Shown here piece by piece: positions 1 through 64,000 of a DNA stretch of 64,000 nt. The stretch spans positions 96,001 through 160,000 of the forward strand of contig OZ242214.1 of assembly GCA_965206595.1 (NCBI GenBank), in the 5' to 3' direction. The notes under the pieces are model-generated. The model saw only the letters and a list, made by a program, of their open reading frames with translations, was not told the origin of the DNA and did not search any database. This DNA comes from Candidatus Latescibacterota bacterium. Lineage in GTDB: Bacteria > Latescibacterota > UBA2968 > UBA8231. The translations under genes and the position numbers were made by a program. Numbering within the stretch: position 1 is the stretch's first letter; the number at the start of each line of letters is the position of its first letter.

Positions 1-1251
1 GCGTTGCGCCAAGATCCGATCCTGCGTCTGGCGGTCAGCGATCGCAAAGGGCAGGCGCCGTTGCGCAGCGGCGACGAAGACCGGCCGCAGGGACTGGCCA
101 GTCAGCCGACGCTGTCGCGCCTGCTCGAGCAAGCCTCGACTGCCTATAACCGCGAGGTGTTGGAGGAAGCCGTCCTGCGCAGCGCCCGGTCTCGTTGCCG
201 GCTGCTGGAAGGACGGATGAAATACGAGGAGTTGGCCGTCGACATGGATGCCCTGCCGATGCCGGCGCACGGGCACCAGGCGGGGGTCGAATACAACGGC
301 TACTTCCACGCCTCGGGGTACCATCCCCTGCTCCTCGGCTCGGCGCAGACGGGCGATTTCTTCGGTGCCGTGCTGCGGCCGGGCAACGTGCACGCCCATG
401 AGGGTGCCTCAGAGGCTCTCGGCAAGCGCTTGGACTGGATTCAGTCGCATCTGGCCCGGCGCCTCATCCTGCGCTTCGACGCGGCCTCGGTGAGCGGGTC
501 TTTCCTGAGTGAGCTGGAAGCGCGGGCCGACACCTCGTACGTGGCGCGCATCAAGAAGAATGCGCGCCTGGAGGAGCTGGCTCGTGCCTGGGTGGAAGGC
601 TATCAGCAGGAGCTGGCGCAGCACCCGGAAGAGCTGCGGGAAGAGGGTTTTCGCTGTCGCGAGCTGCGCTATCAAGCCAGGTCCTGGGCGCAGCCCCGGC
701 GGGTGGTGTTGGTCCTGGTCCCTTCCGAGACGGAAGAGCTGCCCATCGCCCGCCACTTCTTCCTGATCACCGACCAGAGTCCCCAGACGATGAGCGGCCG
801 CGACCTGGTCGCCTTTTATCGTCAGCGCGGCCTTTTCGAGCGCATGCTCGGCGAGTTGAGCTCCACCCTCCAGCCTCAGCTCTCCTCTACCACCCGTCGC
901 AAGCAACACTACCGGGGTCGAGAGCCGCGTCAGCGCACCCCGTCCCGGGATGCCTTCGCTGCCAACCAGGCGCTTCTGACCTTGAACCTGCTGGCCTACA
1001 ACCTGCTTCACCTGGGCCGCCAGGCCGCCGAACGCGCCGAGGCCCGACGCGGGCGGCCCCGCACATACGGACGCTCGACGACGGCCCTGAGCCTGGACAG
1101 TTTTCGACGGCGCTACCTGCGCCTGCCGTCCCGCGTCACCTTGCATGGGCGCAGGGTGGGCGTCATCCTGACCCAAGGGACGGCGGCTGCCTGGGATCGT
1201 CTGTGGAGATTTCTGGCCACGCTCAAACCGGTGGACGCGGCGATGGCGTAA
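1..1251 (+). CDS. IS1380-family DDE transposase (5' part outside the window)
   Basis: LASQPTLSRL, DMD..HGHQ.G..YNG, LRPGN, RFDAA and FYRQRG..E motifs; same protein as 26115-27647. Confidence 0.9.
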   Translation, partial: ALRQDPILRLAVSDRKGQAPLRSGDEDRPQGLASQPTLSRLLEQASTAYNREVLEEAVLRSARSRCRLLEGRMKYEELAVDMDALPMPAHGHQAGVEYNGYFHASGYHPLLLGSAQTGDFFGAVLRPGNVHAHEGASEALGKRLDWIQSHLARRLILRFDAASVSGSFLSELEARADTSYVARIKKNARLEELARAWVEGYQQELAQHPEELREEGFRCRELRYQARSWAQPRRVVLVLVPSETEELPIARHFFLITDQSPQTMSGRDLVAFYRQRGLFERMLGELSSTLQPQLSSTTRRKQHYRGREPRQRTPSRDAFAANQALLTLNLLAYNLLHLGRQAAERAEARRGRPRTYGRSTTALSLDSFRRRYLRLPSRVTLHGRRVGVILTQGTAAAWDRLWRFLATLKPVDAAMA

Positions 1252-1458
1252 GCGCAGGCCGGGTCGGTCGGGATGATGGGCTCGCAAAGGCAAGCGTCTT
1301 CGAGAAGGCGCGTACAATTTCAACAAGGTCGGTAGAGATAAGGAGACGGCTCTACCCAAAAAGCCGACTATAGAAGGGACGCAAGCCTCTGAGGCTAAGC
1401 AAAGGGGTCTCGGAAGCGCCTATGTCCGCTTATGCGCGGGTTGAATGAATAACAAAGG
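1..1458 (+). mobile_element. IS1380-family element, copy 1 (left end outside the window)
   Basis: Essentially identical to 26397-27854 (one synonymous T/C difference noticed, 405 vs 26801). Right IR ATGAATAACAAAGG at 1445-1458. Confidence 0.9.
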
Positions 1459-1905
1459 CTAAACTGTACTGCGAGCTCGGTCGAAGGACGGGCAAACGAT
1501 CCTCCGGGAGCTGCCGACCCTGGCGGTGCGCTGTCCGCCTTGACCGAGAGTCCAAAAAAGGTGCCTCATTTTTCCTATACTTTGGGTCCGGAAGGGGCGC
1601 CATTTCGGGCTGAGCCTCGGGTGTTTCACCCCCTGGTTCGATGTCTGGAGGCGGACGTACATAGCCGTGTGCATATGAAGGCAGCGATCTCACCAGCGCC
1701 ATCGAATGCTTGAGCAGGGATCGGCATGCCTGGTGTGGCGATTCCTGCAACCTGAAGAGCAATTGCCGGGAGGGTTTCGATGGTGTTGACAAATAAAAAT
1801 ACAGCATCCGGAGCATTAACGGATTCAGGGTCAACCTTAAAAATTTCGTAACCGTTCAGTTCCCTGGCAGATTGGGGCCGGGGGCGGAATGGTCGCAGGT
1901 TGGTA

Positions 1906-3414
1906 TTAGCGAATGGGGGAGTGAGTTGAAGGCAGCAGCGAGGGCGCCGGCTGCTGAGACACGGCCGCGTCACAGGCCATCCTGAGATAGTCGAGGACGT
2001 TGCGCTGTTGCTGGCGCAGGGTATCGCGCACCGTGAGCAGGCGCTCTCCAAAACGGCTGCCTTCGGCACTGTGAGTGCCGAAGCTGGTGTGACGCCACAA
2101 CACGCCATGGCGAAGGGCTCGTTCGGCGTCGTTGTTGGTCGGCTCGACGCCGGGCCGGCGTGCGAAGGTCCACAGGGCCGGCCCGAGGTCGAGGAGATTT
2201 CCGCAGGTGGCCGCCGTCTTGGCGTCGGCGAACCGCTGCCCATAGCACAAATGAAAACGAAAGCGCAGACACAAATCGTCGATATAGTCCTGGAAGCGGG
2301 CGCGGGACAGGGTGCCGTCGCGGACTTGATGCCACCAGGTAAACAGCTGCTCGCTGCGGTCCAACAGGTGGTGACCGACGCGCTCGGCCTCTCCGCCCCG
2401 GGCCACGAACTCCTCGAAGGCGCGCCGCAGATGCGCCCAGCACACTTGCCGGCGTCGCAACGGCAGATGCCCGTAGGCCGAATAGCGATCGGAGCCGACC
2501 ACCGCCGTGTTATCCGCACCCAGCATCTCATCGACCCCGTCGCGTCCCCGGCTGGGGCGAATGGAGAATACGGTGACGCCCTCGGTCACCGCGGTCCACA
2601 ACCAGGCCTTGGCGCGGCCCTGGCGCCAGCCGGTCTCGTCGACGTTGACGAGGCCCTGTCGGCGAACGAAGGCGCGTGCCTCCTCGACCGCACCCGCCAG
2701 GGCCGCGGCCACTTCCTGTTCCAGCCGGCTGACGGTACCCAGCGACACCTCGAGGCCGAAGGCGTCGGACAACAGCGCCCGGATGTTGCGCTTGCTCAGC
2801 CGGTAGGCCCCGGCCAGCAGGCCGACCCAGGCCTGCACGCTGGGACCGAAGGTGTGCCGCGATACGCCCTCGGGCCAACCGGAGGTGTGCCGCGATACGC
2901 CCTCGGGCCAACCGGCTGCGGTCAGGCGGTCGCAGTGAGCGCAGCGCAGGGTGTGCAGCTGATACTCGATGACCTCGGCCCGCAGCGGCGGGAGGACGAC
3001 TTCCTGGTGACGCTGCGGATGAGGATCGTCTCCCGTCAACCGGTGCCCGCATCCGTGGCAATGGCTGGGCTTGACCGGGATCCGTTCGTCCACCTGCTCC
3101 ACCGATACCCACGAGCGGCCGGGTCCTTCGTGCCCGGGCTGTCCGCCCGGCGAGCGCCCCGAGGATCGGCGTCGGGAGGTGTCGGTGCGCGGCGAGGAGG
3201 AAGCGCCCGATTGCGACGAGGCGGCCCGGGCACCGCGGCGGGAGCGCCCTTTGCGGCGGGCCAATTCCCGCTCCAGCTCCCCGATGCGCGCCGTCTGTTG
3301 TTCCACGATCTGCTCAAGCTGGACAATGCGCTGGCGCAGGTCGCCTTCGGAAATCGTACTCTCAGGAGGTCTCTTCATGGGGTCGCCGTATCCAGGGAAA
3401 TCTGCAACACACAA
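1906..3414 (-). CDS. IS66 transposase TnpC (start may be the internal MKRPP)
   Basis: GGQPGHEG, CxxC zinc fingers, VDETGW, SDRYSAY, QVCWAHLRR and TNNDAERALR motifs. Confidence 0.92.
   Translation of the reverse strand: MCVADFPGYGDPMKRPPESTISEGDLRQRIVQLEQIVEQQTARIGELERELARRKGRSRRGARAASSQSGASSSPRTDTSRRRSSGRSPGGQPGHEGPGRSWVSVEQVDERIPVKPSHCHGCGHRLTGDDPHPQRHQEVVLPPLRAEVIEYQLHTLRCAHCDRLTAAGWPEGVSRHTSGWPEGVSRHTFGPSVQAWVGLLAGAYRLSKRNIRALLSDAFGLEVSLGTVSRLEQEVAAALAGAVEEARAFVRRQGLVNVDETGWRQGRAKAWLWTAVTEGVTVFSIRPSRGRDGVDEMLGADNTAVVGSDRYSAYGHLPLRRRQVCWAHLRRAFEEFVARGGEAERVGHHLLDRSEQLFTWWHQVRDGTLSRARFQDYIDDLCLRFRFHLCYGQRFADAKTAATCGNLLDLGPALWTFARRPGVEPTNNDAERALRHGVLWRHTSFGTHSAEGSRFGERLLTVRDTLRQQQRNVLDYLRMACDAAVSQQPAPSLLPSTHSPIR
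2850..2915. repeat. Perfect 33-bp tandem duplication inside the IS66 transposase
   Basis: AGGTGTGCCGCGATACGCCCTCGGGCCAACCGG twice (2850-2882, 2883-2915), giving GWPEGVSRHT twice in the protein. Confidence 0.95.
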
Positions 3415-3502
3415 CCGATCCCGAAGATACCGACGAACCCGAAAACCCGCTTAGGTATTTCTTTATATGCTCAAACTACTGCAGGGGGGACTGAACGGTT
3501 AC

Positions 3503-4378
3503 TTCGCGAGGATGGAATCGGCCGTAGCCGTCCACACGAAAGGGTGTGCGTTGGCGTTCCATTTGCCGTGTAGCGTTCGATGCGCTCGATGAGCTCCGAC
3601 ACCTTGCGGAACGAATCGCGCCGAACCGCCTGGCGGGTAAGGATATTGAACCAGATCTCCACCTGATTGAGCCACGAAGCATAGGTGGGGGTGTAGTGAA
3701 CGTGAAATCGGGGACGCCGTGCCAGCCATCGCTTGACCTTGGCCTGCTTATGCGTGGCGTAGTTGTCGACGACGAGATGAATATCGAGGTCAGCGGGGAC
3801 GTGGGCCTCGATGTGGCGCAGGAACTGAAGGAACTCCTGGTGACGATGACGGGGCTTGCACTGGGTCATCACTTCCCCGGTGGCTACGTCCAAGGCGGCA
3901 AACAGGGTGGTGGTGCCATGGCGCTTGTAATCGTGCGTAATCCCTTCCACGTATCCCAGTCCCAGGGGCAGCATGGGCTGACTTCGTTCCAACGCCTGGA
4001 TCCGGCTCTTCTCGTCGACGCACAGCACCAGGGCGTGCTCGGGGGGATTCAGGTACAAGCCGACGATATCCCGTACTTTGTCGACAAAGAAAGGATCGGT
4101 GGAAAGCGTGAAGTGCTTGTGTCGATGGGGCTGCAAACCATATGCAAGCCCTGGAGCCCGTTTTCGAGAAAGCGCCGGCGCCACTTGCCGACCGTAGCAC
4201 GCGTCACACCCACGGCGGCGGCGACGGCTTCATTGGGCCCGCCTTCTGCGGCCAGCAGACTAATCTCGGCTCGCCGCACCAACCCGTGGGAAAGGCTCCG
4301 GGATTTGGCCATCGATTCCAATCGTTCCCGGTCCGACGGACTCAGCTCTAACGGCGGTAATGGACGCCCCGTAACCAT
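3503..4378 (-). pseudogene. IS630 transposase pseudogene
   Basis: N-terminal HTH (4378-4140) joined out of frame to [39 protein letters not shown]. Internal deletion near 4140 and a frameshift near 3570. Confidence 0.88.
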
Positions 4379-4461
4379 AGGTCTCTCCTTTCAGAAAGGG
4401 GATAAGAGAAACCTACGGCACTTTCAATTGTTTGTACAGTTAATTACACGACAGGACACTA
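3503..4461 (-). mobile_element. Degenerate IS630-family element, 3' end cut by IS66
   Basis: Left end TAGTGTCCTGTCG on the minus strand at a CTAG site; transposase spread over three frames. Confidence 0.82.
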
Positions 4462-4462
4462 G

Positions 4463-4602
4463 GTGAGCGTCACACGAGGGAGACGCTCATCCTCATGCCT
4501 CCCGACGTGGCAGGCCCCGTCGGCGCGGACAGGGCCAAGACGATGGTCATGCCGACCGGCCCCGAGACGGCGACCGTCGGAATCGACCAGTTCAAGTCCT
4601 AG
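4463..4602 (+). pseudogene. 3' remnant of an unidentified gene truncated by IS630
   Basis: Open frame ERHTRETLILMPPD..GIDQFKS* with genome-like codon usage, starting at the IS end. Confidence 0.4.
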
Positions 4603-4626
4603 CCACAGTCGTTGGGAGACGCCCGC

Positions 4627-5410
4627 ATGCAGGTACTAGACTACCACCGGTCCTACTTCATGTTCGAAATGGACTTCGAGGCATTCCCGCCGAAGACCGT
4701 CACCGACCGCAGGCAGAACCTCCACAATCGCGCGCGCATCAGGATCGACTGCCGGTGCACCGTCACAGATGAAGACGGCAGCCGCTACCACTTCTACCTG
4801 GGCGAGAGCTGCAAGACGGAGCGCGTCGGCGCCGACCGCGACCTAGGCATATTCACGCAGCCCAACGCCGACGTCCGTCCCGTCATGTCGGAGGAGGAGA
4901 CGCTGATCCTGAAGAGCTGGGAGCGCAACGACATGGGCGTCATGCTCACCCCGCCGAGCCTGGGGCCGCAGCCGGAGCGCCACGTCATCGCCACCCGCGA
5001 GGCATTCCACGGCCACCGGTTCATGCTCGCCTGCGCGGAGGGCGCCGTGCTGGACACCCCTTCGGCGGTCGTCGAGGCCGTCGACGCGGGCACGCCCCCT
5101 CGTGGCCCGCACCGCATTCACTTCGGGAGGGTACCGGGTCGAGCTGGAGCACCCGATCTTCACCATCAACGTCAGCGAGCGCTACGACTTCTTCCAGACC
5201 GACACCGGCCCCGTGCTCTACCCCGACCTGGAGAAGCCGTTCAGCGGCCTCGCCGACTCGCTCTACCTGGTGTACAGCGCCTTCAACGGGCCGGACTGGG
5301 TCGAGTTCATCGTCCAGCGGCGCACTCCCGTGGCGGAAGGCGTTACCGTCAGCCACTACTCCGAGTCCGTCACAATAGCCTCCACCAACACGATCATAGC
5401 CACTCCGTAG
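4627..5410 (+). pseudogene. Hypothetical protein with a single frameshift
   Basis: MQVLDY.. ORF continues in the 5102-5410 frame if one C is removed from the run at about 5095-5099 (GTPLVARTAF). Confidence 0.65.
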
Positions 5411-5490
5411 CCGACCCACAGTCCTCGTCAGCGTTACACAAGACGCGACGAAGCCGGTGGCAGGCACTTCGCCTGAGGCCGCGGTTGCGG

Positions 5491-5499
5491 TGCTATAAT
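5491..5499 (+). promoter_or_regulatory. Extended -10 sigma70-type promoter
   Basis: TGcTATAAT, followed by CCAGGAG and an ATG at 5535. Confidence 0.5.
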
Positions 5500-5766
5500 C
5501 GTATCCAAACCCGCTACTCATCCAGGAGACGGAAATGGTCGCTACGACGACGCGAGCGCTCACTTTGACCCCTGAAACGCGCCCAAATCCTTTACAACGG
5601 TGCGCGGAGCAGGCCCGAACGATTCGGTGCGACGACAAGCGATTCGTACTGAATCGCCCCGAGTATACCCCTGGCGCAGCACTGTTTCATTTGCCCGAGC
5701 CTGGTCCTTCGCGGAATGACTTGTCGATTCGTGGGTGGTATGCTCCGAAAAAGCTGGAGGTGCGCC

Positions 5767-6565
5767 ATGGGCATCGAACAGACGGTTACGCGCGTCAGGG
5801 AAGACGGATGGGCAGTCGTCCCCGGCATCATGCCGAGTGACGAGGTGGCTGGACTCAGAGAGAGCGTACTTGCGACCATCGAGAAAGCCGAAATCGGCGT
5901 CCCCTGAATGGAAGCGCCGCGTCGCGGGCAGCTTCTTCACCATCAACCAGTCGCTGGCGCCGTACGTGAGCGACCGGCGGATAGTGGGCGTCGCCGAGGC
6001 GCTGTGGGGCAGGCACGTCAAGATCACCGTGTCAACGCCCGTTGTGAGGCATCCGGGCAGCAATCCCCAGGGATGGCACTCCGACTGGCCGTTCAACCAG
6101 AAACACGCCGCCATCATCGAGGCGCCGTACCCCGACACGCCTATGCTGCTGACGGTGATCTTCATGCTCTCGCCCTTCACGCAGGAAAATGGCGGGACGT
6201 GGCTGGTGCCGGGAAGCCATCGAATCCCGAACAACTGGACCCCGGTCTACGGAGAAGACAACCTGTCCGCCCATCCGAGCCGCATCCAGGCGACCGGTGA
6301 CCCGGGCAGCGTACTGATATTCGACAGCCGGATGTGGCACGCTGTGCCCACCAACGGGACGAATGAGGTGCGTGCCGGCCTCACGGTCCGGTATGCGCCG
6401 TGGTGGCTGAACGTCAACGTACTTGTTCCCGGCACACCCGAGCGCGAGGACATGGTCGACGACGAGGGCAAGCCCGAAAGGAACCTCGTCTTCCCTATGC
6501 CGCAGGACGTGTACGACTCGCTGCCCGAAGCCGCCAAGCCGCTGCTGCACCACTGGGTGAGATAG
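5767..6565 (+). pseudogene. Phytanoyl-CoA dioxygenase (PhyH) family protein, frameshifted
   Basis: GGAGG RBS; EDGWAVVPG start; WHSD and distal WH iron ligands, NGGTWLVPGSH; frameshift at the C run near 5901-5904. Confidence 0.85.
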
Positions 6566-6820
6566 GAGGAGATATGACCGCAGGACGAACCGAATCGTTG
6601 CACATCACGCCGTCCCATCGCGCGCCGGTCGAGAGCCCCTGTTTCTGGTGCCTACGTTCCTCAGCCTGGCCATGGATCTGAGAGCCTGGATCGGCCGCGT
6701 CGGGAGGGCGATGTAGCGAACAGATGCGGCAGGAATTCCTTCGCAGCCTGCCCGTGGGATCGATGCGCCAAGTGGGCGATCGGAGGCGCCGACTCAGGCG
6801 ATATCGGGCTGCGGTTCAGC

Positions 6821-8088
6821 TCACCGATTGCGCTCCGCGCTCATGCCTCGCACCAGACTGAAGCCGAGCAGCAGCAGCACGACCGCGAAGGGCAGACCTG
6901 TGGTCACCACCGCCGTCTGCAATGCCAGCAGCCCCCCACCCATGAGCAGCACGGCGGCGACGACGCCCTCCATCGAAGCCCAGAACACCCTCTGGATCCG
7001 CGGCGGATCCAGAGGGCCGCCTGAGGTGATGATGTCTACGACGAGGGAGGCCGAATCCGAGGAGGTGACGAAGAAGGTGATGACGATGCACACCGCGAGC
7101 GTCACGGTGAGCGACGTCAGTGGATAGTGTTCGAGCAGCTGAAAGAGGGCAACCGCGACGTCTTCTTTCACAGCCGCGGCGATGCCGCCGGCGCCGAAGA
7201 GCTCGACGTGCAGTGCGGCATTCCCGAACACGGTCAGCCACACACAGGTGGCCAGGGTGGGTACGAGCAGGATGGCACCGACGAATTCGCGCACTGTGCG
7301 GCCGCGCGACACACGGGCGACAAAAATCCCGACAAAAGGAGACCAGGCGATCCACCAGGCCCAGTAGAAGAGGGTCCAGCCGTGCTGCCAGCCTGTTGCG
7401 GTAAGCCTCGGTCCAGAAGCTCAGCCGCGGCAGCTCCTGTATGTAGATGCCGAAGTTCTGCACGAGGGCATCGAGCAGGTAACGGGTGGGGCCGGCCGCC
7501 ATTACGAACAGCAGCAACAGACAGGCTATGATGACGTTGAGTTGACTCAGGCGCCGAATTCCCCGGTCGACGCCGAGGACCACGGAGATCGTCGCCATGG
7601 CCGTGATTCCGGCGATCAGACCCACCTGCACCGTCACGTTTTGCGGGATGTCGAAGAGGTAGGCGAACCCGGCGTTGACCTGTTGCGCACCCAGTCCCAG
7701 GGACATGGCCAGGCCGAAGATCGTCGCCAGCGTCGCCAGTATGTCGATCACGTCCCCGGCCAAACCGTGGATCCGCTGCCCCAAGAGCGGGTAGAAAGTG
7801 GCGCGCACCGTCAGCGGCAGGCCGTGATTGTAGGCGAAGTAGGCCAGGGCCAGCGCCATCAGACCGTAGAGTCCCCAGGCGTGAAATCCCCAGTGGAAGA
7901 AGGTGATGCCCATGGCCAGGCGGGCGGCCTCGGCGGTACGCGGCTCCCCCCACGGGGGGCTGCCGAAATGGTAGATAGGCTCGGCCACACTCCAGAACAT
8001 CAACCCTATGCCCATGCCGGCGCTGAACAGCATCGACAGCCAGCCCGGGCTTCGAGGGGTCTGCCAGCGAACCAGCGGTACCGCTCAT
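6821..8088 (-). pseudogene. BCCT-family (betaine/choline/carnitine) transporter with N-terminal deletion and frameshift
   Basis: WLSMLFSAGMGIGLMFWSVAEP, FHWGFHAW, SRGRTVREF and FFVTSSDS motifs. Frameshift near 7395; only about 14 codons precede the WLSMLF motif. Confidence 0.88.
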
Positions 8089-8850
8089 GACCGGCTCAAC
8101 TTGCGAAACGCGAAAATTCCCCAGACGAGGTAGCCCCTTTCTCCGCCCTCGACCCATCGCGCCAGACCCGCGCTTCATGTTACTCAGGTAGTCTTCGCTG
8201 ATCTGATCGCGCAGCTCGGACTCGCGTGTTTCCGTTTCGTCCAACACCTCTCCATAATGGCGTACGAGATGATGCGTGAGGTCGGTGAAACCGGTTTCCT
8301 CGAGAGGGTATTCCGTCGCCGTTCCCCGGTAGTAATCGGGAGAGGCTAAGCTGGTCAGGTGAATCCGCGCAAGGAGCGGATCGAGGACGCCCGGCGGGCA
8401 ATCGTCCGCCTGCATGATGTCGGTGAAGGCGAAAACTCCACCCGGCTTGAGCACGCGAACCGCTTCACCGACTGCCCGGTCGCGTCGGTCGCTGTGCAAC
8501 AGAGCGTCCTGTGAGAACACCGCATGGAAGCTGTTGTCGTCCGCCGGCACCGACTCGAAGCTGCCGTCGACGATCTCAACCCGGTCTGACAGCCCCTGCT
8601 CGGCGTTGAGTCCACGCGCCCGGGCGTTCTCCACCTCACTCAGGTTCAGCCCTACGACCCGGCACCCGTACATCCCGGCTACATACCGGGCCGTGCCGCC
8701 ATACCCGGAGCCCATGTCCAGCACGCGTGCCCAGTCGCCCAGCGGCTCCAGAGTGCGCGCCAGGCGTGCCGTTGCCCGACGACCCGCCTCGGCGATGCTG
8801 TCCCCTTCGCGATGATACATGCCGATGTGGATGTCCTCGCCACCCATCGT
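8085..8850 (-). pseudogene. Sarcosine/dimethylglycine N-methyltransferase-like SAM methyltransferase
   Basis: GGEDIHIGMY, VLDMGSGYGGTAR, SQDALLHS, RVLKPGG..FTD. An extra G near 8168 displaces the C-terminus (MKRGLARWVEGG..YLVWGIF..*). The native N-terminus appears replaced. Confidence 0.8.
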
Positions 8851-9210
8851 ACCTTGCCATTTCAGTCGCCAGACCTGGCGCGTGTAGAACCACGCGACGT
8901 TGTCCCGTTCATGCACGTCGGTGCGCTGTCTCCGCCCCGGGTGCATCAGGTGGTAGTTTAATGCCATTTCGTCGGAGATGATCCTCTCTTCATCCGGTTT
9001 CAAAACCGCCTCCTTCCTTCAATTTGCCCGTACCATTGTCCCGCATACAGGAATGATAGGGCCCTTATCCGATACTTTGTCAAGGCGCTCGGGGGCGGCG
9101 ATGAACGGGGGTTCGATGCCGAGCGGATGAGGTAGGCACCCGGATCAAAGGCGGCAGATCGAGCGGTGATCTCCTGCTCTCCAGGGGAACTCGATAACAG
9201 GAGGTACCTG

Positions 9211-9321
9211 ATGCCCAATCAATTGACCGACAGCCACATCGATGAGCTGGAAGAACGCGGTTACGTGATCGTTCACAACTTTGTGGACGAAGAGCACACT
9301 TGCGCTTTAGCGGGGGAGATA
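9211..9321 (+). pseudogene. 5' fragment of a PhyH-family gene
   Basis: AGGAGG RBS, then MPNQLTDSHIDELEERGYVIVHNF, after which similarity is lost. Confidence 0.55.
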
Positions 9322-9440
9322 CCACTGACGGGGGCGGCGGCCCGAACCTGGGAATTCCCCGAAGCGGGATTCCCTTGTCCGGGAAGGAGAAACCTCCCTT
9401 CATTCTTCCCATCCGCAGCAGGCACCAGGGGAGAACACGG

Positions 9441-10262
9441 ATGACGAACGAACAGAAGTATCTCTTCGATCTGAACGGCTTTCTGGTAGTTCCGGGAGTC
9501 CTGACCGCGGAGGAGTGCCGCAGGATGCGCGAGTTCATCGTGACCCTCAGGAACGATCCGGAATCGCTGCCCGACCACGAGTACTACGCTTCAATCGATC
9601 CCGATCCGACAACCCTCCACCTGGTGACCGGTCCCAGCTCGGAGCTCCTGGACCATCCCGTACTCGTCGACATCCTCGCAGAGGTCGTCGCCGGGGACGA
9701 GGCGGAACGGTCCTCCACGGCCGATGCCTACCCATTCCGTTTCGAGAGCACTTGGTACACCATCAAGCCGGCGGGGGAGCGCGGCGTGCCCCCGCACGGC
9801 GCCCCGCGCGTCGGGCCGCTGTTCGCCTACCTCTGCCGGAATCAGCGCATCTACAGCGGCATGGTACGCGTCGTGTGGGAGCTCAATCCGGTCGGGCCGG
9901 AGGATGAGGGCACGACGTTCGCGCCTGGTTCCCACAAGGCGAACTTCCCCACTCCGGACCACCTGCTCGAGCACGGGTCGGCGATAATGAAGTCCTACGA
10001 TTGTCCGGAGGGATCGCTGGTGATCTTCACCGAAGCCATGACGCACGCCGGAGGCCTGTGGCACAACCCCGACACGCCGAGAATGGCGATCCTGAACTCC
10101 TACTGCCCGATCACGGCGCAGTTTCATCGTTTCGACATGCCTCACGAGTTGATCGAGAAGCTGCCCCCCAAATGCCGGACGCTCTTCCGTGGCGTGTGGG
10201 GCACACGACGCTTTGCACCAACCGTCAACGACTTCTACGGTCCGGACAACGCGGCGCTCTGA
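9441..10262 (+). CDS. PhyH-family dioxygenase-like protein
   Basis: EQKYLFDLNGFLVVPGVL, PHG, PGSHKANF, FTEAMTH.G..W, R motifs; RBS GGGGAG. Confidence 0.85.
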   Translation: MTNEQKYLFDLNGFLVVPGVLTAEECRRMREFIVTLRNDPESLPDHEYYASIDPDPTTLHLVTGPSSELLDHPVLVDILAEVVAGDEAERSSTADAYPFRFESTWYTIKPAGERGVPPHGAPRVGPLFAYLCRNQRIYSGMVRVVWELNPVGPEDEGTTFAPGSHKANFPTPDHLLEHGSAIMKSYDCPEGSLVIFTEAMTHAGGLWHNPDTPRMAILNSYCPITAQFHRFDMPHELIEKLPPKCRTLFRGVWGTRRFAPTVNDFYGPDNAAL

Positions 10263-10465
10263 TCCAAGGGTTCGCCAGTCGTTATTCGGCCGCCACTGGC
10301 CGCAGGCAAGCTCCGTGTTCTTGACGAAGGCACACTCAGTTTCACACTCAATGCGCCGTGGTCCGACGGGATCGCGCATGGAGATATTCTGGAAGATGAT
10401 GATGAATATCTCCCGCTCCTTTTTTCATATCGAAGTGGCACCTCAGGTTAAAACAGGGGATACCC

Positions 10466-11356
10466 ATGGCACTGACTCAAGAACAGAAAACCCAATTTTT
10501 CCAGGACGGCTATATCGTCTTCAAAGAACTTCTCACCACGGACGAACTCGAGACCCTACACAACCACTACGCCGACCTCGCACTCGGTCGCGTCCCCGAC
10601 TTCCCGGAAGGCAATATCTCTCACTACACTCCGGATGCGGCTCAAGCCGCCGAGCCGCCCACGCCTCACGGGAGTCGACATGACCGGCGCGGCACCCAGG
10701 TCTATCCAAAAGGGGAAGCAACCGCGCCCGAAGTGCGCACGCCGGTTGCGAACCCGTTGGATACGATCAGCCATCTCACCCTGCCTTCGTACTACGATCC
10801 GGTCTTCAAAGCGTTTGTCGGGAGCCCCAGAATTGTCGACATCGTCGAATCCCTGATGGGGCCGGACATCAAGCTCTACTACGACCAGGTCTTTGCGAAA
10901 CCGCCTTACGCGAAAGCGAATCGCTACCATCAGGATTCCGTTTTCTGGGCATTCTTCGCGAGCAACTTCCAGGTCACGTGCCAGATTCTGCTCGACGATG
11001 CGACTGTCGAGAACGGCTGTGTGCGTTTTATCCCGGGCAGCCACAACTTCGGCCTCGTCAACTGGGACCATCTTCCCTACATGCTGACAGAGGACGTGCT
11101 CGCGCAAGAGGTCGCGGTTCCACTGAAAGCGGGTGATGCGACCTTTCACCATAGCCTGGCACTCCATTGCAGCGGCCCGAATACAACGCCGTACCGGCGG
11201 CGCGGTTGGTCGATTCACTACGTCTCCTCGGACACGCGTTACATCGGAACACCGGAAGAGACCGAACACCTCAAACAGCGCGGTTGTCTTATCGGACCCG
11301 AACCTGTCAACGGGTGGCCCCTGATCCGTGGGCTCGAGTTCCCGGGTTGTGTATAG
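10466..11356 (+). CDS. PhyH-family Fe(II)/2OG dioxygenase
   Basis: FFQDGY, YHQD, LDDATVENGC..IPGSH and HCSGPN..RR motifs. Confidence 0.9.
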   Translation: MALTQEQKTQFFQDGYIVFKELLTTDELETLHNHYADLALGRVPDFPEGNISHYTPDAAQAAEPPTPHGSRHDRRGTQVYPKGEATAPEVRTPVANPLDTISHLTLPSYYDPVFKAFVGSPRIVDIVESLMGPDIKLYYDQVFAKPPYAKANRYHQDSVFWAFFASNFQVTCQILLDDATVENGCVRFIPGSHNFGLVNWDHLPYMLTEDVLAQEVAVPLKAGDATFHHSLALHCSGPNTTPYRRRGWSIHYVSSDTRYIGTPEETEHLKQRGCLIGPEPVNGWPLIRGLEFPGCV

Positions 11357-11500
11357 TCAGATCACCGCGCCGCGCGCCGCCGTCCACAGGGGAACACCGG
11401 ATGTCTCCTTCGAAAGAATGGCGGTGGCAGGCACGTAAATAGCTCCCGGTCAATCGGCTGACAATCGCCTCAGCCGCGTTTCCCGGAAATGATGCGGTGA

Positions 11501-13426
11501 CTACATGTGGGACAGCACCCTGCCGTTCTCCACCGTCAGCGCGTAAACGACCGCCCACGCGCCGCCGGTCAGCACCTCTCCGAGGATCAGCCCGAGGAAG
11601 AACGGCTTGAGCGTCCGGAACAGCTTGCCGCCGCCGACGTGGAGGATGATCGCCTTGAGGATCCAGGCGATCATCGCCGAAAACCAGATGGAGCTGGTCA
11701 GCCAGCCGAAGGCGATGGTGAAGCCGATCGGGTGCAGGGGCCACCAGTACCAGCGGTGCTGTCCCCACATCAGCAGGAACTCGAAGGCTCCGCCGATCCC
11801 CTTGAACAGCCAGCCGCGCATGTTGGCCTCCGGCAAGGCGGTCGAAGTCGGGCCGATGTAGGGCCAGCCGTGGGCCCCGGCCCATTGCAGGAGGTTGAGG
11901 TTGATGGCGCCGTAGCTGTAGGAGAGCTCCAGGGTCGTGTAGAGGGACGCCAACAGGCTGGCGACCAGGGCGATCATCAGGCCCCAGAAGAGGCGCGTTT
12001 TCGAGCCCTTCACCGACTCGGCGAGCTTGAGGCCGTTGGAGGCGGCGACCATCGGCGAGGTGCGCGACTCCCCCTGCCAGATGAAGGTGTAGGTCAGCGC
12101 CACGAGGCCCTTGGTTCCCAGAATCGAGGTGCCGAACCCGGAGATGATGAAGTAGGCCGGCACGATCGGGCTGCGCGCCGTGGGAACCCCCGCGGTGGCG
12201 ACGACGCGCGCCACCAGGGCGAAGAAGATGACGCTGACGATGAGCAGGACGGGGACGTACACGGCCGGCACCCCGGAGCGCCACAGCCAGATGCCGACCG
12301 CGGTGAAGCTGGCGAGAAAGCCGACGGCGGCGGTGCGGTAGCGCAGCAGCTCCTCGCTGTCGTCGATCCCCTTGCGCGGGCTCCAGGCGGAGCGCGCCAC
12401 GTCCCGGAGGTGGGCGCGGGCGCTCCACAGGCCGAAGAGGATGAAGACGACCACCGCCCCGGTCTGCTGGTGCGTCAGGTCGGCGGCGGGAGGGTACGAC
12501 TCGTAGGCGCTCAGGCGCTCGGTGCTGGCGATGCCGAGGACGTTGAAGATCCCCTCCTGGATCTTGCAGAAGACGTAGAAGAACCAGACGCTGAAGGTGA
12601 GGTCGAGACTGGCGAGGTAGAAGAAGCCGATGTAGGCGAAAATGACCGACATCGGCAGGTGCACGGTGCCCCGGAACATCGGGAAGCTGGCGCTGAGGTT
12701 CGGGTCGGGCAGGAAGGGGAAGTGGAAGTTGAGCCCCTTCATGCTCAGGTAGAGGAAGGGCAGGGAGAACCCGACCCACATGATCGGGTTCCTGAACAGC
12801 GGCGCCACCTTCGACATGGCGCCCTCTTCGCCGGCGAGCATCCCCTGCGGCAGCTGCATCATCGGGTAGGCGAGGCGTTCGTGGGTCGACCACTGGCGGT
12901 GCAGGATGCCGCTCAGGCAGATCAGCATGAACCCCATCGCAACCACCAGCCCGAGCCACCAGGCCATCGGCTCGATCCACACTTCCCACGGAATCGGCGT
13001 CCCTTTGGGCAGACCCTCGTAGTATCCCTTGATGGCCTCGAGGTCCTGCGGCACCATCCACTGCGGGATGTAGTCGAAGAACAGCTCTTCGAAGCGGTTC
13101 TCGGGGGTGGCGTAGTAGAACGGGTAGACGATGGTCCCGATCAGGAAGAACATCAGCCCCCAGGTCGGCACCGTCACCGCCATCAGCAGCATGCAGTAGA
13201 TGAGGACGAGGTCGGCCTTCGACAGCGCCAGCCGGCGGCCAAGAAAGGCCACGACGATGTTGGCGAAGACGACGCAGGCGAAAAAGAGCAAGGCCCCGGG
13301 CGAGGAGGGGTTGAAGCCGATCCAGTGGTACTGGAAGACGGTGACGTACGGGGCGACGACCCCGATCGCCAGGCACAGGAGCGTGCCGATACCGAGTCCC
13401 TTCAGACTGAAGGCGGATTTGCTCAC
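11501..13426 (-). CDS. Polytopic membrane protein, DUF6785/DUF6784-like putative transporter
   Basis: 641 aa with many hydrophobic segments; PFYYATPENR, RQW...ERL.YP, WWPLHPIG and KPFFLGLILG signatures. Confidence 0.75.
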   Translation of the reverse strand: MSKSAFSLKGLGIGTLLCLAIGVVAPYVTVFQYHWIGFNPSSPGALLFFACVVFANIVVAFLGRRLALSKADLVLIYCMLLMAVTVPTWGLMFFLIGTIVYPFYYATPENRFEELFFDYIPQWMVPQDLEAIKGYYEGLPKGTPIPWEVWIEPMAWWLGLVVAMGFMLICLSGILHRQWSTHERLAYPMMQLPQGMLAGEEGAMSKVAPLFRNPIMWVGFSLPFLYLSMKGLNFHFPFLPDPNLSASFPMFRGTVHLPMSVIFAYIGFFYLASLDLTFSVWFFYVFCKIQEGIFNVLGIASTERLSAYESYPPAADLTHQQTGAVVVFILFGLWSARAHLRDVARSAWSPRKGIDDSEELLRYRTAAVGFLASFTAVGIWLWRSGVPAVYVPVLLIVSVIFFALVARVVATAGVPTARSPIVPAYFIISGFGTSILGTKGLVALTYTFIWQGESRTSPMVAASNGLKLAESVKGSKTRLFWGLMIALVASLLASLYTTLELSYSYGAINLNLLQWAGAHGWPYIGPTSTALPEANMRGWLFKGIGGAFEFLLMWGQHRWYWWPLHPIGFTIAFGWLTSSIWFSAMIAWILKAIILHVGGGKLFRTLKPFFLGLILGEVLTGGAWAVVYALTVENGRVLSHM

Positions 13427-13587
13427 GTCGTCGATTTTCGCCGGTTGACTGCGGATGGTGTGGCGGGCTTTTCGAGCATACGATAGTGGACCGTTCCGTT
13501 CAATCGTGCAATCGCGCCGCCCTGCTTGCTATGGGCGCGCAGGCTCCGGGCCAAAGCGGCCTGATGCACCTGCAGCGGCACATTCCG

Positions 13588-13625
13588 TGGAGGTCCCTAC
13601 GTGCCAATCTGGAGGTCCCTACGTG
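13588..13625. repeat. 16-bp direct repeat
   Basis: TGGAGGTCCCTACGTG at 13588-13603 and 13610-13625. Confidence 0.9.
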
Positions 13626-13720
13626 GAAGGCAGGCCATGGATTGAGGACGAAATTTGGCTTTGAACCTGTCCGTTGCCTTCTGAAGTCGATGTTGTTCGC
13701 AGCCGCGCCAGATAAGAATC

Positions 13721-13990
13721 TTACCGAAACCGTGCTTTAGCAAGCAAACCAGAGAGCTCGGACAGGTCTTCAAGAGTGAACAGTACCTCGTACTCCTCGA
13801 ACGTTTTCGCTGAAGTGACACCAGAAAGGACAGCAATAAAGGGAATGTTCGCGGATAGAGCCGCTTTGGCATCCACAGGACTATCTCCGACGTAAGCCGT
13901 CTCAGCCGCGGAATACCCCAGTTTGCTTACAGCTAACAACAAACCTGCAGGATCGGGTTTTTGGGCTGAAACATCTTTTCGCCCTGCGTA
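13721..13990 (-). pseudogene. C-terminal fragment of a HAD-family hydrolase (phosphoglycolate phosphatase-like)
   Basis: KPDPAGL and YVGDSPVD..AA (HAD motifs III/IV); motif I is missing; low GC. Confidence 0.75.
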
Positions 13991-14118
13991 ATGTGAAACG
14001 AAACCGGTCTCAATCCTTCACCTCCAAGGTGAGTCCAAATCCTCCTCTACTATACTCTGGATTCCCCTCGGAAAGCAACCAAAAATCCGACTCTCGACTT
14101 AACGGATTCAGGAATGAC

Positions 14119-14205
14119 GCATAACGTTTCGCCGGTTTGCGAGCCGCGAAGCGGTTGCCGCAGGCCAAGGAGCGCAGCGAAGTAGTGCAAACCGTGCTGT
14201 TATTC
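14119..14205 (-). other. Integron attC site
   Basis: Minus strand GAATAAC-agcac-GGTTTGC...GCAAACC-ggcgaaac-GTTATGC: 87 bp, R''/R' boxes and a complementary L box, just after the stop of 14221-14571. Confidence 0.75.
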
Positions 14206-14220
14206 GAAGCCGTCATACTT

Positions 14221-14571
14221 CTATGGGCCGCGCTTTAGGACATAGAGCGCCCATAGGCCCATCGTCAATACATAGAAGACGCCAATGGGGACACTTAAGA
14301 AGAACCACCATAGGAATGACCTTCCTTTCTTCGCGAGATCTCCGTAGACGCATCCACCTGCCACGATGGCTAGTCCCGCAATCCCCAACGGCCATGAATT
14401 GATTAAGACGAGATACATGAGAAGATGGGCGCCGACCATCATTTGGCCACATACCACGAGAACCTTTTTGCCTGCTACGACTCCAACGAAGGCCCCGGTT
14501 GCGCCGACCAGGCCAATCACGAGCATTGGGTATGCCAATCTCGAATAGATTTCATGGCCAGATTCAATCAC
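14221..14571 (-). CDS. Small membrane protein (about 4 TM), probable integron gene cassette
   Basis: 116 hydrophobic aa, low GC, purine-rich RBS, bounded by two attC-like sites. Confidence 0.7.
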   Translation of the reverse strand: MIESGHEIYSRLAYPMLVIGLVGATGAFVGVVAGKKVLVVCGQMMVGAHLLMYLVLINSWPLGIAGLAIVAGGCVYGDLAKKGRSFLWWFFLSVPIGVFYVLTMGLWALYVLKRGP

Positions 14572-14611
14572 CGACTCCAGCCCTTCCTCTCAAAAAACTC
14601 TTTACGGTTTC

Positions 14612-14691
14612 GTATAACGTTCTCGGCACCCTCGAACTGCGAATTGGTTTGGCTAAGGGCAAAGCCCGAAGCCGGGGACACGGTGTTAGAC
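14612..14691 (-). other. Second, more degenerate attC-like site
   Basis: Minus strand GTCTAAC (perfect RYYYAAC) ... GTTATAC, 80 bp; inner pairing is weaker. Confidence 0.55.
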
Positions 14692-14728
14692 GAAGGAGCC
14701 TGTCATTTCAAGATCGATCAGGGGATAT

Positions 14729-14912
14729 CTACGCTCGAAGAAAGTCTTCTGCCGTTATCGCGCTTGCTTCAGAATGGCAGATAAGGTGCCCTCCGGCAAA
14801 TCCCCAGAGTGATTGGGAAAAGTCGTTCGATGTCGAGTAACAGGGTTCCACCAAATCTCGTGGCTGCCTCGTGCGTGTCGGTCAAACGTAAATCCCAACC
14901 GCCTTATTTTTT
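14729..14912 (-). pseudogene. hicA: HicA-family toxin remnant
   Basis: RRLGF..RHARGSHEIW..TTFPNH..DLPEGTL.AILKQA. The 5' end is removed by ISL3; a frameshift near 14758 separates the tail ITAEDFLRA*. Confidence 0.8.
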
Positions 14913-16358
14913 GGCTCCTCTGGAGAATCTGTGGGTGAGGAGGGGAGGCTGCGGCGATGGGAATAGAGGAGGCCAGGTAGCCCAGGCGCATCATCCCCCG
15001 GTATGTTGGGACAGTCCACCAAGACGGAACCCAACTACCTGTGGAGGGAATGATGCGCCTGATCACGGTACTAAACCGGTGCACGACCTTCAAGCGGTTT
15101 GTGTTTGAGGGCAGTCATTTTGACCGGCACGGAAGGATAATGGTGAGGATCAGGCCACGGAAAAACTCCCGGGGCGCGTGCAGCGGCTGCGGTCACTTGG
15201 CCCCCACCTATGACACGGCCCCCGAGGCCCGGCTGTTCGAGTTTGTTCCCCTCTGGGGGTTTCCGGTCTTTCTGGTGTATCGCATGCGCCGGGTTGCCTG
15301 CAAAGCCTGCGGCCGGGTGGTCGTCGAGAAGGTCCCCTGGAGCACGGGCAAGCACCACCTGACCGACCTCTACCGCTGCTTCCTGGCCCAGGGGGCCAAA
15401 AAACTGTCGTGGATCGAGGTGGCGCGTTCCTTCCGGACCCGTTGGGACAAGGTCTACCACTCCGTCCAGTACGTCGTGGACTATGGGCTCGCTCATCGCT
15501 GCCTCGACCAGGTCACGGCCCTCGGCGTGGATGAAATCCAGTATCGTAAGGGGCCTCATTATCTGACGTTGCTGTACCAGATCGACCCCCACCGCCGCCG
15601 CCTGTTGTGGATGGGCGAGAAGCGGACGAAGAAGGCCTTGAACGACGGCTTTACCGAACGGGAGCAGGAGCACCGGCGCAAGCAGGAAGCCGGCGGCGAG
15701 CAGGAGCCGACCCGTTTCCTCGACCAGATTACCGTCATCTGCTCTGATATCTGGAAAGCCTACCTCGACGTTATCAGCAAGCGGCTCCCCACCGCGGTAC
15801 CTATTCTCGACCGTTTTCACCTCATGCAGCACTTCAGCAAGGCCCTCGACAAAGTCCGTGCCGAAGAGGCCCGCAGACTCAAAGAACAGGGCCAGGATCC
15901 GGTCCTGAGCAAGAGCCGCTGGTGCTTCCTGAAGCGCAAGGAGAACCTCAGCGACTCCCCCCCAAGGCTTGAAGCTGTCGGAGCTATTGAAGATGAACCT
16001 GCGGACGGTCAGAGCCTACCTGCTCAAGGAGGACTTCCAGCGCTTCTGGGACTACACCTACTCCGCGTGGGCTGAGAAGTTCCTCCAGCGCGGGTGTTTC
16101 CGTACGATGAGAAGCAACATCGAACCGATGAAAGACATCGCCGGAATGCTGCGGCGTCACCAAGAGCTCATCCTCAATTGGTTCAGGGCCAGGAAGCAGT
16201 TCAACAACGGCATGGTCGAGGGCTTGAACCTGAAATGGAATCTGACAGGGAGAAAAGCATTCGGATGCCGCACCTTCAAGGCACTCCAAATCGCTTCATT
16301 CCATCAGCTCGGCGATTTACCCGAGCCACAATTCACCCACGAATTCTACTGACGAGCC
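14913..16358 (+). mobile_element. ISL3-family element
   Basis: Imperfect IRs GGCTCCTCTGGAGAAT / GGCTCGTCAGTAGAAT (13/16); no TSD. Confidence 0.85.
15050..16352 (+). pseudogene. ISL3 transposase, frameshifted
   Basis: CxxC..CxxC, LGVDE, CSDIW, LDRFH and NGMVEGLN motifs; frameshift at the C7 run 15957-15963. Confidence 0.88.
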
Positions 16359-16529
16359 GAATTTATTGACATATCTCTGGATTTTCGCCTCTGCGAGATT
16401 GTCCTCAAAGGCGTCGATCAACGCTGCAATCTGGACAAGCCCTTCGCCCTGAAGTTGCCACAGGGCGTTCAAGTGCTGAAGTCCGCGTTGTCCGAGCCCG
16501 AGAATTGCAACGCGAATTGGTTGACTCAT
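16359..16529 (-). pseudogene. 5' fragment of a Gfo/Idh/MocA oxidoreductase
   Basis: MSQPIRVAILGLGQRG..H Rossmann start, cut at the ISL3 right end. Confidence 0.7.
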
Positions 16530-16536
16530 GAAACTT

Positions 16537-16701
16537 TCACCTTCGATTCGCCCTCCCCTCAATTTCGGCAACCCTTTCTATCAAGTCGGCGAACTGCTCT
16601 TCGTCGTCGAATAACATCCCATCGCTGAGCATCCTCGCGTAGTCGTCGGCCAGAGCCTCGTAAGCCAAGCCATGGGGCACCAACTGCAATCCACCCGTTA
16701 C
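16537..16701 (-). pseudogene. C-terminal remnant of an AbiEii-like nucleotidyltransferase toxin
   Basis: Translated by hand: GGLQLVP..AYEALADDYARMLSDGMLFDDEEQFADLIER..*, resembling AbiEii C-termini; cut at the ISKra4-like left end. Confidence 0.55.
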
Positions 16702-18279
16702 GGGCGTCTTAAGTAATTGTCATAGCGCAATTCAGGTGGCGTATGTGTATATTTTACAGTAAGTTGCTTTCTTTTGCCGCATCCCCTGCGGCGCGCTCCC
16801 CTGATTTCAGAAAGAAGGGGAGCGATGAGTGCGATTCTCTCTCTGGAAGTTTTTCAGGAGCGGCAGAGTCAGGACCGCTTTCGAAGCCGGGCGCATGAAG
16901 CCTTGGACCAATGGCTGGATCGGGTGGAGGCGCAAATGAGCGCGCGCGGATCTTGTGCGCCGACGTTGATGGAGATCACCGCGGCGATGTCTCAAGAGCG
17001 CTCCGGGCTCCCCGCGGCCTTGGTGGAAGCCTTCGTCGAACGCCGCCACGGCCATTTCCTGGCCCAGGAAGAGGCGGCCTGCCCCAAGTGCAAAGGCCTG
17101 CTGCGAGCGCGCCCGTCTCGCTCGCGCACGCAGGAGACGCTGCTCGGGCCGGTGACCTTGGAGCGTCCCTATTTCTACTGCGTTGGCTGTCAGTACGGGT
17201 TCTATCCGCTGGACGAAGCTCTCGGTCTGTCGGCGCAGCGCAAGCAGTGGGACGTGCAGCAGGCCGGGGTCAAGCTGGGGCTGGAGATGCCCCACCGGCG
17301 CGCCGCCGAACTGTTGGACGAGCTCACCGACGCGTCGATGAGCGATTGTGTGATTCACGAGGTGCTGCAACAGACCGGGTCGTTGGACGTGCTGCAGGTG
17401 TGTCCGGACGCGGCCGACATCCAGGATCGCATTGCGCACGCCGCCGCCGGTCGCAAGTGGCGGCCCATCGTGGTGTTGGCCATCGACTAAGGCCGACGTG
17501 CCCCGTCGTCCCCAGACCGCCAAAGGCACCCGTCCCGGACGCAAGAAGAGCCGGTCTCGGCGAAGGCGTTGGCAGGGGGAATACCACGAAGCCAAGGGCT
17601 TTCGCTTCTACCTGATAGACGATGAGCGCATCGAGCAGCTGATCTCCTGGCACCAGATGGGCAACGAACAGGCCTTCGGCGCGGCCTTGCGCCAGGTCAA
17701 GGAGGCGGGGCTGATCCCGGAGGATCAGGTGCGCTTGTGTGCCATCGGAGATGGCGCTCCGTGGATCTGGAAGGGGGTGGAAGAGCTGTTCCCCGGCGCC
17801 CGTCAGATCCTCGACTACTCCCATTGCAGCCGCTACCTGCACGCGGTGGCCGAGGCCCAATACGGCGCCGATGCGGCGCGTGCTGCCCATTGGCTGGAAG
17901 CGACCTTGGCTTTGCCTGTTCTGCGGCGAGGGCACCGGCGTGGTCTGGGGGCTGCAGCGCATGCAGCCGCTCTCGGAAGAGGCCGGAGAGGCCATCGGCA
18001 CGGCCTTGACCTACCTGCAAAAGCGACTGCACCAAGTCGATTTCGGCAGCCATCGCAAGGGGGGATACCCGATCGGGTCGGGGGCGATCGAATCGGCGCA
18101 TCGCTTCATCGGCCATGTTCGTCTGAAACGGTCGGGCGCTTGGTGGTATAAGGAAAACAGCAACGCCATTCTGGCCCTGCGCTGCGCCTTGTACAATGGA
18201 ACGCTTGACCGGGTCTTTCAGCAGTACCGAGAAAACCTGAAAACAACCACCGAAACCGTAACAATCAGCTAAGACACCC
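16702..18279 (+). mobile_element. ISKra4/UPF0236-like element
   Basis: IRs GGGCGTCTTAAGTAATTGT / GGGTGTCTTAGCTGATTGT (15/19); no TSD. Confidence 0.78.
16825..18272 (+). pseudogene. ISKra4-like transposase in three frames
   Basis: CPKC..R.YFYC..C..GFYPLDE.LG, IGDGAPWIW, ILDYSH and GYPIGSG.IESA..RLKRSG.WW motifs; breaks near 17488 and 17910. Confidence 0.82.
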
Positions 18280-18765
18280 GTCGAGGATTTCAACGATGCG
18301 CCGTTGTTCGGAAAGCGGTGGAAGAGGGATTTCTATTTCCTTGATGTCGTTGTCGGAAACGGCCGGGTAATTCGCGCCTCTGACGCGTTCTGACAACACA
18401 GCGACAAAATCACGTGTGATCGTGAGATAAAACAAGAAGCGAGGTTCTACAACGGCATTATTTGATCGCAGAACACAAAAGCCGGTTGAAGCGATATGGC
18501 CATTGAGGTGGGCCGGAACCATGGCGACGGCGTTGAGGTTCGGACGTACTGTCGACACCAGTATGTCGTCTTTCCGAATGACTTTCCGTGCACGGCTCGG
18601 AGCCTGGGCACCTGGCATGGTTTGGTGTTCGACGATTACCTTGTGAGTGCGGTCAATTCCGGAGATGTCGACGTACTGGAACTCGCCAGGAATTTCTCGG
18701 CGCGGATCGATTTGCTCGGTGGGTTCACACACATCAGCGATGGTTGCGGTGTTCCACCCCATCAT
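18280..18765 (-). pseudogene. hsdS: Type I R-M specificity subunit, truncated after the first TRD
   Basis: APSRARK..DILVSTVRPNL, STGFCVL and IPLPPLSEQRRIVEILD, ending at the IS boundary. Confidence 0.9.
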
Positions 18766-19154
18766 TCGCCCTCCATCTCTTCCAACTTTCCCCGAACCTG
18801 TTCAAGCAAAGCCTCGACGAGCCCGAGCGCCGCTTTGCGATCGATCGGATCGGTACTCGAATCGACACCACCATACCGGAACTCGACGGCATACGGAGTG
18901 TACATGGCCAGCTTTCGGAAAGCCTTCATGTCGACAGCCCGCGCGGCGAGCTGATTCACCAACGCCTCGAGATTGTGGGTAAGCGGGTAGGTCTCGCCGA
19001 GCAATGCGAGCCAGGCCTTGAAGGATTTCTCCGCGGCCTGCTGCACGTGAAACCCATACGATTCATCCGGCACCCCGGCAGTCATGTTCCGGAGCGTGAG
19101 GACATCGCGTTCGGCCGCATCGAGCAGCATCCGGGCGCACTTAGGGTCGCTCAT
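18762..19154 (-). CDS. HEPN-domain protein (MNT-HEPN toxin-antitoxin pair)
   Basis: FHVQQAAEKSFKA..L..YPLTHNL..L..YAVEFRY signature. Confidence 0.85.
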   Translation of the reverse strand: MSDPKCARMLLDAAERDVLTLRNMTAGVPDESYGFHVQQAAEKSFKAWLALLGETYPLTHNLEALVNQLAARAVDMKAFRKLAMYTPYAVEFRYGGVDSSTDPIDRKAALGLVEALLEQVRGKLEEMEGE

Positions 19155-19476
19155 AGAGCACCTTGCCTTCCCGTAGCGCCCGGGCCAGAACGTGGTTGAG
19201 AGAGTCGCGCCAGTAATCGACCTCGTCGTGGGTATAGACCAGGACGTCGGCAGAAACCGGAAAGTCCGCCAGGACCTTGTAGAGTCTGACCATCTCTTTG
19301 TGCCGGCTCCGCTCCCGGCCGAACGGCTCGGCTTCCAAGACCACCAGATCGACGTCCGATTCCTCTCGCTCGTCGCCGCGGGCGCGGGAACCGAAGAGGA
19401 TCACCTGCTCGGGATCGACCTCGCCGACGATGGCCTGGACCATCTGGTCGATGAGGGTGTCGGTGATTCCGGTCAC
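19141..19476 (-). CDS. Minimal nucleotidyltransferase (MNT)
   Basis: ILFGSRARGD...SDVDLVV; 111 aa; overlaps both neighbours. Confidence 0.9.
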   Translation of the reverse strand: MTGITDTLIDQMVQAIVGEVDPEQVILFGSRARGDEREESDVDLVVLEAEPFGRERSRHKEMVRLYKVLADFPVSADVLVYTHDEVDYWRDSLNHVLARALREGKVLYERP

Positions 19477-21119
19477 TGCTCCACCTCTTCGAGCAGTTTC
19501 TCCAGCCCCGCAGTTATTTCACGCTCGATCGCCAGCACCTCGCGGATCAGCTCCGCGGGATCCTCGTCCGGAACCGGCTCGGCAACCCGTGGCTTGTAGC
19601 GCGAGGCGGTGAGGTTGTAGTCGTTCTCCGCAATGGTTTCGAACGGCGCCCACCAGCAGCGGGGCTCCTCGCTGCCCGGGTCGAGCACGGCGCCGGCTTC
19701 CTCGCCGGGTGGTTTCTCGAAGCGGGATTCCTTGTAATCGTTCCAGGCCGCCAGCAGCCCGGGGATGTCGTTCTCCCCCGGCGTCTCCGGACGGCCGCCT
19801 CCCTGGATCTTGTCGGGGTCGTAGCCGTCGTTGCGGATCTCGTAGAACCACACCTGTCTCGTAGCCGTCCGGCCCTCTTCCGGCTCGGTCGCCGGGCGCC
19901 GGAAGACGAGCACGGAGGTTTTGACGCCGGCGTACGGTTTGAACACGCCGGCCGGCAGCGACACCACCGCTTGCAACTCGTATTCCCGCAGGAGCTTCTC
20001 GCGCAGTTCCTTGTGAGCTCTCGTCGAGCCGAAGAGCGCGCCCTCCGGTACCACCACGGCGCAACGTCCCCCCGGCGCCAGGGAGCGCAGCATCAGGGCA
20101 ATGAACAACAGCTCGCTCTTTCTCGATTTTGTTGGCAGATCCTGGCGAATCGAGTCCCTGGGGATCTGGCCGGCAAAAGGCGGGTTCGAGAGGATCACCG
20201 CGTAGCGCCGGTTCAGATCGTCCTCGGTGAGTCCGCTCATCTCGGAGAGGACGTTGGCGCGCTTGAGGCGGGCATGGCGGATCCCGTGGAGCACGAGGTT
20301 CATGACGGAGATCCGCATCATCTGGCGCGATACGTCGGTGCCGTAGATGGATGCCTCGAGCCGGCTCCAGTCGGGTATCCTCTCCCCCGGCCCCTTCCGG
20401 TAGGTCTGGAGATTGGGGATCTCCTCTTTCACCTCTTCGAGAGTTTGCCCCCGTTTCTCGAGCCAGTCCTCACCGTAGACCGGCACTTCCTGGGGCTCCT
20501 CGCTGTAGCGGGCAAGGATGTGGTCGACGACGTCGATGAGGAAACCGGCGGTGCCGCAGGCCGGGTCGTACATGGTGTCGCCCAAGTCCGGATCGGTCAT
20601 CTCGACCATGAAGGCGCGGATCTGTCGCGGGGTGCGGAACTGGCCGTTGAGCGCCGACTGTCCGAGATGGGTGAGCAGGTATTCGAAGATGTCGCCCTTG
20701 ATGTCGGGCCCGAGCTTGCGAAAGTCGATGGAGTCGAACATGTCGATCACCTGCTTGAGCACGTTCGGATCGACGATCTCGAGCACGGCGTCGCGAAAGT
20801 ACTCGGCCACCTGCGGGTCGTCCTTGACCAGCGACGCCATGTACGGGAAGACCTCGTCGCGCACGAAGTTGCGCAGATCCTCTCCGCTCTTGAAGCGCCA
20901 CTTGGACCAGCGGAAGCGCTCGGCCTGCGCGGGAAAGAGGAGAGCGCCGTTGCCGGCCCCGAGCCGGCCTTGGAGCTCGCGGGTGGTTTCCTCCTCGTCG
21001 AGGAGCTTCAGGTATATGAGGTAGGAGATCTGCTCGATATAGGTGACGGGATTGGTCACGCCACCGGCCCACAGGATGTCGGTGATCTGGTCGAGCTTGC
21101 GCCGCAGTGTCTGGTCCAT
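19473..21119 (-). CDS. hsdM: Type I R-M N6-adenine methyltransferase
   Basis: GQFRTPR, DPACGTAGFL, NPPF and SLPAGVFKPYAGVKT motifs; start at MDQTLRRK. Confidence 0.95.
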   Translation of the reverse strand: MDQTLRRKLDQITDILWAGGVTNPVTYIEQISYLIYLKLLDEEETTRELQGRLGAGNGALLFPAQAERFRWSKWRFKSGEDLRNFVRDEVFPYMASLVKDDPQVAEYFRDAVLEIVDPNVLKQVIDMFDSIDFRKLGPDIKGDIFEYLLTHLGQSALNGQFRTPRQIRAFMVEMTDPDLGDTMYDPACGTAGFLIDVVDHILARYSEEPQEVPVYGEDWLEKRGQTLEEVKEEIPNLQTYRKGPGERIPDWSRLEASIYGTDVSRQMMRISVMNLVLHGIRHARLKRANVLSEMSGLTEDDLNRRYAVILSNPPFAGQIPRDSIRQDLPTKSRKSELLFIALMLRSLAPGGRCAVVVPEGALFGSTRAHKELREKLLREYELQAVVSLPAGVFKPYAGVKTSVLVFRRPATEPEEGRTATRQVWFYEIRNDGYDPDKIQGGGRPETPGENDIPGLLAAWNDYKESRFEKPPGEEAGAVLDPGSEEPRCWWAPFETIAENDYNLTASRYKPRVAEPVPDEDPAELIREVLAIEREITAGLEKLLEEVEQ

Positions 21120-21129
21120 CCCGTTCCTT

Positions 21130-23862
21130 TCAGCTCGCAGTCCTGAAGACGTCTTCGTCCAGCTGCTCCACCACCTGCCTGAGACCATCCTCGCCGAACA
21201 ACTCGACTCCCCTGCCGGCGGCGTCGAGAATCGACAGCGGCGGCTCGAACAGGTCGTTCAGGCTTACTCGGCCCGTGGCGATGCCCCGATTCTTCAGCAG
21301 GCAGAGGTACTCCGCCTGCTGCGGGGTGAGGGCCCGCACTACGAGCCAGGCTCGGAAGGCCTCTTCGAGCTTCTCCTCTCGGCTCTTGATGCGCAGCCGC
21401 CCGAGCGCGGCGCGGATGAAATCGACGAAGTTGCCGCCTGGCTCGCGGTAGGCGCGGCGCAGGTTCTCCTGGTTGAAGTAGTGCTCGGGCTGGTTGAGGC
21501 GGCGGGCAAGCTCCTCCTCTTCGTCCGGCTCGAGATGCTCTTCGTCGCGCACTTTCTGAAGCAGCGGATCGTCGGCCGCCCGGGATCGGATCGTCTCCAT
21601 CCAGCGGGTTAGGTATTCCTCCTTGTCGACTCGTTCTCCCTCGGGGCCGACCTCGACGTAGGTGACTGCTTCCAGCCACTCGTCCTCCAGCCCGAGCTCG
21701 ACGAGATCCCGCGTCTCCGGCCCTGTCCTGGGGCCGCTCGGGGCATGTCCACCCGACGTTCCGGTGAACACGTCGGTATCGCTGTCGTTGAAGTACTGGT
21801 GATTCCTGAAGAAGTCGTAGATGACAAATTTCCGCTTGCGGATATGCGGCGCGGTGCGCGTGCCCCGGCCTCGCATCTGCTGGTAGAGAATGGGGCTTCG
21901 CACCCTCCGGCAGAGCACGAGGTGGAGGATCTCGCGGCAGTCGAAGCCGGTGTCGAGCATGCCGACGCTCACCGCGACCATGGGGAAGGTCTCGGTCTTG
22001 AACCGGCGAATCAGGGTGTCCGGATCGGCCACGTCGGAGGTGATGACCTCGGCATAGCGGCCCTTGTGTTCGGGGTGCAGCTCGTTCAGGTACTGCGCCA
22101 GTCTCGCCGCGTGGTGCTTGGTGATGGCGAAGACGATCCCCTTGCCCGGGCCCGGGTCCTGGCCGGGAGCCAGTTCCGAATAGGTCTCCCAGGCAAGCCG
22201 GTCGAACTCCTCCATCATAAGGCGGTTGGTCTCTTCGTTGGTCCAGGCGCGTTCGAACTCGACTGGGTCATAGTGTTCGTCGTCGAGTTCGGCCCCCTGG
22301 GCCAGGATCTCGGTGATGCCTCTGGCGAAGCGGTAGGGCACGAGGTATTCCTCGTTGAAGGCGTCCTTTATTGAATAGGAGACGTCCGGTTTGCCCGGCT
22401 CGCACTGGTAGAAGTCGTAGGTGTTGCGCTCGATGAAGCTTGCCGGCGTGGCCGTGAGTCCGATATGGAGGGCGTCGAATCGCGTGAGCGCTCCCTGCCA
22501 GGCGCCATAGATGGAGCGGTGGCATTCGTCGGCGATGACGATGTCGAAGTAGCCGGCGGTGTACTCGTCGACGCGGCCAATCATGGTCTGAAGCAGGGTA
22601 ACGGTGATCTGCTGCTCCTGGCGCGCCATGCCGGGCCGCAGCCAGTAGCTCGAATACGCACCCAGAATGTCCTGGATGGCTTCAAGAGCCTGCTTGGCGA
22701 GCTGGTCGCGGTCCGCCAGGAAGAGGATTCGCTCGGCCCAGCCGGCTTGCAGGAGTCGCTTCAGGTAGAGGCAGATGAGGTCGGTCTTGCCGGTACCGGT
22801 CGGCAGCTCGATCAGGAAGCGCCGCCTGCCGAGCTCCAGCGCGTGGTCGAGCGCCTGCATCGCCTCGGCCTGGTAGGGCCGCACCGTGCGCGTTTCCCCC
22901 TGGCGGATGTAGTGCTCCGGGATTTCGACCGTGGCGAGCGGCCTGCGCGTCTCCCGCGTCTCCACCATGCGCTCGAGATCACGCTGAGAGAAGAAGCCGG
23001 CGATGGGGCGGGCGTCGTCGTTCTGGTAGTCCCAGAAGTAGGTCAGCTCCCCGTTGGTGAGGAAGATGAAGGGTGCTTCGAGCGCCTTGGCGTAGGGCAG
23101 GGCCTGTTGCTTGGCGACATAGGGATTGATGGCGTTCCTCTTTGCCTCGATGACGGCCAGCGGGCGGCCGCGCTGGTCGTAGAGGACGTAGTCGGCGCGG
23201 CCGGTTGAAGCGTCATCCGCGGCTTCGAGCAGGCAGACGAACTCGCCGACGACGCGGAGGTCCCCTTCTGCGCCTGGGTCGAAGACGAGGTCCTCGTAAG
23301 CCGGATCCGGATTGAGCGGCTGCAGCCGGATTTCGCGATGGCTCCAGCTGTCCCCATCCGGTTCGGCTGCTTTCGTGCTGCTGTATTTCTTGACGGAGAA
23401 CTCGCCTCCGAGCGCCGGATCGGTGCAGCCGCGGTGCCAGACGAGGACGAGCTTTCCCTCCCTGGTCCCGCCGCGGTCCGTCCGAAACAGGCAGTAGGAA
23501 CCGTCGGGGATGGCCGGCTCCATAGAGTGCCCTTCGATGCGGGCAACGAAGTGGTCGCGGGTGAGCCGGACGCGGCCCGGCACCGCCATCCAGCCGATTT
23601 CGTCATGCTCGGTTCCGACGGTCTGGTCCGGGCTGAATTTTCCTGCCGCGGCAATCAGACCGTAGACCGGCGCGTGCGTTTCGAATGGCCTCGCTCCCAC
23701 GCGGTCGACGATTCGGGCGCGACTGGGGGCGGAAGCCGCCTGGACCTCGGTACCGACCATCGACTGGTCGTCCGCGTCCCAGCCGGACTGCGCCAGCAGT
23801 TCGTCGATAACTATGCGGGCGTCCGCCTCGTTTTCGCGCCGGTTCATCATTTCCTCGTCCAT
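21130..23862 (-). CDS. hsdR: Type I R-M restriction subunit (EcoEI/EcoAI-like) with an inserted S24 peptidase domain
   Basis: ADYVL..IEAK nuclease motif; RPYQ, PTGTGKT, DECH, LTATP and QMRGRGTR helicase motifs; residues about 63-212 are LexA-like. Confidence 0.92.
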   Translation of the reverse strand: MDEEMMNRRENEADARIVIDELLAQSGWDADDQSMVGTEVQAASAPSRARIVDRVGARPFETHAPVYGLIAAAGKFSPDQTVGTEHDEIGWMAVPGRVRLTRDHFVARIEGHSMEPAIPDGSYCLFRTDRGGTREGKLVLVWHRGCTDPALGGEFSVKKYSSTKAAEPDGDSWSHREIRLQPLNPDPAYEDLVFDPGAEGDLRVVGEFVCLLEAADDASTGRADYVLYDQRGRPLAVIEAKRNAINPYVAKQQALPYAKALEAPFIFLTNGELTYFWDYQNDDARPIAGFFSQRDLERMVETRETRRPLATVEIPEHYIRQGETRTVRPYQAEAMQALDHALELGRRRFLIELPTGTGKTDLICLYLKRLLQAGWAERILFLADRDQLAKQALEAIQDILGAYSSYWLRPGMARQEQQITVTLLQTMIGRVDEYTAGYFDIVIADECHRSIYGAWQGALTRFDALHIGLTATPASFIERNTYDFYQCEPGKPDVSYSIKDAFNEEYLVPYRFARGITEILAQGAELDDEHYDPVEFERAWTNEETNRLMMEEFDRLAWETYSELAPGQDPGPGKGIVFAITKHHAARLAQYLNELHPEHKGRYAEVITSDVADPDTLIRRFKTETFPMVAVSVGMLDTGFDCREILHLVLCRRVRSPILYQQMRGRGTRTAPHIRKRKFVIYDFFRNHQYFNDSDTDVFTGTSGGHAPSGPRTGPETRDLVELGLEDEWLEAVTYVEVGPEGERVDKEEYLTRWMETIRSRAADDPLLQKVRDEEHLEPDEEEELARRLNQPEHYFNQENLRRAYREPGGNFVDFIRAALGRLRIKSREEKLEEAFRAWLVVRALTPQQAEYLCLLKNRGIATGRVSLNDLFEPPLSILDAAGRGVELFGEDGLRQVVEQLDEDVFRTAS

Positions 23863-23893
23863 GGAAAATTAGATGAACGCAAAGCGCGTGCCA

Positions 23894-25402
23894 TCATTCG
23901 CCCACCCCGTAGCGTTTCATCCAGTTGGTGAGGGTCTGGTAGCTGGGCAGGCCGACGAGGTCGGCCGCCCTGGTCTTGTTGCCCTGCCCCTCGTCCAGGG
24001 CCCTCTCCAGGTAGTGGCGGGCCACGGATGCCAGAATCCCGGGCAGGTCGAGACCGTCGCCGAGGGGCTTGCCAAGCACCGATGCCTTTCCGGTTTCGCC
24101 CGCGGGCAGGAGGGAGTCGCGAATGTCCTCCGTCCTCAGCGTGGCTTCCGGGGTCCAGATCGCCGCGCGTCCCAGGGTGTTCTGCAGCTCGCGGACATTC
24201 CCGGGCCACGGGTGCGCGAGAAGGAGGTTTCTCGCTCCGGAAGAAAGTTCCTTCTCCACGAATCCCGGCTGCCCCCGCCCCTCCCGGTTCACGAGGGCGA
24301 GAATGTGATCGATCAGGAGCGGGAGATCGTCGCGCCGGTCCCGTAACGGGGGCAGTGGCAGCACCGCCACCGCCAGGCGATGGAAGAGGTCCTCGCGAAA
24401 GGCGCCGGCCGCCACTTCGGACAGGAGAGAGCGGTTGGTGGCCGCGATCATTCGCACGTCCACCTTGCGGCTACGAGAAGTCCCGACCGGAAGCACCTCC
24501 CCCTCCTGGAGCGCGCGCAGCAGCTTCACCTGCGCGGGCTTGGGAAGCTCTCCCACCTCGTCGAGGAACAGGGAGCCCCCGGATGCCTCCACGAAATGGC
24601 CTTTGCGGTCCTTTGTAGCCCCCGTAAATGCTCCCTTTACGTGACCGAAGAGCTCGGATTCGACGATCTCCGGAGGAATGGCGCCGCAGTTGACGGCCAC
24701 GAAAGGCTTGTCGCGCCGCGGACTGGTGCGATGGATGGCGCGGGCGAGAAGCTCCTTGCCGGTACCTGTCTCCCCTTCGATCAGCACCGGGACGGAGCGC
24801 GGGGCGACGCGGCGCGCCCGCAGGATCACGCGCTGCATGGCCTGGCTCCGGTGCAGGATCTCCTCGAATTCCGGCGCCTCCGGGGAGAGACCGGCGCTGA
24901 GGCGCTCGAGCTCCTCGTCCGGGCGGCGCAGCAGATCCGGAAGGAAGTCTGCTGAAATATCGAAGGGGACGGACACCGTGCTGACGCCGTGCTGCTTCGA
25001 GGACTCGATCAGCTCCGCGGGAAAGCGCGTCTTCGCGAGGATGATCCATACCGCGGCCATGGCCGGCGTGCCCGGGCTCAGGTGAAAGGTGAGGGCCGTG
25101 TCCCTGGGGCCGCCGGCCAAGGCCGTCTCGCAGGCGCGGACCGCGGCGACGTAGATCTCGCCGAATTGGGTGGGACCGGTGAGCTCCTCGTGGAGCAGGT
25201 GAAGGGTGGTGCCTTCGCAGCGCTGCTCGAGCCACTGCCGGTAGGGGCGAACGGCGCCGGCCTCGTGGTCGAAGAGCAGGTAGGCGTCATCGAACTCGCG
25301 GGCCATCAGCGCCTGGGCAACCGGCCCGGTTCCGACTGTCGGCTCCTCTTCGGGAGCGTCCAGGTCCGTGTTGCCTATCCAGGTGATGAGAGTCTTTAAC
25401 AC
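23894..25402 (-). CDS. Sigma54-dependent activator with an RtcR/CARF-like N-terminal domain
   Basis: [47 protein letters not shown] and a Fis HTH; N-terminal WIG.TD and [13 protein letters not shown]-like motifs. Confidence 0.88.
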
Positions 25403-25410
25403 GACTCCTG

Positions 25411-25439
25411 ATTATACAAGAAATATTGTAAATACACAA
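25411..25439 (-). promoter_or_regulatory. Sigma70-type promoter for the activator/R-M operon with an overlapping palindrome
   Basis: Minus strand TTGTGT-17 bp-TATAAT; TACAA-N6-TTGTA at 25415-25430. Confidence 0.6.
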
Positions 25440-25631
25440 ATAATTTTATGTAAAGACGAGGGCCCGTTTTCAGGATCTGAACATCTCTTGCCCCGAAAAT
25501 CTCTCCAAGATGAATTGCACATAACCATTTAATTAACAAGCACTTGTCTGATATTTCCATGAAAAATTGAGGCAAGGGGGAGACTGGAAAAATCTACGCT
25601 ACCCAATCTCCACATCAGGGGAGTTTCCTGC

Positions 25632-25647
25632 AGGCACGAAATGCGCT
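25632..25647 (+). promoter_or_regulatory. Candidate sigma54 (-24/-12) promoter facing the Ubl operon
   Basis: AGGCACGAAATGCGCT: GG-N10-GC spacing with GGCACG conserved, but the TT before GC is missing. Confidence 0.35.
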
Positions 25648-25750
25648 GGGGATTTGGAAATCCGGGTCCCCTGGCAAGGGCGTAATCGATCCCCCGAAAA
25701 AAAACTATAACGGATGTCCGCGCTCAGGACCCTGCCCGGCACTAGTTACC

Positions 25751-25766
25751 AAACTGGTACTAGTTT
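25751..25766. promoter_or_regulatory. Imperfect palindrome, possible operator
   Basis: AAACTGGTACTAGTTT (14/16 self-complementary) just upstream of the AAGGA RBS and the ATG at 25787; a related ACTAGTT is at 25741. Confidence 0.4.
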
Positions 25767-25994
25767 AACCAACAAGGACTGACATTATGACTACGGGTAC
25801 ACACGCCATAACTACGGATACACACGCCGTCCCCAGTGAGAAGATTGCAACGCTACAAGAGGCTCGATCTGCCATCGAGAACCTCCGCAATGAGGACTAC
25901 ACCAAGCTCATGCTCATCGCCCGCTACTTTGCGGTAACCAGACTGAATGGCACCGTTGTCGAGCCGGACGATCTCTTGCACGAAGCAATTTTAA

Positions 25995-27854
25995 CCCTTG
26001 TTATTCATGGAATTTTAGTGGAGAGGGCTGTACTGGGTGCCTCCCATGCTTAGATTTCAGAGGGAAACACAAGGCAGTATCGCCCTTTGAACCCATCACA
26101 CAGTAGGACACCCAATGGGTGAATTACCGTCACACACCGAGTCCGAGCAAGCCGGGCCGATTCAGCCGTCTTTCAACCGCTCCATCCACATCGAAGCCCG
26201 CCCCACCCACCTTGGCAGCGACACCGGTGCGCTGATGTTGCGTCAACTGCTCGAACACAGCCGGGTTCTGGATTGGGTCGACGCCCACTTCGAGGATCTC
26301 CGTACCCAAGACCAGATCACGCACCCGCTGCCGGAGCTGCTGCGCACACAGATCGTGCTGCTGGCACAGGGCTGGACCCACGCCGCCGACGCCGACGCGT
26401 TGCGCCAAGATCCGATCCTGCGTCTGGCGGTCAGCGATCGCAAAGGGCAGGCGCCGTTGCGCAGCGGCGACGAAGACCGGCCGCAGGGACTGGCCAGTCA
26501 GCCGACGCTGTCGCGCCTGCTCGAGCAAGCCTCGACTGCCTATAACCGCGAGGTGTTGGAGGAAGCCGTCCTGCGCAGCGCCCGGTCTCGTTGCCGGCTG
26601 CTGGAAGGACGGATGAAATACGAGGAGTTGGCCGTCGACATGGATGCCCTGCCGATGCCGGCGCACGGGCACCAGGCGGGGGTCGAATACAACGGCTACT
26701 TCCACGCCTCGGGGTACCATCCCCTGCTCCTCGGCTCGGCGCAGACGGGCGATTTCTTCGGTGCCGTGCTGCGGCCGGGCAACGTGCACGCCCATGAGGG
26801 CGCCTCAGAGGCTCTCGGCAAGCGCTTGGACTGGATTCAGTCGCATCTGGCCCGGCGCCTCATCCTGCGCTTCGACGCGGCCTCGGTGAGCGGGTCTTTC
26901 CTGAGTGAGCTGGAAGCGCGGGCCGACACCTCGTACGTGGCGCGCATCAAGAAGAATGCGCGCCTGGAGGAGCTGGCTCGTGCCTGGGTGGAAGGCTATC
27001 AGCAGGAGCTGGCGCAGCACCCGGAAGAGCTGCGGGAAGAGGGTTTTCGCTGTCGCGAGCTGCGCTATCAAGCCAGGTCCTGGGCGCAGCCCCGGCGGGT
27101 GGTGTTGGTCCTGGTCCCTTCCGAGACGGAAGAGCTGCCCATCGCCCGCCACTTCTTCCTGATCACCGACCAGAGTCCCCAGACGATGAGCGGCCGCGAC
27201 CTGGTCGCCTTTTATCGTCAGCGCGGCCTTTTCGAGCGCATGCTCGGCGAGTTGAGCTCCACCCTCCAGCCTCAGCTCTCCTCTACCACCCGTCGCAAGC
27301 AACACTACCGGGGTCGAGAGCCGCGTCAGCGCACCCCGTCCCGGGATGCCTTCGCTGCCAACCAGGCGCTTCTGACCTTGAACCTGCTGGCCTACAACCT
27401 GCTTCACCTGGGCCGCCAGGCCGCCGAACGCGCCGAGGCCCGACGCGGGCGGCCCCGCACATACGGACGCTCGACGACGGCCCTGAGCCTGGACAGTTTT
27501 CGACGGCGCTACCTGCGCCTGCCGTCCCGCGTCACCTTGCATGGGCGCAGGGTGGGCGTCATCCTGACCCAAGGGACGGCGGCTGCCTGGGATCGTCTGT
27601 GGAGATTTCTGGCCACGCTCAAACCGGTGGACGCGGCGATGGCGTAAGCGCAGGCCGGGTCGGTCGGGATGATGGGCTCGCAAAGGCAAGCGTCTTCGAG
27701 AAGGCGCGTACAATTTCAACAAGGTCGGTAGAGATAAGGAGACGGCTCTACCCAAAAAGCCGACTATAGAAGGGACGCAAGCCTCTGAGGCTAAGCAAAG
27801 GGGTCTCGGAAGCGCCTATGTCCGCTTATGCGCGGGTTGAATGAATAACAAAGG
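25995..27854 (+). mobile_element. Complete IS1380-family element, copy 2 (1860 bp)
   Basis: IRs CCCTTGTTATTCAT / CCTTTGTTATTCAT (13/14); 5-bp TSD TTTAA at 25990-25994 and 27855-27859. Confidence 0.95.
26115..27647 (+). CDS. IS1380-family transposase, intact
   Basis: 510 aa; SDTGAL, D.D.LR.DP, ASQPTLSR and DDE motifs. Confidence 0.93.
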   Translation: MGELPSHTESEQAGPIQPSFNRSIHIEARPTHLGSDTGALMLRQLLEHSRVLDWVDAHFEDLRTQDQITHPLPELLRTQIVLLAQGWTHAADADALRQDPILRLAVSDRKGQAPLRSGDEDRPQGLASQPTLSRLLEQASTAYNREVLEEAVLRSARSRCRLLEGRMKYEELAVDMDALPMPAHGHQAGVEYNGYFHASGYHPLLLGSAQTGDFFGAVLRPGNVHAHEGASEALGKRLDWIQSHLARRLILRFDAASVSGSFLSELEARADTSYVARIKKNARLEELARAWVEGYQQELAQHPEELREEGFRCRELRYQARSWAQPRRVVLVLVPSETEELPIARHFFLITDQSPQTMSGRDLVAFYRQRGLFERMLGELSSTLQPQLSSTTRRKQHYRGREPRQRTPSRDAFAANQALLTLNLLAYNLLHLGRQAAERAEARRGRPRTYGRSTTALSLDSFRRRYLRLPSRVTLHGRRVGVILTQGTAAAWDRLWRFLATLKPVDAAMA

Positions 27855-28234
27855 TTTAAAGACCCTCGATGGCCGCCGGCGTTGGAACCAGCAAGTTAGC
27901 ATCGTCAAACACCTTGACCGGGTCATGGAAAGTGACTCTGGCCATGAGGCCGAAAAACAGGCTGCTCGGGGCTTCAGTCAGCTACCCGAGGAAAACCTCG
28001 AGTCTGTCGACCAACAACCAAGTCCCGAAGCGCACCTTCTGGTCCACGACGAGCTTGAAAACTTGCTTGACCTTTTCGCCGGAGACGAGATCGCTCTCGA
28101 TCTCCTCCATCTGAAGGGCGACGACCTTTCCGCGTCCGAGATTCAACGCGCGCTCGGCATAGAAAAGAGGGAGTATGATACCGTGAGCAAGCGGATTCGT
28201 CGCCGCCTCGCCAAGCACTTAGCCAAGGAAGCAA

Positions 28235-28780
28235 ATGACCGGAGATCCCCACGGAAAGGACCTGACCAAGATGAACCGAGCACTGCGTGACATCCTCTTG
28301 GAGGCGTCTGAAGACGAACTCCGAGAAGCGTTCGCCGATACAGGCGAGGACCTCGACTCCCTTGCAGCCCGTGGAAAGGAAGCCGCCCAACGCGCCCTCT
28401 CCGAGACACGCGACGGCGCTGGGGTCGAAGACTTGCACCGGGGTCTGAGTGCGCTCCTTCAGATGCTGCGTCGACGTGAACAACTCTCCATTGACGTTCT
28501 CGCACAGAACGCCCACGTGGATGCATCTGAACTGCGCTGCATCGAACACGACCCGGCGTTTGACCCCAACCCCCGCACAATTTTCCAGCTTGAGCAGTAT
28601 TTCAAGCTCCCGGAGAGAAGCCTTGTCGTTCTCACTGGCGCGGTTCAGGTCGACGATGACGTTCGAGAGGAGGCGGTGCGCTTCGCTGCGAGTTCTGAAC
28701 ATATCTCAGATCTCACGAGAGCTCAGCGCAAGCAACTCAACCTATTCGTGAAGTTCCTGAGAAAACACACCGACCGATGA
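28235..28780 (+). CDS. XRE-family HTH protein
   Basis: LQMLRRREQLSIDVLA....VDASEL.CIE..PNPRTIFQL; ATGA overlap with the next gene. Confidence 0.8.
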   Translation: MTGDPHGKDLTKMNRALRDILLEASEDELREAFADTGEDLDSLAARGKEAAQRALSETRDGAGVEDLHRGLSALLQMLRRREQLSIDVLAQNAHVDASELRCIEHDPAFDPNPRTIFQLEQYFKLPERSLVVLTGAVQVDDDVREEAVRFAASSEHISDLTRAQRKQLNLFVKFLRKHTDR

Positions 28781-29754
28781 AAAATCATCCAATAGACCCG
28801 TTCGCGGCGGAAGATATTAAGGATCAGGTGGATAAGGTGCTACGTGGTCTGGATAACCCCGAACCACCGCTAGACCTAGGCGATGTGCGTGAACTTCTCA
28901 AACTTGACCTCCAGTTCTACAGCACTAGGAATACTGGAGCACTCCGCGAGTTCGTGAGCAGGGTTAAGGTAGGGGGAAAGCAGATCGCGATGAGGCCAAC
29001 CCTCATCCTCGACGTGGTCAGCCAAGCAGGTTTGAAGGCCCTTTGGATTCCTGATAGGAGCCGCATCCTTATCAACGAAGAGCTTCATAAACTAAAAAGG
29101 CGGCACGCGGTAGGCCACGAAATTACGCACAGTATCATGCCCCACCATCGTCTGTTCTTGTTTGGCGACGACCGTGAGACGTTGCGTACTTCGTGTCACG
29201 AGAAGCTCGAGTCAGAGGCCAACTTTGGCTCTGGGCAGCTCCTTTTTCTTAGGGAGCGATTTGTTGAAGAAGCGAACGACTTACCGCCAACCCTCAACAC
29301 GGTTCAAAAACTAGCCAAGAGGTTCGGCAACACTATAACCATGACTTTGTGGCGACTCGTTGAGGAAGCTCACGCAGGCAAACCTGTCTTTGGTGTGATC
29401 TCCCCACACCCGAAGCGTCTTTGCGACGACTTCGACCCGACGACGCCATGTCGTTACTTCATCGAGTCTCCGGCATTCCGCGAGCGTTTCGGTATTGTCA
29501 CTGAAGTAGCTGCCTTCGAAGCCATACAGGAGTACGTATCATGGGCGCGCCGAGGCCCGCTGGGGGAGAGCTACGGTGATTTCGTTGGCTGTGATGGAGA
29601 ATCGCATCGTTTCCACATGGAGACGTTTTTCAACGGTTACGAGGCGCTTACGATCGGTACTCACCGTGGTCTCGTGCCCGCGCAGGTGGCTGTTCCGGCA
29701 GACTATCCTCATCCAATGTCCGCGGAGCCATCACACACCGGCATAGGTAAGTAG
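28777..29754 (+). CDS. ImmA/IrrE (CapP-like) zinc metallopeptidase
   Basis: ILINE..RRHAVGHEITH (HExxH) and E.EANF motifs, an HTH-like segment LAKRFGNT and a C-terminal extension. Confidence 0.88.
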   Translation: MKNHPIDPFAAEDIKDQVDKVLRGLDNPEPPLDLGDVRELLKLDLQFYSTRNTGALREFVSRVKVGGKQIAMRPTLILDVVSQAGLKALWIPDRSRILINEELHKLKRRHAVGHEITHSIMPHHRLFLFGDDRETLRTSCHEKLESEANFGSGQLLFLRERFVEEANDLPPTLNTVQKLAKRFGNTITMTLWRLVEEAHAGKPVFGVISPHPKRLCDDFDPTTPCRYFIESPAFRERFGIVTEVAAFEAIQEYVSWARRGPLGESYGDFVGCDGESHRFHMETFFNGYEALTIGTHRGLVPAQVAVPADYPHPMSAEPSHTGIGK

Positions 29755-29829
29755 TAGCACCAGTGGCCCACCTTCTGAACGAGGGGGCCACCTTCACAAT
29801 CCCCGTTAGACCAAAGAGGAGATCAATCG

Positions 29830-30162
29830 ATGGGAACCAATGTTTCCGGAACTACCGAGCGCGAAGAACTCGACATCGAGGCTTTCGCCAAAGAACAACC
29901 CGATCTCGAGAAACCACCCGCTGGCGTCTACATCATCCGCATCGACCGAGAGCGGAAGCGTGTGCATGAGCCGGAGCTTCCCGGGATCAAGATTCTTGCG
30001 CTGGTGGGCAAGACGCCAGACACCCACAAGCTCTTCCAGAAGTTCCATGGCGGCGAAACCAAGGAAGTCAAGGAGGAAGAGGTTGTGAGCTTCCTCAAGG
30101 AGGGCATCGAACGATTTCAGACCATCCCGAAGGACACCACTGAAGGGATTTTTGGTGGTTGA
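29830..30162 (+). CDS. Multiubiquitin-family ubiquitin-like protein (one beta-grasp domain)
   Basis: YIIRID....V....L.G..IL.LVGKTP..L....VSF...GIERF.T pattern; ends TTEGIFGG; GAGGA RBS. Confidence 0.8.
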   Translation: MGTNVSGTTEREELDIEAFAKEQPDLEKPPAGVYIIRIDRERKRVHEPELPGIKILALVGKTPDTHKLFQKFHGGETKEVKEEEVVSFLKEGIERFQTIPKDTTEGIFGG

Positions 30163-30565
30163 CGACCGGCGTCAGTTCCAGTTACCCGATTTCGATCTTG
30201 AGTTTCTCGACCGCCGCGGCCGGCCGTGGGAGGCGGTGGTCGAGAACGGCATGCATTGGGTAGTTCTCCACGACCATCCGGTTTCCAAGGGCTACAACCA
30301 CACGAGCGTGAGCGCCGCACTTCAGTTGCCGCAGAGTTATCCTGACACTCAAATCGACATGGTGTACTTCTACCCGCATCTGGCACCGACCAACGGAAAG
30401 CTCCCCCGCCGACTTTCGTCCCATAAATTCGACGGAAAGATCTGGCAACGGTGGTCACGGCACCGCACAAATGCCAACGTGTGGCGCCGCGGTTACGACT
30501 GTATCGAGACACACCTCTTGCTTGTCAACGAGTGGCTTGAACGCGAACTCAGATGTGCCGCTTGA
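30152..30565 (+). CDS. Prokaryotic E2 (family E-like) UBC-fold protein
   Basis: LP..D..FL, P...GYN, LP.SYPDTQIDM.YF.P and WQRWSRH motifs. Confidence 0.82.
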   Translation: MVVDDRRQFQLPDFDLEFLDRRGRPWEAVVENGMHWVVLHDHPVSKGYNHTSVSAALQLPQSYPDTQIDMVYFYPHLAPTNGKLPRRLSSHKFDGKIWQRWSRHRTNANVWRRGYDCIETHLLLVNEWLERELRCAA

Positions 30566-31950
30566 GTGATATCCGACTCCGTCTGACGGGTCAGCAACAC
30601 GCCGATTTGCGCCAACATCTGTTTCCAGGTGACGGGAAAGAGGCGGTGGCGGTTGCTCTTTGTGGCCGAACGGCATCACTTGGGTCGGAAATCCTGCTCG
30701 TTCACAAGCTAGACCTCGTGCCCCACGAGGCGTGTAAGCGCCGCCGAGACCGAATCAACTGGCCCCCGACGCACGTTGAACGGTTTTTCCGCGAGGCTTC
30801 CGCTAACGACTTGGCCATCGTAAAGGTACACAGCCACCCCGACGGCTTCGGTGGTTTCTCGAGTACCGACGATGATTCAGACAGAAAGCTATTCGAGTCG
30901 GTCTATGGTTGGGTCGATGGGGACCGCCCGCATGCAAGCGCCATTATGCTGCCGGATGGTCAGATACGAGCTCGCGCAGTGTCAGCCGGAGGAGCGTTCG
31001 CAACGGTGCGCCACGTTCAAGTTGTAGGTAACGATGTTCTCTTCTGGCCCGACCAACCGGAGTTGGCAGTCCCTGCGTTCGCCGAACGCCACGCCCAGTT
31101 ATTCGGACTTGGCACAACTGCGTTACTTGGCAGCCTCCGGATCGCTGTGGTGGGATGCTCTGGAACGGGCAGCCCGGTCATCGAGCAGCTCGTTCGCCTT
31201 GGGGTGGGGGAACTCGTGCTCGTGGATCCCGACCACGTTGAAGAACGGAATCTCAACCGAATCCTGGGGGCTACAGTAGAGGACGCAAGCCAAGAACGGC
31301 TCAAGGTGGACGTGATAAAGCGCCACATCGACCGGATTGGGCTCGGTACGCAGGTTTATAAGTTCGCTTCCGCTCTGCAGGACCAGGCAGCCATGAGAGC
31401 TGTCGCGGCTTCCGACCTCGTTATTGGGTGCATGGATGGCTTTTCGGGCCGCCACATGCTTGCACGGCTCATTCGCTACTACCTTCTCCCTTACATCGAT
31501 GCCGGCGTGAAGCTCGAAGCCCTTGAAGATGGAACCATCAACCAAGTCGCTGGGAGTGTTCACTACCTCCAACCGACAGGTCTCGACTTTATCGACCGCG
31601 GTGTGTTTACCCTCGAAGACCTCGAGGCTGAGGACCTGTTTCGAACGAATCCCGAAGAATACCGTGAACGACACGCCCGAGGCTATGTTCGTGGGGTTCA
31701 GGTTGACCGCCCTGCAGTCATCAGTGTGAACATGTACTTCGCAAGCCTTGCCGTGAACGAGGTCCTCGCCCGGCTACATCCCTTCCGCATGGACGACAAC
31801 GAGGAATTTGGGACCACCCGCATGAGTCTCAGTCATTTCCAGCTTGAAAACGAAGGTGACGGGCTTGCTCCTCCCCGTATGCTCGCTTCGGTTGGCCGTG
31901 GCGACATCGACCCTCCCCTCGGAATGCCGAGTTTGGGATCACGCCCATGA
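30553..31950 (+). CDS. JAB/MPN peptidase-ThiF/E1 adenylation enzyme fusion
   Basis: N-terminal E..HSHP..FS.TDD JAB motif; C-terminal VVGCSGTGS, DPDHVEERNLNRI, K and GCMD E1 motifs. Confidence 0.9.
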   Translation: MCRLSDIRLRLTGQQHADLRQHLFPGDGKEAVAVALCGRTASLGSEILLVHKLDLVPHEACKRRRDRINWPPTHVERFFREASANDLAIVKVHSHPDGFGGFSSTDDDSDRKLFESVYGWVDGDRPHASAIMLPDGQIRARAVSAGGAFATVRHVQVVGNDVLFWPDQPELAVPAFAERHAQLFGLGTTALLGSLRIAVVGCSGTGSPVIEQLVRLGVGELVLVDPDHVEERNLNRILGATVEDASQERLKVDVIKRHIDRIGLGTQVYKFASALQDQAAMRAVAASDLVIGCMDGFSGRHMLARLIRYYLLPYIDAGVKLEALEDGTINQVAGSVHYLQPTGLDFIDRGVFTLEDLEAEDLFRTNPEEYRERHARGYVRGVQVDRPAVISVNMYFASLAVNEVLARLHPFRMDDNEEFGTTRMSLSHFQLENEGDGLAPPRMLASVGRGDIDPPLGMPSLGSRP

Positions 31951-32384
31951 ACGTGCTGAAGCAAGTCTGGTCTTGGCTTCGGTGGCCTTTTTCTCCAACC
32001 CCTGTGCACCGTCCAGTGGTTGTCGAGGAACTCCCGGAGCAGTTCTACGCCGGGGAGATATATCTGATTGGCGAGGATGGACATTTCTGGTGTGCTGCAA
32101 TGCTCTGCCCGTGCGGATGCAGAGCAATCATCCAGCTTAACCTCGTTGCCGGAACTCGACCTCTTTGGACATTCGAACTCGATTCCGACACCAAAGCCAT
32201 CACCCTACAACCCTCGGTCTGGCGCACTGCAGGCTGCCGCAGCCATTTCAGTATTCAACTGGGTCGTGTGCGGTGGTATCGATCACGGCGTTCGTTCAGA
32301 TCAATGCTGAGGGTGCTCAGGGACTGGGTCGACGAAAAAAGGATGCCGCCTGGGCTCGGATCCCATCGCCGCAGTGCGGCTTAA
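31947..32384 (+). CDS. DUF6527-like Cys/His-rich protein
   Basis: CPCGC...I.LNL...P.W...TL.PSVW...GCRSHF.I..G.V.W; ATGA overlap with the E1 gene. Confidence 0.78.
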   Translation: MNVLKQVWSWLRWPFSPTPVHRPVVVEELPEQFYAGEIYLIGEDGHFWCAAMLCPCGCRAIIQLNLVAGTRPLWTFELDSDTKAITLQPSVWRTAGCRSHFSIQLGRVRWYRSRRSFRSMLRVLRDWVDEKRMPPGLGSHRRSAA

Positions 32385-32406
32385 TTCTTTCGCCCTCTCC
32401 CTGCGC

Positions 32407-34008
32407 TCACCCCCTTCCCAGCATGCGCACATCCCGCACCGTCTCGACGAGGCGGATGAACTCGCCCCGGTAGCCCCTCGGGTCATACCCCTGACCCCTC
32501 TCGGCAAGTCCGATGACGTCTTCCAGCGTGTAGCCGCCGATATGGGGTGAGTCGCGGAGCAGCATGCCGAAGCCCGCCACCGCCGCGGCGAAGCGGAAAT
32601 CGGTGGAGGGACCGGCAGGCGCGTCCACCACCGGCTGTGTAAGGAGGCGGCTCGCCGAACCGTCCGGGTCCTTGTAGCGGACCTTCACGTACATCAGCTC
32701 TCCCTCGAGGCCGCTGTCGACGGCGGTGTCGTCCTCGTCTTCCGGTTGGTAGCGGAGGTCGTCCACCGCGCCTCCGGGAACCGGAACGCCCGCGGGAACG
32801 ACCTCGTACAGGGCCGTCACCGTGTGTCCGGCCCCCAGCTCGCCGGCATCCTCGCTGTCGTCGTTGAAGTCCTCCGGGTCGAGCAGGCGGTTCTCGTAGC
32901 CGATCAGCCGGTATCCGGCCGCCCGGGAAGGGTTGAACTCGACCTGCACCTTCACATCCTTGGCAAGGGTGAGGAGGGTTCCGCCCATCTCCTCCACCAG
33001 GACCTTCCTGGCCTCCAGCAGGCTGTCGACGTAGTGGAAGTTGCCGTTCCCGTGGTCGGCGATCTGCTCCATCTTCGCGTCCTTCAGGTTCCCGGTGCCG
33101 AAGCCGAGAACCGTCAGAAAGATCCCGCTCTCCCGCTCCTTCTCGATGAGCCGGATCATCTCCTCGTCGCTGGATGCGCCGACGTTGAAGTCGCCGTCCG
33201 TCGCCAGGATGACGCGGTTGTTGCCGCCGTCGAGGTGGTGCTCGCGCGCGACCTGGTAGGCGAGCCTGATTCCCTCCCCGCCCGCGGTGCTGCCGCCGGC
33301 CCGGAGCTCTTCCAGGGCGGCGAGGATCTCCTCCCGGGCGTCTCCCGGCGTCGAGGGCAGGACCAGCCCGGCGGCGCCGGCATAGACCACGATCGCCACC
33401 CGGTCCTCGGCCCTGAGCTGCTCGACGAGGAGCGCGAAAGCCTTCTTGAGCAGCGGCAGCTTGTCGGGTGACTCCATCGATCCCGACACATCGATCAGGA
33501 AGACCAGGTTCCCGGGCGGCAGGTCCTCGGTGTCCATCGACCGCGCCTTGAGGCCGATGCGCACCAGCCGATGCTCCGGTTTCCAGGGCGCCTCCCAAAC
33601 CTCGGTGGCGACGGCGAAGGGGTGCTCTCCCGACACTTCGTCCCACTCGTAGGGGAAGTAGTTGATCATCTCCTCGATCCGTACCGCGTCGATCGGCGGC
33701 CGCTGTCCATCCTCGATGAAGCGGCGCACGTTGGCGTACGAGGCCCGGTCGACGTCGATGGAGAAGGTCGACAGCGGCGACTCGCTCACGAGCTGAAAGC
33801 CGTTCTCGCCGATGGGGGCGTACGACTCGGTGTTGGAGTAGGAGGGGGGAGAGATGTGTCTGTAATCCGCGGCGGCCTCAGGGGCGGAGGACATTTTGGG
33901 GGCGAACGGATCGCCGGTGCACGAGGCAAGGGCGAGGAAGCAGAGAAGGGATGAGGCCAACCCGGTGAAGGTGGCGGACCGGTAGGGTCGGGTGGGGTTC
34001 GAGTTCAT
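32407..34008 (-). CDS. YfbK-like vWA-domain lipoprotein
   Basis: Lipobox LASC; STFSIDVDRASY, DVSGSM (MIDAS), ILATDGDFN and YRLIGYENR motifs. Confidence 0.9.
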   Translation of the reverse strand: MNSNPTRPYRSATFTGLASSLLCFLALASCTGDPFAPKMSSAPEAAADYRHISPPSYSNTESYAPIGENGFQLVSESPLSTFSIDVDRASYANVRRFIEDGQRPPIDAVRIEEMINYFPYEWDEVSGEHPFAVATEVWEAPWKPEHRLVRIGLKARSMDTEDLPPGNLVFLIDVSGSMESPDKLPLLKKAFALLVEQLRAEDRVAIVVYAGAAGLVLPSTPGDAREEILAALEELRAGGSTAGGEGIRLAYQVAREHHLDGGNNRVILATDGDFNVGASSDEEMIRLIEKERESGIFLTVLGFGTGNLKDAKMEQIADHGNGNFHYVDSLLEARKVLVEEMGGTLLTLAKDVKVQVEFNPSRAAGYRLIGYENRLLDPEDFNDDSEDAGELGAGHTVTALYEVVPAGVPVPGGAVDDLRYQPEDEDDTAVDSGLEGELMYVKVRYKDPDGSASRLLTQPVVDAPAGPSTDFRFAAAVAGFGMLLRDSPHIGGYTLEDVIGLAERGQGYDPRGYRGEFIRLVETVRDVRMLGRG

Positions 34009-34424
34009 GAAATCGCCTCTGGGATGATGGGGTTGTGAGAGGAAGGGGCACGCTGCCGCAATGAAGCCAGATGCCGGTGCGCGGGGGCCGCAGGTCGGTC
34101 CTCGAAAACGCAGGTGTCCGGGTTGGACGATGCGGAGGGCTGCTTCGGGATGTCCGGGAGCGAGGCCATCGCTTCCGTCATGGCCTTCCTCGTGGGACGC
34201 CGCCGCTGCGCGGGGGTTCCGCGGGTGGCAGGCGCGGCGCGCTGGCCCCATTGGCCCATGGTAGCATGCCCCCACGCGACCGATCCAGGGGTGCCATATT
34301 CCAGCCATGTCTTTCCCCCCGAGCCCGACGCCTGAGCAAGGCGGAACGGAGCCTGCCCTTTGGCCGCCACCGTAAAGAAACATATATTGATCTTTAAATC
34401 ACTATAGTGTCTGTTTTTTGAATC

Positions 34425-34754
34425 ATGAAATCTTCCCGATCCCAACAGGCCCTCCCCTTCGGGGTGCGGCGCGCCCTGCAGAAGCTGGGCATGGATGTCT
34501 CGGCCGCCCGGCGCCGGCGCCGGATACCCATGGCGCTCATGGCCGAGCGCGCCTTCATCAGCCGCACCACGTTGGCGAGGGTCGAGAAAGGGGACCCCGG
34601 CGTATCGATGGGCATCTACGCCTCTGTCCTCTTCGTCCTGGGAATGGCGGACCGCCTGGGAGATCTCGCGGACGCCGCCCGAGATCCGGTCGGGCTGGGC
34701 CTCGAAGAGGAGCGGCTGCCGCGTCGCATCCGTACGCCGCGGCAGGCACCATAG
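34425..34754 (+). CDS. HTH antitoxin (HipB-like)
   Basis: ARRRR....MAERA.ISRTTL.RVEKGDPGVS; directly upstream of hipA. Confidence 0.85.
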   Translation: MKSSRSQQALPFGVRRALQKLGMDVSAARRRRRIPMALMAERAFISRTTLARVEKGDPGVSMGIYASVLFVLGMADRLGDLADAARDPVGLGLEEERLPRRIRTPRQAP

Positions 34755-34763
34755 GGGGCCGCC

Positions 34764-35999
34764 ATGGAGCGTGAGATTCTGGTCTTCATCGACCGGGCCG
34801 GTGAGACCGTTTCCGCAGGCACCCTGTGGGCGCGGACCCGAGGAGCCCGTCAGACCGCCTCCTTCGAGTACGACCCTTCCTGGCTGGCGCGCCGGGACGC
34901 CTTCGGACTCGATCCCGTGCTCCCTCCGGCACGCGGGCAGTTCCACACCGACCGGCCCCTGTTCAACGCCTTCACCGATCCCGCCCCGGACCGCTGGGGA
35001 CAGACTCTCATGCGCCGCAACGAGCTCCGGAGGGCGTGGGCGGAAGGGCGCCAACCGAGAACATTGCTGGCCGTCGATTTCCTCACCCTGGTCGACGACG
35101 AGACGCGGCTCGGCACGCTGCGGTTCAAGGAGGCCGGCGGCGGCCCGTTTCTCACCTCGACCGGCAGGCAGGTGCCGCCGGTTGTCGACCTGCCTCGGCT
35201 GCTGTCCGCCGCCACCCGCGTCATCGATGCCAACGAGACCGACGACGACCTGCGGTTGCTCCTGGCCCCCGGAACCTCGCTCGGGGGAGCTCGAGCGAAA
35301 GCCACGGTCCGCGACCGGGACGGGCACCTTCTGATCGCCAAGTTCCCGCGCCGGGACGACGACTGGCCGGTGACGCGATGGGAAGCGGCCACCATGGCGT
35401 TGGCCGAGGCGGCGGGGGTCCGGGTCGCGCCGTTCCAGCTCCTGCAGGTAGCGAACAGCCCCGTATTCATGGCCCGGCGCTTCGACCGCAGGCAGGGCCG
35501 GCGCATCCCTTTCATGTCGGCGCTCACCGCAATCGAGGGGTCGGACAACGAGATGCGAAGCTATCTGGAGATCGCCGAGTTCCTGCGGCGGGAGGGACTG
35601 GAGGTGAACGAGGACCTGGGTCAGCTCTGGCGCCGGATCGTGTTCAACATGCTGGTGTCCAACACCGACGACCATCTGCGCAACCACGGCTTTCTCCGGG
35701 AGCAGAACGGCTGGCGGCTTTCACCGGCGTATGACCTCAACCCGGTGCCGGCCGACGTGAAGCCGCGCGTCCATGCGCTCGCGATCGACGAGACGGACGG
35801 CACGGCGTCCTTCGACACGGCCATGGAGGTAGCCCCGATGTTCGGCATGACGGGGCAGGCGGCGCGCGCGACAGCAGCCGAGGTGGGCAGGGCGGTCCGT
35901 GGCTGGCGGGATGCGGCGGCCGGCATCGGCATTTCGGCGAATGAAACCGAGCGGATGTCCAGCGCCTTCGATCACGACGACCTCGAGGCGGCGATCTGA
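34764..35999 (+). CDS. hipA: HipA-family kinase toxin
   Basis: SLGGARAK, IAKFP, RRFDR, NTDDHLRNHGF and LSPAYDLNP motifs. Confidence 0.93.
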   Translation: MEREILVFIDRAGETVSAGTLWARTRGARQTASFEYDPSWLARRDAFGLDPVLPPARGQFHTDRPLFNAFTDPAPDRWGQTLMRRNELRRAWAEGRQPRTLLAVDFLTLVDDETRLGTLRFKEAGGGPFLTSTGRQVPPVVDLPRLLSAATRVIDANETDDDLRLLLAPGTSLGGARAKATVRDRDGHLLIAKFPRRDDDWPVTRWEAATMALAEAAGVRVAPFQLLQVANSPVFMARRFDRRQGRRIPFMSALTAIEGSDNEMRSYLEIAEFLRREGLEVNEDLGQLWRRIVFNMLVSNTDDHLRNHGFLREQNGWRLSPAYDLNPVPADVKPRVHALAIDETDGTASFDTAMEVAPMFGMTGQAARATAAEVGRAVRGWRDAAAGIGISANETERMSSAFDHDDLEAAI

Positions 36000-36185
36000 A
36001 GAAAGCGATGATGGCACCCGTCGGAAGTGGTGTTTGCCGGGGAGCGCCATCGGCTTCGGGCGCGCGCGGCCAGGGAGCCGCAGTGCAGCCCGCTGCACCG
36101 GGTAGGAGTTGGGAGGAAACCGTCCGTAACTTGGGGCAGCGGCCCCCCGAGCAGGAGCGAATCCGAAAAACGAGAGGAGATTGAG

Positions 36186-37160
36186 ATGAAGGTCTGTCTG
36201 GTGGGAGAAGGCGCTCAGGGCATCACCCACATGAGGGCGCTGCGCGGGATGGAGGGCGTCGAGGTGGTCAGCCTGGCCGGAGGCATCGCCGCGGACGCAG
36301 AGGCCTTTGCCCGCGAGCACGGCATCGGCCACGTCTCCACCGATCTCGAGGAGTGCCTGGGCCGGCCCGGGGTCGAAGCCGCGGTGATCACCAGCCCGAA
36401 TCAGCTCCACTGCGAACAGGCGGTGACCGCCCTGGAACGGGGCAAACACGTCCTCCTCGAGCTGCCGATGGGGCTGTCGCTGGCCGAATCCCGGCGCGTG
36501 GTGGAGGCGGAGGAGAGGTCGGGGAAGGTGGCGATGATGTGCCACACCCAGCGCTACCGCCCGTCCTTCCGCAGGTTGCACCAGATGATCGCGGACGGCG
36601 GCCTGCACCTGCACCACATCGTGCAGCAGACCTACTTCTTCCGCCGCGTCAACGAGAACCGCTTCGGCAAGCCGCGCATCTGGACCGACGACCTGCTGTG
36701 GCACCAGGCCTGCCACATGATCGACATGGTCTACTGGCTCCTCGGCGACCCCGGCATGCAGGCCTGGGGGCGCTGCGGGCCGGTGCACGAGCGGCTGGGG
36801 GTGCCGATGGACATCTGCATCTCCCTGCGCTCCGCCGCCGGCTGCCTGGTGAGCGCGGCCCAGTCGTTCAACAACCACGGCCCGATCCGGGGGGAATGGC
36901 GGTTCATCGGCGAGGAGGAGACGTACGTGACCGACGGCGCCGGGCTGCGCGATCACCAGGGGAACGAGGTGTCCCTGCCGGACGGGCCCTCCGGGGTCGA
37001 AGCCCAGGACGGTGAGTTCTTCGCCGCCATCCGCGAGGCGCGCAAGGCGCTGACCAGCTGCTCCGAGGTGCTGCCGGTGATGGGGATCATCGACCGCGTG
37101 CAGAGGGCGATGGACGGCCGCGACGGAGCCCCGAGTGCCGGCATGGTGCAGTCCTCCTGA
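36186..37160 (+). CDS. Gfo/Idh/MocA-family oxidoreductase
   Basis: VCLVGEGAQG..H, SPNQLH and GKHVLLELP motifs; GAGGAG RBS. Confidence 0.88.
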   Translation: MKVCLVGEGAQGITHMRALRGMEGVEVVSLAGGIAADAEAFAREHGIGHVSTDLEECLGRPGVEAAVITSPNQLHCEQAVTALERGKHVLLELPMGLSLAESRRVVEAEERSGKVAMMCHTQRYRPSFRRLHQMIADGGLHLHHIVQQTYFFRRVNENRFGKPRIWTDDLLWHQACHMIDMVYWLLGDPGMQAWGRCGPVHERLGVPMDICISLRSAAGCLVSAAQSFNNHGPIRGEWRFIGEEETYVTDGAGLRDHQGNEVSLPDGPSGVEAQDGEFFAAIREARKALTSCSEVLPVMGIIDRVQRAMDGRDGAPSAGMVQSS

Positions 37161-37165
37161 TCCGA

Positions 37166-39109
37166 ATGGGCGGACCGGCAGCATCCTCACCCTCGGATTC
37201 CACTGCCGCCAGGCTCAGGGGACTGCTCCGCGGCTGGCAGCAGCGCTTCGGCCTCGACCTGCGGGCGCTGGCACTCTTCCGCATCCTGCTCGGCCTGCTG
37301 CTGCTCGTCGACCTGGCAGTTCGGCTGACCGATCTGCGCGTCTTCTACTCCGACGCCGGGGTGCTGCCGCGAGTCGATCTGCTCGGCCGGGTCGCCACCA
37401 GCTCGACCCCGTGGCTGGTGTCCCTGCACATGGCGAGCGGGCTCTGGGGGGTGCAGCTCCTCCTCTTCGCGGTCGCGGCGTTCTGCGCGATCTGCCTGAT
37501 GATCGGCCATCGGACCCGGCTATTCACCTTCCTCAGCTGGGTGCTGCTGGTGTCGCTGCACAACCGGAATCTCACTGTCCTCAACGCCGGCGACCTGCTG
37601 TTCCGGGTGCTGCTCTTCTGGTCGCTGTTCCTCCCCCTCGGGGCGCGCTGCTCGGTCGACGCGGCGATGAAGGAGGCGGACGGGACCGGACCGGCGAAGC
37701 GCAACGACCGCACCTGGTCGGTTCCCGCCTTCTGCTTGATGGCGCAGGTCACCATCCTCTACTGGGCGACGGCGCTGCTGAAGAACCACCCGATCTGGAC
37801 CGGGGACCGGACCGCGGTCTGGTACGCCCTCAAGCTCGACTACATGGCGCTGCCGCTCGCGGTCCTGATGCGCGACCTGCCTGCCGCATGGCTCGAGCTC
37901 ATGACCCGGACGACGCTCCTGGTCGAACTCCTGGCGCCGGTGCTGATCTGGATTCCGTTCCTCGTCGGCCCGCTGCGTCTGGCCGCCTGCATCGTCATGA
38001 TCGGCATTCACCTGGCGTTCGCGGCGACCCTGCAGATCGGGCTCTTCTCCTACATATGCAGCGCCATGTGGCTGGCCCTCCTGCCGCCATGGGTCTGGGA
38101 CAAGCTCTTCGCGCGCTTCCGGCGCGACCCCCGGCGGCTCGGGATGACGATCCACTACGACGCCGACTGCGGCTTCTGCCGCCGCATGGTTCTCCTGCTG
38201 AGAAGCTTCTTCCTGCTTCCCGAGACGCGCATCGCCGAGGCCCAGGAAAACGCGGAGATCGAGCGCGACATGCGCGCCCGCAACTCGTGGGTGGTCACCG
38301 ATTGCGAGGGGAAGCGCCGCTACAAGTTCCAGGCCTTCAGCTACGTGCTCTCCCAATCGCCGTGGGCCTGGCCCGCGGGGAAGATCCTGGGACTGGCGGC
38401 CTTCCGGGGGTTGGGCATCTGGCTGTACGAACGGACCGCGAACCGCCGCGAGCTGATGGGGCGCCTGACCGGCTGGATCCGTCCGCGCCCGGAAAGGCGG
38501 GTGCGCCGGCCGCTCATCTGGCTTAGGAACAGCTTTCTCCTGGCCACGCTCGCCTACGTCCTCGTCTGGAACGCCCGCATCTTTCACAACAAGGAGATCT
38601 TCAAGCCGGACTCGGCCGCCGGCAGGTTCTCGGCGGCGTCGGCGAGATGGATCGACGGCCGGGACGACGAGGGCAATCGAGTCGACCGCCGCTGGTACGG
38701 CCGTCTCCTGCGCGTCGGTCAGTCGTGGAACATGTTTTCCCCGTACCCGCCTCGCATCATCGGCTGGTACGTGGTTGTCGGCACCTTGGAGGACGGATCG
38801 CAGGTCGATCTCTACCGGCACGTCGTCCTGGGAGAGGAATCCCCCGAGGTCTCCTGGGACCGCCCGAACAGCATCGCCGAGACGTTCCGCGGACCGCGCT
38901 GGCGCAAGTACATGATGTCGCTCCGCAAGAAGGAGAAGAGCGATTTCCGCCCCCTGCTGTGCAAGTACCTGGCGCGCGAATGGAAGCGTGAGTTCGGGGA
39001 CGCCGCGCCGCTGACGATGGTCGAGCTCTTCTTCAACGAGGAGCGGACCAAGGCGTACGAGCCCAACACGGAACCGAAGAAGCGCCGCCTCTGGTATTAC
39101 ACCCCGTAG
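37166..39109 (+). CDS. HTTM-domain membrane protein with an internal DCC1-like thiol-disulfide domain
   Basis: DLRALALFRI, HNRN...NAGD and LPLGA.CSVD; internal YDADCGFC; C-terminal QSWNMFSP.P and RWRKY. Confidence 0.82.
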   Translation: MGGPAASSPSDSTAARLRGLLRGWQQRFGLDLRALALFRILLGLLLLVDLAVRLTDLRVFYSDAGVLPRVDLLGRVATSSTPWLVSLHMASGLWGVQLLLFAVAAFCAICLMIGHRTRLFTFLSWVLLVSLHNRNLTVLNAGDLLFRVLLFWSLFLPLGARCSVDAAMKEADGTGPAKRNDRTWSVPAFCLMAQVTILYWATALLKNHPIWTGDRTAVWYALKLDYMALPLAVLMRDLPAAWLELMTRTTLLVELLAPVLIWIPFLVGPLRLAACIVMIGIHLAFAATLQIGLFSYICSAMWLALLPPWVWDKLFARFRRDPRRLGMTIHYDADCGFCRRMVLLLRSFFLLPETRIAEAQENAEIERDMRARNSWVVTDCEGKRRYKFQAFSYVLSQSPWAWPAGKILGLAAFRGLGIWLYERTANRRELMGRLTGWIRPRPERRVRRPLIWLRNSFLLATLAYVLVWNARIFHNKEIFKPDSAAGRFSAASARWIDGRDDEGNRVDRRWYGRLLRVGQSWNMFSPYPPRIIGWYVVVGTLEDGSQVDLYRHVVLGEESPEVSWDRPNSIAETFRGPRWRKYMMSLRKKEKSDFRPLLCKYLAREWKREFGDAAPLTMVELFFNEERTKAYEPNTEPKKRRLWYYTP

Positions 39110-39230
39110 CCTTCGATTCCAGGGGGCGACTTCAGCTGCCCTGAAATCGCTGGGATTGGGGCGGCGGGTACTGTCCGCGCCATTCCTTTCCGTGGTGTTC
39201 CGGGACCAGGCCGATGGCTGAGCGAACGGT

Positions 39231-39803
39231 TCACCCGACCCGGGTCCGGCCCTGCCAGCCGGCGATGAATCCGTCGACGTCGATGTCGGGCATCTCCTGG
39301 AACCTGTAGGTCGATGGCTGCTTGCCCTGGAAGCCGGGAACGAGGTGCGGCTCCTCGACCTGGAGGAGGCGGTCGAAGGTCTCGAAACGCCGCCACAGCT
39401 GCCCGGCTTCCGCGGCAGTCAAGCGGCCGCCCACCGGCCCCCTTCCCCGCAGGGCCGCCCTCGCAATCTTGGACAGTTGAATCAGGCAGGAAACGCCGCC
39501 CACCTCTCCGGAGTGGAGCTCGCCGAGGGCCTCGCAGAAGGCCGCGGCGTCCCGGTCGATCATGGCGCGGAAGGCTCGCTCCATGGCGTCGCATTCCCTC
39601 TCGCCTCCCGGCGGCTCCCCCGGCTCGCGGTGGTCCGCCCACCATGTCCTGTGGCGCGCGAGCATCTCTTCGCAATGGGTCCGCAGCGAGTCGAGCTGTT
39701 GCCGGGGAAGGCATTCGCGCAGGATGCAGTACCCATTCTCCAGCAGCTCGTCGCTAACGGTCAAATGAGATTCCCCCACAGTTTTTTTACCCGCTACCTG
39801 CAA
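39231..39803 (-). CDS. Hypothetical protein, possibly an internally deleted PhyH-like gene
   Basis: LLENGYCILRE start resembles PhyH, but no HxD is present; start codon uncertain. Confidence 0.45.
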   Translation of the reverse strand: MQVAGKKTVGESHLTVSDELLENGYCILRECLPRQQLDSLRTHCEEMLARHRTWWADHREPGEPPGGERECDAMERAFRAMIDRDAAAFCEALGELHSGEVGGVSCLIQLSKIARAALRGRGPVGGRLTAAEAGQLWRRFETFDRLLQVEEPHLVPGFQGKQPSTYRFQEMPDIDVDGFIAGWQGRTRVG

Positions 39804-40162
39804 TGCTGTGGGTAAATATCAGGCACACCTGGGCAGCTTTTGGCCGGAAAAGATCGCCCGTCCCGCCCGTTTGAGGTGCTGTAGCGGCGTGGAGGTTCTC
39901 GTTGGACCGCGGCGACCGGAGTGACAAGCATCCCCTGGTCCGGGACCTCGACGGATGCCCGGCGGTCGCCTTCATGGGGACCGCCGGGAGCCGATCAACA
40001 CCCCCTTCGAAATCGTCCGGCCTTACGGGAGGGTGTGCTGCTCGCCAGCACGCGCGGCAGCACGGAGGTCAATGGCTCAGCAACCGGGACCCGTCCCTGG
40101 TGGGTGTACTGCTCGAGTGGGGGGGATGTGGGGCGATTGGAAACGGGCTTCCTCCCGGGACG

Positions 40163-40441
40163 CTACCCTTCCCGTAAAGGTTCCAACCCCAACTCACCGA
40201 TCGGGACCGCCTCGTCGATGAGCATGATCGGGATGTCGTCCTCGACCGGGTAGAGAAAGGCGCCGTCCTCCCGGACCAGCCCGCCGTCCAGCTTCTTCTC
40301 CAGCTTTTCGCCTCTCCGGTTCGAGACCTGTCCCAGTTCTATCAGGGCGTTCAGCCCGTCGATCAGTCCGGCGTCGGCCAGATGCACCGGTTCCTTGGTC
40401 TCCGGGCAGGCCAGGATGTCGAGCAACTCCTTGTCTATCAT
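40163..40441 (-). CDS. Trm112-like protein
   Basis: MIDKELLDILACP ... YPVEDDIPIMLIDEA. Confidence 0.88.
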   Translation of the reverse strand: MIDKELLDILACPETKEPVHLADAGLIDGLNALIELGQVSNRRGEKLEKKLDGGLVREDGAFLYPVEDDIPIMLIDEAVPIGELGLEPLREG

Positions 40442-40803
40442 GACGTTGCAAATTCTCCGCAAGAAACTGGGTCGGGGGTTTGGAATGGGTGTGAAGATAG
40501 CAGGCCCCATTCCGGGGAACAAGCAAAGGAAATTTTTTCCCCGGGTGGGGGTCGCAATTTCCCACTTGATGGGAGGCACTTCAAAAAAAGGCTCTCCGCG
40601 AAGGCACCCCTATCACTGGATCATATTGTTTATCTATCAGTAAAAACAACCAGTTAAAAGAAAACTCCCGAATCGGGCTCCCGTTCGGGCAACGAATCGA
40701 CGTCTTCGGTCCGAACCTTGCTGGCTCCTTGCCCCGGAAGTCGCGGTCAGGCTGCGGCTTCCTCCGGAACAAAGCCAATCCACTTGTTGGAAAGGGGCCC
40801 GCG

Positions 40804-41109
40804 GTGGAACAGGTCGACCAGGATGCAGAAGAGGTTCGCAAGGAGCGCCTGGCGCTCATCGTCGATCGCTGTCTGGACAGCGAGGCGGCCTACAGGCTTT
40901 TCGACATGCTCGGATCGATTTGCCGGCTGGACGCCGCCGCAAGGCGCGAGTACATGAGACTGGTACGGGAGTCGGGGCTGTACTCCGCGGAAGAGATGGT
41001 GGCGGTCGAACGCCTGATCGCCACCGGGGCGGCGCAGTGCTTCAAGGAGGTGGTCGACCAGGTTCGCGAGGAGCGGATTGAGCGCGAGATCAGGGACCTG
41101 GTTTCCTGA
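40804..41109 (+). CDS. Hypothetical helical protein
   Basis: Genome-like codon usage; probable GTG start after AAGGGG. Confidence 0.55.
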   Translation: MEQVDQDAEEVRKERLALIVDRCLDSEAAYRLFDMLGSICRLDAAARREYMRLVRESGLYSAEEMVAVERLIATGAAQCFKEVVDQVREERIEREIRDLVS

Positions 41110-41286
41110 GCCGGGCGAATGTGACCCGCAGCGATCACCCGATTCCCGAAATTTCCGCCTGCGGGGCTGAGAACGACCGTCCCTGGTGTACGTGCGTAAG
41201 CAAGCGGCCGAATTCACCCGGAATTGCGCCCACAGGACCAGGATGACCGGATTGGCGGGAGCGTCCCATAGCAATGCGCGAAACGC

Positions 41287-41327
41287 AAAAAAAAAAGCGG
41301 CCCGGGGATCGGATTCCCCAAGACCGC
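41287..41327 (-). terminator. Rho-independent terminator of rpmB
   Basis: Minus strand GCGGTCTTGGGGA-atccga-TCCCCGGGCCGC followed by T10. Confidence 0.85.
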
Positions 41328-41361
41328 AGATCAGAGACGGGCCGGAACCGACCCGCTGAAT

Positions 41362-41589
41362 TCACACTTTTATTCCGTTCTCCTCGAGATACCGCAGAAC
41401 CCCCTTCTTGTTCATCGTCCGCAGCGCCCGGGCGCAAAGCTTCAGGGTGACGGTGCGGTTCCGCTCAGGTATGTAAATCCGCTTCTTGATGAGATTCGGA
41501 TGCTGAACCCGCTTGGTCTTGCGATGGGAGTGGCTGACGCTGTTGCCAACCATTCTTCTCTTGCCGGTTACCTGGCACACACGAGCCAT
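41362..41589 (-). CDS. rpmB: 50S ribosomal protein L28
   Basis: MARVCQVTGKRRMVGNSVSHSHRKTKR..PNL; AGGAGG RBS. Confidence 0.97.
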   Translation of the reverse strand: MARVCQVTGKRRMVGNSVSHSHRKTKRVQHPNLIKKRIYIPERNRTVTLKLCARALRTMNKKGVLRYLEENGIKV

Positions 41590-41852
41590 GTTCGACCTCC
41601 TGAATGAGCCAGAAACATAGAGCAGACAAGGAGATACGTCAAGAAGCGACTTGACAGGGTGGGCCCCTGGACCTACGTATTCAAAGGCGCACGCAGCCGC
41701 TGCGGGCAGGCCGGAAGCCCCCGGGGGATTCGCTGCGAAGCGGAAAACCGCCGGCTTTTGCGGATCCCGCACACGGCTCGAGCGTCCTGTCGAGACACAT
41801 ACCCGCAACTCTGTCCTAACTTCCGAACTATTACAACACAAGTACAACACAA

Positions 41853-44800
41853 GTGATCTTCAACCGCACCCCGTGGGTCGGGATTGCGCTCCTCCTCTCG
41901 GTCGCGGCGCTGGCTGTGGCCGCCGGAGCGCAGACCCCCTGGGCACCAGTGGGTCCGCCCGAGGCCGGTGCTCTCCAGGTTTCCGCGGAGTTCGACCGGC
42001 AGCTGACACGGGCCCGCGCCGTGCTGGCGAATTCCTGGACTGCGACTGTCGAAATGGTCGGGAAGACTTCCAACAGCGTGCGCCTGGTGTACGAGGCCGG
42101 ACCGGCAACACCGCCCGGCCCTGCTTCCGTAGAGCCGGTCGCCTTCGATCACCTCCGTGACCTCCACCGCAGCTGCACCGTAGGGATTCCCCCGGACAGT
42201 GAAGTCGAGATGGAGGTCGTCGATGCCCGCGTCGCCGCCCGAGTGCACGGTCCGGAGGCTGGCGAGCTGTTCGCGGGCACGGCGCAGGGACCGGTGGAGC
42301 TCGGGGAACGCGGTCTCCTGCGCAGGCAGGAAGTGGTGGCTCTCGGGTTCGGGCCGCGGCTGGACGGGGAGGAACTCACCGTGTTCGACCGCATCGAGGT
42401 CGAACTGCGCTTTTCATCGAACTTGACGTCCAACCGGCGTTTTCGGGCTGACAAGTGGGGGGAGATGCTGTATCGCAATACCCTGGTCAACTACGAGCAG
42501 GCGAGATCCTGGCGTCTTCCTGCCATGGGACCGGCGGCAGGAAAGATGGCCGATGGGTCCGCCCTGAGTGGCGAGGTGCTGAGGATAACGGTCCGCAAAA
42601 ACGGCCTATACAAGGTTACCGGGGGCGATCTGGCCGACGCGGGCATCCCCCTCGAGACAATCGACCCGGAGCATCTACGCATGCTCTACGGAGGAGGCAG
42701 GGTTCTCGGTCTCCAGCGCGCGGTCATTCAAGGTCTCCGCGTCCGTGATATACCGGTCCTGGTAGAAGACGGCGGCGACGGTCGCTTCGACGCCGGCGAT
42801 TTCCTCCTCTTCTACGGCGAGGCGACTGAACGCTGGGACTACCACCGCGGGGATGACCGCTATTTCTGGCGGGCGAACCCCTTCACCGAGGAGAACGCCT
42901 ACTTCCTCGATGCCGGCGCCGAAGTGCAGGGACGCAGGATGCGTCAACGCAGCGGGTCCCGCGATCACGGTTCGCCTCGCCCTGTCGACAGCTACCGCGA
43001 GCGGCTCCATCTCGAGGACGATCGCCTGATCCGGAACCAGTCGTTCGGCATCAAGTCGGGTTACGACTGGTACTGGGAGGACTTCGGGGGGAACGCGCGC
43101 AACTTTTCCGCCATCGTGCGCGACGCAGTTCCCGGAATTCCCGTCGATATCCGGGTCCGCTTCTGGGGCTCGAGAAGAAAGATCCACAGGTTCGATCTGT
43201 ACTGGAACGAAGAGCTGGTGGGGAAGGTCTCGATGGATAGCATGTCCGTTGCCACCCTCGAGGCGCAGGCTCCGCAGGGCGCGAAGGAGGGCCTGAACCA
43301 GCTCGGGGTTTTCCACCGCGACAACAAGGCGACGCGGCTGGACTGGATCGAGCTCGAATTCGATCGCCGGCTGTCGGCCGAGGGCGGGGAGCTGGCCTTC
43401 TCCTGGCCTCCCTCGGCGATGCCCGGGGAGGGGGAAGAGGTAACGGCGGAGTTCGTGCTGACCGGGTTCGCCGAAGAGGGGAAACCGCGGATCTTCGAGA
43501 TCTCGGATGTTGACGTGGCGAGTGAAATCGTCGGCTTCGACTACGACGAGACCACCGGAACCGCGGTCTTTCAGGACCGCTTCGACGGGGAGGGGCTTCC
43601 TCCGCGATACATCGCCAGCGTCCCGTCCCGCTGGAGGCTGCCCGCAAAAATGGAGCTCGATACCCCGAGCCGGCTGCGCACCCCGGACAACGGCGCCGAG
43701 TACGTCGTGCTCACCCATGCCGATTTCCGCGCAGCTGCGGACCGTCTGGCGGCGTGGCGCGCCGCCGGCGACCGGTTCGGACCGATGCGGACACTCTCCG
43801 TCGACGTCCAGGACGTGTACGACGAGTTCTCGGGGGGGCTCCTCGACCCGATGGCGATCCGGTCGTTCGTCAACTACGCCGTAGACAACTGGGATCCCGC
43901 CCCCTACTTCGTCTGCCTGATCGGTGACGGCACCTACGATTACAAGAACAACACCGGCACCAGTCGCCCGAACTGGATGCCGGCGTACCAGGAAGGCATC
44001 AGCATGTTCGATGAATGGTACGTGCGCGTAGAGGGAGAGGACCGGATTCCCGACCTGGCGATCGGCAGATTGGCGGTGCAGACGGCGGCCGAGGCCGAGG
44101 GGGTGGTCGACAAGCTGATCGCCTACGACTCGGACCCAGAGGTCGGACCCTGGCAGAGTCGCGTGCTGCTGGTGGCGGACGACCTGCGCCATCCTTCGAA
44201 ACTGAACTTGAGGGAATCCTATTTCATTGTCGACGCCGAAAACCTGGCGCGTCGCCAGCTCCCCACCGACTTCGATCTCGTCAAGCTCTACCTCGCCCAG
44301 TTTCCGCTCGAGGGGAGCACCAAGCCGCAGGCCAGGGAAGCATTCCTGCGCCGTTTCAACGAGGGGGCGCTGATCGTCACCTACATCGGGCACGGGAGCT
44401 ACAACGTGCTCGCCCACGAGAGTATGTTCCTTCTCTCCAGGGACGCCGACCGCATCGACAACGGCAGAAGGCTGCCGTTTATGTACACGGCCGCGAGCCA
44501 GGTGGGGGTGTTCGACCTACCGGACCAGCAGTCGATCCCCGAGATCCTGATGAACCGTCCCGATGGCGGGGTAATCGGGTTCATCTCGGCGGCCCGGGTT
44601 GGCTACCATACCAGCAACATGTACCTGGCCCGTGAATTTCACCGGCTGATGTACCGGTCGGAGGAAGACCACATGCCCCTGGGACTGGCGCTGACGATTG
44701 CCAAGCAGAACGTGACGGGTAGCAGGACAGACCGCACCAACATGCAGCGATACTGTCTGATCGGCGACCCGGCCATGCGCCTCGCCAGACCGCGGTACAC

Positions 44801-45791
44801 CGTCGCCATCGAAGTGCCGGATTCGATTCGGGCGCTCGAGGAGATTCCGATCGCCGGCCGCATCCTCGACGCCGAGCGCCGGGCGGCGGAGGACTTCACC
44901 GGAACCGCCCTCGTGCAGGCGTTCGACTCCAGTACGAAGAGCAAGTTGGATAGTATCACCTACAACCGCCCCGGGGCTCCGATTTTCCGCTGTCTGGTAC
45001 CGGTCGCCGCCGGCCGCTTCGAGACCGCCTTCCGGGTGCCCAAGGACCTCAGCTACAAGGAAGACAACGGCCGGGTCAGTGCCTATGTTTGGAGCGACGA
45101 TGCCCCGGCCGCTTTCGGGGCCGTCGACAGTCTGGTGATCGCCGGAACGGCGCCCGGTATCGTCGCCGACCAGACCGGCCCCGAGATCGCGATCCGATTC
45201 AAGGGGCAGGATAGTTTCAGCAGCGGTGACTTCATTTCCAGCGAAGCGGTCCTCGAGGCTGTGATCAGCGATCCGAACGGCATCAACATAACCGGAGAAA
45301 CCGGGCACGAAATGGAGTTCCGGGTGGATGACCGCCTCTTCATCGTCACCGAGTCCTTCTACAATACAGGGGACTACCGCAGCGGCCTGCTCGAATTCCC
45401 GCTTCCCGCCATGGAACCGGGTACCCACACCTTGCGTCTCAAGGCCTGGGACACGTTCAACAATTCGTCCCAGGTCGAGGCGGAAGTGCGCTTCTCCGAG
45501 GGGGACGACGGGGGGCTCTCCCGGCTGCTGTTCCACCCCAACCCCATGCGGCACGGGGGCGATTTCACATACACTCTCGAAATCGCTGCGGAGTCCGTCC
45601 ATATCAGGGTGTTCACGCTCGCCGGAAAGCTCGTCGACGAGCTCTCCGGCACGGGGCATGCCGACTTCAACCAGGTCGCCTGGACCCCGCCGAGGGAGCT
45701 CGCCAACGGCACCTACCTGTACCAGGTCGAGGTCGAGCGCGCAGATGGACTGCGCCTCGAAAAGAAGGCGGCCATCCAGGTGATGAAATGA
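41853..45791 (+). CDS. porU: PorU-like C25-family (gingipain) T9SS sortase
   Basis: Signal peptide; VYDEFSGG..DP.AIR, LIGDGTYD, IGRL, YIGHG, LIGDP, D..GIN.TG..GH, KAWD.FNN and a C-terminal PNP CTD; upstream of porV. Confidence 0.85.
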   Translation: MIFNRTPWVGIALLLSVAALAVAAGAQTPWAPVGPPEAGALQVSAEFDRQLTRARAVLANSWTATVEMVGKTSNSVRLVYEAGPATPPGPASVEPVAFDHLRDLHRSCTVGIPPDSEVEMEVVDARVAARVHGPEAGELFAGTAQGPVELGERGLLRRQEVVALGFGPRLDGEELTVFDRIEVELRFSSNLTSNRRFRADKWGEMLYRNTLVNYEQARSWRLPAMGPAAGKMADGSALSGEVLRITVRKNGLYKVTGGDLADAGIPLETIDPEHLRMLYGGGRVLGLQRAVIQGLRVRDIPVLVEDGGDGRFDAGDFLLFYGEATERWDYHRGDDRYFWRANPFTEENAYFLDAGAEVQGRRMRQRSGSRDHGSPRPVDSYRERLHLEDDRLIRNQSFGIKSGYDWYWEDFGGNARNFSAIVRDAVPGIPVDIRVRFWGSRRKIHRFDLYWNEELVGKVSMDSMSVATLEAQAPQGAKEGLNQLGVFHRDNKATRLDWIELEFDRRLSAEGGELAFSWPPSAMPGEGEEVTAEFVLTGFAEEGKPRIFEISDVDVASEIVGFDYDETTGTAVFQDRFDGEGLPPRYIASVPSRWRLPAKMELDTPSRLRTPDNGAEYVVLTHADFRAAADRLAAWRAAGDRFGPMRTLSVDVQDVYDEFSGGLLDPMAIRSFVNYAVDNWDPAPYFVCLIGDGTYDYKNNTGTSRPNWMPAYQEGISMFDEWYVRVEGEDRIPDLAIGRLAVQTAAEAEGVVDKLIAYDSDPEVGPWQSRVLLVADDLRHPSKLNLRESYFIVDAENLARRQLPTDFDLVKLYLAQFPLEGSTKPQAREAFLRRFNEGALIVTYIGHGSYNVLAHESMFLLSRDADRIDNGRRLPFMYTAASQVGVFDLPDQQSIPEILMNRPDGGVIGFISAARVGYHTSNMYLAREFHRLMYRSEEDHMPLGLALTIAKQNVTGSRTDRTNMQRYCLIGDPAMRLARPRYTVAIEVPDSIRALEEIPIAGRILDAERRAAEDFTGTALVQAFDSSTKSKLDSITYNRPGAPIFRCLVPVAAGRFETAFRVPKDLSYKEDNGRVSAYVWSDDAPAAFGAVDSLVIAGTAPGIVADQTGPEIAIRFKGQDSFSSGDFISSEAVLEAVISDPNGINITGETGHEMEFRVDDRLFIVTESFYNTGDYRSGLLEFPLPAMEPGTHTLRLKAWDTFNNSSQVEAEVRFSEGDDGGLSRLLFHPNPMRHGGDFTYTLEIAAESVHIRVFTLAGKLVDELSGTGHADFNQVAWTPPRELANGTYLYQVEVERADGLRLEKKAAIQVMK

Positions 45792-45955
45792 CCGCCTTGC
45801 CGGGCAGGAAGCCGGGAGGCACGGCAACCGGAGTGGAAGGGAGCCTGGAATCCGCCCAGCCGCGGGCTGCAGGCAACGAATGCCGCATCGCAGTCGCCGG
45901 TCCGAAATGAAGCGGCAGCAGATTCTCGAAGTGAAACCTCAGGAGGTATCGACAA

Positions 45956-47005
45956 GTGCTTGACAAACTCAGCGCCTGGTGCGTGACCGCCGCCCTGCTC
46001 GCCGCGGCCGCCGGGCCTGCCTCGGCAACCTCGGAGAGCCGCGCCACCGTCATTTTCCTTTTGATCAAACCGGATGCGCGCTCTATCGCCATGGGGGAGT
46101 CGTACGTCGCCGTCGCCGACAATGCCAGCTACTTCAACCCGGCCTCGCTCGCGGGGCAGACCGAGCGCAAGCTCCACCTGACCCATGCGAAGTGGCTTCC
46201 CGGTCTGGCCGACGACATGTCGTACGAGTATGTCGCCTACTCGCAACCGGTCGAGGGATGGGGAAACGTCGGTCTCAACGGAGTCTGGATGAACCTCGGT
46301 GAGCAAGCGTATACCGGCGAAAGGGGCGAGGTGCTCGACACCTTCTCGAGCAACGAGTTCGCGATCAGCGTCGCCTACGGCGCCGATGTCGCCGAAAACA
46401 TGAAGGCAGGCGTCGGCCTGAAGTTCATCCACAGCCGCCTCTCCCCCGAGTACGGTGCGGGCATCGAGCAAGGCGAGGGGGTCGGAAGCAGCTTTGCCGC
46501 CGACCTCGGTATCCTGTGGGACCTGACACCTGCGCTTACATTCGGCTCGGCGCTTCGCTACCTCGGTCCGAAGATGGCCTACATCGACCCCAGCCAGGCC
46601 GATCCCCTTCCGCAGCATGTCGTCGCCGGTTTCGCGTACGAGCTCCTCGACGCCGAGTACCACGACGTCCTGCTCGTATTCGATCTCTACAAGCCCCTGA
46701 TCGCCGAGGGCTCGTTCATCGGCAACCTGGTGAAGGCGTGGGCGGACGAGAGCATGGCGAACGAGTTCAAGGAGATGGACGTTCACGTCGGCGGGGAGTA
46801 CCGGTACGGCCTGTCGGCCCAGCAGGACCAGTCGTTTCTGGCGCTGCGGGCAGGATACAGGTGGGACCACGACGGCGAGCTGAAATTCCCCACGTTCGGG
46901 ATGGGTCTGAAATACAACATGTTCCAGGTCGACGTGGCATACGTAACGGGTACCGGCACCCCGATGGAGGACAACACCCGTTTCTCCCTGAACCTGACGT
47001 TCTGA
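45956..47005 (+). CDS. porV: PorV/PorQ-family T9SS outer-membrane barrel
   Basis: FLLIKPDARSIAMGE..A..YFNPA.LA..H.KWLP.L..D motif; C-terminal RFSLNLTF. Confidence 0.85.
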   Translation: MLDKLSAWCVTAALLAAAAGPASATSESRATVIFLLIKPDARSIAMGESYVAVADNASYFNPASLAGQTERKLHLTHAKWLPGLADDMSYEYVAYSQPVEGWGNVGLNGVWMNLGEQAYTGERGEVLDTFSSNEFAISVAYGADVAENMKAGVGLKFIHSRLSPEYGAGIEQGEGVGSSFAADLGILWDLTPALTFGSALRYLGPKMAYIDPSQADPLPQHVVAGFAYELLDAEYHDVLLVFDLYKPLIAEGSFIGNLVKAWADESMANEFKEMDVHVGGEYRYGLSAQQDQSFLALRAGYRWDHDGELKFPTFGMGLKYNMFQVDVAYVTGTGTPMEDNTRFSLNLTF

Positions 47006-50000
47006 GGAGGCTCCGGGGACATTGGGGCGGACGCGCGTCCGCCCTGGCGGCTGCCCTTCTCCTCGCGGCGGGGGCCGGGGGACAGGAGGCCGGGACGTGG
47101 CGCGTTCTGGCGGTCCGGGTCGACTTCCCGCTCGAGGAGCCTGACGAGCCTTCGACTTCAGGCAGGGGGAAATTCGACCTCCGCACAAGCGCAGAAGCTC
47201 TCACTGACTACACCTTTCCCTACGATCTTCCACCTCACGACCGCCTCTATTTCGAGCGCCATCTCGACGCTCTCGGCCGCTACTACCGGACCGTTTCGGA
47301 GGGCCGCGTCGACATCGACTACGAAGTTTTCCCTACCGGTCTGAACGACGCTTACACCTTGCCGGAGCCGGCATTGCAGTACGGCATCGGCCGCTCGCCG
47401 CAGGAGATAACCGAAAAGTGGGTACGGTTGGTGCGCGACGCGGTCGAGCTTGCCCAGGCGGATGCCGGGGGTCCCGATTTTCCCCGGTTCGACAGCTACC
47501 TGTTTGCGCACGCCGGGGCCGGGCACGAGACCGGCCAGCTGAACGACATCCGCTCGGTGTTTCTGTCCGCGGACGACTTCGAGGGGAGTGCTGCGGGAGG
47601 TCCGATTCTCGCGGACGGCGTCGAGATCCGCGAGGCGTGGATCCTCCCCGAGGCGGTCGAAGGCAGCGACCGCGCCGGCGCCGGGCTCAACGGCCTGATG
47701 GCGAAGTTCTTCGGCCACCAGCTCGGGCTCCCCGGGCTGTCGAACTTCGCCGCCGGTCTGCCTGGGACCGGCGGCTGGAGCCTGATGGACGGCGGTCCCA
47801 ACCGGGTCGGCTTCCTGCTTCAGGGAGGTCAGTTGCAGACACTGTTCGGGTTCGTGCCCCCCCACCCGATCGCCTGGAGCAAGGCCCGCCTGGGCTGGAT
47901 CGAACCGCTCGCCGTGCGGCGGGATACCGCGGTCGCGGTGGCGGTGACGGACCGCACGGTTGCGCCGGGACAGCACAAGGCGGTGCGGGTGCCGATCTCG
48001 GCGACGGAGTATTTCCTGATCGAGAATCGCCAGCGGCGCGGCAACGCGGCGCTGCCCGAGGGGGTCGAGCCGCCGTTTGCGGGGATCGACGTAACCTGGA
48101 TCGAACCCGACGAGGTGGAATTTTCCGGGTCCGGGGACCCCGGCAGCGATCCGGATGCCGCACCCGAGACCGGGGTCTGGCTCGGGGTCGAGGAGTACGA
48201 CGCTTTCGTTCCCGGTTCCGGGATCCTGATCTGGCACGTCGACGAGGCCGTCATCGCGGCCGGGGAAGCGGAGGGAGGAATCAACAACGATCGCATCAAC
48301 CCCGGAATCGCGCTGGAGGAGGCGGACGGCGAGCGCGACATCGGCAACGCCTTTTTCGATCGCCAGGATGTCACCGAGGGCAGCCCTGCCGATCCCTTCT
48401 TCGCCGGGGAAGGGCGCGGAGGCATCCTTTCGAAGACTCTGTTCGGGCCCGGCACGACGCCGAGCACCGCGACCAACACCGGGGTTGCCAGCGGCATTCG
48501 CATCGAAGTGCTCTCCACCCTCGCCGACGTGATGACGGTCGGCATTCGCTTCAACGGCCCCCTGCCGGGCTGGCCGGCCAGCCTGCCGGCGGGGTCGCGG
48601 CTGCAGGCGGTCGATCTCGACGGCGACGGGGCCGCGGAGCTGCTGGCGGCAAACCACAGCGGCATTCACCTGTTCGCCAGCGGCCGGGCAACCGTCTCCG
48701 CTTCCTTTTCCGGAACGTACCTCGCCGCGGCTGCGGGGGGACCGGCAGAACCCGGCATGATTTTCGTGGCCTCGGGACGGGACGTCGCCGCCTACCTCCC
48801 GGATGGGGACGCGCCGGAGTGGTCGGCGAGCCTTGCCGGGGAGGCGGTAGTCGGACTCCGCGGCCGCCCGGGAGACTTGGCGCAGGAAGCGGCCCTCGCC
48901 GTGGCCACCGCCTCGAGAATCGAGCTTCTGAGCGCCGGCACCGGCGAGGTGCTGGCCGCTTTCGACCTTCCCGGAACCATCGCCCTCGGTCTGCTGCCGG
49001 ACGCCGGGGGGGAGAGGTCGCAGCTGCTGGTCACCACGGCAGACGCGGTCGCGGCCCTGGGGCCTGACGGCCTCCGGTGGCTCTGGGAACATCCCGGCGA
49101 AGGTCCGCTCTTGCCGGGCATCGCCGGAGACCTGGGCGGCGGCCGCGGCAGCGAGATCGTCTCCGTCTCCACCGACGGCACCGTTTCCGTCCTGAACGCG
49201 GAAGGGGAGGTTCTCTGGCAGGTGATGCTGCCGGAGAGTGCCGCCGCCCCTGCCGCCCTCGGGGACGTAGACGGCGACGGTTCCCTGGAGATTGCCGTGG
49301 CCACCGCTGCCGCGGTCGATCTGCTGCGGGAGAACGGCCACCGGATGTCGTCGTTTCCGGTGGAGTTCCGGAGACACCGGCAGCTCGGAGCGACCGCGGG
49401 CGAGCCGCTCCTGGCCGATCTCGACGGCGACGGCAGGCAGGAGATCCTCGTGGCGGCCAGCGCCGGTGCGATCGCCGGCATCGACGACGACGGCAGTCAA
49501 CTCGGCGGCTTTCCGGTTCTGACCGCGGCGGCGGTCAGCTCGACGCCGGTAGCCGCGGACCTCGACGGCGACGGGGAACTGGAGGTCGCCGTCCTGGCAG
49601 GAGACTTCGCCTACGCCTGGGATCCGCAGCGCCTGTCTCCGGGGCTGGGCGGGAGCGGAGTCGCCGCCTGGGGCCAGGGCGGGGCGGACGCAGAGGGGAG
49701 CCGCGCCCACCGCGGGGAACGCGTCCCGGCCCCGCCGCGAGTTGCCCTGCTGCCGGCCGACAGGGCGTACTGTTACCCCAATCCCGTCGGCCCGCGGCAG
49801 CGCGCCCACCTGCGCTACTACCTGAGCGGTGCGGCCGACATCGAGCTCGAGGTGTTCGACGCCATCGGAAGGCGGGTCGAGAGGCGCCGGTGGAGCGCCG
49901 GCTCGCCGCAGTCGGAGGCCGGGGAGAACGAGATCACCTGGGCGACCGGCGACTACGACAGCGGGCTCTACCTCTGCCGGCTCGAGGCGAGCGGCACCGA

Positions 50001-50046
50001 CGGCAGCCGCGGCCACGTCATCGTGCGCATGGCGGTCGCCCGATGA
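47002..50046 (+). CDS. Secreted M6-like (immune inhibitor A) domain protein with FG-GAP repeats and a T9SS CTD (start uncertain)
   Basis: VLAVRVDF, HAGAG, WSLMD.G, AWSK..LGW, EYFLIENRQ and GILIWHVDE; DLDGDG repeats; YCYPNP..SGLYLCRL. Confidence 0.8.
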   Translation: MRRLRGHWGGRASALAAALLLAAGAGGQEAGTWRVLAVRVDFPLEEPDEPSTSGRGKFDLRTSAEALTDYTFPYDLPPHDRLYFERHLDALGRYYRTVSEGRVDIDYEVFPTGLNDAYTLPEPALQYGIGRSPQEITEKWVRLVRDAVELAQADAGGPDFPRFDSYLFAHAGAGHETGQLNDIRSVFLSADDFEGSAAGGPILADGVEIREAWILPEAVEGSDRAGAGLNGLMAKFFGHQLGLPGLSNFAAGLPGTGGWSLMDGGPNRVGFLLQGGQLQTLFGFVPPHPIAWSKARLGWIEPLAVRRDTAVAVAVTDRTVAPGQHKAVRVPISATEYFLIENRQRRGNAALPEGVEPPFAGIDVTWIEPDEVEFSGSGDPGSDPDAAPETGVWLGVEEYDAFVPGSGILIWHVDEAVIAAGEAEGGINNDRINPGIALEEADGERDIGNAFFDRQDVTEGSPADPFFAGEGRGGILSKTLFGPGTTPSTATNTGVASGIRIEVLSTLADVMTVGIRFNGPLPGWPASLPAGSRLQAVDLDGDGAAELLAANHSGIHLFASGRATVSASFSGTYLAAAAGGPAEPGMIFVASGRDVAAYLPDGDAPEWSASLAGEAVVGLRGRPGDLAQEAALAVATASRIELLSAGTGEVLAAFDLPGTIALGLLPDAGGERSQLLVTTADAVAALGPDGLRWLWEHPGEGPLLPGIAGDLGGGRGSEIVSVSTDGTVSVLNAEGEVLWQVMLPESAAAPAALGDVDGDGSLEIAVATAAAVDLLRENGHRMSSFPVEFRRHRQLGATAGEPLLADLDGDGRQEILVAASAGAIAGIDDDGSQLGGFPVLTAAAVSSTPVAADLDGDGELEVAVLAGDFAYAWDPQRLSPGLGGSGVAAWGQGGADAEGSRAHRGERVPAPPRVALLPADRAYCYPNPVGPRQRAHLRYYLSGAADIELEVFDAIGRRVERRRWSAGSPQSEAGENEITWATGDYDSGLYLCRLEASGTDGSRGHVIVRMAVAR

Positions 50047-53000
50047 AACCGGCGGCGCCGGCCCTCCTCATACTGCTGTTCTGGCAGGGAGCTGCCCAGG
50101 CGCAGAACCACCCGGAGCTGCAGTGGGAGATCCTGCAGACCCCCCACTTCGAGGTCTTCTACCACGACGGGCTGCAGCAGGCTGCGGAGAGAGCTGCCGA
50201 GATCGCCGAAGCGGCGTACGGTCCGGTGACCGACCTCTACCATTACCGCCCCGGCGGCAGGGTGCGCATCGTCCTCAAGGATTACGACGACTACGCCAAC
50301 GGAGCCGCCTTCTTCTATCACGACGCGATCGAGATATGGACCACCCCCCTCGATCACGACTTCGACCTGCGCGGCACCTGCGACTGGCTGGCCAACGTCA
50401 TCACCCACGAGTTCGTGCACATCGTCTCTCTCGGAGCGGCGCGCAAGGCATGGAAACGCACCCCGGCGCTGTATCTCCAGCATTTCGGCTACCAGCGCGA
50501 GCGCAACCGCCCCGATGTCCTGACCGGGTTTCCCGACTTGCTGGTGTCGTATCCCCTGGCGGCCACGGTTTTCCCGATGTGGTTCGCCGAGGGAGTGGCC
50601 CAGTACCAGGTGGCCGCGGCCAGGCACGACCGCTGGGACGCTCACCGCGACATGGTGCTGCGCGTTGCCGCGCTCGAGGAGGAGATGCTGTCGTTCGACC
50701 GGATGGGGGTGTTCGCCAAGGCCGGCTTCGGCAACGAGTTCGTCTACGACCACGGCTACGCCCTGGTCCGCTACATTGCCGCCGAGCACGGCGACGACGC
50801 CCTGCAGCAGTTATGCGCCGCCCTGTCCGGCTGGCGCACCCTCGAGATCGACGGCGCCATCGAGGAGGTTCTCGGCATCACCGCCGACCAGCTCTACGAG
50901 GGGTGGCGGCGGCAGCTGGGGGAGCGCTACGGCAGGCAGCTCGCCGGTATCGGAGAGTTGCGGGAAGGTGAGGAGATCACCGATGCGGGGTTCTCCAACA
51001 TCCACCCGGCGTACGCCCCCGGAGGGGACCGGCTTGCCTTCCTCTCCACCGGGACAAGGGAATACGGACCCCACCGGCTCGTCATCCGCGACCTGGAGAC
51101 CGGGGAGGACGAGGTCATCGCCGCCGGCGTCGTGTCGCGGCCGACCTGGTCGCCGGACGGGCGCAGGATCGCTTACGTGCGCAAGCACCGCGCCGACAAG
51201 TACGGCTCGCGCCAGGCGGACGTTTTCACCTGCGACCTCGACGGCGACGAGCCGGGATTGCTGTCGAAACTGGCCTGGGCGCTGCCGGGAATGGTGGTCT
51301 CCTTCGCCCCGGAACCGGAGCGGGTGAAGCAGCTTTCCACCGGACTGCGCGCCCTCTACCCGGCCTGGTCCCCCGACGGCGAGTGGCTGGCGTTCATCCG
51401 CAACCAGGGCGGCTCGAACAACCTCGGCCTGCTCAGCGCCGACGGGACCGTCGTCCTCCACCTCACCGACTTCACCGACGGCACCGAGCTCTACACGCCG
51501 AGCTGGTCCCCGGACGGCGGGACCCTGGCCCTGTCCGTTTCCCGCAAGGGGCAGCGGGACCTCGTCCTGGTCGACCTCGAGCGCGGCCGGATCGACGCCC
51601 TTGCCAGGGAGCTGAGGAGCGGTAGCGGAGAGCAGGGGAGCGGTCCGATAGTTCATACCGATACGAGCCTGGCCGGCTCCATGCGGCCCCTGGTGGCGAC
51701 GGATGCCACCGAGCGGGATCCGGCCTGGACATCCGGGGGTGAGATCCTATTCGCCTCCGACGCCACCGGCATTTTCAACATCTACGCGATTCCGGCGGGG
51801 AAGGGGGAGATCCGCCGCATCACCAACGTGGTGGGGGGGGCGATCAATCCCGCGGCCGGTCCCGAAGGCAGCGTGGTCTTCTCCTCCTACGGAGCGGACG
51901 GGTTCCGTCTGCGCTCCATGGTGGACCGCGGCGGCAACGAGGCGGAGTTCATGCTGGACGGCATCGAGGCGGCGACCGCTTCGATGCCCGGGGCAGTTGC
52001 ACCGGAATTCCTGCCGGAGCCGGCAGCCCGCCCGGACCGGACGGCCGGGGGTGTCCTTGCGGAGCGGTCCTCCGCAGCGGCCTCTCCGGCAGCGATTTCC
52101 GCCCCGCGGGCGTACGGAGGAGAGCTGCTCAGGACGATGGTTCTGCCGCGCCTGATGTGGGACGAGGGCCGCTTCAAGGGGGGAGCGTACGCCGCGTCTT
52201 CCGACGTCCTGCGGAAGCAGAGCCTGTTCGGCGGCTTTGGCATCTCCCCGGACAACGGCGACCGCGAGCTCTTCGCCCTGTACGAGCACCGCGGCTGGCG
52301 GCCGACGGTGTTTCTCGAGTACTACCACCAGAAACGCCACACCAGCCGCGGCGACAGCAGCGACGCGCGGGATGACATCGTCACGGGGATGAACTTCAGT
52401 CTCAACCAGGTCTCCGCAGGCCTGAGGATCGGGGACGAGTTGCCCTCCCTGAGGCGCCAGCTCACCCTGTCGCTGACCTACGACCGCTACGACGCCGGCC
52501 TCGACTGGGAAGCCTTCGTAACCCGCAGCGACGGCGCCCCCGGTTTCGAGCGCCGCCGCATGAAACCGATCGGCTATACCTACCTGAACGGCTTCGCCCT
52601 CGGGGCCCGCTACGACTACGAAACGGTGGAGCGCCGCCGCGACAGGGAGATCAGCCCTCGCGGGGGCCGCCGCATCCGCTTCCGCTACGACCGGGTGTTC
52701 AACTTCTTCCTCGAGGAATTCAACCGCAACAACGCTTCCTTCCTCGAGGAGGTGTACCTCAAACTGTTCTACAACCAGTGGACCCTGGACTGGAGGGAAT
52801 ACCTCGGCACGCCGTTCGACACCGCCCTGGAGCTGCGTTTCTTCGGAGGGTGGATCGACAGCGACAAGGTCGACGGCGACGACGTCAACGACTTCTTCGA
52901 CTACCACCTCGGCGGCCTGCAATACATGAAGGGGTACACCTTTTACAGCATAGAGGGGCGCAAGGCGGCGATGGGATCGGCGTTGTTTCGCTTCCCCCTT

Positions 53001-53285
53001 CTGCCCGACATGCGAAGGCGGCTCTTTCACATCTACCTCGACAAGCTGTACGGAGCGGTCTACGGAAGCATGGGCAAAGCCTGGGACGAGAAGTTCGGCG
53101 ATACCGATCCCTTCTACGGCCGCTCCGGCCCGTTGCGCGACATCGGCGTTCAGTTGCGCCTCGATTCGATCTCGTATTACAGTTTGCCGACCCGGGCACA
53201 GGCCGATCTCGCGCGCGGGATCGACGAGCTGCCCGGTCGCTCCCACTGGAAATTCTACCTCACCGTACTGTTCGGATATCTGTAG
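50043..53285 (+). CDS. Gluzincin-like peptidase + TolB/PD40 propeller + BamA/TamA-like barrel protein
   Basis: T.HF.VFY, HEFVH...WFAEG.A, repeated P.WSPDG, and an aromatic beta-barrel C-terminus. Confidence 0.82.
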   Translation: MKPAAPALLILLFWQGAAQAQNHPELQWEILQTPHFEVFYHDGLQQAAERAAEIAEAAYGPVTDLYHYRPGGRVRIVLKDYDDYANGAAFFYHDAIEIWTTPLDHDFDLRGTCDWLANVITHEFVHIVSLGAARKAWKRTPALYLQHFGYQRERNRPDVLTGFPDLLVSYPLAATVFPMWFAEGVAQYQVAAARHDRWDAHRDMVLRVAALEEEMLSFDRMGVFAKAGFGNEFVYDHGYALVRYIAAEHGDDALQQLCAALSGWRTLEIDGAIEEVLGITADQLYEGWRRQLGERYGRQLAGIGELREGEEITDAGFSNIHPAYAPGGDRLAFLSTGTREYGPHRLVIRDLETGEDEVIAAGVVSRPTWSPDGRRIAYVRKHRADKYGSRQADVFTCDLDGDEPGLLSKLAWALPGMVVSFAPEPERVKQLSTGLRALYPAWSPDGEWLAFIRNQGGSNNLGLLSADGTVVLHLTDFTDGTELYTPSWSPDGGTLALSVSRKGQRDLVLVDLERGRIDALARELRSGSGEQGSGPIVHTDTSLAGSMRPLVATDATERDPAWTSGGEILFASDATGIFNIYAIPAGKGEIRRITNVVGGAINPAAGPEGSVVFSSYGADGFRLRSMVDRGGNEAEFMLDGIEAATASMPGAVAPEFLPEPAARPDRTAGGVLAERSSAAASPAAISAPRAYGGELLRTMVLPRLMWDEGRFKGGAYAASSDVLRKQSLFGGFGISPDNGDRELFALYEHRGWRPTVFLEYYHQKRHTSRGDSSDARDDIVTGMNFSLNQVSAGLRIGDELPSLRRQLTLSLTYDRYDAGLDWEAFVTRSDGAPGFERRRMKPIGYTYLNGFALGARYDYETVERRRDREISPRGGRRIRFRYDRVFNFFLEEFNRNNASFLEEVYLKLFYNQWTLDWREYLGTPFDTALELRFFGGWIDSDKVDGDDVNDFFDYHLGGLQYMKGYTFYSIEGRKAAMGSALFRFPLLPDMRRRLFHIYLDKLYGAVYGSMGKAWDEKFGDTDPFYGRSGPLRDIGVQLRLDSISYYSLPTRAQADLARGIDELPGRSHWKFYLTVLFGYL

Positions 53286-53299
53286 AAAGGAATGCCGCG

Positions 53300-54256
53300 A
53301 TGTTGATGTTTCCGAGTACCGGAGTACATGCCCCCGGCAGGGGCGCCTCGGTTCTGGCGATCTGCTGCGTCCTCGCCGCCGCCGCCCGGGCGGAGGAAGG
53401 GGCAGCCGGTTCCACCCGGTCGCAGCCCGGGCAGTCCTCCCTGATGGCGGAGGCGCAGCTGCCGCGGCTGTTCGAATCCGCTGCGGACGGCGGCGGTTGG
53501 CCGCGGATGCTGGCGCAGGCGGACAGCGCCGCCGGCCCCGATGAAGTGTCCCCGCGGCCACAGCCGCTGAAGTCGCCGGGGAGAGCCCTGCTCTATTCCG
53601 CCCTGCTGCCCGGAGTGGGGGAGTTTTACGCCGGGGCCAGGAAAAGGGCGGCCCTGTTCTTTGGTTTGGAAGCCGCCGCCTGGGGGGTCTATTTCTCCTG
53701 GAACGGCAAGGGGAAGGAACTCGAGGAGGATTTCAGGGGGGTAGCGGACGAGCAGTGGGACGTGCTCAGGTACGTGGACTGGAGGGGGTCGCCGATCTCG
53801 CGCAATTCATCGATTACGCACGTCCTGCCGTGCAGCACGTTCGTCGTCGGCGGGGAGGGCATTTCCGGTTGTCCCGACATCGAGAAGCAGCAGTACTACG
53901 AGCTGATCGGGAAGTACGACCAGTTCGTCTCGGGATGGGAGGACGTCAGGGGCCGGGACGGCAACCTCGTTCAGCCGACCGAGATCGACTCGGTCGAGAA
54001 CTTCCTTTCGGAGCAGCGCTTCGCCTACGAAGATCAGCGCAACGACAGCAACAGGTTCCTCAAGAGAGCGACCAACGTCGCCGGCCTGATACTGGTCAAC
54101 CACGTCATCAGCGCCATCGATGCCGCCCGGGCGGCTCGCGCCACGGCAGCAGGTGCCGACCAGGCGATGCTACAGCGACGGACGCGGTTCGCCTTGGTCC
54201 GCGGCGGACCCTCCGGAAAGACCCCGATGATCCTCGCCTGGAGGCCGCTCTACTAA
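53300..54256 (+). CDS. DUF5683-like membrane protein
   Basis: KSPGRALLYSALLPG.GEFY, QQYYE.IGKY.QF..GW and NH.ISAIDA motifs. Confidence 0.7.
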   Translation: MLMFPSTGVHAPGRGASVLAICCVLAAAARAEEGAAGSTRSQPGQSSLMAEAQLPRLFESAADGGGWPRMLAQADSAAGPDEVSPRPQPLKSPGRALLYSALLPGVGEFYAGARKRAALFFGLEAAAWGVYFSWNGKGKELEEDFRGVADEQWDVLRYVDWRGSPISRNSSITHVLPCSTFVVGGEGISGCPDIEKQQYYELIGKYDQFVSGWEDVRGRDGNLVQPTEIDSVENFLSEQRFAYEDQRNDSNRFLKRATNVAGLILVNHVISAIDAARAARATAAGADQAMLQRRTRFALVRGGPSGKTPMILAWRPLY

Positions 54257-54892
54257 ATGGCGCTGCGCGCCCTCGCTCCAGGCGCCCTCGCCCTGATGTT
54301 GATGGCGGCTCCCGCGCATGCCGGGACATCGGCGGTCAGGGCCTTCTGGTCGTCGCTGCTGCTTCCGGGAGCCGGCCAGTACCTCAACGGCCACGCGACC
54401 GCGGCCGCTCGCTTTCTCGGTTTCGAGGCGGCGCTGTGGGGGAGCTACCTGGGATTTCGAGGGATCGCCGATATCCGCGAGCGGAACTTCCGAACCCACG
54501 CCGCGGTTCACGCCGAAGCCAGTACGTCGGGAAAGTCGAAGCGATACTTCGACGACCTCGGATTTTACCAGAGTTTCCACCAGCACAACCGCTACGCGGC
54601 GGTGGAAGAGGGGGCCTCCGCCCAGCTGTATCCCGACAGCGAGGAGTTCTTCTGGGAGTGGGACCAGGAGGAGTCGCGACTGCGCTTCCGCGAGCTGCGG
54701 AATTCCGCCCGGGGCGCCGATCGCAACGCCGTCATGGCTACCGGGCTGATCTTCGCCAACCACCTCGTCGCCGCGGTCCACGCCGCCCGCCGGGCAATGG
54801 CGCCGCCTGCCGCCGTGCAGGAGCGAGCCGTGCAGCTCCAACTGGTCGCCCTTCCTCAGCGGACGACCGTGGCCCTCCTCCACCGCTTCTGA
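54257..54892 (+). CDS. DUF5683-like membrane protein (paralogue)
   Basis: SLLLPGAGQY, W.W....R..F...R and NH.VAAVHA motifs. Confidence 0.68.
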   Translation: MALRALAPGALALMLMAAPAHAGTSAVRAFWSSLLLPGAGQYLNGHATAAARFLGFEAALWGSYLGFRGIADIRERNFRTHAAVHAEASTSGKSKRYFDDLGFYQSFHQHNRYAAVEEGASAQLYPDSEEFFWEWDQEESRLRFRELRNSARGADRNAVMATGLIFANHLVAAVHAARRAMAPPAAVQERAVQLQLVALPQRTTVALLHRF

Positions 54893-54904
54893 CGCATCGG
54901 CCCA

Positions 54905-56590
54905 ATGCCGGCCGCGATGGACCGACCAGGAGTCCCCTTCCTTATTGCGGTTGTCCTGTGGGCCCTCGGCATGAGCCCGGATCCGGGGTCCGCCGCGGCG
55001 CCGTACCTGTGCGGCACGCGCCTGATCGAGCGGCATGCCGGGGGGCTCCCGCTGCCGGATCCGCCGCTACAGGCGGCCAAGCCCTCGTCCGGCGCGGACG
55101 CCGAGCAGGATCCCGCCGGCATCGGCGTCGGGACCCTGCAGGAGTTCGCTGTCGCCGGCAGCCCGCAGCTGACGCAGGCGACCTGCCGCTACGCAGGCGA
55201 GCGGGTGTTCGTGTTCGTCGAGGATCGCCAGTGGGATACCAACGGCGGCTCTATACTGCAATCGCACGTCGACGGTCTCGGGGACCTGTTCGAGCGCTCC
55301 ACCCCTGCCGATCCCGGGCGCGGGATCCACGACCTTTGCACCGAGGCCTTCGGTGCGGTCCCCGACGTCGACGGCTATCCCGAGGTGTTCCTGCTGGTTC
55401 TCGACATCCCCGATTCCCGGGTGGTAGGCTATTTCGACGCCCGCGTCGCCGGGCACGAGGTGCCCGAGCTGCGCCGGGACATCCTCTACGTCGACGAGTG
55501 GTTTGTGCGCCGTCAAACCTACCTGGCGCGCGGCACCCTGGCGCACGAGTTCCAGCACCTCATCCACTGGGGCCACGACAAGGACGAGGAGATCTGGCTG
55601 AACGAGGGGATGTCGGGCTACGCCGAGGCCCTGACCGGGTTTCCCGAGGCGGACTCGACCGTCGTCGGGGCGTTTCTGCAGCGCCCGGGGGCCGGCCTGA
55701 CGGAGTGGGAAAACCAGGCCTGGAACTACGGATCGACCTACCTGTTCTCGGCTTTTCTCGCCGAGCGCTACGGCGAAGACCTGATCCGCTCAATAGTCGC
55801 CGAGCCGGAGAACGGCATCGACGGCATCGACGCCGCCTTTGCCGGTCTGGGCCTCGGAGGGGACTTCCGGGAAGCTTGGTCGCGCTGGGTTCTCGGCAAC
55901 TACATCGGCGATGAAGATGAATTCAGCTACGGGGCGCTACAGGGGCGGCGGGCGCTCTGGTACCCGGCGGACGGTCTGCCGCTGGAGAATCTCGGCGGCA
56001 GCGTCGAGGACCAGTGGGGGACGATCGCCATTCTGTTGCGAACCCCGGGGAGTCTTCAGGTGGAGTTCTCCGGAAAGGAGGAGGCGCGGCACCGGGTCTG
56101 GGCCTGGTCTATGCGGGCCCGCGTGGGTGAGCTTCGCGAACTCGAGCTCGATGTCTCGAACCGCGGCTCCGTGGTGGCGACGGAGATCGACAGCATGGCG
56201 CTGATCGTCGGCAGAATTTCCATCGAAAAGGGGGGATTCGAGGTCTCGGCGCGCCACGACCCGGAGACGGCGGTCGAGCAGCCGCTGGCCGCGGCCAGCC
56301 CGGTCTTCCGGCTCGGGGCCGCATACCCCAATCCCTTCAACGCCGCGATGCGCATCCCCTTCTCCGGGGGTGCCGAGGGGCTGAAGGTCTTCTTGTACAA
56401 CGCCGCGGGCCAGCGCCTCGGGGAGCTGACGCCGCTGTCCGGCTCGCGCGAAATAGCCTGGGACGGCCGCGACGGCGGAGGACGGCGGGTTGCGAGCGGA
56501 GTCTACTGGATCCTCGCGCAACCGAAGTCGGGAACGGGCGGCCGCGGCACCTCGCATGTGCACCGCACCGCGGTGACGCTTATCAGATAG
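54905..56590 (+). CDS. Secreted zinc metallopeptidase (M30-like) with a FlgD/T9SS CTD
   Basis: TLAHEFQHLI..WLNEGMS; AYPNPFN..WDGRD..G..VASGVY. Confidence 0.82.
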   Translation: MPAAMDRPGVPFLIAVVLWALGMSPDPGSAAAPYLCGTRLIERHAGGLPLPDPPLQAAKPSSGADAEQDPAGIGVGTLQEFAVAGSPQLTQATCRYAGERVFVFVEDRQWDTNGGSILQSHVDGLGDLFERSTPADPGRGIHDLCTEAFGAVPDVDGYPEVFLLVLDIPDSRVVGYFDARVAGHEVPELRRDILYVDEWFVRRQTYLARGTLAHEFQHLIHWGHDKDEEIWLNEGMSGYAEALTGFPEADSTVVGAFLQRPGAGLTEWENQAWNYGSTYLFSAFLAERYGEDLIRSIVAEPENGIDGIDAAFAGLGLGGDFREAWSRWVLGNYIGDEDEFSYGALQGRRALWYPADGLPLENLGGSVEDQWGTIAILLRTPGSLQVEFSGKEEARHRVWAWSMRARVGELRELELDVSNRGSVVATEIDSMALIVGRISIEKGGFEVSARHDPETAVEQPLAAASPVFRLGAAYPNPFNAAMRIPFSGGAEGLKVFLYNAAGQRLGELTPLSGSREIAWDGRDGGGRRVASGVYWILAQPKSGTGGRGTSHVHRTAVTLIR

Positions 56591-57155
56591 AGAGAGGGCC
56601 GGCCTGCGAGGTTCCGGCGGCTTCGGTTCGCGCGCGCGGAAGTCTTCCCGCCGGGCAGACCCCGGAACAGTCGCACCTGTCGAGACAGTCGGAGAGCCGT
56701 TCCCCGGTCTCGGGATGCACGAGCCCGGGTGCCAGCTCCAGCAGGGGCCTGAGCACGAAGCAGCGCCAGGTCATGCGGGGATGGGGAACCTGCAGGTCCG
56801 TATCGGCGACGATCCGGCTGCCGTACAGCAGCAGGTCGAGATCGAGGGTCCGCGGACCATCGGGGATCAGCCGCTGCCTGCCGTGCTCCATTTCGATGGC
56901 CAGCAGGGACCGCAGCAGCTCGGAGGGGGCAAGTCGGGTGCGCACCAATGCCGCTGCGTTGAGGAAGCGGGGCTGGTCCACGAGTCCGATCGGGTCTGTT
57001 TCGAAGAGCGACGACGGCTGACAGAGCTCGACCCCGGGCAGCCCGCTTATCGCCGCCACCCCGGAGGCCATGAACCCGCGCCGGTCTCCCAGGTTGGAGC
57101 CGAGACCGACAAAAACGTCCTCAGGCAAAGGATTTCGAGATCTCGACTTCGACAC
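56583..57155 (-). CDS. folK: 2-amino-4-hydroxy-6-hydroxymethyldihydropteridine diphosphokinase
   Basis: GLGSNLGDR, FLNA, GPRTLDLDLL and PHPRM..R.FVL.PL motifs. Confidence 0.95.
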   Translation of the reverse strand: MSKSRSRNPLPEDVFVGLGSNLGDRRGFMASGVAAISGLPGVELCQPSSLFETDPIGLVDQPRFLNAAALVRTRLAPSELLRSLLAIEMEHGRQRLIPDGPRTLDLDLLLYGSRIVADTDLQVPHPRMTWRCFVLRPLLELAPGLVHPETGERLSDCLDRCDCSGVCPAGRLPRARTEAAGTSQAGPLSI

Positions 57156-57477
57156 TGCCGAGCTGTCCGGCGATGGGGGGGTGCGGCTTGCGCACCCGCA
57201 CCGTCACCAGCGGGGGGGCGAAACGGTCGCCGATGCGTCGGACGATCTCCGCGGCCAGGGCTTCGATCAGCATGAAGCGCTCCTGTTCCACGGTTTCCTC
57301 GACCAGTCTGAAAACCTCGACGTAGTCCAGGGTGCACTCCGGCGAATCCGGATCCGCAGGCAGCGGCAGTTTCAACTCGACGTCGGCCTGGAACTCCTGG
57401 CCGAGCACCTGCTCCTCGGGATGGACCCCGTGATGGCCGAAGAACCGCAGGTCGTGCAGGCGCAGGAAGTAGGTCAT
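57121..57477 (-). CDS. folB: Dihydroneopterin aldolase
   Basis: FFGHHGV..EE..LGQ.F..D, LDY, LIE.LA and V.VRKP.PPI motifs. Confidence 0.93.
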   Translation of the reverse strand: MTYFLRLHDLRFFGHHGVHPEEQVLGQEFQADVELKLPLPADPDSPECTLDYVEVFRLVEETVEQERFMLIEALAAEIVRRIGDRFAPPLVTVRVRKPHPPIAGQLGSVEVEISKSFA

Positions 57478-57699
57478 TCAGCCTCGAGCTTGCGGACTAA
57501 CTTGGAACCAGCACCAAGGCGGCGCCGACTAGTACGCCGCCGCCGAAGGCGATGGGGTTCGGTAGTACGGGGAACTTGGCGTGTGTGTCCATTTTCTGTC
57601 AATCGGACTGCCATGTCGGAAGCCCCCGACTCTGTGGGTTTCCGATCATGATTTCCTTGTTCCCGTTCCAGCGAAAGGCCAATCCGGCGCACCGTCAAC

Positions 57700-57830
57700 A
57701 GTCCCGCCTTGGCCGGGTTGCATAGCTTTACATATTTCCCACTAACAACACGTGTCTCAGGCCATCCCGTTACCCGGTGGGGGCGCCCAACGGCACGGCT
57801 CCGGGCAACTGGCGCATGGGCTTCGGGATT
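57700..57830. ncRNA. Candidate structured RNA (long irregular hairpin, 6S-like)
   Basis: Folded by eye: AGTCCCG/CGGGATT, GGTTGC/GCAACT, an A/U-rich internal bubble, CCCACT/GGTGGG and TAAC/GTTA. Confidence 0.3.
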
Positions 57831-57877
57831 ACGCGCTTCGCTATCTGTAGAGAAGGAAAGGGCATCAGGGGGCCGAC

Positions 57878-58999
57878 ATGATCGATTATCCGCTCCGGAA
57901 TGGTCTCGTTCGTGCGGGTGCTCCGGTCGAAGTGGGCCGGGGCTCCGGCCATTTCTGGTTCCCGTCCCTGCACCGGGTCGACGACGATACGCTGGTCTGC
58001 GCCTGTATCCGGTCCGCGGACGTGGCTCAGGGGCAGTGGCCGGCCGATCTATTCGCGAGCGATGACGCCGCCGGCAGCTGGCGCCCGGACCAGAGCGTGG
58101 ACTCTTACGGCCACACTTCCGTTCGAAATCCGTCCGGTACGTTGATGATGCCCTACGAGCAGTGGCCACAATCGCCGGGCGACAGGAAAAACTGTGCCGC
58201 TCCGGGCCACGCCCTGAAGGTGGTCGATGGCGCGCTCCTGGTCGAAGTCCGGGAGGTGCGGATCTTCGATTTTCCGCGACCCCTCGCAGAGTACCACGAG
58301 AACGAACTGTGGCTCCTGCACAGCGGCAACATTCTGCGCCTGGAGGACGGGAGCTTGTTGACGACGATGTACGGGAAATTCGACGGGGAAGAAGGCTTAA
58401 ACAGTTTTGCGCTGGTCAGCGACGACGGTGGCCTTTCGTGGAGGTATCGCAGCACCATCGCCGCTCGGGATGCGGCGCCCGGAGCTCCTGAAGGCTCCAA
58501 CGAATCGGACGCACTGCTGCTGGACAACGGCGACCTGATGTGCATCTACCGCGTTGCCTCCGGCTGGGACTTCCGCAAGAGCATCAGCCGCGATGAAGGC
58601 CGGACCTGGTCGCAGCCGGCGCGCATGGAAGGGATGGCCTCGGTGCAGCCAAGGCTGGCCCGGTTGGGCAACGGCGCGATCGTACTGACCGGGGGCCGCC
58701 CGGGCCTGTTCCTCTGGCTCTGCGCAGATGGGCAGGGCGATGGATGGGAGCGGCTGAATCTGGCAGCGCATCACAATCGACTGGCCGAGCCTGATGAGCA
58801 GGGCTTTTCGGATGCCTTCCGCAATGCGCAGGAAGGAGAGGATCCCGCCATGAGTACGTCCTACACGGCGCTGATGCCCTGGGGAAGGGACGGAGTCATC
58901 ATGGCCTATGACCGGCTGGCCAACGGCTGGGCAGGCACTCCCGGACCGAACGGCTCCGTCGACCGGGTATTCAGCCTTGCAGTAACGGTTTCCGTCTGA
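57878..58999 (+). CDS. Sialidase-like BNR/Asp-box protein
   Basis: Asp boxes SDDAAGSW, SDDGGLSW and SRDEGRTW; NE...L.NG.L...YR. Confidence 0.8.
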   Translation: MIDYPLRNGLVRAGAPVEVGRGSGHFWFPSLHRVDDDTLVCACIRSADVAQGQWPADLFASDDAAGSWRPDQSVDSYGHTSVRNPSGTLMMPYEQWPQSPGDRKNCAAPGHALKVVDGALLVEVREVRIFDFPRPLAEYHENELWLLHSGNILRLEDGSLLTTMYGKFDGEEGLNSFALVSDDGGLSWRYRSTIAARDAAPGAPEGSNESDALLLDNGDLMCIYRVASGWDFRKSISRDEGRTWSQPARMEGMASVQPRLARLGNGAIVLTGGRPGLFLWLCADGQGDGWERLNLAAHHNRLAEPDEQGFSDAFRNAQEGEDPAMSTSYTALMPWGRDGVIMAYDRLANGWAGTPGPNGSVDRVFSLAVTVSV

Positions 59000-59156
59000 A
59001 GTGCACGCCGTGAGAGCGTCGTCCCACATGTGGGATGGCCACCTCAACCCTGACGCCTCAGGCGGCGTCTGACGCTGCAGCGCCACCAGCCAGGCAGCTC
59101 TTGACCGGCACGGAGAGTGCGATGCCAGGGCGCCAGCGACACTCCTCCGCAAGCTG

Positions 59157-60542
59157 CTACAGCGAGTTGAGGAAGGCGATCAGCGCCCGGCGGTCCTCCG
59201 CGCTCATCTCCCTCACCGCCTCCCTCGCCATTTCGGCTTCCCCTCCGTGGAACATGACCGCCTCCATCAGGGTGGCGGCGCGGCCGTCGTGGAGGTAGGC
59301 GGGATCCCCGTTCACCGTTGCCGTAAGGCCGATGCCCCACAGGGGCGGGGTCCGCCACTCGCGGCCGTCCGCCTCGTAGTCGGGGCGGCGATCGGCCAAC
59401 TCATCCCCCATGTCGTGCAGCAGCAAGTCCGTGAAGGGGTGGATGACCTGGTTCGAAAGGGAGGCTACCTCGTGCGGCCCCGTGCGCAACCCAGGGACGT
59501 GACAGGCGGCGCAACCTGCTTCGGCGAACTGCATCTCCCCCCTCAGGGCAACAGGGTCGTCGAGGTCGCGGCGCGCCGGCACCGCAAGGGTGGCGACATA
59601 GAAAACCACGTCGTCGAGAATCTCCGGGGAGAGCTCGGGATCGTCGTCGAGGCCATCGACCTGCGGCTGGCCTGCCGTGGACTCGCGCGGGAAATAGGGA
59701 GTGGTGATGCCGATGTCCTCCCTGTAGGCCGTGGCCACCTGCTGCAGCAGGGTGGGGTGGTTCGCCTTCCAGCCGAAGCGGCCGAGCACGGTGCGCCCTG
59801 CCCGGATGTCGAAGACGTAGTTGGGCCTTCCGGAGATGCCGTCTCCGTCGGCGTCCCCCGGGTCGGCGAGGGCGAGGATCCCGGATTCGTCGACCGCCTC
59901 GAGTAGACCGCGGCCGAACACGGGGGGCGCCATGCGCACCGAGGTGAGCACCCCCGCCGGCAGGTCGATGTAGGTGTCGGTCAGGTCGTAGGTCGGATGG
60001 CGCAGGGTGTAGGTCCCGCCATCGGCGAAGCGGCCTTCCTCCTCGAACCAGCTCGTCCCCACCCGCCCCTCGGGGGAAACTCCGAAGATCGCCCGGTCCC
60101 CGATCTGCAGGCCGAACCCGGGAACGGGCGCCGGTGCTCCCGGATGCTCGGAGCCGGCGCCCGGCAGGCTGACCTGCATCAGCGAAGACCCGACGAACGG
60201 GGCGCTCTCGCCGAACCCGGAGCGGCCGCGGCCGTCGCGCCCGTGGCAGCCGACGCACGAGGTCTGGTTGAAGACCGGACCGAGGCCGCCGTTGACCTCG
60301 GCGGGGGCGCTGACGAACACCGCTTCGAAGGCGGCGTCGCCGGCAAGGAAGCGCGCCATCTGGTTCGCCTCGAGGCCCGGTACCGGGTTCTCGAAAGCAG
60401 TGCTGGCCGCGTCGAAAACGGTCGCCGCCCCTCCGGAGAGCGCCTTGTCGTCCAGGGGGGGCGGGGGCGAGGTTGGGCTGCGGTCGCCGCAGCCCAAGAG
60501 GAGGAACGCGGCGAGAAAGCCGGTGTACTGGCCGCGGTTCAT
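59157..60542 (-). CDS. Di-haem oxidoreductase (DHOR/DUF1111) lipoprotein
   Basis: Lipobox LLGC; CVGCH and CAACH haem motifs; GRFGWKA, TDLLLHDMG, WRTPPLWG and YLHDGRA. Confidence 0.92.
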   Translation of the reverse strand: MNRGQYTGFLAAFLLLGCGDRSPTSPPPPLDDKALSGGAATVFDAASTAFENPVPGLEANQMARFLAGDAAFEAVFVSAPAEVNGGLGPVFNQTSCVGCHGRDGRGRSGFGESAPFVGSSLMQVSLPGAGSEHPGAPAPVPGFGLQIGDRAIFGVSPEGRVGTSWFEEEGRFADGGTYTLRHPTYDLTDTYIDLPAGVLTSVRMAPPVFGRGLLEAVDESGILALADPGDADGDGISGRPNYVFDIRAGRTVLGRFGWKANHPTLLQQVATAYREDIGITTPYFPRESTAGQPQVDGLDDDPELSPEILDDVVFYVATLAVPARRDLDDPVALRGEMQFAEAGCAACHVPGLRTGPHEVASLSNQVIHPFTDLLLHDMGDELADRRPDYEADGREWRTPPLWGIGLTATVNGDPAYLHDGRAATLMEAVMFHGGEAEMAREAVREMSAEDRRALIAFLNSL

Positions 60543-60575
60543 GTCATGTGGGCCCCGTACCCGCCACCAACAACT

Positions 60576-61649
60576 TTACAGCTCGAGAACCAACGGAAGG
60601 ACATCCTCCTCCAAAATCTGCTGCACCCTGGCGATCGCCTGCTGTGCCTTCTCGATCTGGCCGGCGTCGCTGGCGATGGCGTCGCGGAAGGGGTTGCTGA
60701 TCATGCCGATCTCGTCGATGGCGGCCTGGATCTCTCCCTTGAGACCGCTGTCGAGGTCGGCGTCCCGGGAAGCGATGAACTCGTCGAGGCCGCTCCCCTC
60801 GTTGCCCCCGTAGTCTCCGGTGTAGGCGTTCCAGACGCTGCGCATGTTGTTCTGGAAGTCCTCGAGGGAGTTGAAGCTGAACTGGGATTCCACCAGCCTC
60901 GGATCCTGTTCGCTGAAGGGGTCGGCAATCTTGCCGTTGGCGACTTCGTCGCAGATCCCGATCATGCCGTTGACGATCTCCTGGACCGCGGACTGTTGAG
61001 AGGGGTAGATGTCGCTGCCGCTGCCGGCCTCGACGACCTTGGAGACGAAGTTTCCGCCCGAGGGGACCCAGCTGTCGTGCAGGTCCGACGCCGTCTGTTC
61101 GAGGACGCGCGTGCTGGCGACGAGGTAGTCGAACTGGCGATCTGTGAAGTCCCCGGGGGACTTGCCGCTCCCCTCGCCGAACAGCAGGTACTCGATGGTG
61201 TGGAACCCCTTCAAGGTCCCGTCCAGGCCGTTGACGTACTCGGCGAGGAGGTCGTTGTCGCTGGCCATCACTCCGTCGAGGTCGGTGCGGTTGACGGGCC
61301 AGCTGTCCAGGGCGGGATCGTAGCCGTTGAAGTCGACCGGTCCGAAGAGGAAACCCTCGCTCGCCTCCCAGGGGGCGCGGGCGGCGACCCAGGCGCCGCG
61401 AGCCGTTTCCAGGGTGGCGTCGGTCGGGTTATCCCGCAGGGCGGCCACGGCGTCGGCCAGGGCCCCCGCCGCGGCATCCAGATCGCGGTAGGTAGGGATG
61501 ACGACGTTGTTGCCGAAGTCCTCCAGGATCGGTCCGAAGTCGAACGACTCGCTGCCGGGGCCGGTGACGCTGTCGTCGTCGTCTCCGCAGGCAGTCAGGC
61601 CGAGCATGGAGGCCAGAACGGCGGGAAGGAGTTTCGTGCGGTGTGGCAT
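60576..61649 (-). CDS. Imelysin-family (M75) iron-regulated lipoprotein
   Basis: Lipobox LTAC; AR..WE.SE.FLFGP, DSWP and KGFHTIEYLLF (GxHxxE). Confidence 0.92.
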   Translation of the reverse strand: MPHRTKLLPAVLASMLGLTACGDDDDSVTGPGSESFDFGPILEDFGNNVVIPTYRDLDAAAGALADAVAALRDNPTDATLETARGAWVAARAPWEASEGFLFGPVDFNGYDPALDSWPVNRTDLDGVMASDNDLLAEYVNGLDGTLKGFHTIEYLLFGEGSGKSPGDFTDRQFDYLVASTRVLEQTASDLHDSWVPSGGNFVSKVVEAGSGSDIYPSQQSAVQEIVNGMIGICDEVANGKIADPFSEQDPRLVESQFSFNSLEDFQNNMRSVWNAYTGDYGGNEGSGLDEFIASRDADLDSGLKGEIQAAIDEIGMISNPFRDAIASDAGQIEKAQQAIARVQQILEEDVLPLVLEL

Positions 61650-61680
61650 GGGATACTCTCCGGTTGAGGGTGAGCCAAAT

Positions 61681-62985
61681 TCAGAACTGGAATCCGAGCG
61701 CCAGTCCAAGGGTGTTTTCGTCGTTGAAGCGCGCCGCCCCGAGCCGGCGCATGGCATAGTCGGCCTTGACCACGAGCTTGCCGGCAACGGCGTAGTTGAC
61801 GCCAAGTGTGTAGACCCGGCGGTCGAATCGGGGATTGTCGAAGAATCCCTCCGGCACCTCGGCCATGGTGTCGTAGTCGTCGTAGCGGGCGAACAGGTCG
61901 AGCCGCTCTCCCGGCCGGGTAGCCAGCCACGGCAGGACGTCGTAGCCCGCCTCGAGATAAAGGGCGTTCGCGGCGCTGGCCACGGGGCTGCGCAGCACGT
62001 CGAGATTGTTGGAAAGGGTGCGGTTGCGGGCGCTCACCGCGGCGGCGTTCCCAAGCCGCCCGTGGAGGAACAGGCCGCGGGCGCGCAGACGCCTGCCTGT
62101 GAAGTGGGCGTGGATGTCGGAGATGGTGACGTTAGCGGAGGTTCCCTTCATGTCCGGCTTGGGGCGGTTGGCGGCGCTGTCGCCGCGATACAGGGAGACG
62201 CCGATCAGGGCACCCCGGGCAGGCTCGAAATCGACCCGGCCGGCGATGGCAAGCGCGTCGGCCCTGACCTGCTCGAAACGCAGCTGATGGCCCCCGGCCA
62301 CCCACCTCTGGGAGCTGAACCCGGTGGCGTCGAGTCCGTTGACCACCTGCAGGCGCCAGCGCCAGCTTCGAACCCCGCCCGACGCCTCGATCCCGGTCTC
62401 GTGCCACAAGGCGGGGATCATCGACGTCTCCGCCTCCGAGCGCACGGTGCCGTAGAAGTCGAGGGGGTGGTAGAGGCTGGAAAGCAGTCCGACGGCGACG
62501 TAGAAATGGCCGGCGCTGACGTCGAGGTTGTCGCCGAAGGAGCGTTTGACGTACAGCTCCTCCAGGATCACCTCGCCCCCTTTCTCGACTTCCTGCTCGA
62601 ACTCGCCGAACTCCTCGTACTCCAGCTCCAGGGCGCCCCCGGTTCCCCCGTGCTCGAACTCCACTTCCGCTTCCAGCTCCAGGTGGGGCAACAGCTCCGC
62701 TTCGAGCTCCAGTGCAAGCCTGGTGACGTCGATGAGGGCGCGGTTGCCGGGAGCCGAACCCTCGGGCAGGCTCTTCTGATCGGGACCGTAGTCGAAGCGC
62801 CAGTAGTTGATCTCCCCGTAGCCGCTCAGCCGCAACGGAGTCTCCCCCGCGGCCGCAAGCAGGGGTGTCAGGAAGAGAAGGCAGGCGATGGCGGACGCCC
62901 AGGTTCTCACTGCCCGGGTTACTCTTCCCGTGGATCTTTCGACATCCGGACGCGGATCCACCCCCGTCTCCGTGATCCTGTCCAT
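61681..62985 (-). CDS. Outer-membrane porin-like protein associated with imelysin (start uncertain)
   Basis: SGYGE, E.EFEHGGTG..E.EYEE.GE.E.EVEKGGEV.LE and P..WHETG motifs; terminal GFQF. Confidence 0.82.
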   Translation of the reverse strand: MDRITETGVDPRPDVERSTGRVTRAVRTWASAIACLLFLTPLLAAAGETPLRLSGYGEINYWRFDYGPDQKSLPEGSAPGNRALIDVTRLALELEAELLPHLELEAEVEFEHGGTGGALELEYEEFGEFEQEVEKGGEVILEELYVKRSFGDNLDVSAGHFYVAVGLLSSLYHPLDFYGTVRSEAETSMIPALWHETGIEASGGVRSWRWRLQVVNGLDATGFSSQRWVAGGHQLRFEQVRADALAIAGRVDFEPARGALIGVSLYRGDSAANRPKPDMKGTSANVTISDIHAHFTGRRLRARGLFLHGRLGNAAAVSARNRTLSNNLDVLRSPVASAANALYLEAGYDVLPWLATRPGERLDLFARYDDYDTMAEVPEGFFDNPRFDRRVYTLGVNYAVAGKLVVKADYAMRRLGAARFNDENTLGLALGFQF

Positions 62986-63475
62986 CCCGTCATGAGGCGT
63001 TGCCTGTCCTCGTAATCCCCCCTGGAATGCCTGGCTCAGGCGCCGGGGCGACGGCTCCGGTCCGGTCCATCGAACTACCATCAGTTGAGTCGTACGTTAT
63101 GTTGCTCACGAGAGCATGAAGGGGGCAGTCTGCAAAATTGCATGCGCACGGCTTCTGGTCGTTCTCCGGGGCTATCGGTGGTTCGCTGGCAGGCTGCAAC
63201 CGATAGCCCTTTTTCGTTCTGGCGATCAGCCGGTGAATCCGTTCGTCGGCTGACTTTTGCAACCGGGAGAGAGTGGCTGGTTCCCAATCGGTTGTCTTCC
63301 CAATCATTTGATTCGCATGCCAAATATATGATTATAAAGGCAATCGCATGAGTTGGTATCCAATCAAACGTTTGGCAAGACAAACAAGCGGATGGCAAAC
63401 GAAACATCCGCCAGACGGATTTGTCAAGTCAATTTTTCGGCCTATCGCCGCTCGATGCTGCTTTCTGGTTTTGGT

Positions 63476-64000
63476 TTACAACCGGGCGAGCGCCCGGTGT
63501 GCGATGTCGCCGCGGTAGTACTTTCCCTCGAAGGAAACGGCATCGACCGCCTCGTACACCTTGTCGACGGCCGCGGCGATTCCGGGAGCCATCGCGGTGA
63601 CGCCCAGGATCCGCCCCGACGCCGTCAGCAGCTTGTCCCCCGCCCGCTCGGTGCCGGCGTGGAAGGCGAACACATCCTCGCGGCCGTCGAACTTGCCGAG
63701 GCCGGAGATCTCCTTTCCGGTCTCGTACGATCCGGGGTAGCCCGCGGAGGCGAGAACGACGCAGACAGCGGCCCCGCTCCGGGTGCGCACGCTGTCGCGG
63801 ATCTTGCCGATGTCTCCCTGAGCGGAGGCCAGCAACAGCTCAACGAGGTCGGACTCGAGCAGGGGCAGAACGACTTGGGCTTCGGGATCGCCGAAACGGC
63901 AGTTGAACTCCACGACCCTGGGATGGCCTTTCACTATTATGATGCCGGTGTACAGCACGCCTCGGTAAGGACAGCCCAGGCGCCTCATCTCCCGCAGCAC
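63476..64000 (-). CDS. purD: Phosphoribosylamine-glycine ligase, 3' part
   Basis: Y.GVLY.G, EFNCRFGDPE.Q, VVLASAGYP, FHAGT, GR.L.VTA and YRGDIA motifs. Confidence 0.96.
   Translation of the reverse strand: MLREMRRLGCPYRGVLYTGIIIVKGHPRVVEFNCRFGDPEAQVVLPLLESDLVELLLASAQGDIGKIRDSVRTRSGAAVCVVLASAGYPGSYETGKEISGLGKFDGREDVFAFHAGTERAGDKLLTASGRILGVTAMAPGIAAAVDKVYEAVDAVSFEGKYYRGDIAHRALARL

Follow-up and report, generated by a model that had tools for sequence, protein, structure and literature searches.

Background

Peptidase S24 domains are familiar as switches of repressors and of UmuD. To our knowledge, how restriction is silenced while DNA is being repaired has been worked out in broad terms for EcoKI alone, where it involves ClpXP, and not for most systems. 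For type IA and type IB enzymes, restriction alleviation after DNA damage is described as requiring ClpXP (PMC3874165), and in the LexA system cleavage is described as uncovering latent ClpX signals (PMC10584840); some LexA-like proteins are reported to cleave in the absence of RecA (PMC7101444). In the alleviation known from E. coli, ClpXP recognises the translocating HsdR, which contains neither a built-in protease nor a cleavage site. The best solved relative of the restriction subunit studied here is HsdR of Vibrio vulnificus YJ016 (HsdR_Vv; PDB 3H1T, E 7.9e-36). According to the account of this structure in PMC2777439, Glu26 is a fourth catalytic residue that binds metal, and the so-called internal extended region is a protruding hairpin, which touches the motor domain and the linker helix and has been proposed to couple motor and nuclease. 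Here we analyse an HsdR whose nuclease domain is interrupted by a predicted S24 peptidase domain, an arrangement for which we found no published description in the literature.

A peptidase S24 domain within HsdR

The window (the whole analysed stretch of DNA, 64,000 nucleotides) encodes the protein on its minus strand, with the following features:

21130..23862, minus strand: hsdR, type IB-like restriction subunit with internal S24 domain, 910-residue open reading frame
23779..23835, minus strand: N-terminal helix, residues 10-28, with the invariant Glu12 (profile alignment to 3H1T)
23740..23766, minus strand: first strand of the internal extended region hairpin, residues 33-41, with the invariant Glu39
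23707..23739, minus strand: N-side linker, residues 42-52, variable, with low column conservation
23227..23706, minus strand: S24 peptidase domain of the LexA/CI type, residues 53-212 (Pfam, hhalign, BLASTP, PHROGs)
23641..23646, minus strand: predicted self-cleavage site Ala73-Gly74 in the motif Ala-Ala-Ala-Gly
23524..23526, minus strand: Ser113, predicted nucleophile, pairing with the LexA Ser motif
23389..23391, minus strand: Lys158, predicted general base, pairing with the LexA Lys motif
23203..23226, minus strand: C-side linker to the hairpin, residues 213-220, short and variable
22963..23202, minus strand: PD-(D/E)xK core, residues 221-300, with Asp224, Glu239, Lys241 and Gln253...Tyr257
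21856..22887, minus strand: SF2 motor, with ResIII (residues 326-474) and Helicase_C (residues 572-669) (Pfam)
21154..21621, minus strand: EcoEI_R_C C-terminal domain, residues 748-903 (Pfam)

Translation probably starts at Met5 or Met6 (23850 or 23847), so the real residue numbers may be 4 to 5 lower than those used here; homologues begin at the Met6 position. Judged by its nuclease motifs, SF2 motor and EcoEI_R_C domain, the protein is a type IB-like HsdR, which is related to the NCBIfam EcoAI/FtnUII equivalog without being a member of it (255.5 bits, cut-off 550).

The Pfam HSDR_N match is confined to residue 204 onward and is followed by ResIII, Helicase_C and EcoEI_R_C, and the PADLOC type I REase models begin at residue 215/216. 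Upstream of these, Pfam Peptidase_S24 (PF00717) covers residues 66-208 with an E-value of 5.4e-7 and 29.8 bits (curated cut-off 23.3), and a precomputed PF00717 label is present on 113 of the 120 closest clusters. This domain order agrees with the preliminary description of the locus, which had placed a LexA-like S24 domain within the HsdR nuclease domain. Translation of 23227-23676 on the minus strand gives residues 63-212 of the 910-residue frame, and it locates the motifs that had been reported as intact, PVYGLIAAAG (Ala73-Gly74), GHSMEP (Ser113) and SVKK (Lys158), at these residues. The EADAR sequence, which had been labelled HsdR motif I, was misassigned; it represents the N-terminal helix bearing the fourth catalytic Glu.

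A profile of the S24 subfamily aligned to the LexA of the same genome with 93% probability (hhalign, E 2.8e-7), with Ser113 and Lys158 opposite the LexA Ser and Lys motifs. By BLASTP, an annotated phage CI repressor matched the insert across both the Ser motif and the strand that carries the cleavage site (E 4e-11); in PHROGs the insert hit phrog_4, 'transcriptional repressor' (E 2e-14), and the nearest named relatives of the subfamily are likewise CI repressors. The top PDB profile matches were lambda cI, LexA and UmuD, with E-values that are only marginal (0.003-0.08), and the alignments of the insert with cI put the Lys strand in the wrong place. As a single sequence the insert matched no S24 entry in the PDB, and no NCBIfam model matched it. 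No significant BLASTP match to the LexA of the same genome was obtained, which indicates that the insert is not a recent lexA copy. As far as profile and motif comparisons can tell, the S24 match of the insert exceeds chance, and the insert belongs to peptidase family S24 by family score, Ser/Lys dyad and Ala-Gly site.

The dyad and the Ala-Gly site are shared with LexA, CI and UmuD (MEROPS S24, PF00717), the site preceding Ser by 39 residues here and by 35 in the LexA of the same genome, and the cleavage strand follows the LexA pattern Pro-hydrophobic-x-Gly-x-hydrophobic-Ala-Ala-Gly. Unlike in these proteins, however, there is no DNA-binding domain, and the module lies inside an enzyme domain with both ends tethered. 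Its sequence is remote from LexA, and the Lys strand of the insert is followed by an extra loop of about 10 residues.

Position of the insert in the HsdR structure

In the profile alignment to 3H1T, Glu12 corresponds to Glu26 of HsdR_Vv, and Asp224/Glu239/Lys241 and Gln253/Tyr257 are spaced as Asp77/Glu92/Lys94 and Gln106/Tyr110, so that the two proteins share all four catalytic residues as well as the QxxxY motif, and from the Asp onward their spacing is the same. The first hairpin strand was placed with the help of an insert-less relative, which aligns there to 3H1T residues 55-62, and the insert separates the two strands that form the Thr55-Arg75 hairpin in HsdR_Vv. On this alignment the S24 domain is located at the tip of the beta2-beta3 hairpin of the internal extended region, and along the chain it comes after the metal-binding Glu12 and before the Asp224/Glu239/Lys241 triad. 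In contrast to the plain 21-residue hairpin of 3H1T, the corresponding segment here comprises about 180 residues including the S24 domain. The distance from the first helix to the Asp strand is 39-65 residues in insert-less close relatives and 208-212 residues in insert-bearing ones; the extra piece thus amounts to approximately 150-180 residues. In insert-less relatives the hairpin tip bears a loop whose length ranges from 8 to about 50 residues. At the insert boundaries no flanking direct repeats were found; in one related contig the C-side linker contains an in-frame 3-nt insertion.

Distribution, conservation and selection

A count of homologues, which had been proposed as a check, recovered the insert from many phyla, at 36 of the 80 related loci in genomes and at 31 of the 80 in metagenomes; it is thus not unique to this assembly, and Ser and Lys are kept in the homologues wherever these positions are covered. 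All 36 insert-bearing genome loci retain GxSMxP and Ala-Gly, and among the 31 insert-bearing metagenome loci Ser is present in 31/31 and both Ala-Gly and Lys in 30/30 covering the respective site. Across the query and 120 clusters, Gly74, Ser113 and Lys158 are each invariant (121/121), Ala73 is found in 116/121 and Glu12 in 120/121 sequences, and the nuclease core residues (Glu12, Asp224, Glu239, Lys241, Gln253/Tyr257) do not vary among the 74 sequences aligned. In the wider S24 subfamily, Ser is conserved in 134/134 and Lys in 133/134 members; at the cleavage site Gly occurs in 122/134, preceded by Ala (118/134) or Cys (14/134).

The S24 insert is under purifying selection, like the rest of HsdR, with a dN/dS of 0.11 for the S24 part and 0.08 for the helicase (10 pairs pooled). 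Values are 0.33 in the N-side linker region (residues 42-59, mean identity 0.38) and 0.80 in the C-side linker (residues 213-220, mean identity 0.23).

Among viral contigs we found no HsdR of the insert form. One insert-bearing contig is labelled as Thermoplasmatota (archaeal), which is questionable, since it is near-identical to a Vicinamibacterales contig (pN 0.001). The metatranscriptome libraries X19 and X20 each contained one short contig on the S24-coding part; because transcription cannot be read from contigs and the libraries may contain carried-over DNA, these were not counted as evidence of expression.

A portable cassette of restriction and defence enzymes

The internal position of S24 is limited to one HsdR clade. 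In about 120 of 133 representatives of the subfamily the S24 domain ends no more than 12 residues from the C-terminus; a Pfam partner was recognised in 55 of 150 representatives, and 46 of these 55 partners are a nuclease, helicase, methylase or specificity domain. HTH-S24 repressor-like members make up 6 of the 150. The S24 tails of restriction and defence enzymes belong to the same subfamily as the insert (40-55% identity), and a second HsdR of the same genome carries such a C-terminal tail. By these sequence relationships, the insert is a member of a portable S24 cassette that is usually C-terminal on restriction and defence enzymes. It differs from the tails in that only the internal form puts the predicted cut inside a catalytic domain. 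We found no paper on C-terminal S24 tails of restriction or defence enzymes in the literature.

In public databases insert-bearing proteins appear as 'DEAD/DEAH box helicase family protein', 'hypothetical protein' or 'type I restriction enzyme R subunit'. The plasmid collection yielded one S24 match, unannotated, on a Halomonas replicon, where it follows a DUF2075-type helicase ORF and occupies a different frame.

The restriction operon and its regulator

The genes and elements surrounding hsdR are:

23894..25402, minus strand: RtcR-like activator gene with CARF, sigma-54 AAA+ and HTH parts (Pfam; PADLOC RtcR_PspF2, E 6e-195)
23879..23893, minus strand: exact sigma-54 -24/-12 box directly upstream of hsdR
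19473..21188, minus strand: hsdM, longest open reading frame (Pfam)
18762..19476, minus strand: MNT nucleotidyltransferase and HEPN pair between hsdM and hsdS (Pfam)
18265..18765, minus strand: hsdS remnant of 166 residues with one target-recognition domain, adjoining IS debris

The sigma-54 box is the sole match without mismatch in the 64 kb and ends 17 nt ahead of the first ATG; it is kept before hsdR in relatives. RtcR-like CARF sigma-54 activators have been linked to restriction-modification systems (Makarova 2014, PMC4012209), and the locus resembles these in having the same type of regulator directly upstream together with an exact sigma-54 box. This control, however, would act at the level of transcription and is separate from the S24 module; an RtcR-like gene precedes hsdR at 21 of 36 insert loci and at 21 of 43 insert-less loci.

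The true start of hsdM is probably Met24 at 21119, and the MNT/HEPN pair is found in several relatives too. The operon contains hsdM, but hsdS is truncated to 166 residues, which represent only about residues 20-180 of the 421-425-residue HsdS of relatives (full-length hsdS products in relatives range from 401 to 425 residues), and no second half of hsdS was found in the window. Because of this truncation, the local copy is probably not a working system. In a same-genus genome the hsdR copy is frameshifted. The host genome encodes LexA, two recA, clpX and clpP.

Possible consequences of self-cleavage

Given the conserved dyad and Ala-Gly site, we expect that the HsdR insert probably does cleave itself. 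Our preferred reading, which we hold tentatively and with slightly less than even confidence, is that the insert is a functional self-cleaving S24 module, captured once from the portable cassette, which serves as a damage-coupled fuse for restriction alleviation. A damage signal, likeliest a RecA-ssDNA filament as for LexA and CI, would induce Ser113/Lys158 to cut after Ala73. The cut would part about the first 70 residues, comprising the Glu12 helix and the first hairpin strand, from the Asp224/Glu239/Lys241 triad and leave a floppy tail of about 30 residues with an Ala-Ala-Ala-COOH end. A ClpXP-type unfoldase could then grip this tail and dismantle the nuclease, as with the LexA N-fragment, and the enzyme would thus possess a built-in, damage-coupled fuse. 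The idea that Ala-Ala-Ala-COOH acts as a degron is based on its likeness to LexA and ssrA ends, and a cut that exposes a degron would account for the tail topology as well as for that of the insert. The complete chain of events, in which a RecA*-sensing cassette on the motor-nuclease hairpin severs the Glu from the triad by its self-cut and exposes Ala-Ala-Ala-COOH for ClpXP, is a more demanding proposal, which we regard as possible but rather doubtful.

If cleavage happens, its outcome would fairly probably be 'off'. This is favoured over 'on' because the S24 domain splits the chain between the catalytic Glu and the D-ExK triad; in addition, the C-side linker of only 8 residues would keep the cut S24 domain tethered, which counts against a release that activates the enzyme. 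However, a nuclease domain with such a nick may keep its fold and its activity, and the off-switch would therefore depend on the unfoldase step. A second argument against a fuse is that type IV-like cassette partners have no obvious need for alleviation at unmodified sites. With hsdS truncated and the same-genus hsdR frameshifted, the local copy may also no longer act.

Compared to alleviation of EcoKI (type IA) and EcoAI (type IB), the HsdR studied here is likewise of type I and IB-like, and here too silencing would be needed after damage and achieved through proteolysis of HsdR (PMC3874165, PMC4231737). Unlike in E. coli, HsdR would carry its own damage-sensing cutter, and the role of ClpXP is deduced by analogy.

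RecA* is only slightly favoured as the trigger of HsdR cleavage. A self-cleaving fuse that responds to something else, such as stalling or collision of the motor, a phage protein, a small molecule or pH, seems unlikely but deserves consideration: LexA-like proteins that are independent of RecA exist (PMC7101444), the insert resides on an element touching the motor domain and linker helix and could sense the state of the motor, and the missing BLASTP similarity to the host LexA implies that contacts to RecA need not be kept. On the other hand, the cleavage strand is LexA-like, the nearest named relatives are CI repressors, and the subfamily includes the six HTH-S24 repressor-like members.

Somewhat less probable still is a switch in the opposite direction, in which the bulk of the S24 domain holds the hairpin off the DNA groove until RecA*-dependent cleavage, for example upon processing of phage DNA, licenses cutting. 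The inducible sigma-54 promoter at hsdR makes the system look designed for action on demand, and cleavage of the tail form would rid the enzyme of the S24 domain completely. In the internal form, however, the cut S24 domain would still be held by the C-side linker, the hairpin would be broken rather than restored, and Glu12 would be parted from the triad; moreover, the tip loops of up to about 50 residues in insert-less relatives suggest that bulk at this position need not block activity, and activation through damage to the host's own DNA would amount to self-harm.

A non-cleaving, structural role of the S24 fold as a module for HsdR dimerisation or for docking to RecA filaments is quite improbable. 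The C-terminal domains of LexA, CI and UmuD form dimers, and a double-strand cut needs two nuclease domains, but near-invariant Ser, Lys and Ala-Gly over 134 diverged domains would be unexpected for binding alone. That the insertion is neutral, decaying or an artefact of assembly can practically be dismissed despite the gene decay seen in hsdS and in the same-genus hsdR, for the insert recurs at the 36 genome and 31 metagenome loci in independent assemblies, its frame is open with all motifs intact, and a dN/dS of 0.11 led us to reject neutrality or decay.

Conclusions

The recruitment of S24 domains by defence nucleases is wide in uncultured bacteria and invisible in public annotation. An HsdR with its own cutter would offer a simple, testable model consisting of one protein, one bond and point mutants; as its predicted cut separates catalytic residues from one another, the internal form lends itself to a more incisive test than the tail form. 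If the damage-coupled fuse is real, the SOS signal would be coupled directly to the restriction enzyme, bypassing transcription, and this family of HsdR proteins would provide a self-contained molecular mechanism of restriction alleviation after DNA damage.

An S24 peptidase domain within the nuclease domain of HsdR

The preliminary description had placed a LexA-like S24 autopeptidase domain inside the HsdR nuclease domain, at 23227-23676 (HsdR residues 63-212 on translation). The Pfam matches bear this out, with HSDR_N beginning only at residue 204, close to the end of Peptidase_S24, and translation of the open reading frame puts Ala73, Gly74, Ser113 and Lys158 in the contexts claimed for them.

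Features of hsdR and its product (domains are Pfam matches)
Window 21130-23862, minus strand: hsdR open reading frame, 910 residues
HsdR residues 42-52: variable N-side linker flanking the S24 domain
HsdR residues 66-208: Peptidase_S24 (E 5.4e-7, 29.8 bits, cut-off 23.3)
HsdR residue 204: start of the HSDR_N match
HsdR residues 213-220: variable C-side linker flanking the S24 domain
HsdR residues 326-474: ResIII
HsdR residues 572-669: Helicase_C
HsdR residues 748-903: EcoEI_R_C

The top NCBIfam family for HsdR is the EcoAI/FtnUII type I R subunit, yet at a sub-threshold score (255.5 versus 550 bits). PADLOC type I restriction enzyme models match from residue 215/216 onward, and the alignment with the closest solved structure, the Vibrio vulnificus HsdR (HsdR_Vv) fragment 3H1T (E 7.9e-36), begins at residue 221. 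Between the N-terminal helix motif and the Asp motif lie 39-65 residues in relatives that lack the insert versus 208-212 in insert-bearing proteins, and in close insert-less relatives the first hairpin strand leads directly into the Asp strand. Aligned with 3H1T, one insert-less relative matches from residue 30; a 12-sequence profile of insert-less N-termini does so from residue 19 and pairs Glu26 of HsdR_Vv with the invariant Glu of the family, which is Glu12 here. The nucleolytic core of HsdR_Vv is described as Glu26, Asp77, Glu92 and Lys94, the first three of which hold a putative Mg site (Uyen et al. 2009, PMC2777439). From the profile alignments and these published catalytic residues, Glu12, Asp224, Glu239 and Lys241 were mapped to Glu26, Asp77, Glu92 and Lys94, and Gln253 and Tyr257 to Gln106 and Tyr110, with identical spacing from the Asp onward. 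The same study names Thr55-Arg75 of HsdR_Vv the 'internal extended region': this beta2-beta3 hairpin protrudes from the globular nuclease part and touches both the linker helix and the second RecA-like domain. Its authors modelled the hairpin into the DNA major groove and proposed that it switches the enzyme from translocation to cleavage (PMC2777439). The alignments place the S24 domain at the tip of the equivalent hairpin.

A subfamily profile built from 24 S24 sequences aligned with the LexA of the same genome, itself scoring above the TIGR00498 threshold, with 93% probability (E 2.8e-7), the Ser113 and Lys158 motifs lying opposite the Ser and Lys motifs of LexA. The best PDB matches of this profile were lambda cI, LexA and UmuD, at marginal E values of 0.003-0.08. 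Only three records of the phage collection match the insert, all labelled 'putative prophage repressor CI', one of them by BLASTP at E 4e-11 across 171 residues that cover the cleavage strand and Ser motif; in PHROGs the insert matches phrog_4, 'transcriptional repressor' (E 2e-14). The cI alignments (PDB profile and BLASTP) displace the Lys strand by one strand, and the LexA alignment together with the invariance of Lys158 is the better guide to the Lys. A recent copy of lexA is ruled out as the source of the insert, because BLASTP of the insert against the LexA of its own genome gave no significant match.

Conservation, selection and spread

A protein search with HsdR residues 1-290 yielded 120 best clusters, all at least 71% identical, of which 113 bear a precomputed PF00717 label. 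Gly74, Ser113 and Lys158 are kept in 121 of 121 aligned sequences, so that the dyad is conserved as the preliminary description required; Ala73 is found in 116 and is replaced by Gly in the remaining five.

dN/dS (pooled from 10 fairly close pairs) and mean amino-acid identity (31 full-length proteins)
Nuclease core: dN/dS 0.045, identity 0.90
Helicase: dN/dS 0.08, identity 0.83
S24 part: dN/dS 0.11, identity 0.74
C-terminal domain: dN/dS 0.11, identity 0.74
N-side linker: dN/dS 0.33, identity 0.38
C-side linker: dN/dS 0.80, identity 0.23

These values, and nuclease and motor motifs that are invariant in 74 aligned sequences, indicate that the insert is maintained by selection, in an HsdR that is itself maintained as a working enzyme. 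One short contig in each of two metatranscriptome libraries (X19, X20) corresponds to window 23178-23449 in the S24-coding part, which is not proof of transcription; one of them carries an in-frame 3-nt insertion within the variable C-side linker.

The insert is not limited to its own assembly. Among the best 80 of 117 relatives in species-representative genomes, 36 carry it, 43 lack it and one is partial; all 36 genomes are metagenome-assembled, and all 36 loci retain the Ser motif and the Ala-Gly bond. Among the best 80 of 172 relatives on metagenome contigs, 31 carry the insert, with Ala-Gly in all 30 that cover the site, Lys in all 30 that cover the Lys and Ser in 31 of 31 (one with Ala replacing the Met after Ser). 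The 36 insert-bearing genomes are labelled Latescibacterota, Aminicenantes, Binatia, Acidobacteriota, Planctomycetota, Gemmatimonadota, Spirochaetota, Pseudomonadota, Thermodesulfobacteriota, Actinomycetota, Anaerolineaceae, Schekmanbacteria and, in one case, the archaeal Thermoplasmatota. This last label is doubtful and may be a binning artefact, because this contig and one labelled Vicinamibacterales (loci L020 and L021) are nearly identical (pN 0.001).

A portable S24 cassette

A search with the S24 domain alone returned 1568 representatives at E <= 0.001 (870 at 1e-10) among 1.84 billion. Among the best 150 of these, 133 contain the whole domain, which in about 120 ends no more than 12 residues from the C-terminus, and S24 is internal only in the HsdR-insert representatives; the other exceptions are a Zn-ribbon tail, one 193-residue tail and low-complexity ends. 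A Pfam partner domain was found in 55 of the 150: SLFN-g3/DUF2075 helicase (15), Type_ISP_C (9), HTH (6), insert-form HsdR (5), HNH_4 (4), other SF2 helicases (4), other partners (DUF3037, HAD_2, Zn ribbon; 3), T1RH-like_C of HsdR tails (2), AlbA_2 (2), and AlwI, McrBC, PLD/NgoFVII, HsdS and N6_Mtase (1 each). The other 95, many of them short fragments, show S24 alone or no Pfam match. A well-supported clade (the P0150-P0256 group of representatives) comprises proteins of about 270 aa with some 120 N-terminal residues without a Pfam match before the cassette; one member has DUF3037 there. The partner types are dispersed across the S24 tree, and the cassette therefore passes from enzyme to enzyme. 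Across 134 domains the residue at the predicted cut is Ala (118) or Cys (14), followed by Gly in 122; the residue two before it is Ala in 106 and Val in 18, and the next is Ala in 131.

Within the phylum, the subfamily occurs in 13 of 151 sampled genomes, as the insert form in four and as a C-terminal tail, on frames of 1180-1242 aa, in ten. A second type I system of the same genome (L006:5318-15914) comprises, on one strand, hsdM, a 375-aa ORF, hsdS, a 317-aa ORF, an Abi_C protein and hsdR; this HsdR (1180 aa) ends in an S24 cassette, and both topologies therefore coexist in one genome.

In the S24 tree (134 rows) the HsdR inserts form a single clade (support 99) nested within tail-form domains. 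In a quick HsdR tree (690 shared residues; 64 of 81 sequences, after exclusion of 17 rows that were truncated or lacked motifs), a clade with support 99 unites 27 of the 31 insert-bearing proteins. A single protein without the insert lies just outside this clade, within a larger group that mostly carries the insert, and one insert-bearing protein is placed with insert-less ones, at a fork that the tree does not resolve. Three changes of insert presence are required on this tree, at least two of them forced. Our reading of the two trees is one capture, perhaps one loss, and then horizontal spread.

Full-text literature searches, mostly outside subscription journals, found no description of a restriction enzyme that carries an S24 domain. 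By term look-up, S24, LexA and related words are absent from a 2025 review of restriction-modification biology (PMC12707154), the YprA/ARMADA preprint (PMC12458937) and two comparative-genomics papers (PMC12839542, PMC10853773).

Regulation and decay of the locus

The minus-strand gene order is RtcR-like activator, sigma-54 box, hsdR, hsdM, MNT/HEPN pair and hsdS remnant.

Features around hsdR
25454-25425, minus strand: sigma-70-like promoter of the activator gene
23894-25402, minus strand: RtcR-like CARF/sigma-54 AAA+/HTH activator gene, directly upstream of hsdR
23879-23893, minus strand: exact sigma-54 box, within the 31-nt gap from activator to hsdR
18762-19476, minus strand: MNT nucleotidyltransferase/HEPN pair, between hsdM and hsdS
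18265-18765, minus strand: hsdS remnant, 166 aa, one target-recognition domain
16774-18272: UPF0236-like pieces in three frames, IS remnants adjoining hsdS
15041-16075: ISL3 transposase ORF, IS remnant near hsdS

The sigma-54 box is the sole match without mismatch within the window and recurs in the corresponding position in all 21 insert-bearing loci with an upstream regulator (16 exact, five with one mismatch); rpoN was found in the genome. Because of the upstream activator and this conserved box, hsdR looks inducible through a CARF-sensed signal. An association of RtcR-like regulators with restriction-modification was predicted in 2014 (PMC4012209). Several relatives carry the MNT/HEPN pair in the equivalent position: of 36 insert loci, 7 have MNT and 6 have HEPN.

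Compared with the HsdS of relatives (421-425 aa; 401-425 aa overall), the hsdS remnant matches roughly residues 20-180 only; its remainder was not found anywhere in the window, and IS debris comes next. In a same-genus genome the orthologue of this insert-bearing hsdR (locus L008, 8031-10728; 96% identity) is broken across frames 3, 2, 3 and 1, at least three frameshifts that represent either gene decay or assembly indel errors. An IS4-like element with a DDE_Tnp_1_4 transposase occurs as two direct copies (1-1458 and 26397-27854; 99.9% identical over 1458 nt) that enclose the approximately 25-kb segment with the operon, a possible composite transposon. With hsdS truncated, the system probably lacks a working specificity subunit; it is therefore probably crippled locally, though hsdR itself is intact. 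Beyond it, 28235-32384 encodes an HTH protein and an M78 (ImmA/IrrE-like) peptidase, then a multiubiquitin/prokaryotic E2/JAB-ThiF (E1)/DUF6527 operon; bacterial ubiquitin-like conjugation cassettes of this kind are linked to defence.

Possible self-cleavage and its proposed function

Any mechanism must suit tail and insert topologies alike. In the tail form, a cut would strip off the S24 domain and leave an enzyme ending in Ala-Ala-Ala. In the insert form it would leave a piece of about 70 N-terminal residues that includes Glu12 as well as the first hairpin strand and likewise ends in Ala-Ala-Ala, and the S24 domain would still be joined to the second hairpin strand via an 8-residue linker. 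The C-terminal residues of the LexA fragment are Val-Ala-Ala, those of the ssrA tag Leu-Ala-Ala. If triggered by damage, such a cut would make a handle for an unfoldase and turn restriction off; the unfoldase step is a prediction, not a finding, because the nicked nuclease domain might otherwise remain folded. Self-cleavage might instead activate restriction, or might respond to another trigger. A role of the S24 domain in binding only is a further rival, and the invariant cleavage site and dyad argue for genuine self-cleavage. We favour the damage-triggered off-switch, because both topologies would end in Ala-Ala-Ala, cleavage of LexA is known to uncover latent ClpX signals (PMC10584840), type IA and IB enzymes require ClpXP for the alleviation of restriction after DNA damage (PMC3874165), and recA, lexA, clpX and clpP are all found in the genome; in insert and tail forms alike, self-cleavage would then mark the enzyme for an unfoldase and restriction would cease after DNA damage.

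Follow-up and report, generated by a model that had tools for sequence, protein, structure and literature searches.

Gene content and neighborhood of the locus

We analyzed a 64,000-nt stretch of contig OZ242214.1 from a Candidatus Latescibacterota bacterium (assembly GCA_965206595.1), referred to below as the window. Open reading frame (ORF) and Pfam analysis indicated that six genes on the same strand (28235-32384, +) make up a complete Type I Bub ("6E"/DUF6527) operon (Table 1). The original prediction concerned positions 30152-31950, which cover only two of the six genes, bubB and bubCD. Adjacent genes overlap by 4, 11, 13, and 4 nt in order, and the sole gap (75 nt) is located 5' of the gene encoding the ubiquitin-like protein (Ubl). 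The two genes at the 5' end encode a CapH-like regulator and its CapP-like partner, which were detected by PADLOC as HTH_VI (E 4.5e-6) and capP (E 3.1e-12), respectively. In a relative with the same gene order, the CapH-like gene included, the regulator begins at a Met equivalent to position 28271, which would give a 169-aa protein in the window.

Table 1. Genes, active-site codons, and neighboring elements in the window (positions are those of the window)
Feature	Position	Strand	Length and supporting evidence
Type I restriction-modification operon with sigma-54 activator	19473-25402		
DDE_Tnp_1_4 transposase of IS element	26115-27647		
CapH-like HTH regulator	28235-28780	+	Longest ORF 181 aa; Pfam HTH_19, E 1.5e-4 (under the curated cut-off)
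CapP-like M78 (IrrE/ImmA-type) metallopeptidase, CapH partner	28777-29754	+	325 aa; Pfam Peptidase_M78, E 1.2e-7
BubA, ubiquitin-like protein with one beta-grasp domain	29830-30162	+	110 aa; Pfam Multi_ubiq (PF14452), E 1.3e-7
BubA Gly106	30145-30147	+	
BubB, stand-alone Cys-independent E2	30152-30565	+	137 aa from TTG 30152, or 136 aa from GTG 30155; Pfam Prok-E2_E (PF14462), E 2e-34
BubB Asp69	30356-30358	+	Catalytic triad by alignment
BubB Ser102	30455-30457	+	Catalytic triad by alignment
BubB His104	30461-30463	+	Catalytic triad by alignment
BubCD, JAB/JAMM metallopeptidase (approximately residues 1-165) and ThiF-type E1 adenylation domain	30553-31950	+	465 aa; Pfam Prok-JAB (18-121) and ThiF (180-338)
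BubCD Tyr378	31684-31686	+	
BubE, DUF6527 serine protease	31947-32384	+	145 aa; Pfam DUF6527 (PF20137), E 9.3e-20
BubE Ser90	32214-32216	+	Catalytic dyad
BubE His100	32244-32246	+	Catalytic dyad

An upstream IS element, ∼0.6 kb from the regulator genes, might affect expression of the operon. Farther upstream are the type I restriction-modification operon and an ISL3 transposase gene, and a HipA-like kinase is encoded downstream of the operon. The G+C content of the cluster is 56.9% vs. 64.0% for the window, and the E2 family was not found in the genomes of the same genus (0/2). Because transposases and defence genes are found nearby, the E2 is absent from both same-genus genomes, and the G+C content is low, the cluster fits a mobile defence-island gene set. 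Ye, Gong, Chambers, and Corbett described the same setting for other Bub operons (bioRxiv 10.1101/2024.11.21.623953).

Active sites of BubB and BubCD

Ye et al. gave the name Bub to the "6E"/DUF6527 operons and described Type I as consisting of BubAB, BubCD, and BubE. Among the publications listed in literature searches, Bub is characterized in two preprints of the Corbett laboratory, and a later paper, available in two versions, appears to do no more than mention it. PDB entries 9ea4, 9ea5, 9ea8, 9eae, and 9eav represent the Type I system of Citrobacter sp. RHBSTW-00271 (bioRxiv 10.1101/2024.11.21.623953). According to that preprint, the crossover loop of Citrobacter BubCD has one invariant Tyr and no Cys, and the E2 active site of BubB consists of Ser, His, and Asp. 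The Y370F substitution and, separately, S333A/H335A abolished conjugation in vitro and in E. coli.

BubB of the window carries WSRH at residues 101-104, and its only Cys residues are C117 and C135. In the match to Citrobacter BubB (9eae_C, E 9.8e-21), S333, H335, and D299 correspond to S102, H104, and D69. Among 120 BubB homologues, Ser102 and His104 were found in all sequences (120/120 each) and Asp69 in 119, while C117 and C135 were Cys in 74 and 20 sequences, respectively.

Cys residues of BubCD occur only at positions 2, 37, 61, 202, and 293, the last one within GCMD (residues 292-295). A sequence check found no Cys in the final 170 residues of the protein, hence no CxxC pair, and RERHARGYVRG occupies residues 371-381. 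The original prediction had described an E1 with no Cys after GCMD and no CxxC, and an E2 with Ser in WSRH and two Cys further toward the C-terminus; both descriptions were confirmed. The absence of Cys after GCMD, taken alone, is unremarkable: a 170-residue Cys-free run has a probability of ∼0.16 at BubCD's own Cys frequency (1.1%), and a Cys is present somewhere after GCMD in 110 of the 121 full-length BubCD homologues. It is the pattern at the level of the family that carries the signal. To obtain this set, the best 150 representatives of 475 matches (E ≤ 1e-30) were taken, and the 121 with a length of 430-490 aa were aligned (29 were dropped on length). The Tyr378 column was Y in 120/121 sequences. 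Cys was found in the crossover-loop region (query residues 345-395) of 12/121 sequences, in scattered columns with none common. C293 was Cys in 120/121 sequences; in the BubCD model, it adjoins the Asp that binds Mg, within the adenylation core and off the crossover loop. The same Cys-x-Asp motif is also found in ThiF and MoeB.

The adenylation site of BubCD includes G201xG204xG206, R236, K251, and D295, and the JAB motif consists of E30, H93-S94-H95, S103, and D106. The metal-type JAB motif proposed earlier was thus found to be kept, with the metal site intact. Citrobacter BubCD (9ea4_A) matched residues 7-463 of the window protein with an E-value of 4.3e-85. Identical residues were aligned at Y370 (Y378 in the window) and R227 (R236), as well as at the JAB residues E28/H91/H93/D104 (E30/H93/H95/D106). 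Residue mapping from Citrobacter to the window was counted by hand along the alignments, and the BubCD chain offset of +2 was set from the D104A substitution. The AlphaFold2 model of BubCD (66 sequences) had a mean pLDDT of 95.1. Y378 was located in a coil following two short helices (residues 354-375), which is the crossover-loop shape described for Citrobacter (bioRxiv 10.1101/2024.11.21.623953). In a Foldseek search with this model, the top eight matches were all Citrobacter BubCD chains (TM 0.82-0.87, identity 36-38%).

BubE and its protease site

The original prediction had combined oxyester chemistry with a metallo-JAB, which was taken to imply a novel system with the serine protease replaced. 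This implication was not supported. The bubE gene, directly downstream of bubCD, had been missed; the JAB domain does not replace the serine protease, and the operon has both. In addition to its Ser90-His100 dyad, BubE has a putative zinc site (C54, C56, C58, and C97). Among 101 BubE homologues, Ser90, His100, C54, C58, and C97 were each present in 101/101 and C56 in 100/101. Its Ser, Cys, and His are spaced 7 and 3 residues apart, exactly as S92, C99, and H102 are in Citrobacter BubE. The Citrobacter protein is reported to be a Ser-His peptidase of weak activity, able to remove conjugates and inactivated by S92A or H102A (bioRxiv 10.1101/2024.11.21.623953). The N-terminus of BubE is hydrophobic.

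A JAB domain alongside oxyester chemistry is the usual arrangement in Type I systems and is already published: every Type I Bub operon described by Ye et al. has a JAB-E1 fusion and a separate DUF6527 serine protease.

Separate bubA and bubB genes

The bubA and bubB genes of the window overlap by 11 nt but are read in different frames, so that the Ubl-E2 (BubAB) fusion by which the text of Ye et al. defines Type I is absent. We did not use the fusion as an exclusive criterion, because Table S1 of the preprint files split operons under Type I: in at least 31 of the Type I operons listed there, Ubl and E2 are encoded separately, and many of these operons also carry CapP/CapH (bioRxiv 10.1101/2024.11.21.623953).

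Stand-alone E2 homologues of BubB are numerous (301 matches among 309 candidates of 75-240 aa, typically ∼136 aa). Among the 120 E2 homologues listed, 118 contained PF14462 alone and two were short Ubl-E2 fusions. The E2 was detected in 17 of 168 genomes of the phylum of the window, and the 15 strong loci comprised 13 short ORFs (134-173 aa) and two fusions (394 aa). Three related loci found with BubCD (87-88% BubCD identity), two of them recorded as Latescibacterota MAGs and the third as a Rhodothermales MAG, have the same bubA/bubB split with different junction sequences. We also considered that the window might contain a broken BubAB fusion, caused by a one-base frameshift or a sequencing artefact at the junction. 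This was rejected on the basis of the 301 stand-alone E2s, the differing junctions of the three split relatives, and the split operons of Table S1.

BubA of the window carries KDTTEG, with Gly106 as the last residue of this motif, followed by the four-residue variable tail IFGG. Gly106 was invariant in 63/63 aligned BubA sequences, and in the alignment to 9d59_A, a multi-ubiquitin chain of solved structure, it pairs with the final residue. The motif ERFQTIPKDTTEG was present in 76 of 80 BubA homologues. The tail following ERFQTIPKDTTEG in these 76 sequences was four residues long in 57, with lengths of 0, 1, 2, 3, 5, and 6 in 3, 7, 1, 5, 1, and 2 sequences, respectively, and no sequence conservation was found among the tails. 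The AF2 model of BubA had a pLDDT of 80.7, with residues 106-110 below 50 and disordered in the model; its fold matched multi-ubiquitin proteins and Citrobacter BubA(155-229).

The terminal GG of BubA was considered as the reactive end and rejected, as the tail varies in both length and sequence and Gly106 is invariant. Among the homologues, GG ends 15 of the 66 tails with at least two residues, and G ends 34 of the 73 non-empty tails. Judged from the alignments, the reactive end of BubA is most likely Gly106 rather than Gly110, and the terminal GG most likely arises incidentally, because bubA overlaps the start of bubB. In Citrobacter, BubAB is cut by the JAB domain just past the Ubl glycine (bioRxiv 10.1101/2024.11.21.623953), and the JAB domain of the window BubCD probably trims the BubA tail. 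The accessible text of Ye et al. contains no statement of BubA tail trimming. We lean slightly toward a split form of Type I Bub in which the out-of-frame bubA/bubB overlap gives the Ubl a short, non-conserved tail and the JAB domain is kept as a trimmer, so that Ubl activation would stay protease-gated without a BubAB fusion.

Comparison with other conjugation systems

The closest characterized system is Type I Bub from Citrobacter. In common with it, the window encodes a fusion of JAB and E1 that lacks a catalytic Cys and has Tyr on its crossover loop, an E2 with a Ser/His/Asp triad, a DUF6527 protease that combines a Ser-His dyad and a C4 zinc site, and a Ubl with a reactive C-terminal Gly; the published catalytic residues are all conserved. 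The two differ in gene structure: BubAB is fused in Citrobacter, whereas bubA and bubB of the window are separate and overlap out of frame. Citrobacter BubA has three beta-grasp domains, but the 110-aa BubA of the window has only one, and the reactive Gly is followed by the fused E2 in Citrobacter and by the four-residue tail in the window. The CapH/CapP regulators are a further difference from Citrobacter; CapH and CapP together were reported in 31% of 544 catalogued Bub operons (bioRxiv 10.1101/2024.11.21.623953).

Split Type I operons that Table S1 marks as 'DUB+E1 fusion' only, e.g., those of Hyphomicrobium denitrificans and Verrucomicrobium sp. 3C, have the same gene layout as the window, often with CapP and CapH (the likeness refers to layout). 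The window operon belongs to this catalogued split Type I subtype. Type II Bub (BubA, the E2-E1 fusion BubBD, and BubE), as presented in the preprint, shares the E1 crossover-loop Tyr, the E2 Ser, the DUF6527 protease, and the proposed oxyester chemistry. However, in Type II the E2 is fused to the E1, there is no JAB domain, and Lys and His stand beside the E2 Ser, whereas the window has a JAB-E1 fusion and a His/Asp pair; its E2 has an ORF of its own (137 aa), and the JAB domain forms the N-terminal part of its E1. With canonical E1/E2 cascades and the Bil operons of bacteria, the window has in common a ThiF-type E1 that adenylates the C-terminal glycine of a Ubl, an E2 of the UBC fold, and a JAB peptidase. 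Those cascades and operons use Cys thioesters on both E1 and E2, whereas neither is seen in the window: no Cys is found past residue 293 of BubCD, and the E2 active site is Ser102. The E1 of Bil, with tandem adenylation domains and a Cys domain, and its separate JAB protein (as described in the preprint) are likewise absent from the window.

The window thus contains a JAB-E1 fusion, a loop Tyr with no conserved Cys, a Ser/His/Asp E2, an adjacent BubE, and a multi-ubiquitin-family Ubl with a conserved Gly. We conclude that the locus is very probably an intact Type I Bub operon, horizontally acquired and situated within a defence/mobile-element neighborhood, with CapH/CapP-type regulators 5' of it. 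Its Type I identity is assigned because of the Pfam families in operon order, the matches to solved structures, the alignment of catalytic residues, and their conservation.

Proposed mechanism and alternatives

By homology to Citrobacter, BubA would be made with its short tail, and the JAB domain of BubCD would expose Gly106 (this step comes from the present analysis). The E1 domain would then adenylate Gly106 with ATP, using R236, K251, and D295. Tyr378 on the mobile crossover loop would take up the Ubl as a tyrosyl oxyester, and the Ubl would then pass on to form a seryl oxyester with BubB Ser102, which His104 and Asp69 would activate. A target lysine would receive the Ubl from BubB, and conjugates would be removed by the Ser90-His100 protease BubE. 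The whole relay would proceed without a cysteine thioester. The original prediction had proposed oxyester chemistry through the E2 Ser and the Tyr of GYV in the E1, and this proposal is supported by the alignment of these residues to Citrobacter S333/H335 and Y370, which were sensitive to mutation in Ye et al. The oxyester relay in the window operon is supported by homology to the published Citrobacter system. The inferred chemistry is not new, because the identical mechanism is in print (Ye et al., bioRxiv 10.1101/2024.11.21.623953). The identity of BubCD to the characterized Citrobacter protein is only 36-38%, which was counted against transfer of the mechanism.

Oxyester intermediates are a proposal in the preprint, and according to its authors, direct demonstration of the Ubl∼tyrosine oxyester is lacking. 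Because this ester was not directly observed, there is room for a scheme in which Tyr378 is not a covalent carrier: it would gate or position the loop, and BubB Ser102 would attack the BubA acyl-adenylate directly, giving one oxyester instead of two. The sole BubA-BubCD adduct reported by Ye et al. persisted with Y370F and was judged off-pathway, and Tyr faces away from the adenylation site in their BubA-bound crystal; both observations favor this scheme. On the other hand, Y370F abolished the product, Tyr is near-invariant in the homologue alignment, and Y370 lies beside S333/H335 in their crystals, with its hydroxyl 3.7 Å from the AMP phosphate in their AlphaFold model. We therefore consider the one-oxyester scheme unlikely.

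The operon could also fail to encode a working conjugation system: it might be the remains of a decayed one, or it might serve a sulfur-carrier route of the ThiS/MoaD type, in which adenylation requires no cysteine on the E1. The ThiF-like E1 domain, the upstream IS element, a disrupted neighboring gene, and the absence of the operon from 2/2 same-genus genomes are in line with such a reading. However, all six genes are open, with overlaps of the translational-coupling type, and all catalytic residues are intact; an E2, a JAB domain, and a DUF6527 protease have no role in sulfur transfer, and the homologous Citrobacter system carries out protein conjugation (Ye et al.). This makes a non-conjugating operon very improbable.

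A cryptic thioester, with BubB Cys117 or the conserved BubCD Cys293 of GCMD as the real nucleophile, was rejected as hardly credible: although both are Cys in most homologues, the C117 position holds N, D, S, or G in 46/120 BubB homologues and Ser in the active Citrobacter BubB, C293 lies in the adenylation core, and mutating Tyr or Ser/His alone abolished the activity of the homologue (Ye et al.).

Implications for split Bub operons

The preferred reading remains a split Type I Bub operon working through a tyrosyl and a seryl oxyester. Cysteine-free Ubl conjugation is striking biochemistry, but its description, supported by mutants and crystal structures, dates from 2024, and the locus adds no new principle. 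Phage protection is reported by Ye et al. as not yet shown for any Bub operon (bioRxiv 10.1101/2024.11.21.623953). The locus provides a clean and complete case of the less-studied split BubA/BubB layout in an uncultured lineage. For expression of the window's BubA, Gly106, and not the terminal GG, would be the residue to expose. Tail trimming, if true, suggests why the JAB domain persists in operons where no fusion needs cutting.

Variation among E2 and E1 homologues

E2 ORFs of 172-173 aa were found in five genomes of the same family (loci L013, L015, L016, L018, and L019). They exceed the E2 of the window by ∼35 residues, with the extra stretch located at the N-terminus. A beta-grasp domain would not fit into this stretch.

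Not all of the 121 length-matched homologues of the BubCD E1 (from set P0201-P0350) have the catalytic residues of the JAB domain: E30 was kept in 98/121, H93 in 101/121, H95 in 99/121, and D106 in 105/121. In some of the 121, the alignment to the query starts only near residue 125, and because of this late start another type of N-terminal domain is probable in them; they may, for example, be Type II E2-E1 fusions.

Neighborhood of the Bub operon

Features flanking the Bub operon in the window
Feature	Position	Strand	Remark
ISL3-family transposase	15041-16075	+	DDE_Tnp_ISL3, E 1.5e-32
Type I restriction-modification set and sigma-54 enhancer-binding protein	19473-25402	-	
HsdM-like ORF	19473-21188	-	type I restriction-modification
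HsdR-like ORF	21130-23862	-	type I restriction-modification
Sigma-54 enhancer-binding protein	23894-25402	-	adjoins restriction-modification genes
IS element, DDE_Tnp_1_4 transposase ORF	26115-27647		within 25787-28290, just upstream of CapH
Small ORF, then HipA-like kinase	34425-35999	+	∼2 kb downstream of Bub operon

Two window ORFs, 25787-26053 (88 aa) and 27841-28290 (149 aa), correspond to the two halves of a single intact gene in the related locus L002 (1113-1682, 189 aa), where the DNA is contiguous. On this sequence comparison, the gene just upstream of CapH is split by the IS element. Its product gave no Pfam match and looks by eye like a small sigma-factor-like HTH protein. The ISL3-family transposase is a second mobile element in the neighborhood.

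A Peptidase_S24 match is also present in the long HsdR ORF (residues 66-208). On the downstream side, the HipA-like kinase (HipA_C, E 2.5e-48) is preceded by a 109-aa ORF without a Pfam match, and the two likely form a toxin-antitoxin pair.

Spread of the Bub operon

The Bub operon (28235-32384) was also detected in three other loci (L001, L002, and L003) with BubCD identity of 87-88%, in MAGs labeled Latescibacterota and Rhodothermales. The E2 family was found in 17 of the 168 genomes of the phylum and was absent from both same-genus genomes. The G+C content of the operon is 7 points below that of the window. Taken jointly, the BubCD identity across these MAGs, the distribution of the E2 family, and the lower G+C suggest that the Bub operon was acquired by recent horizontal transfer.
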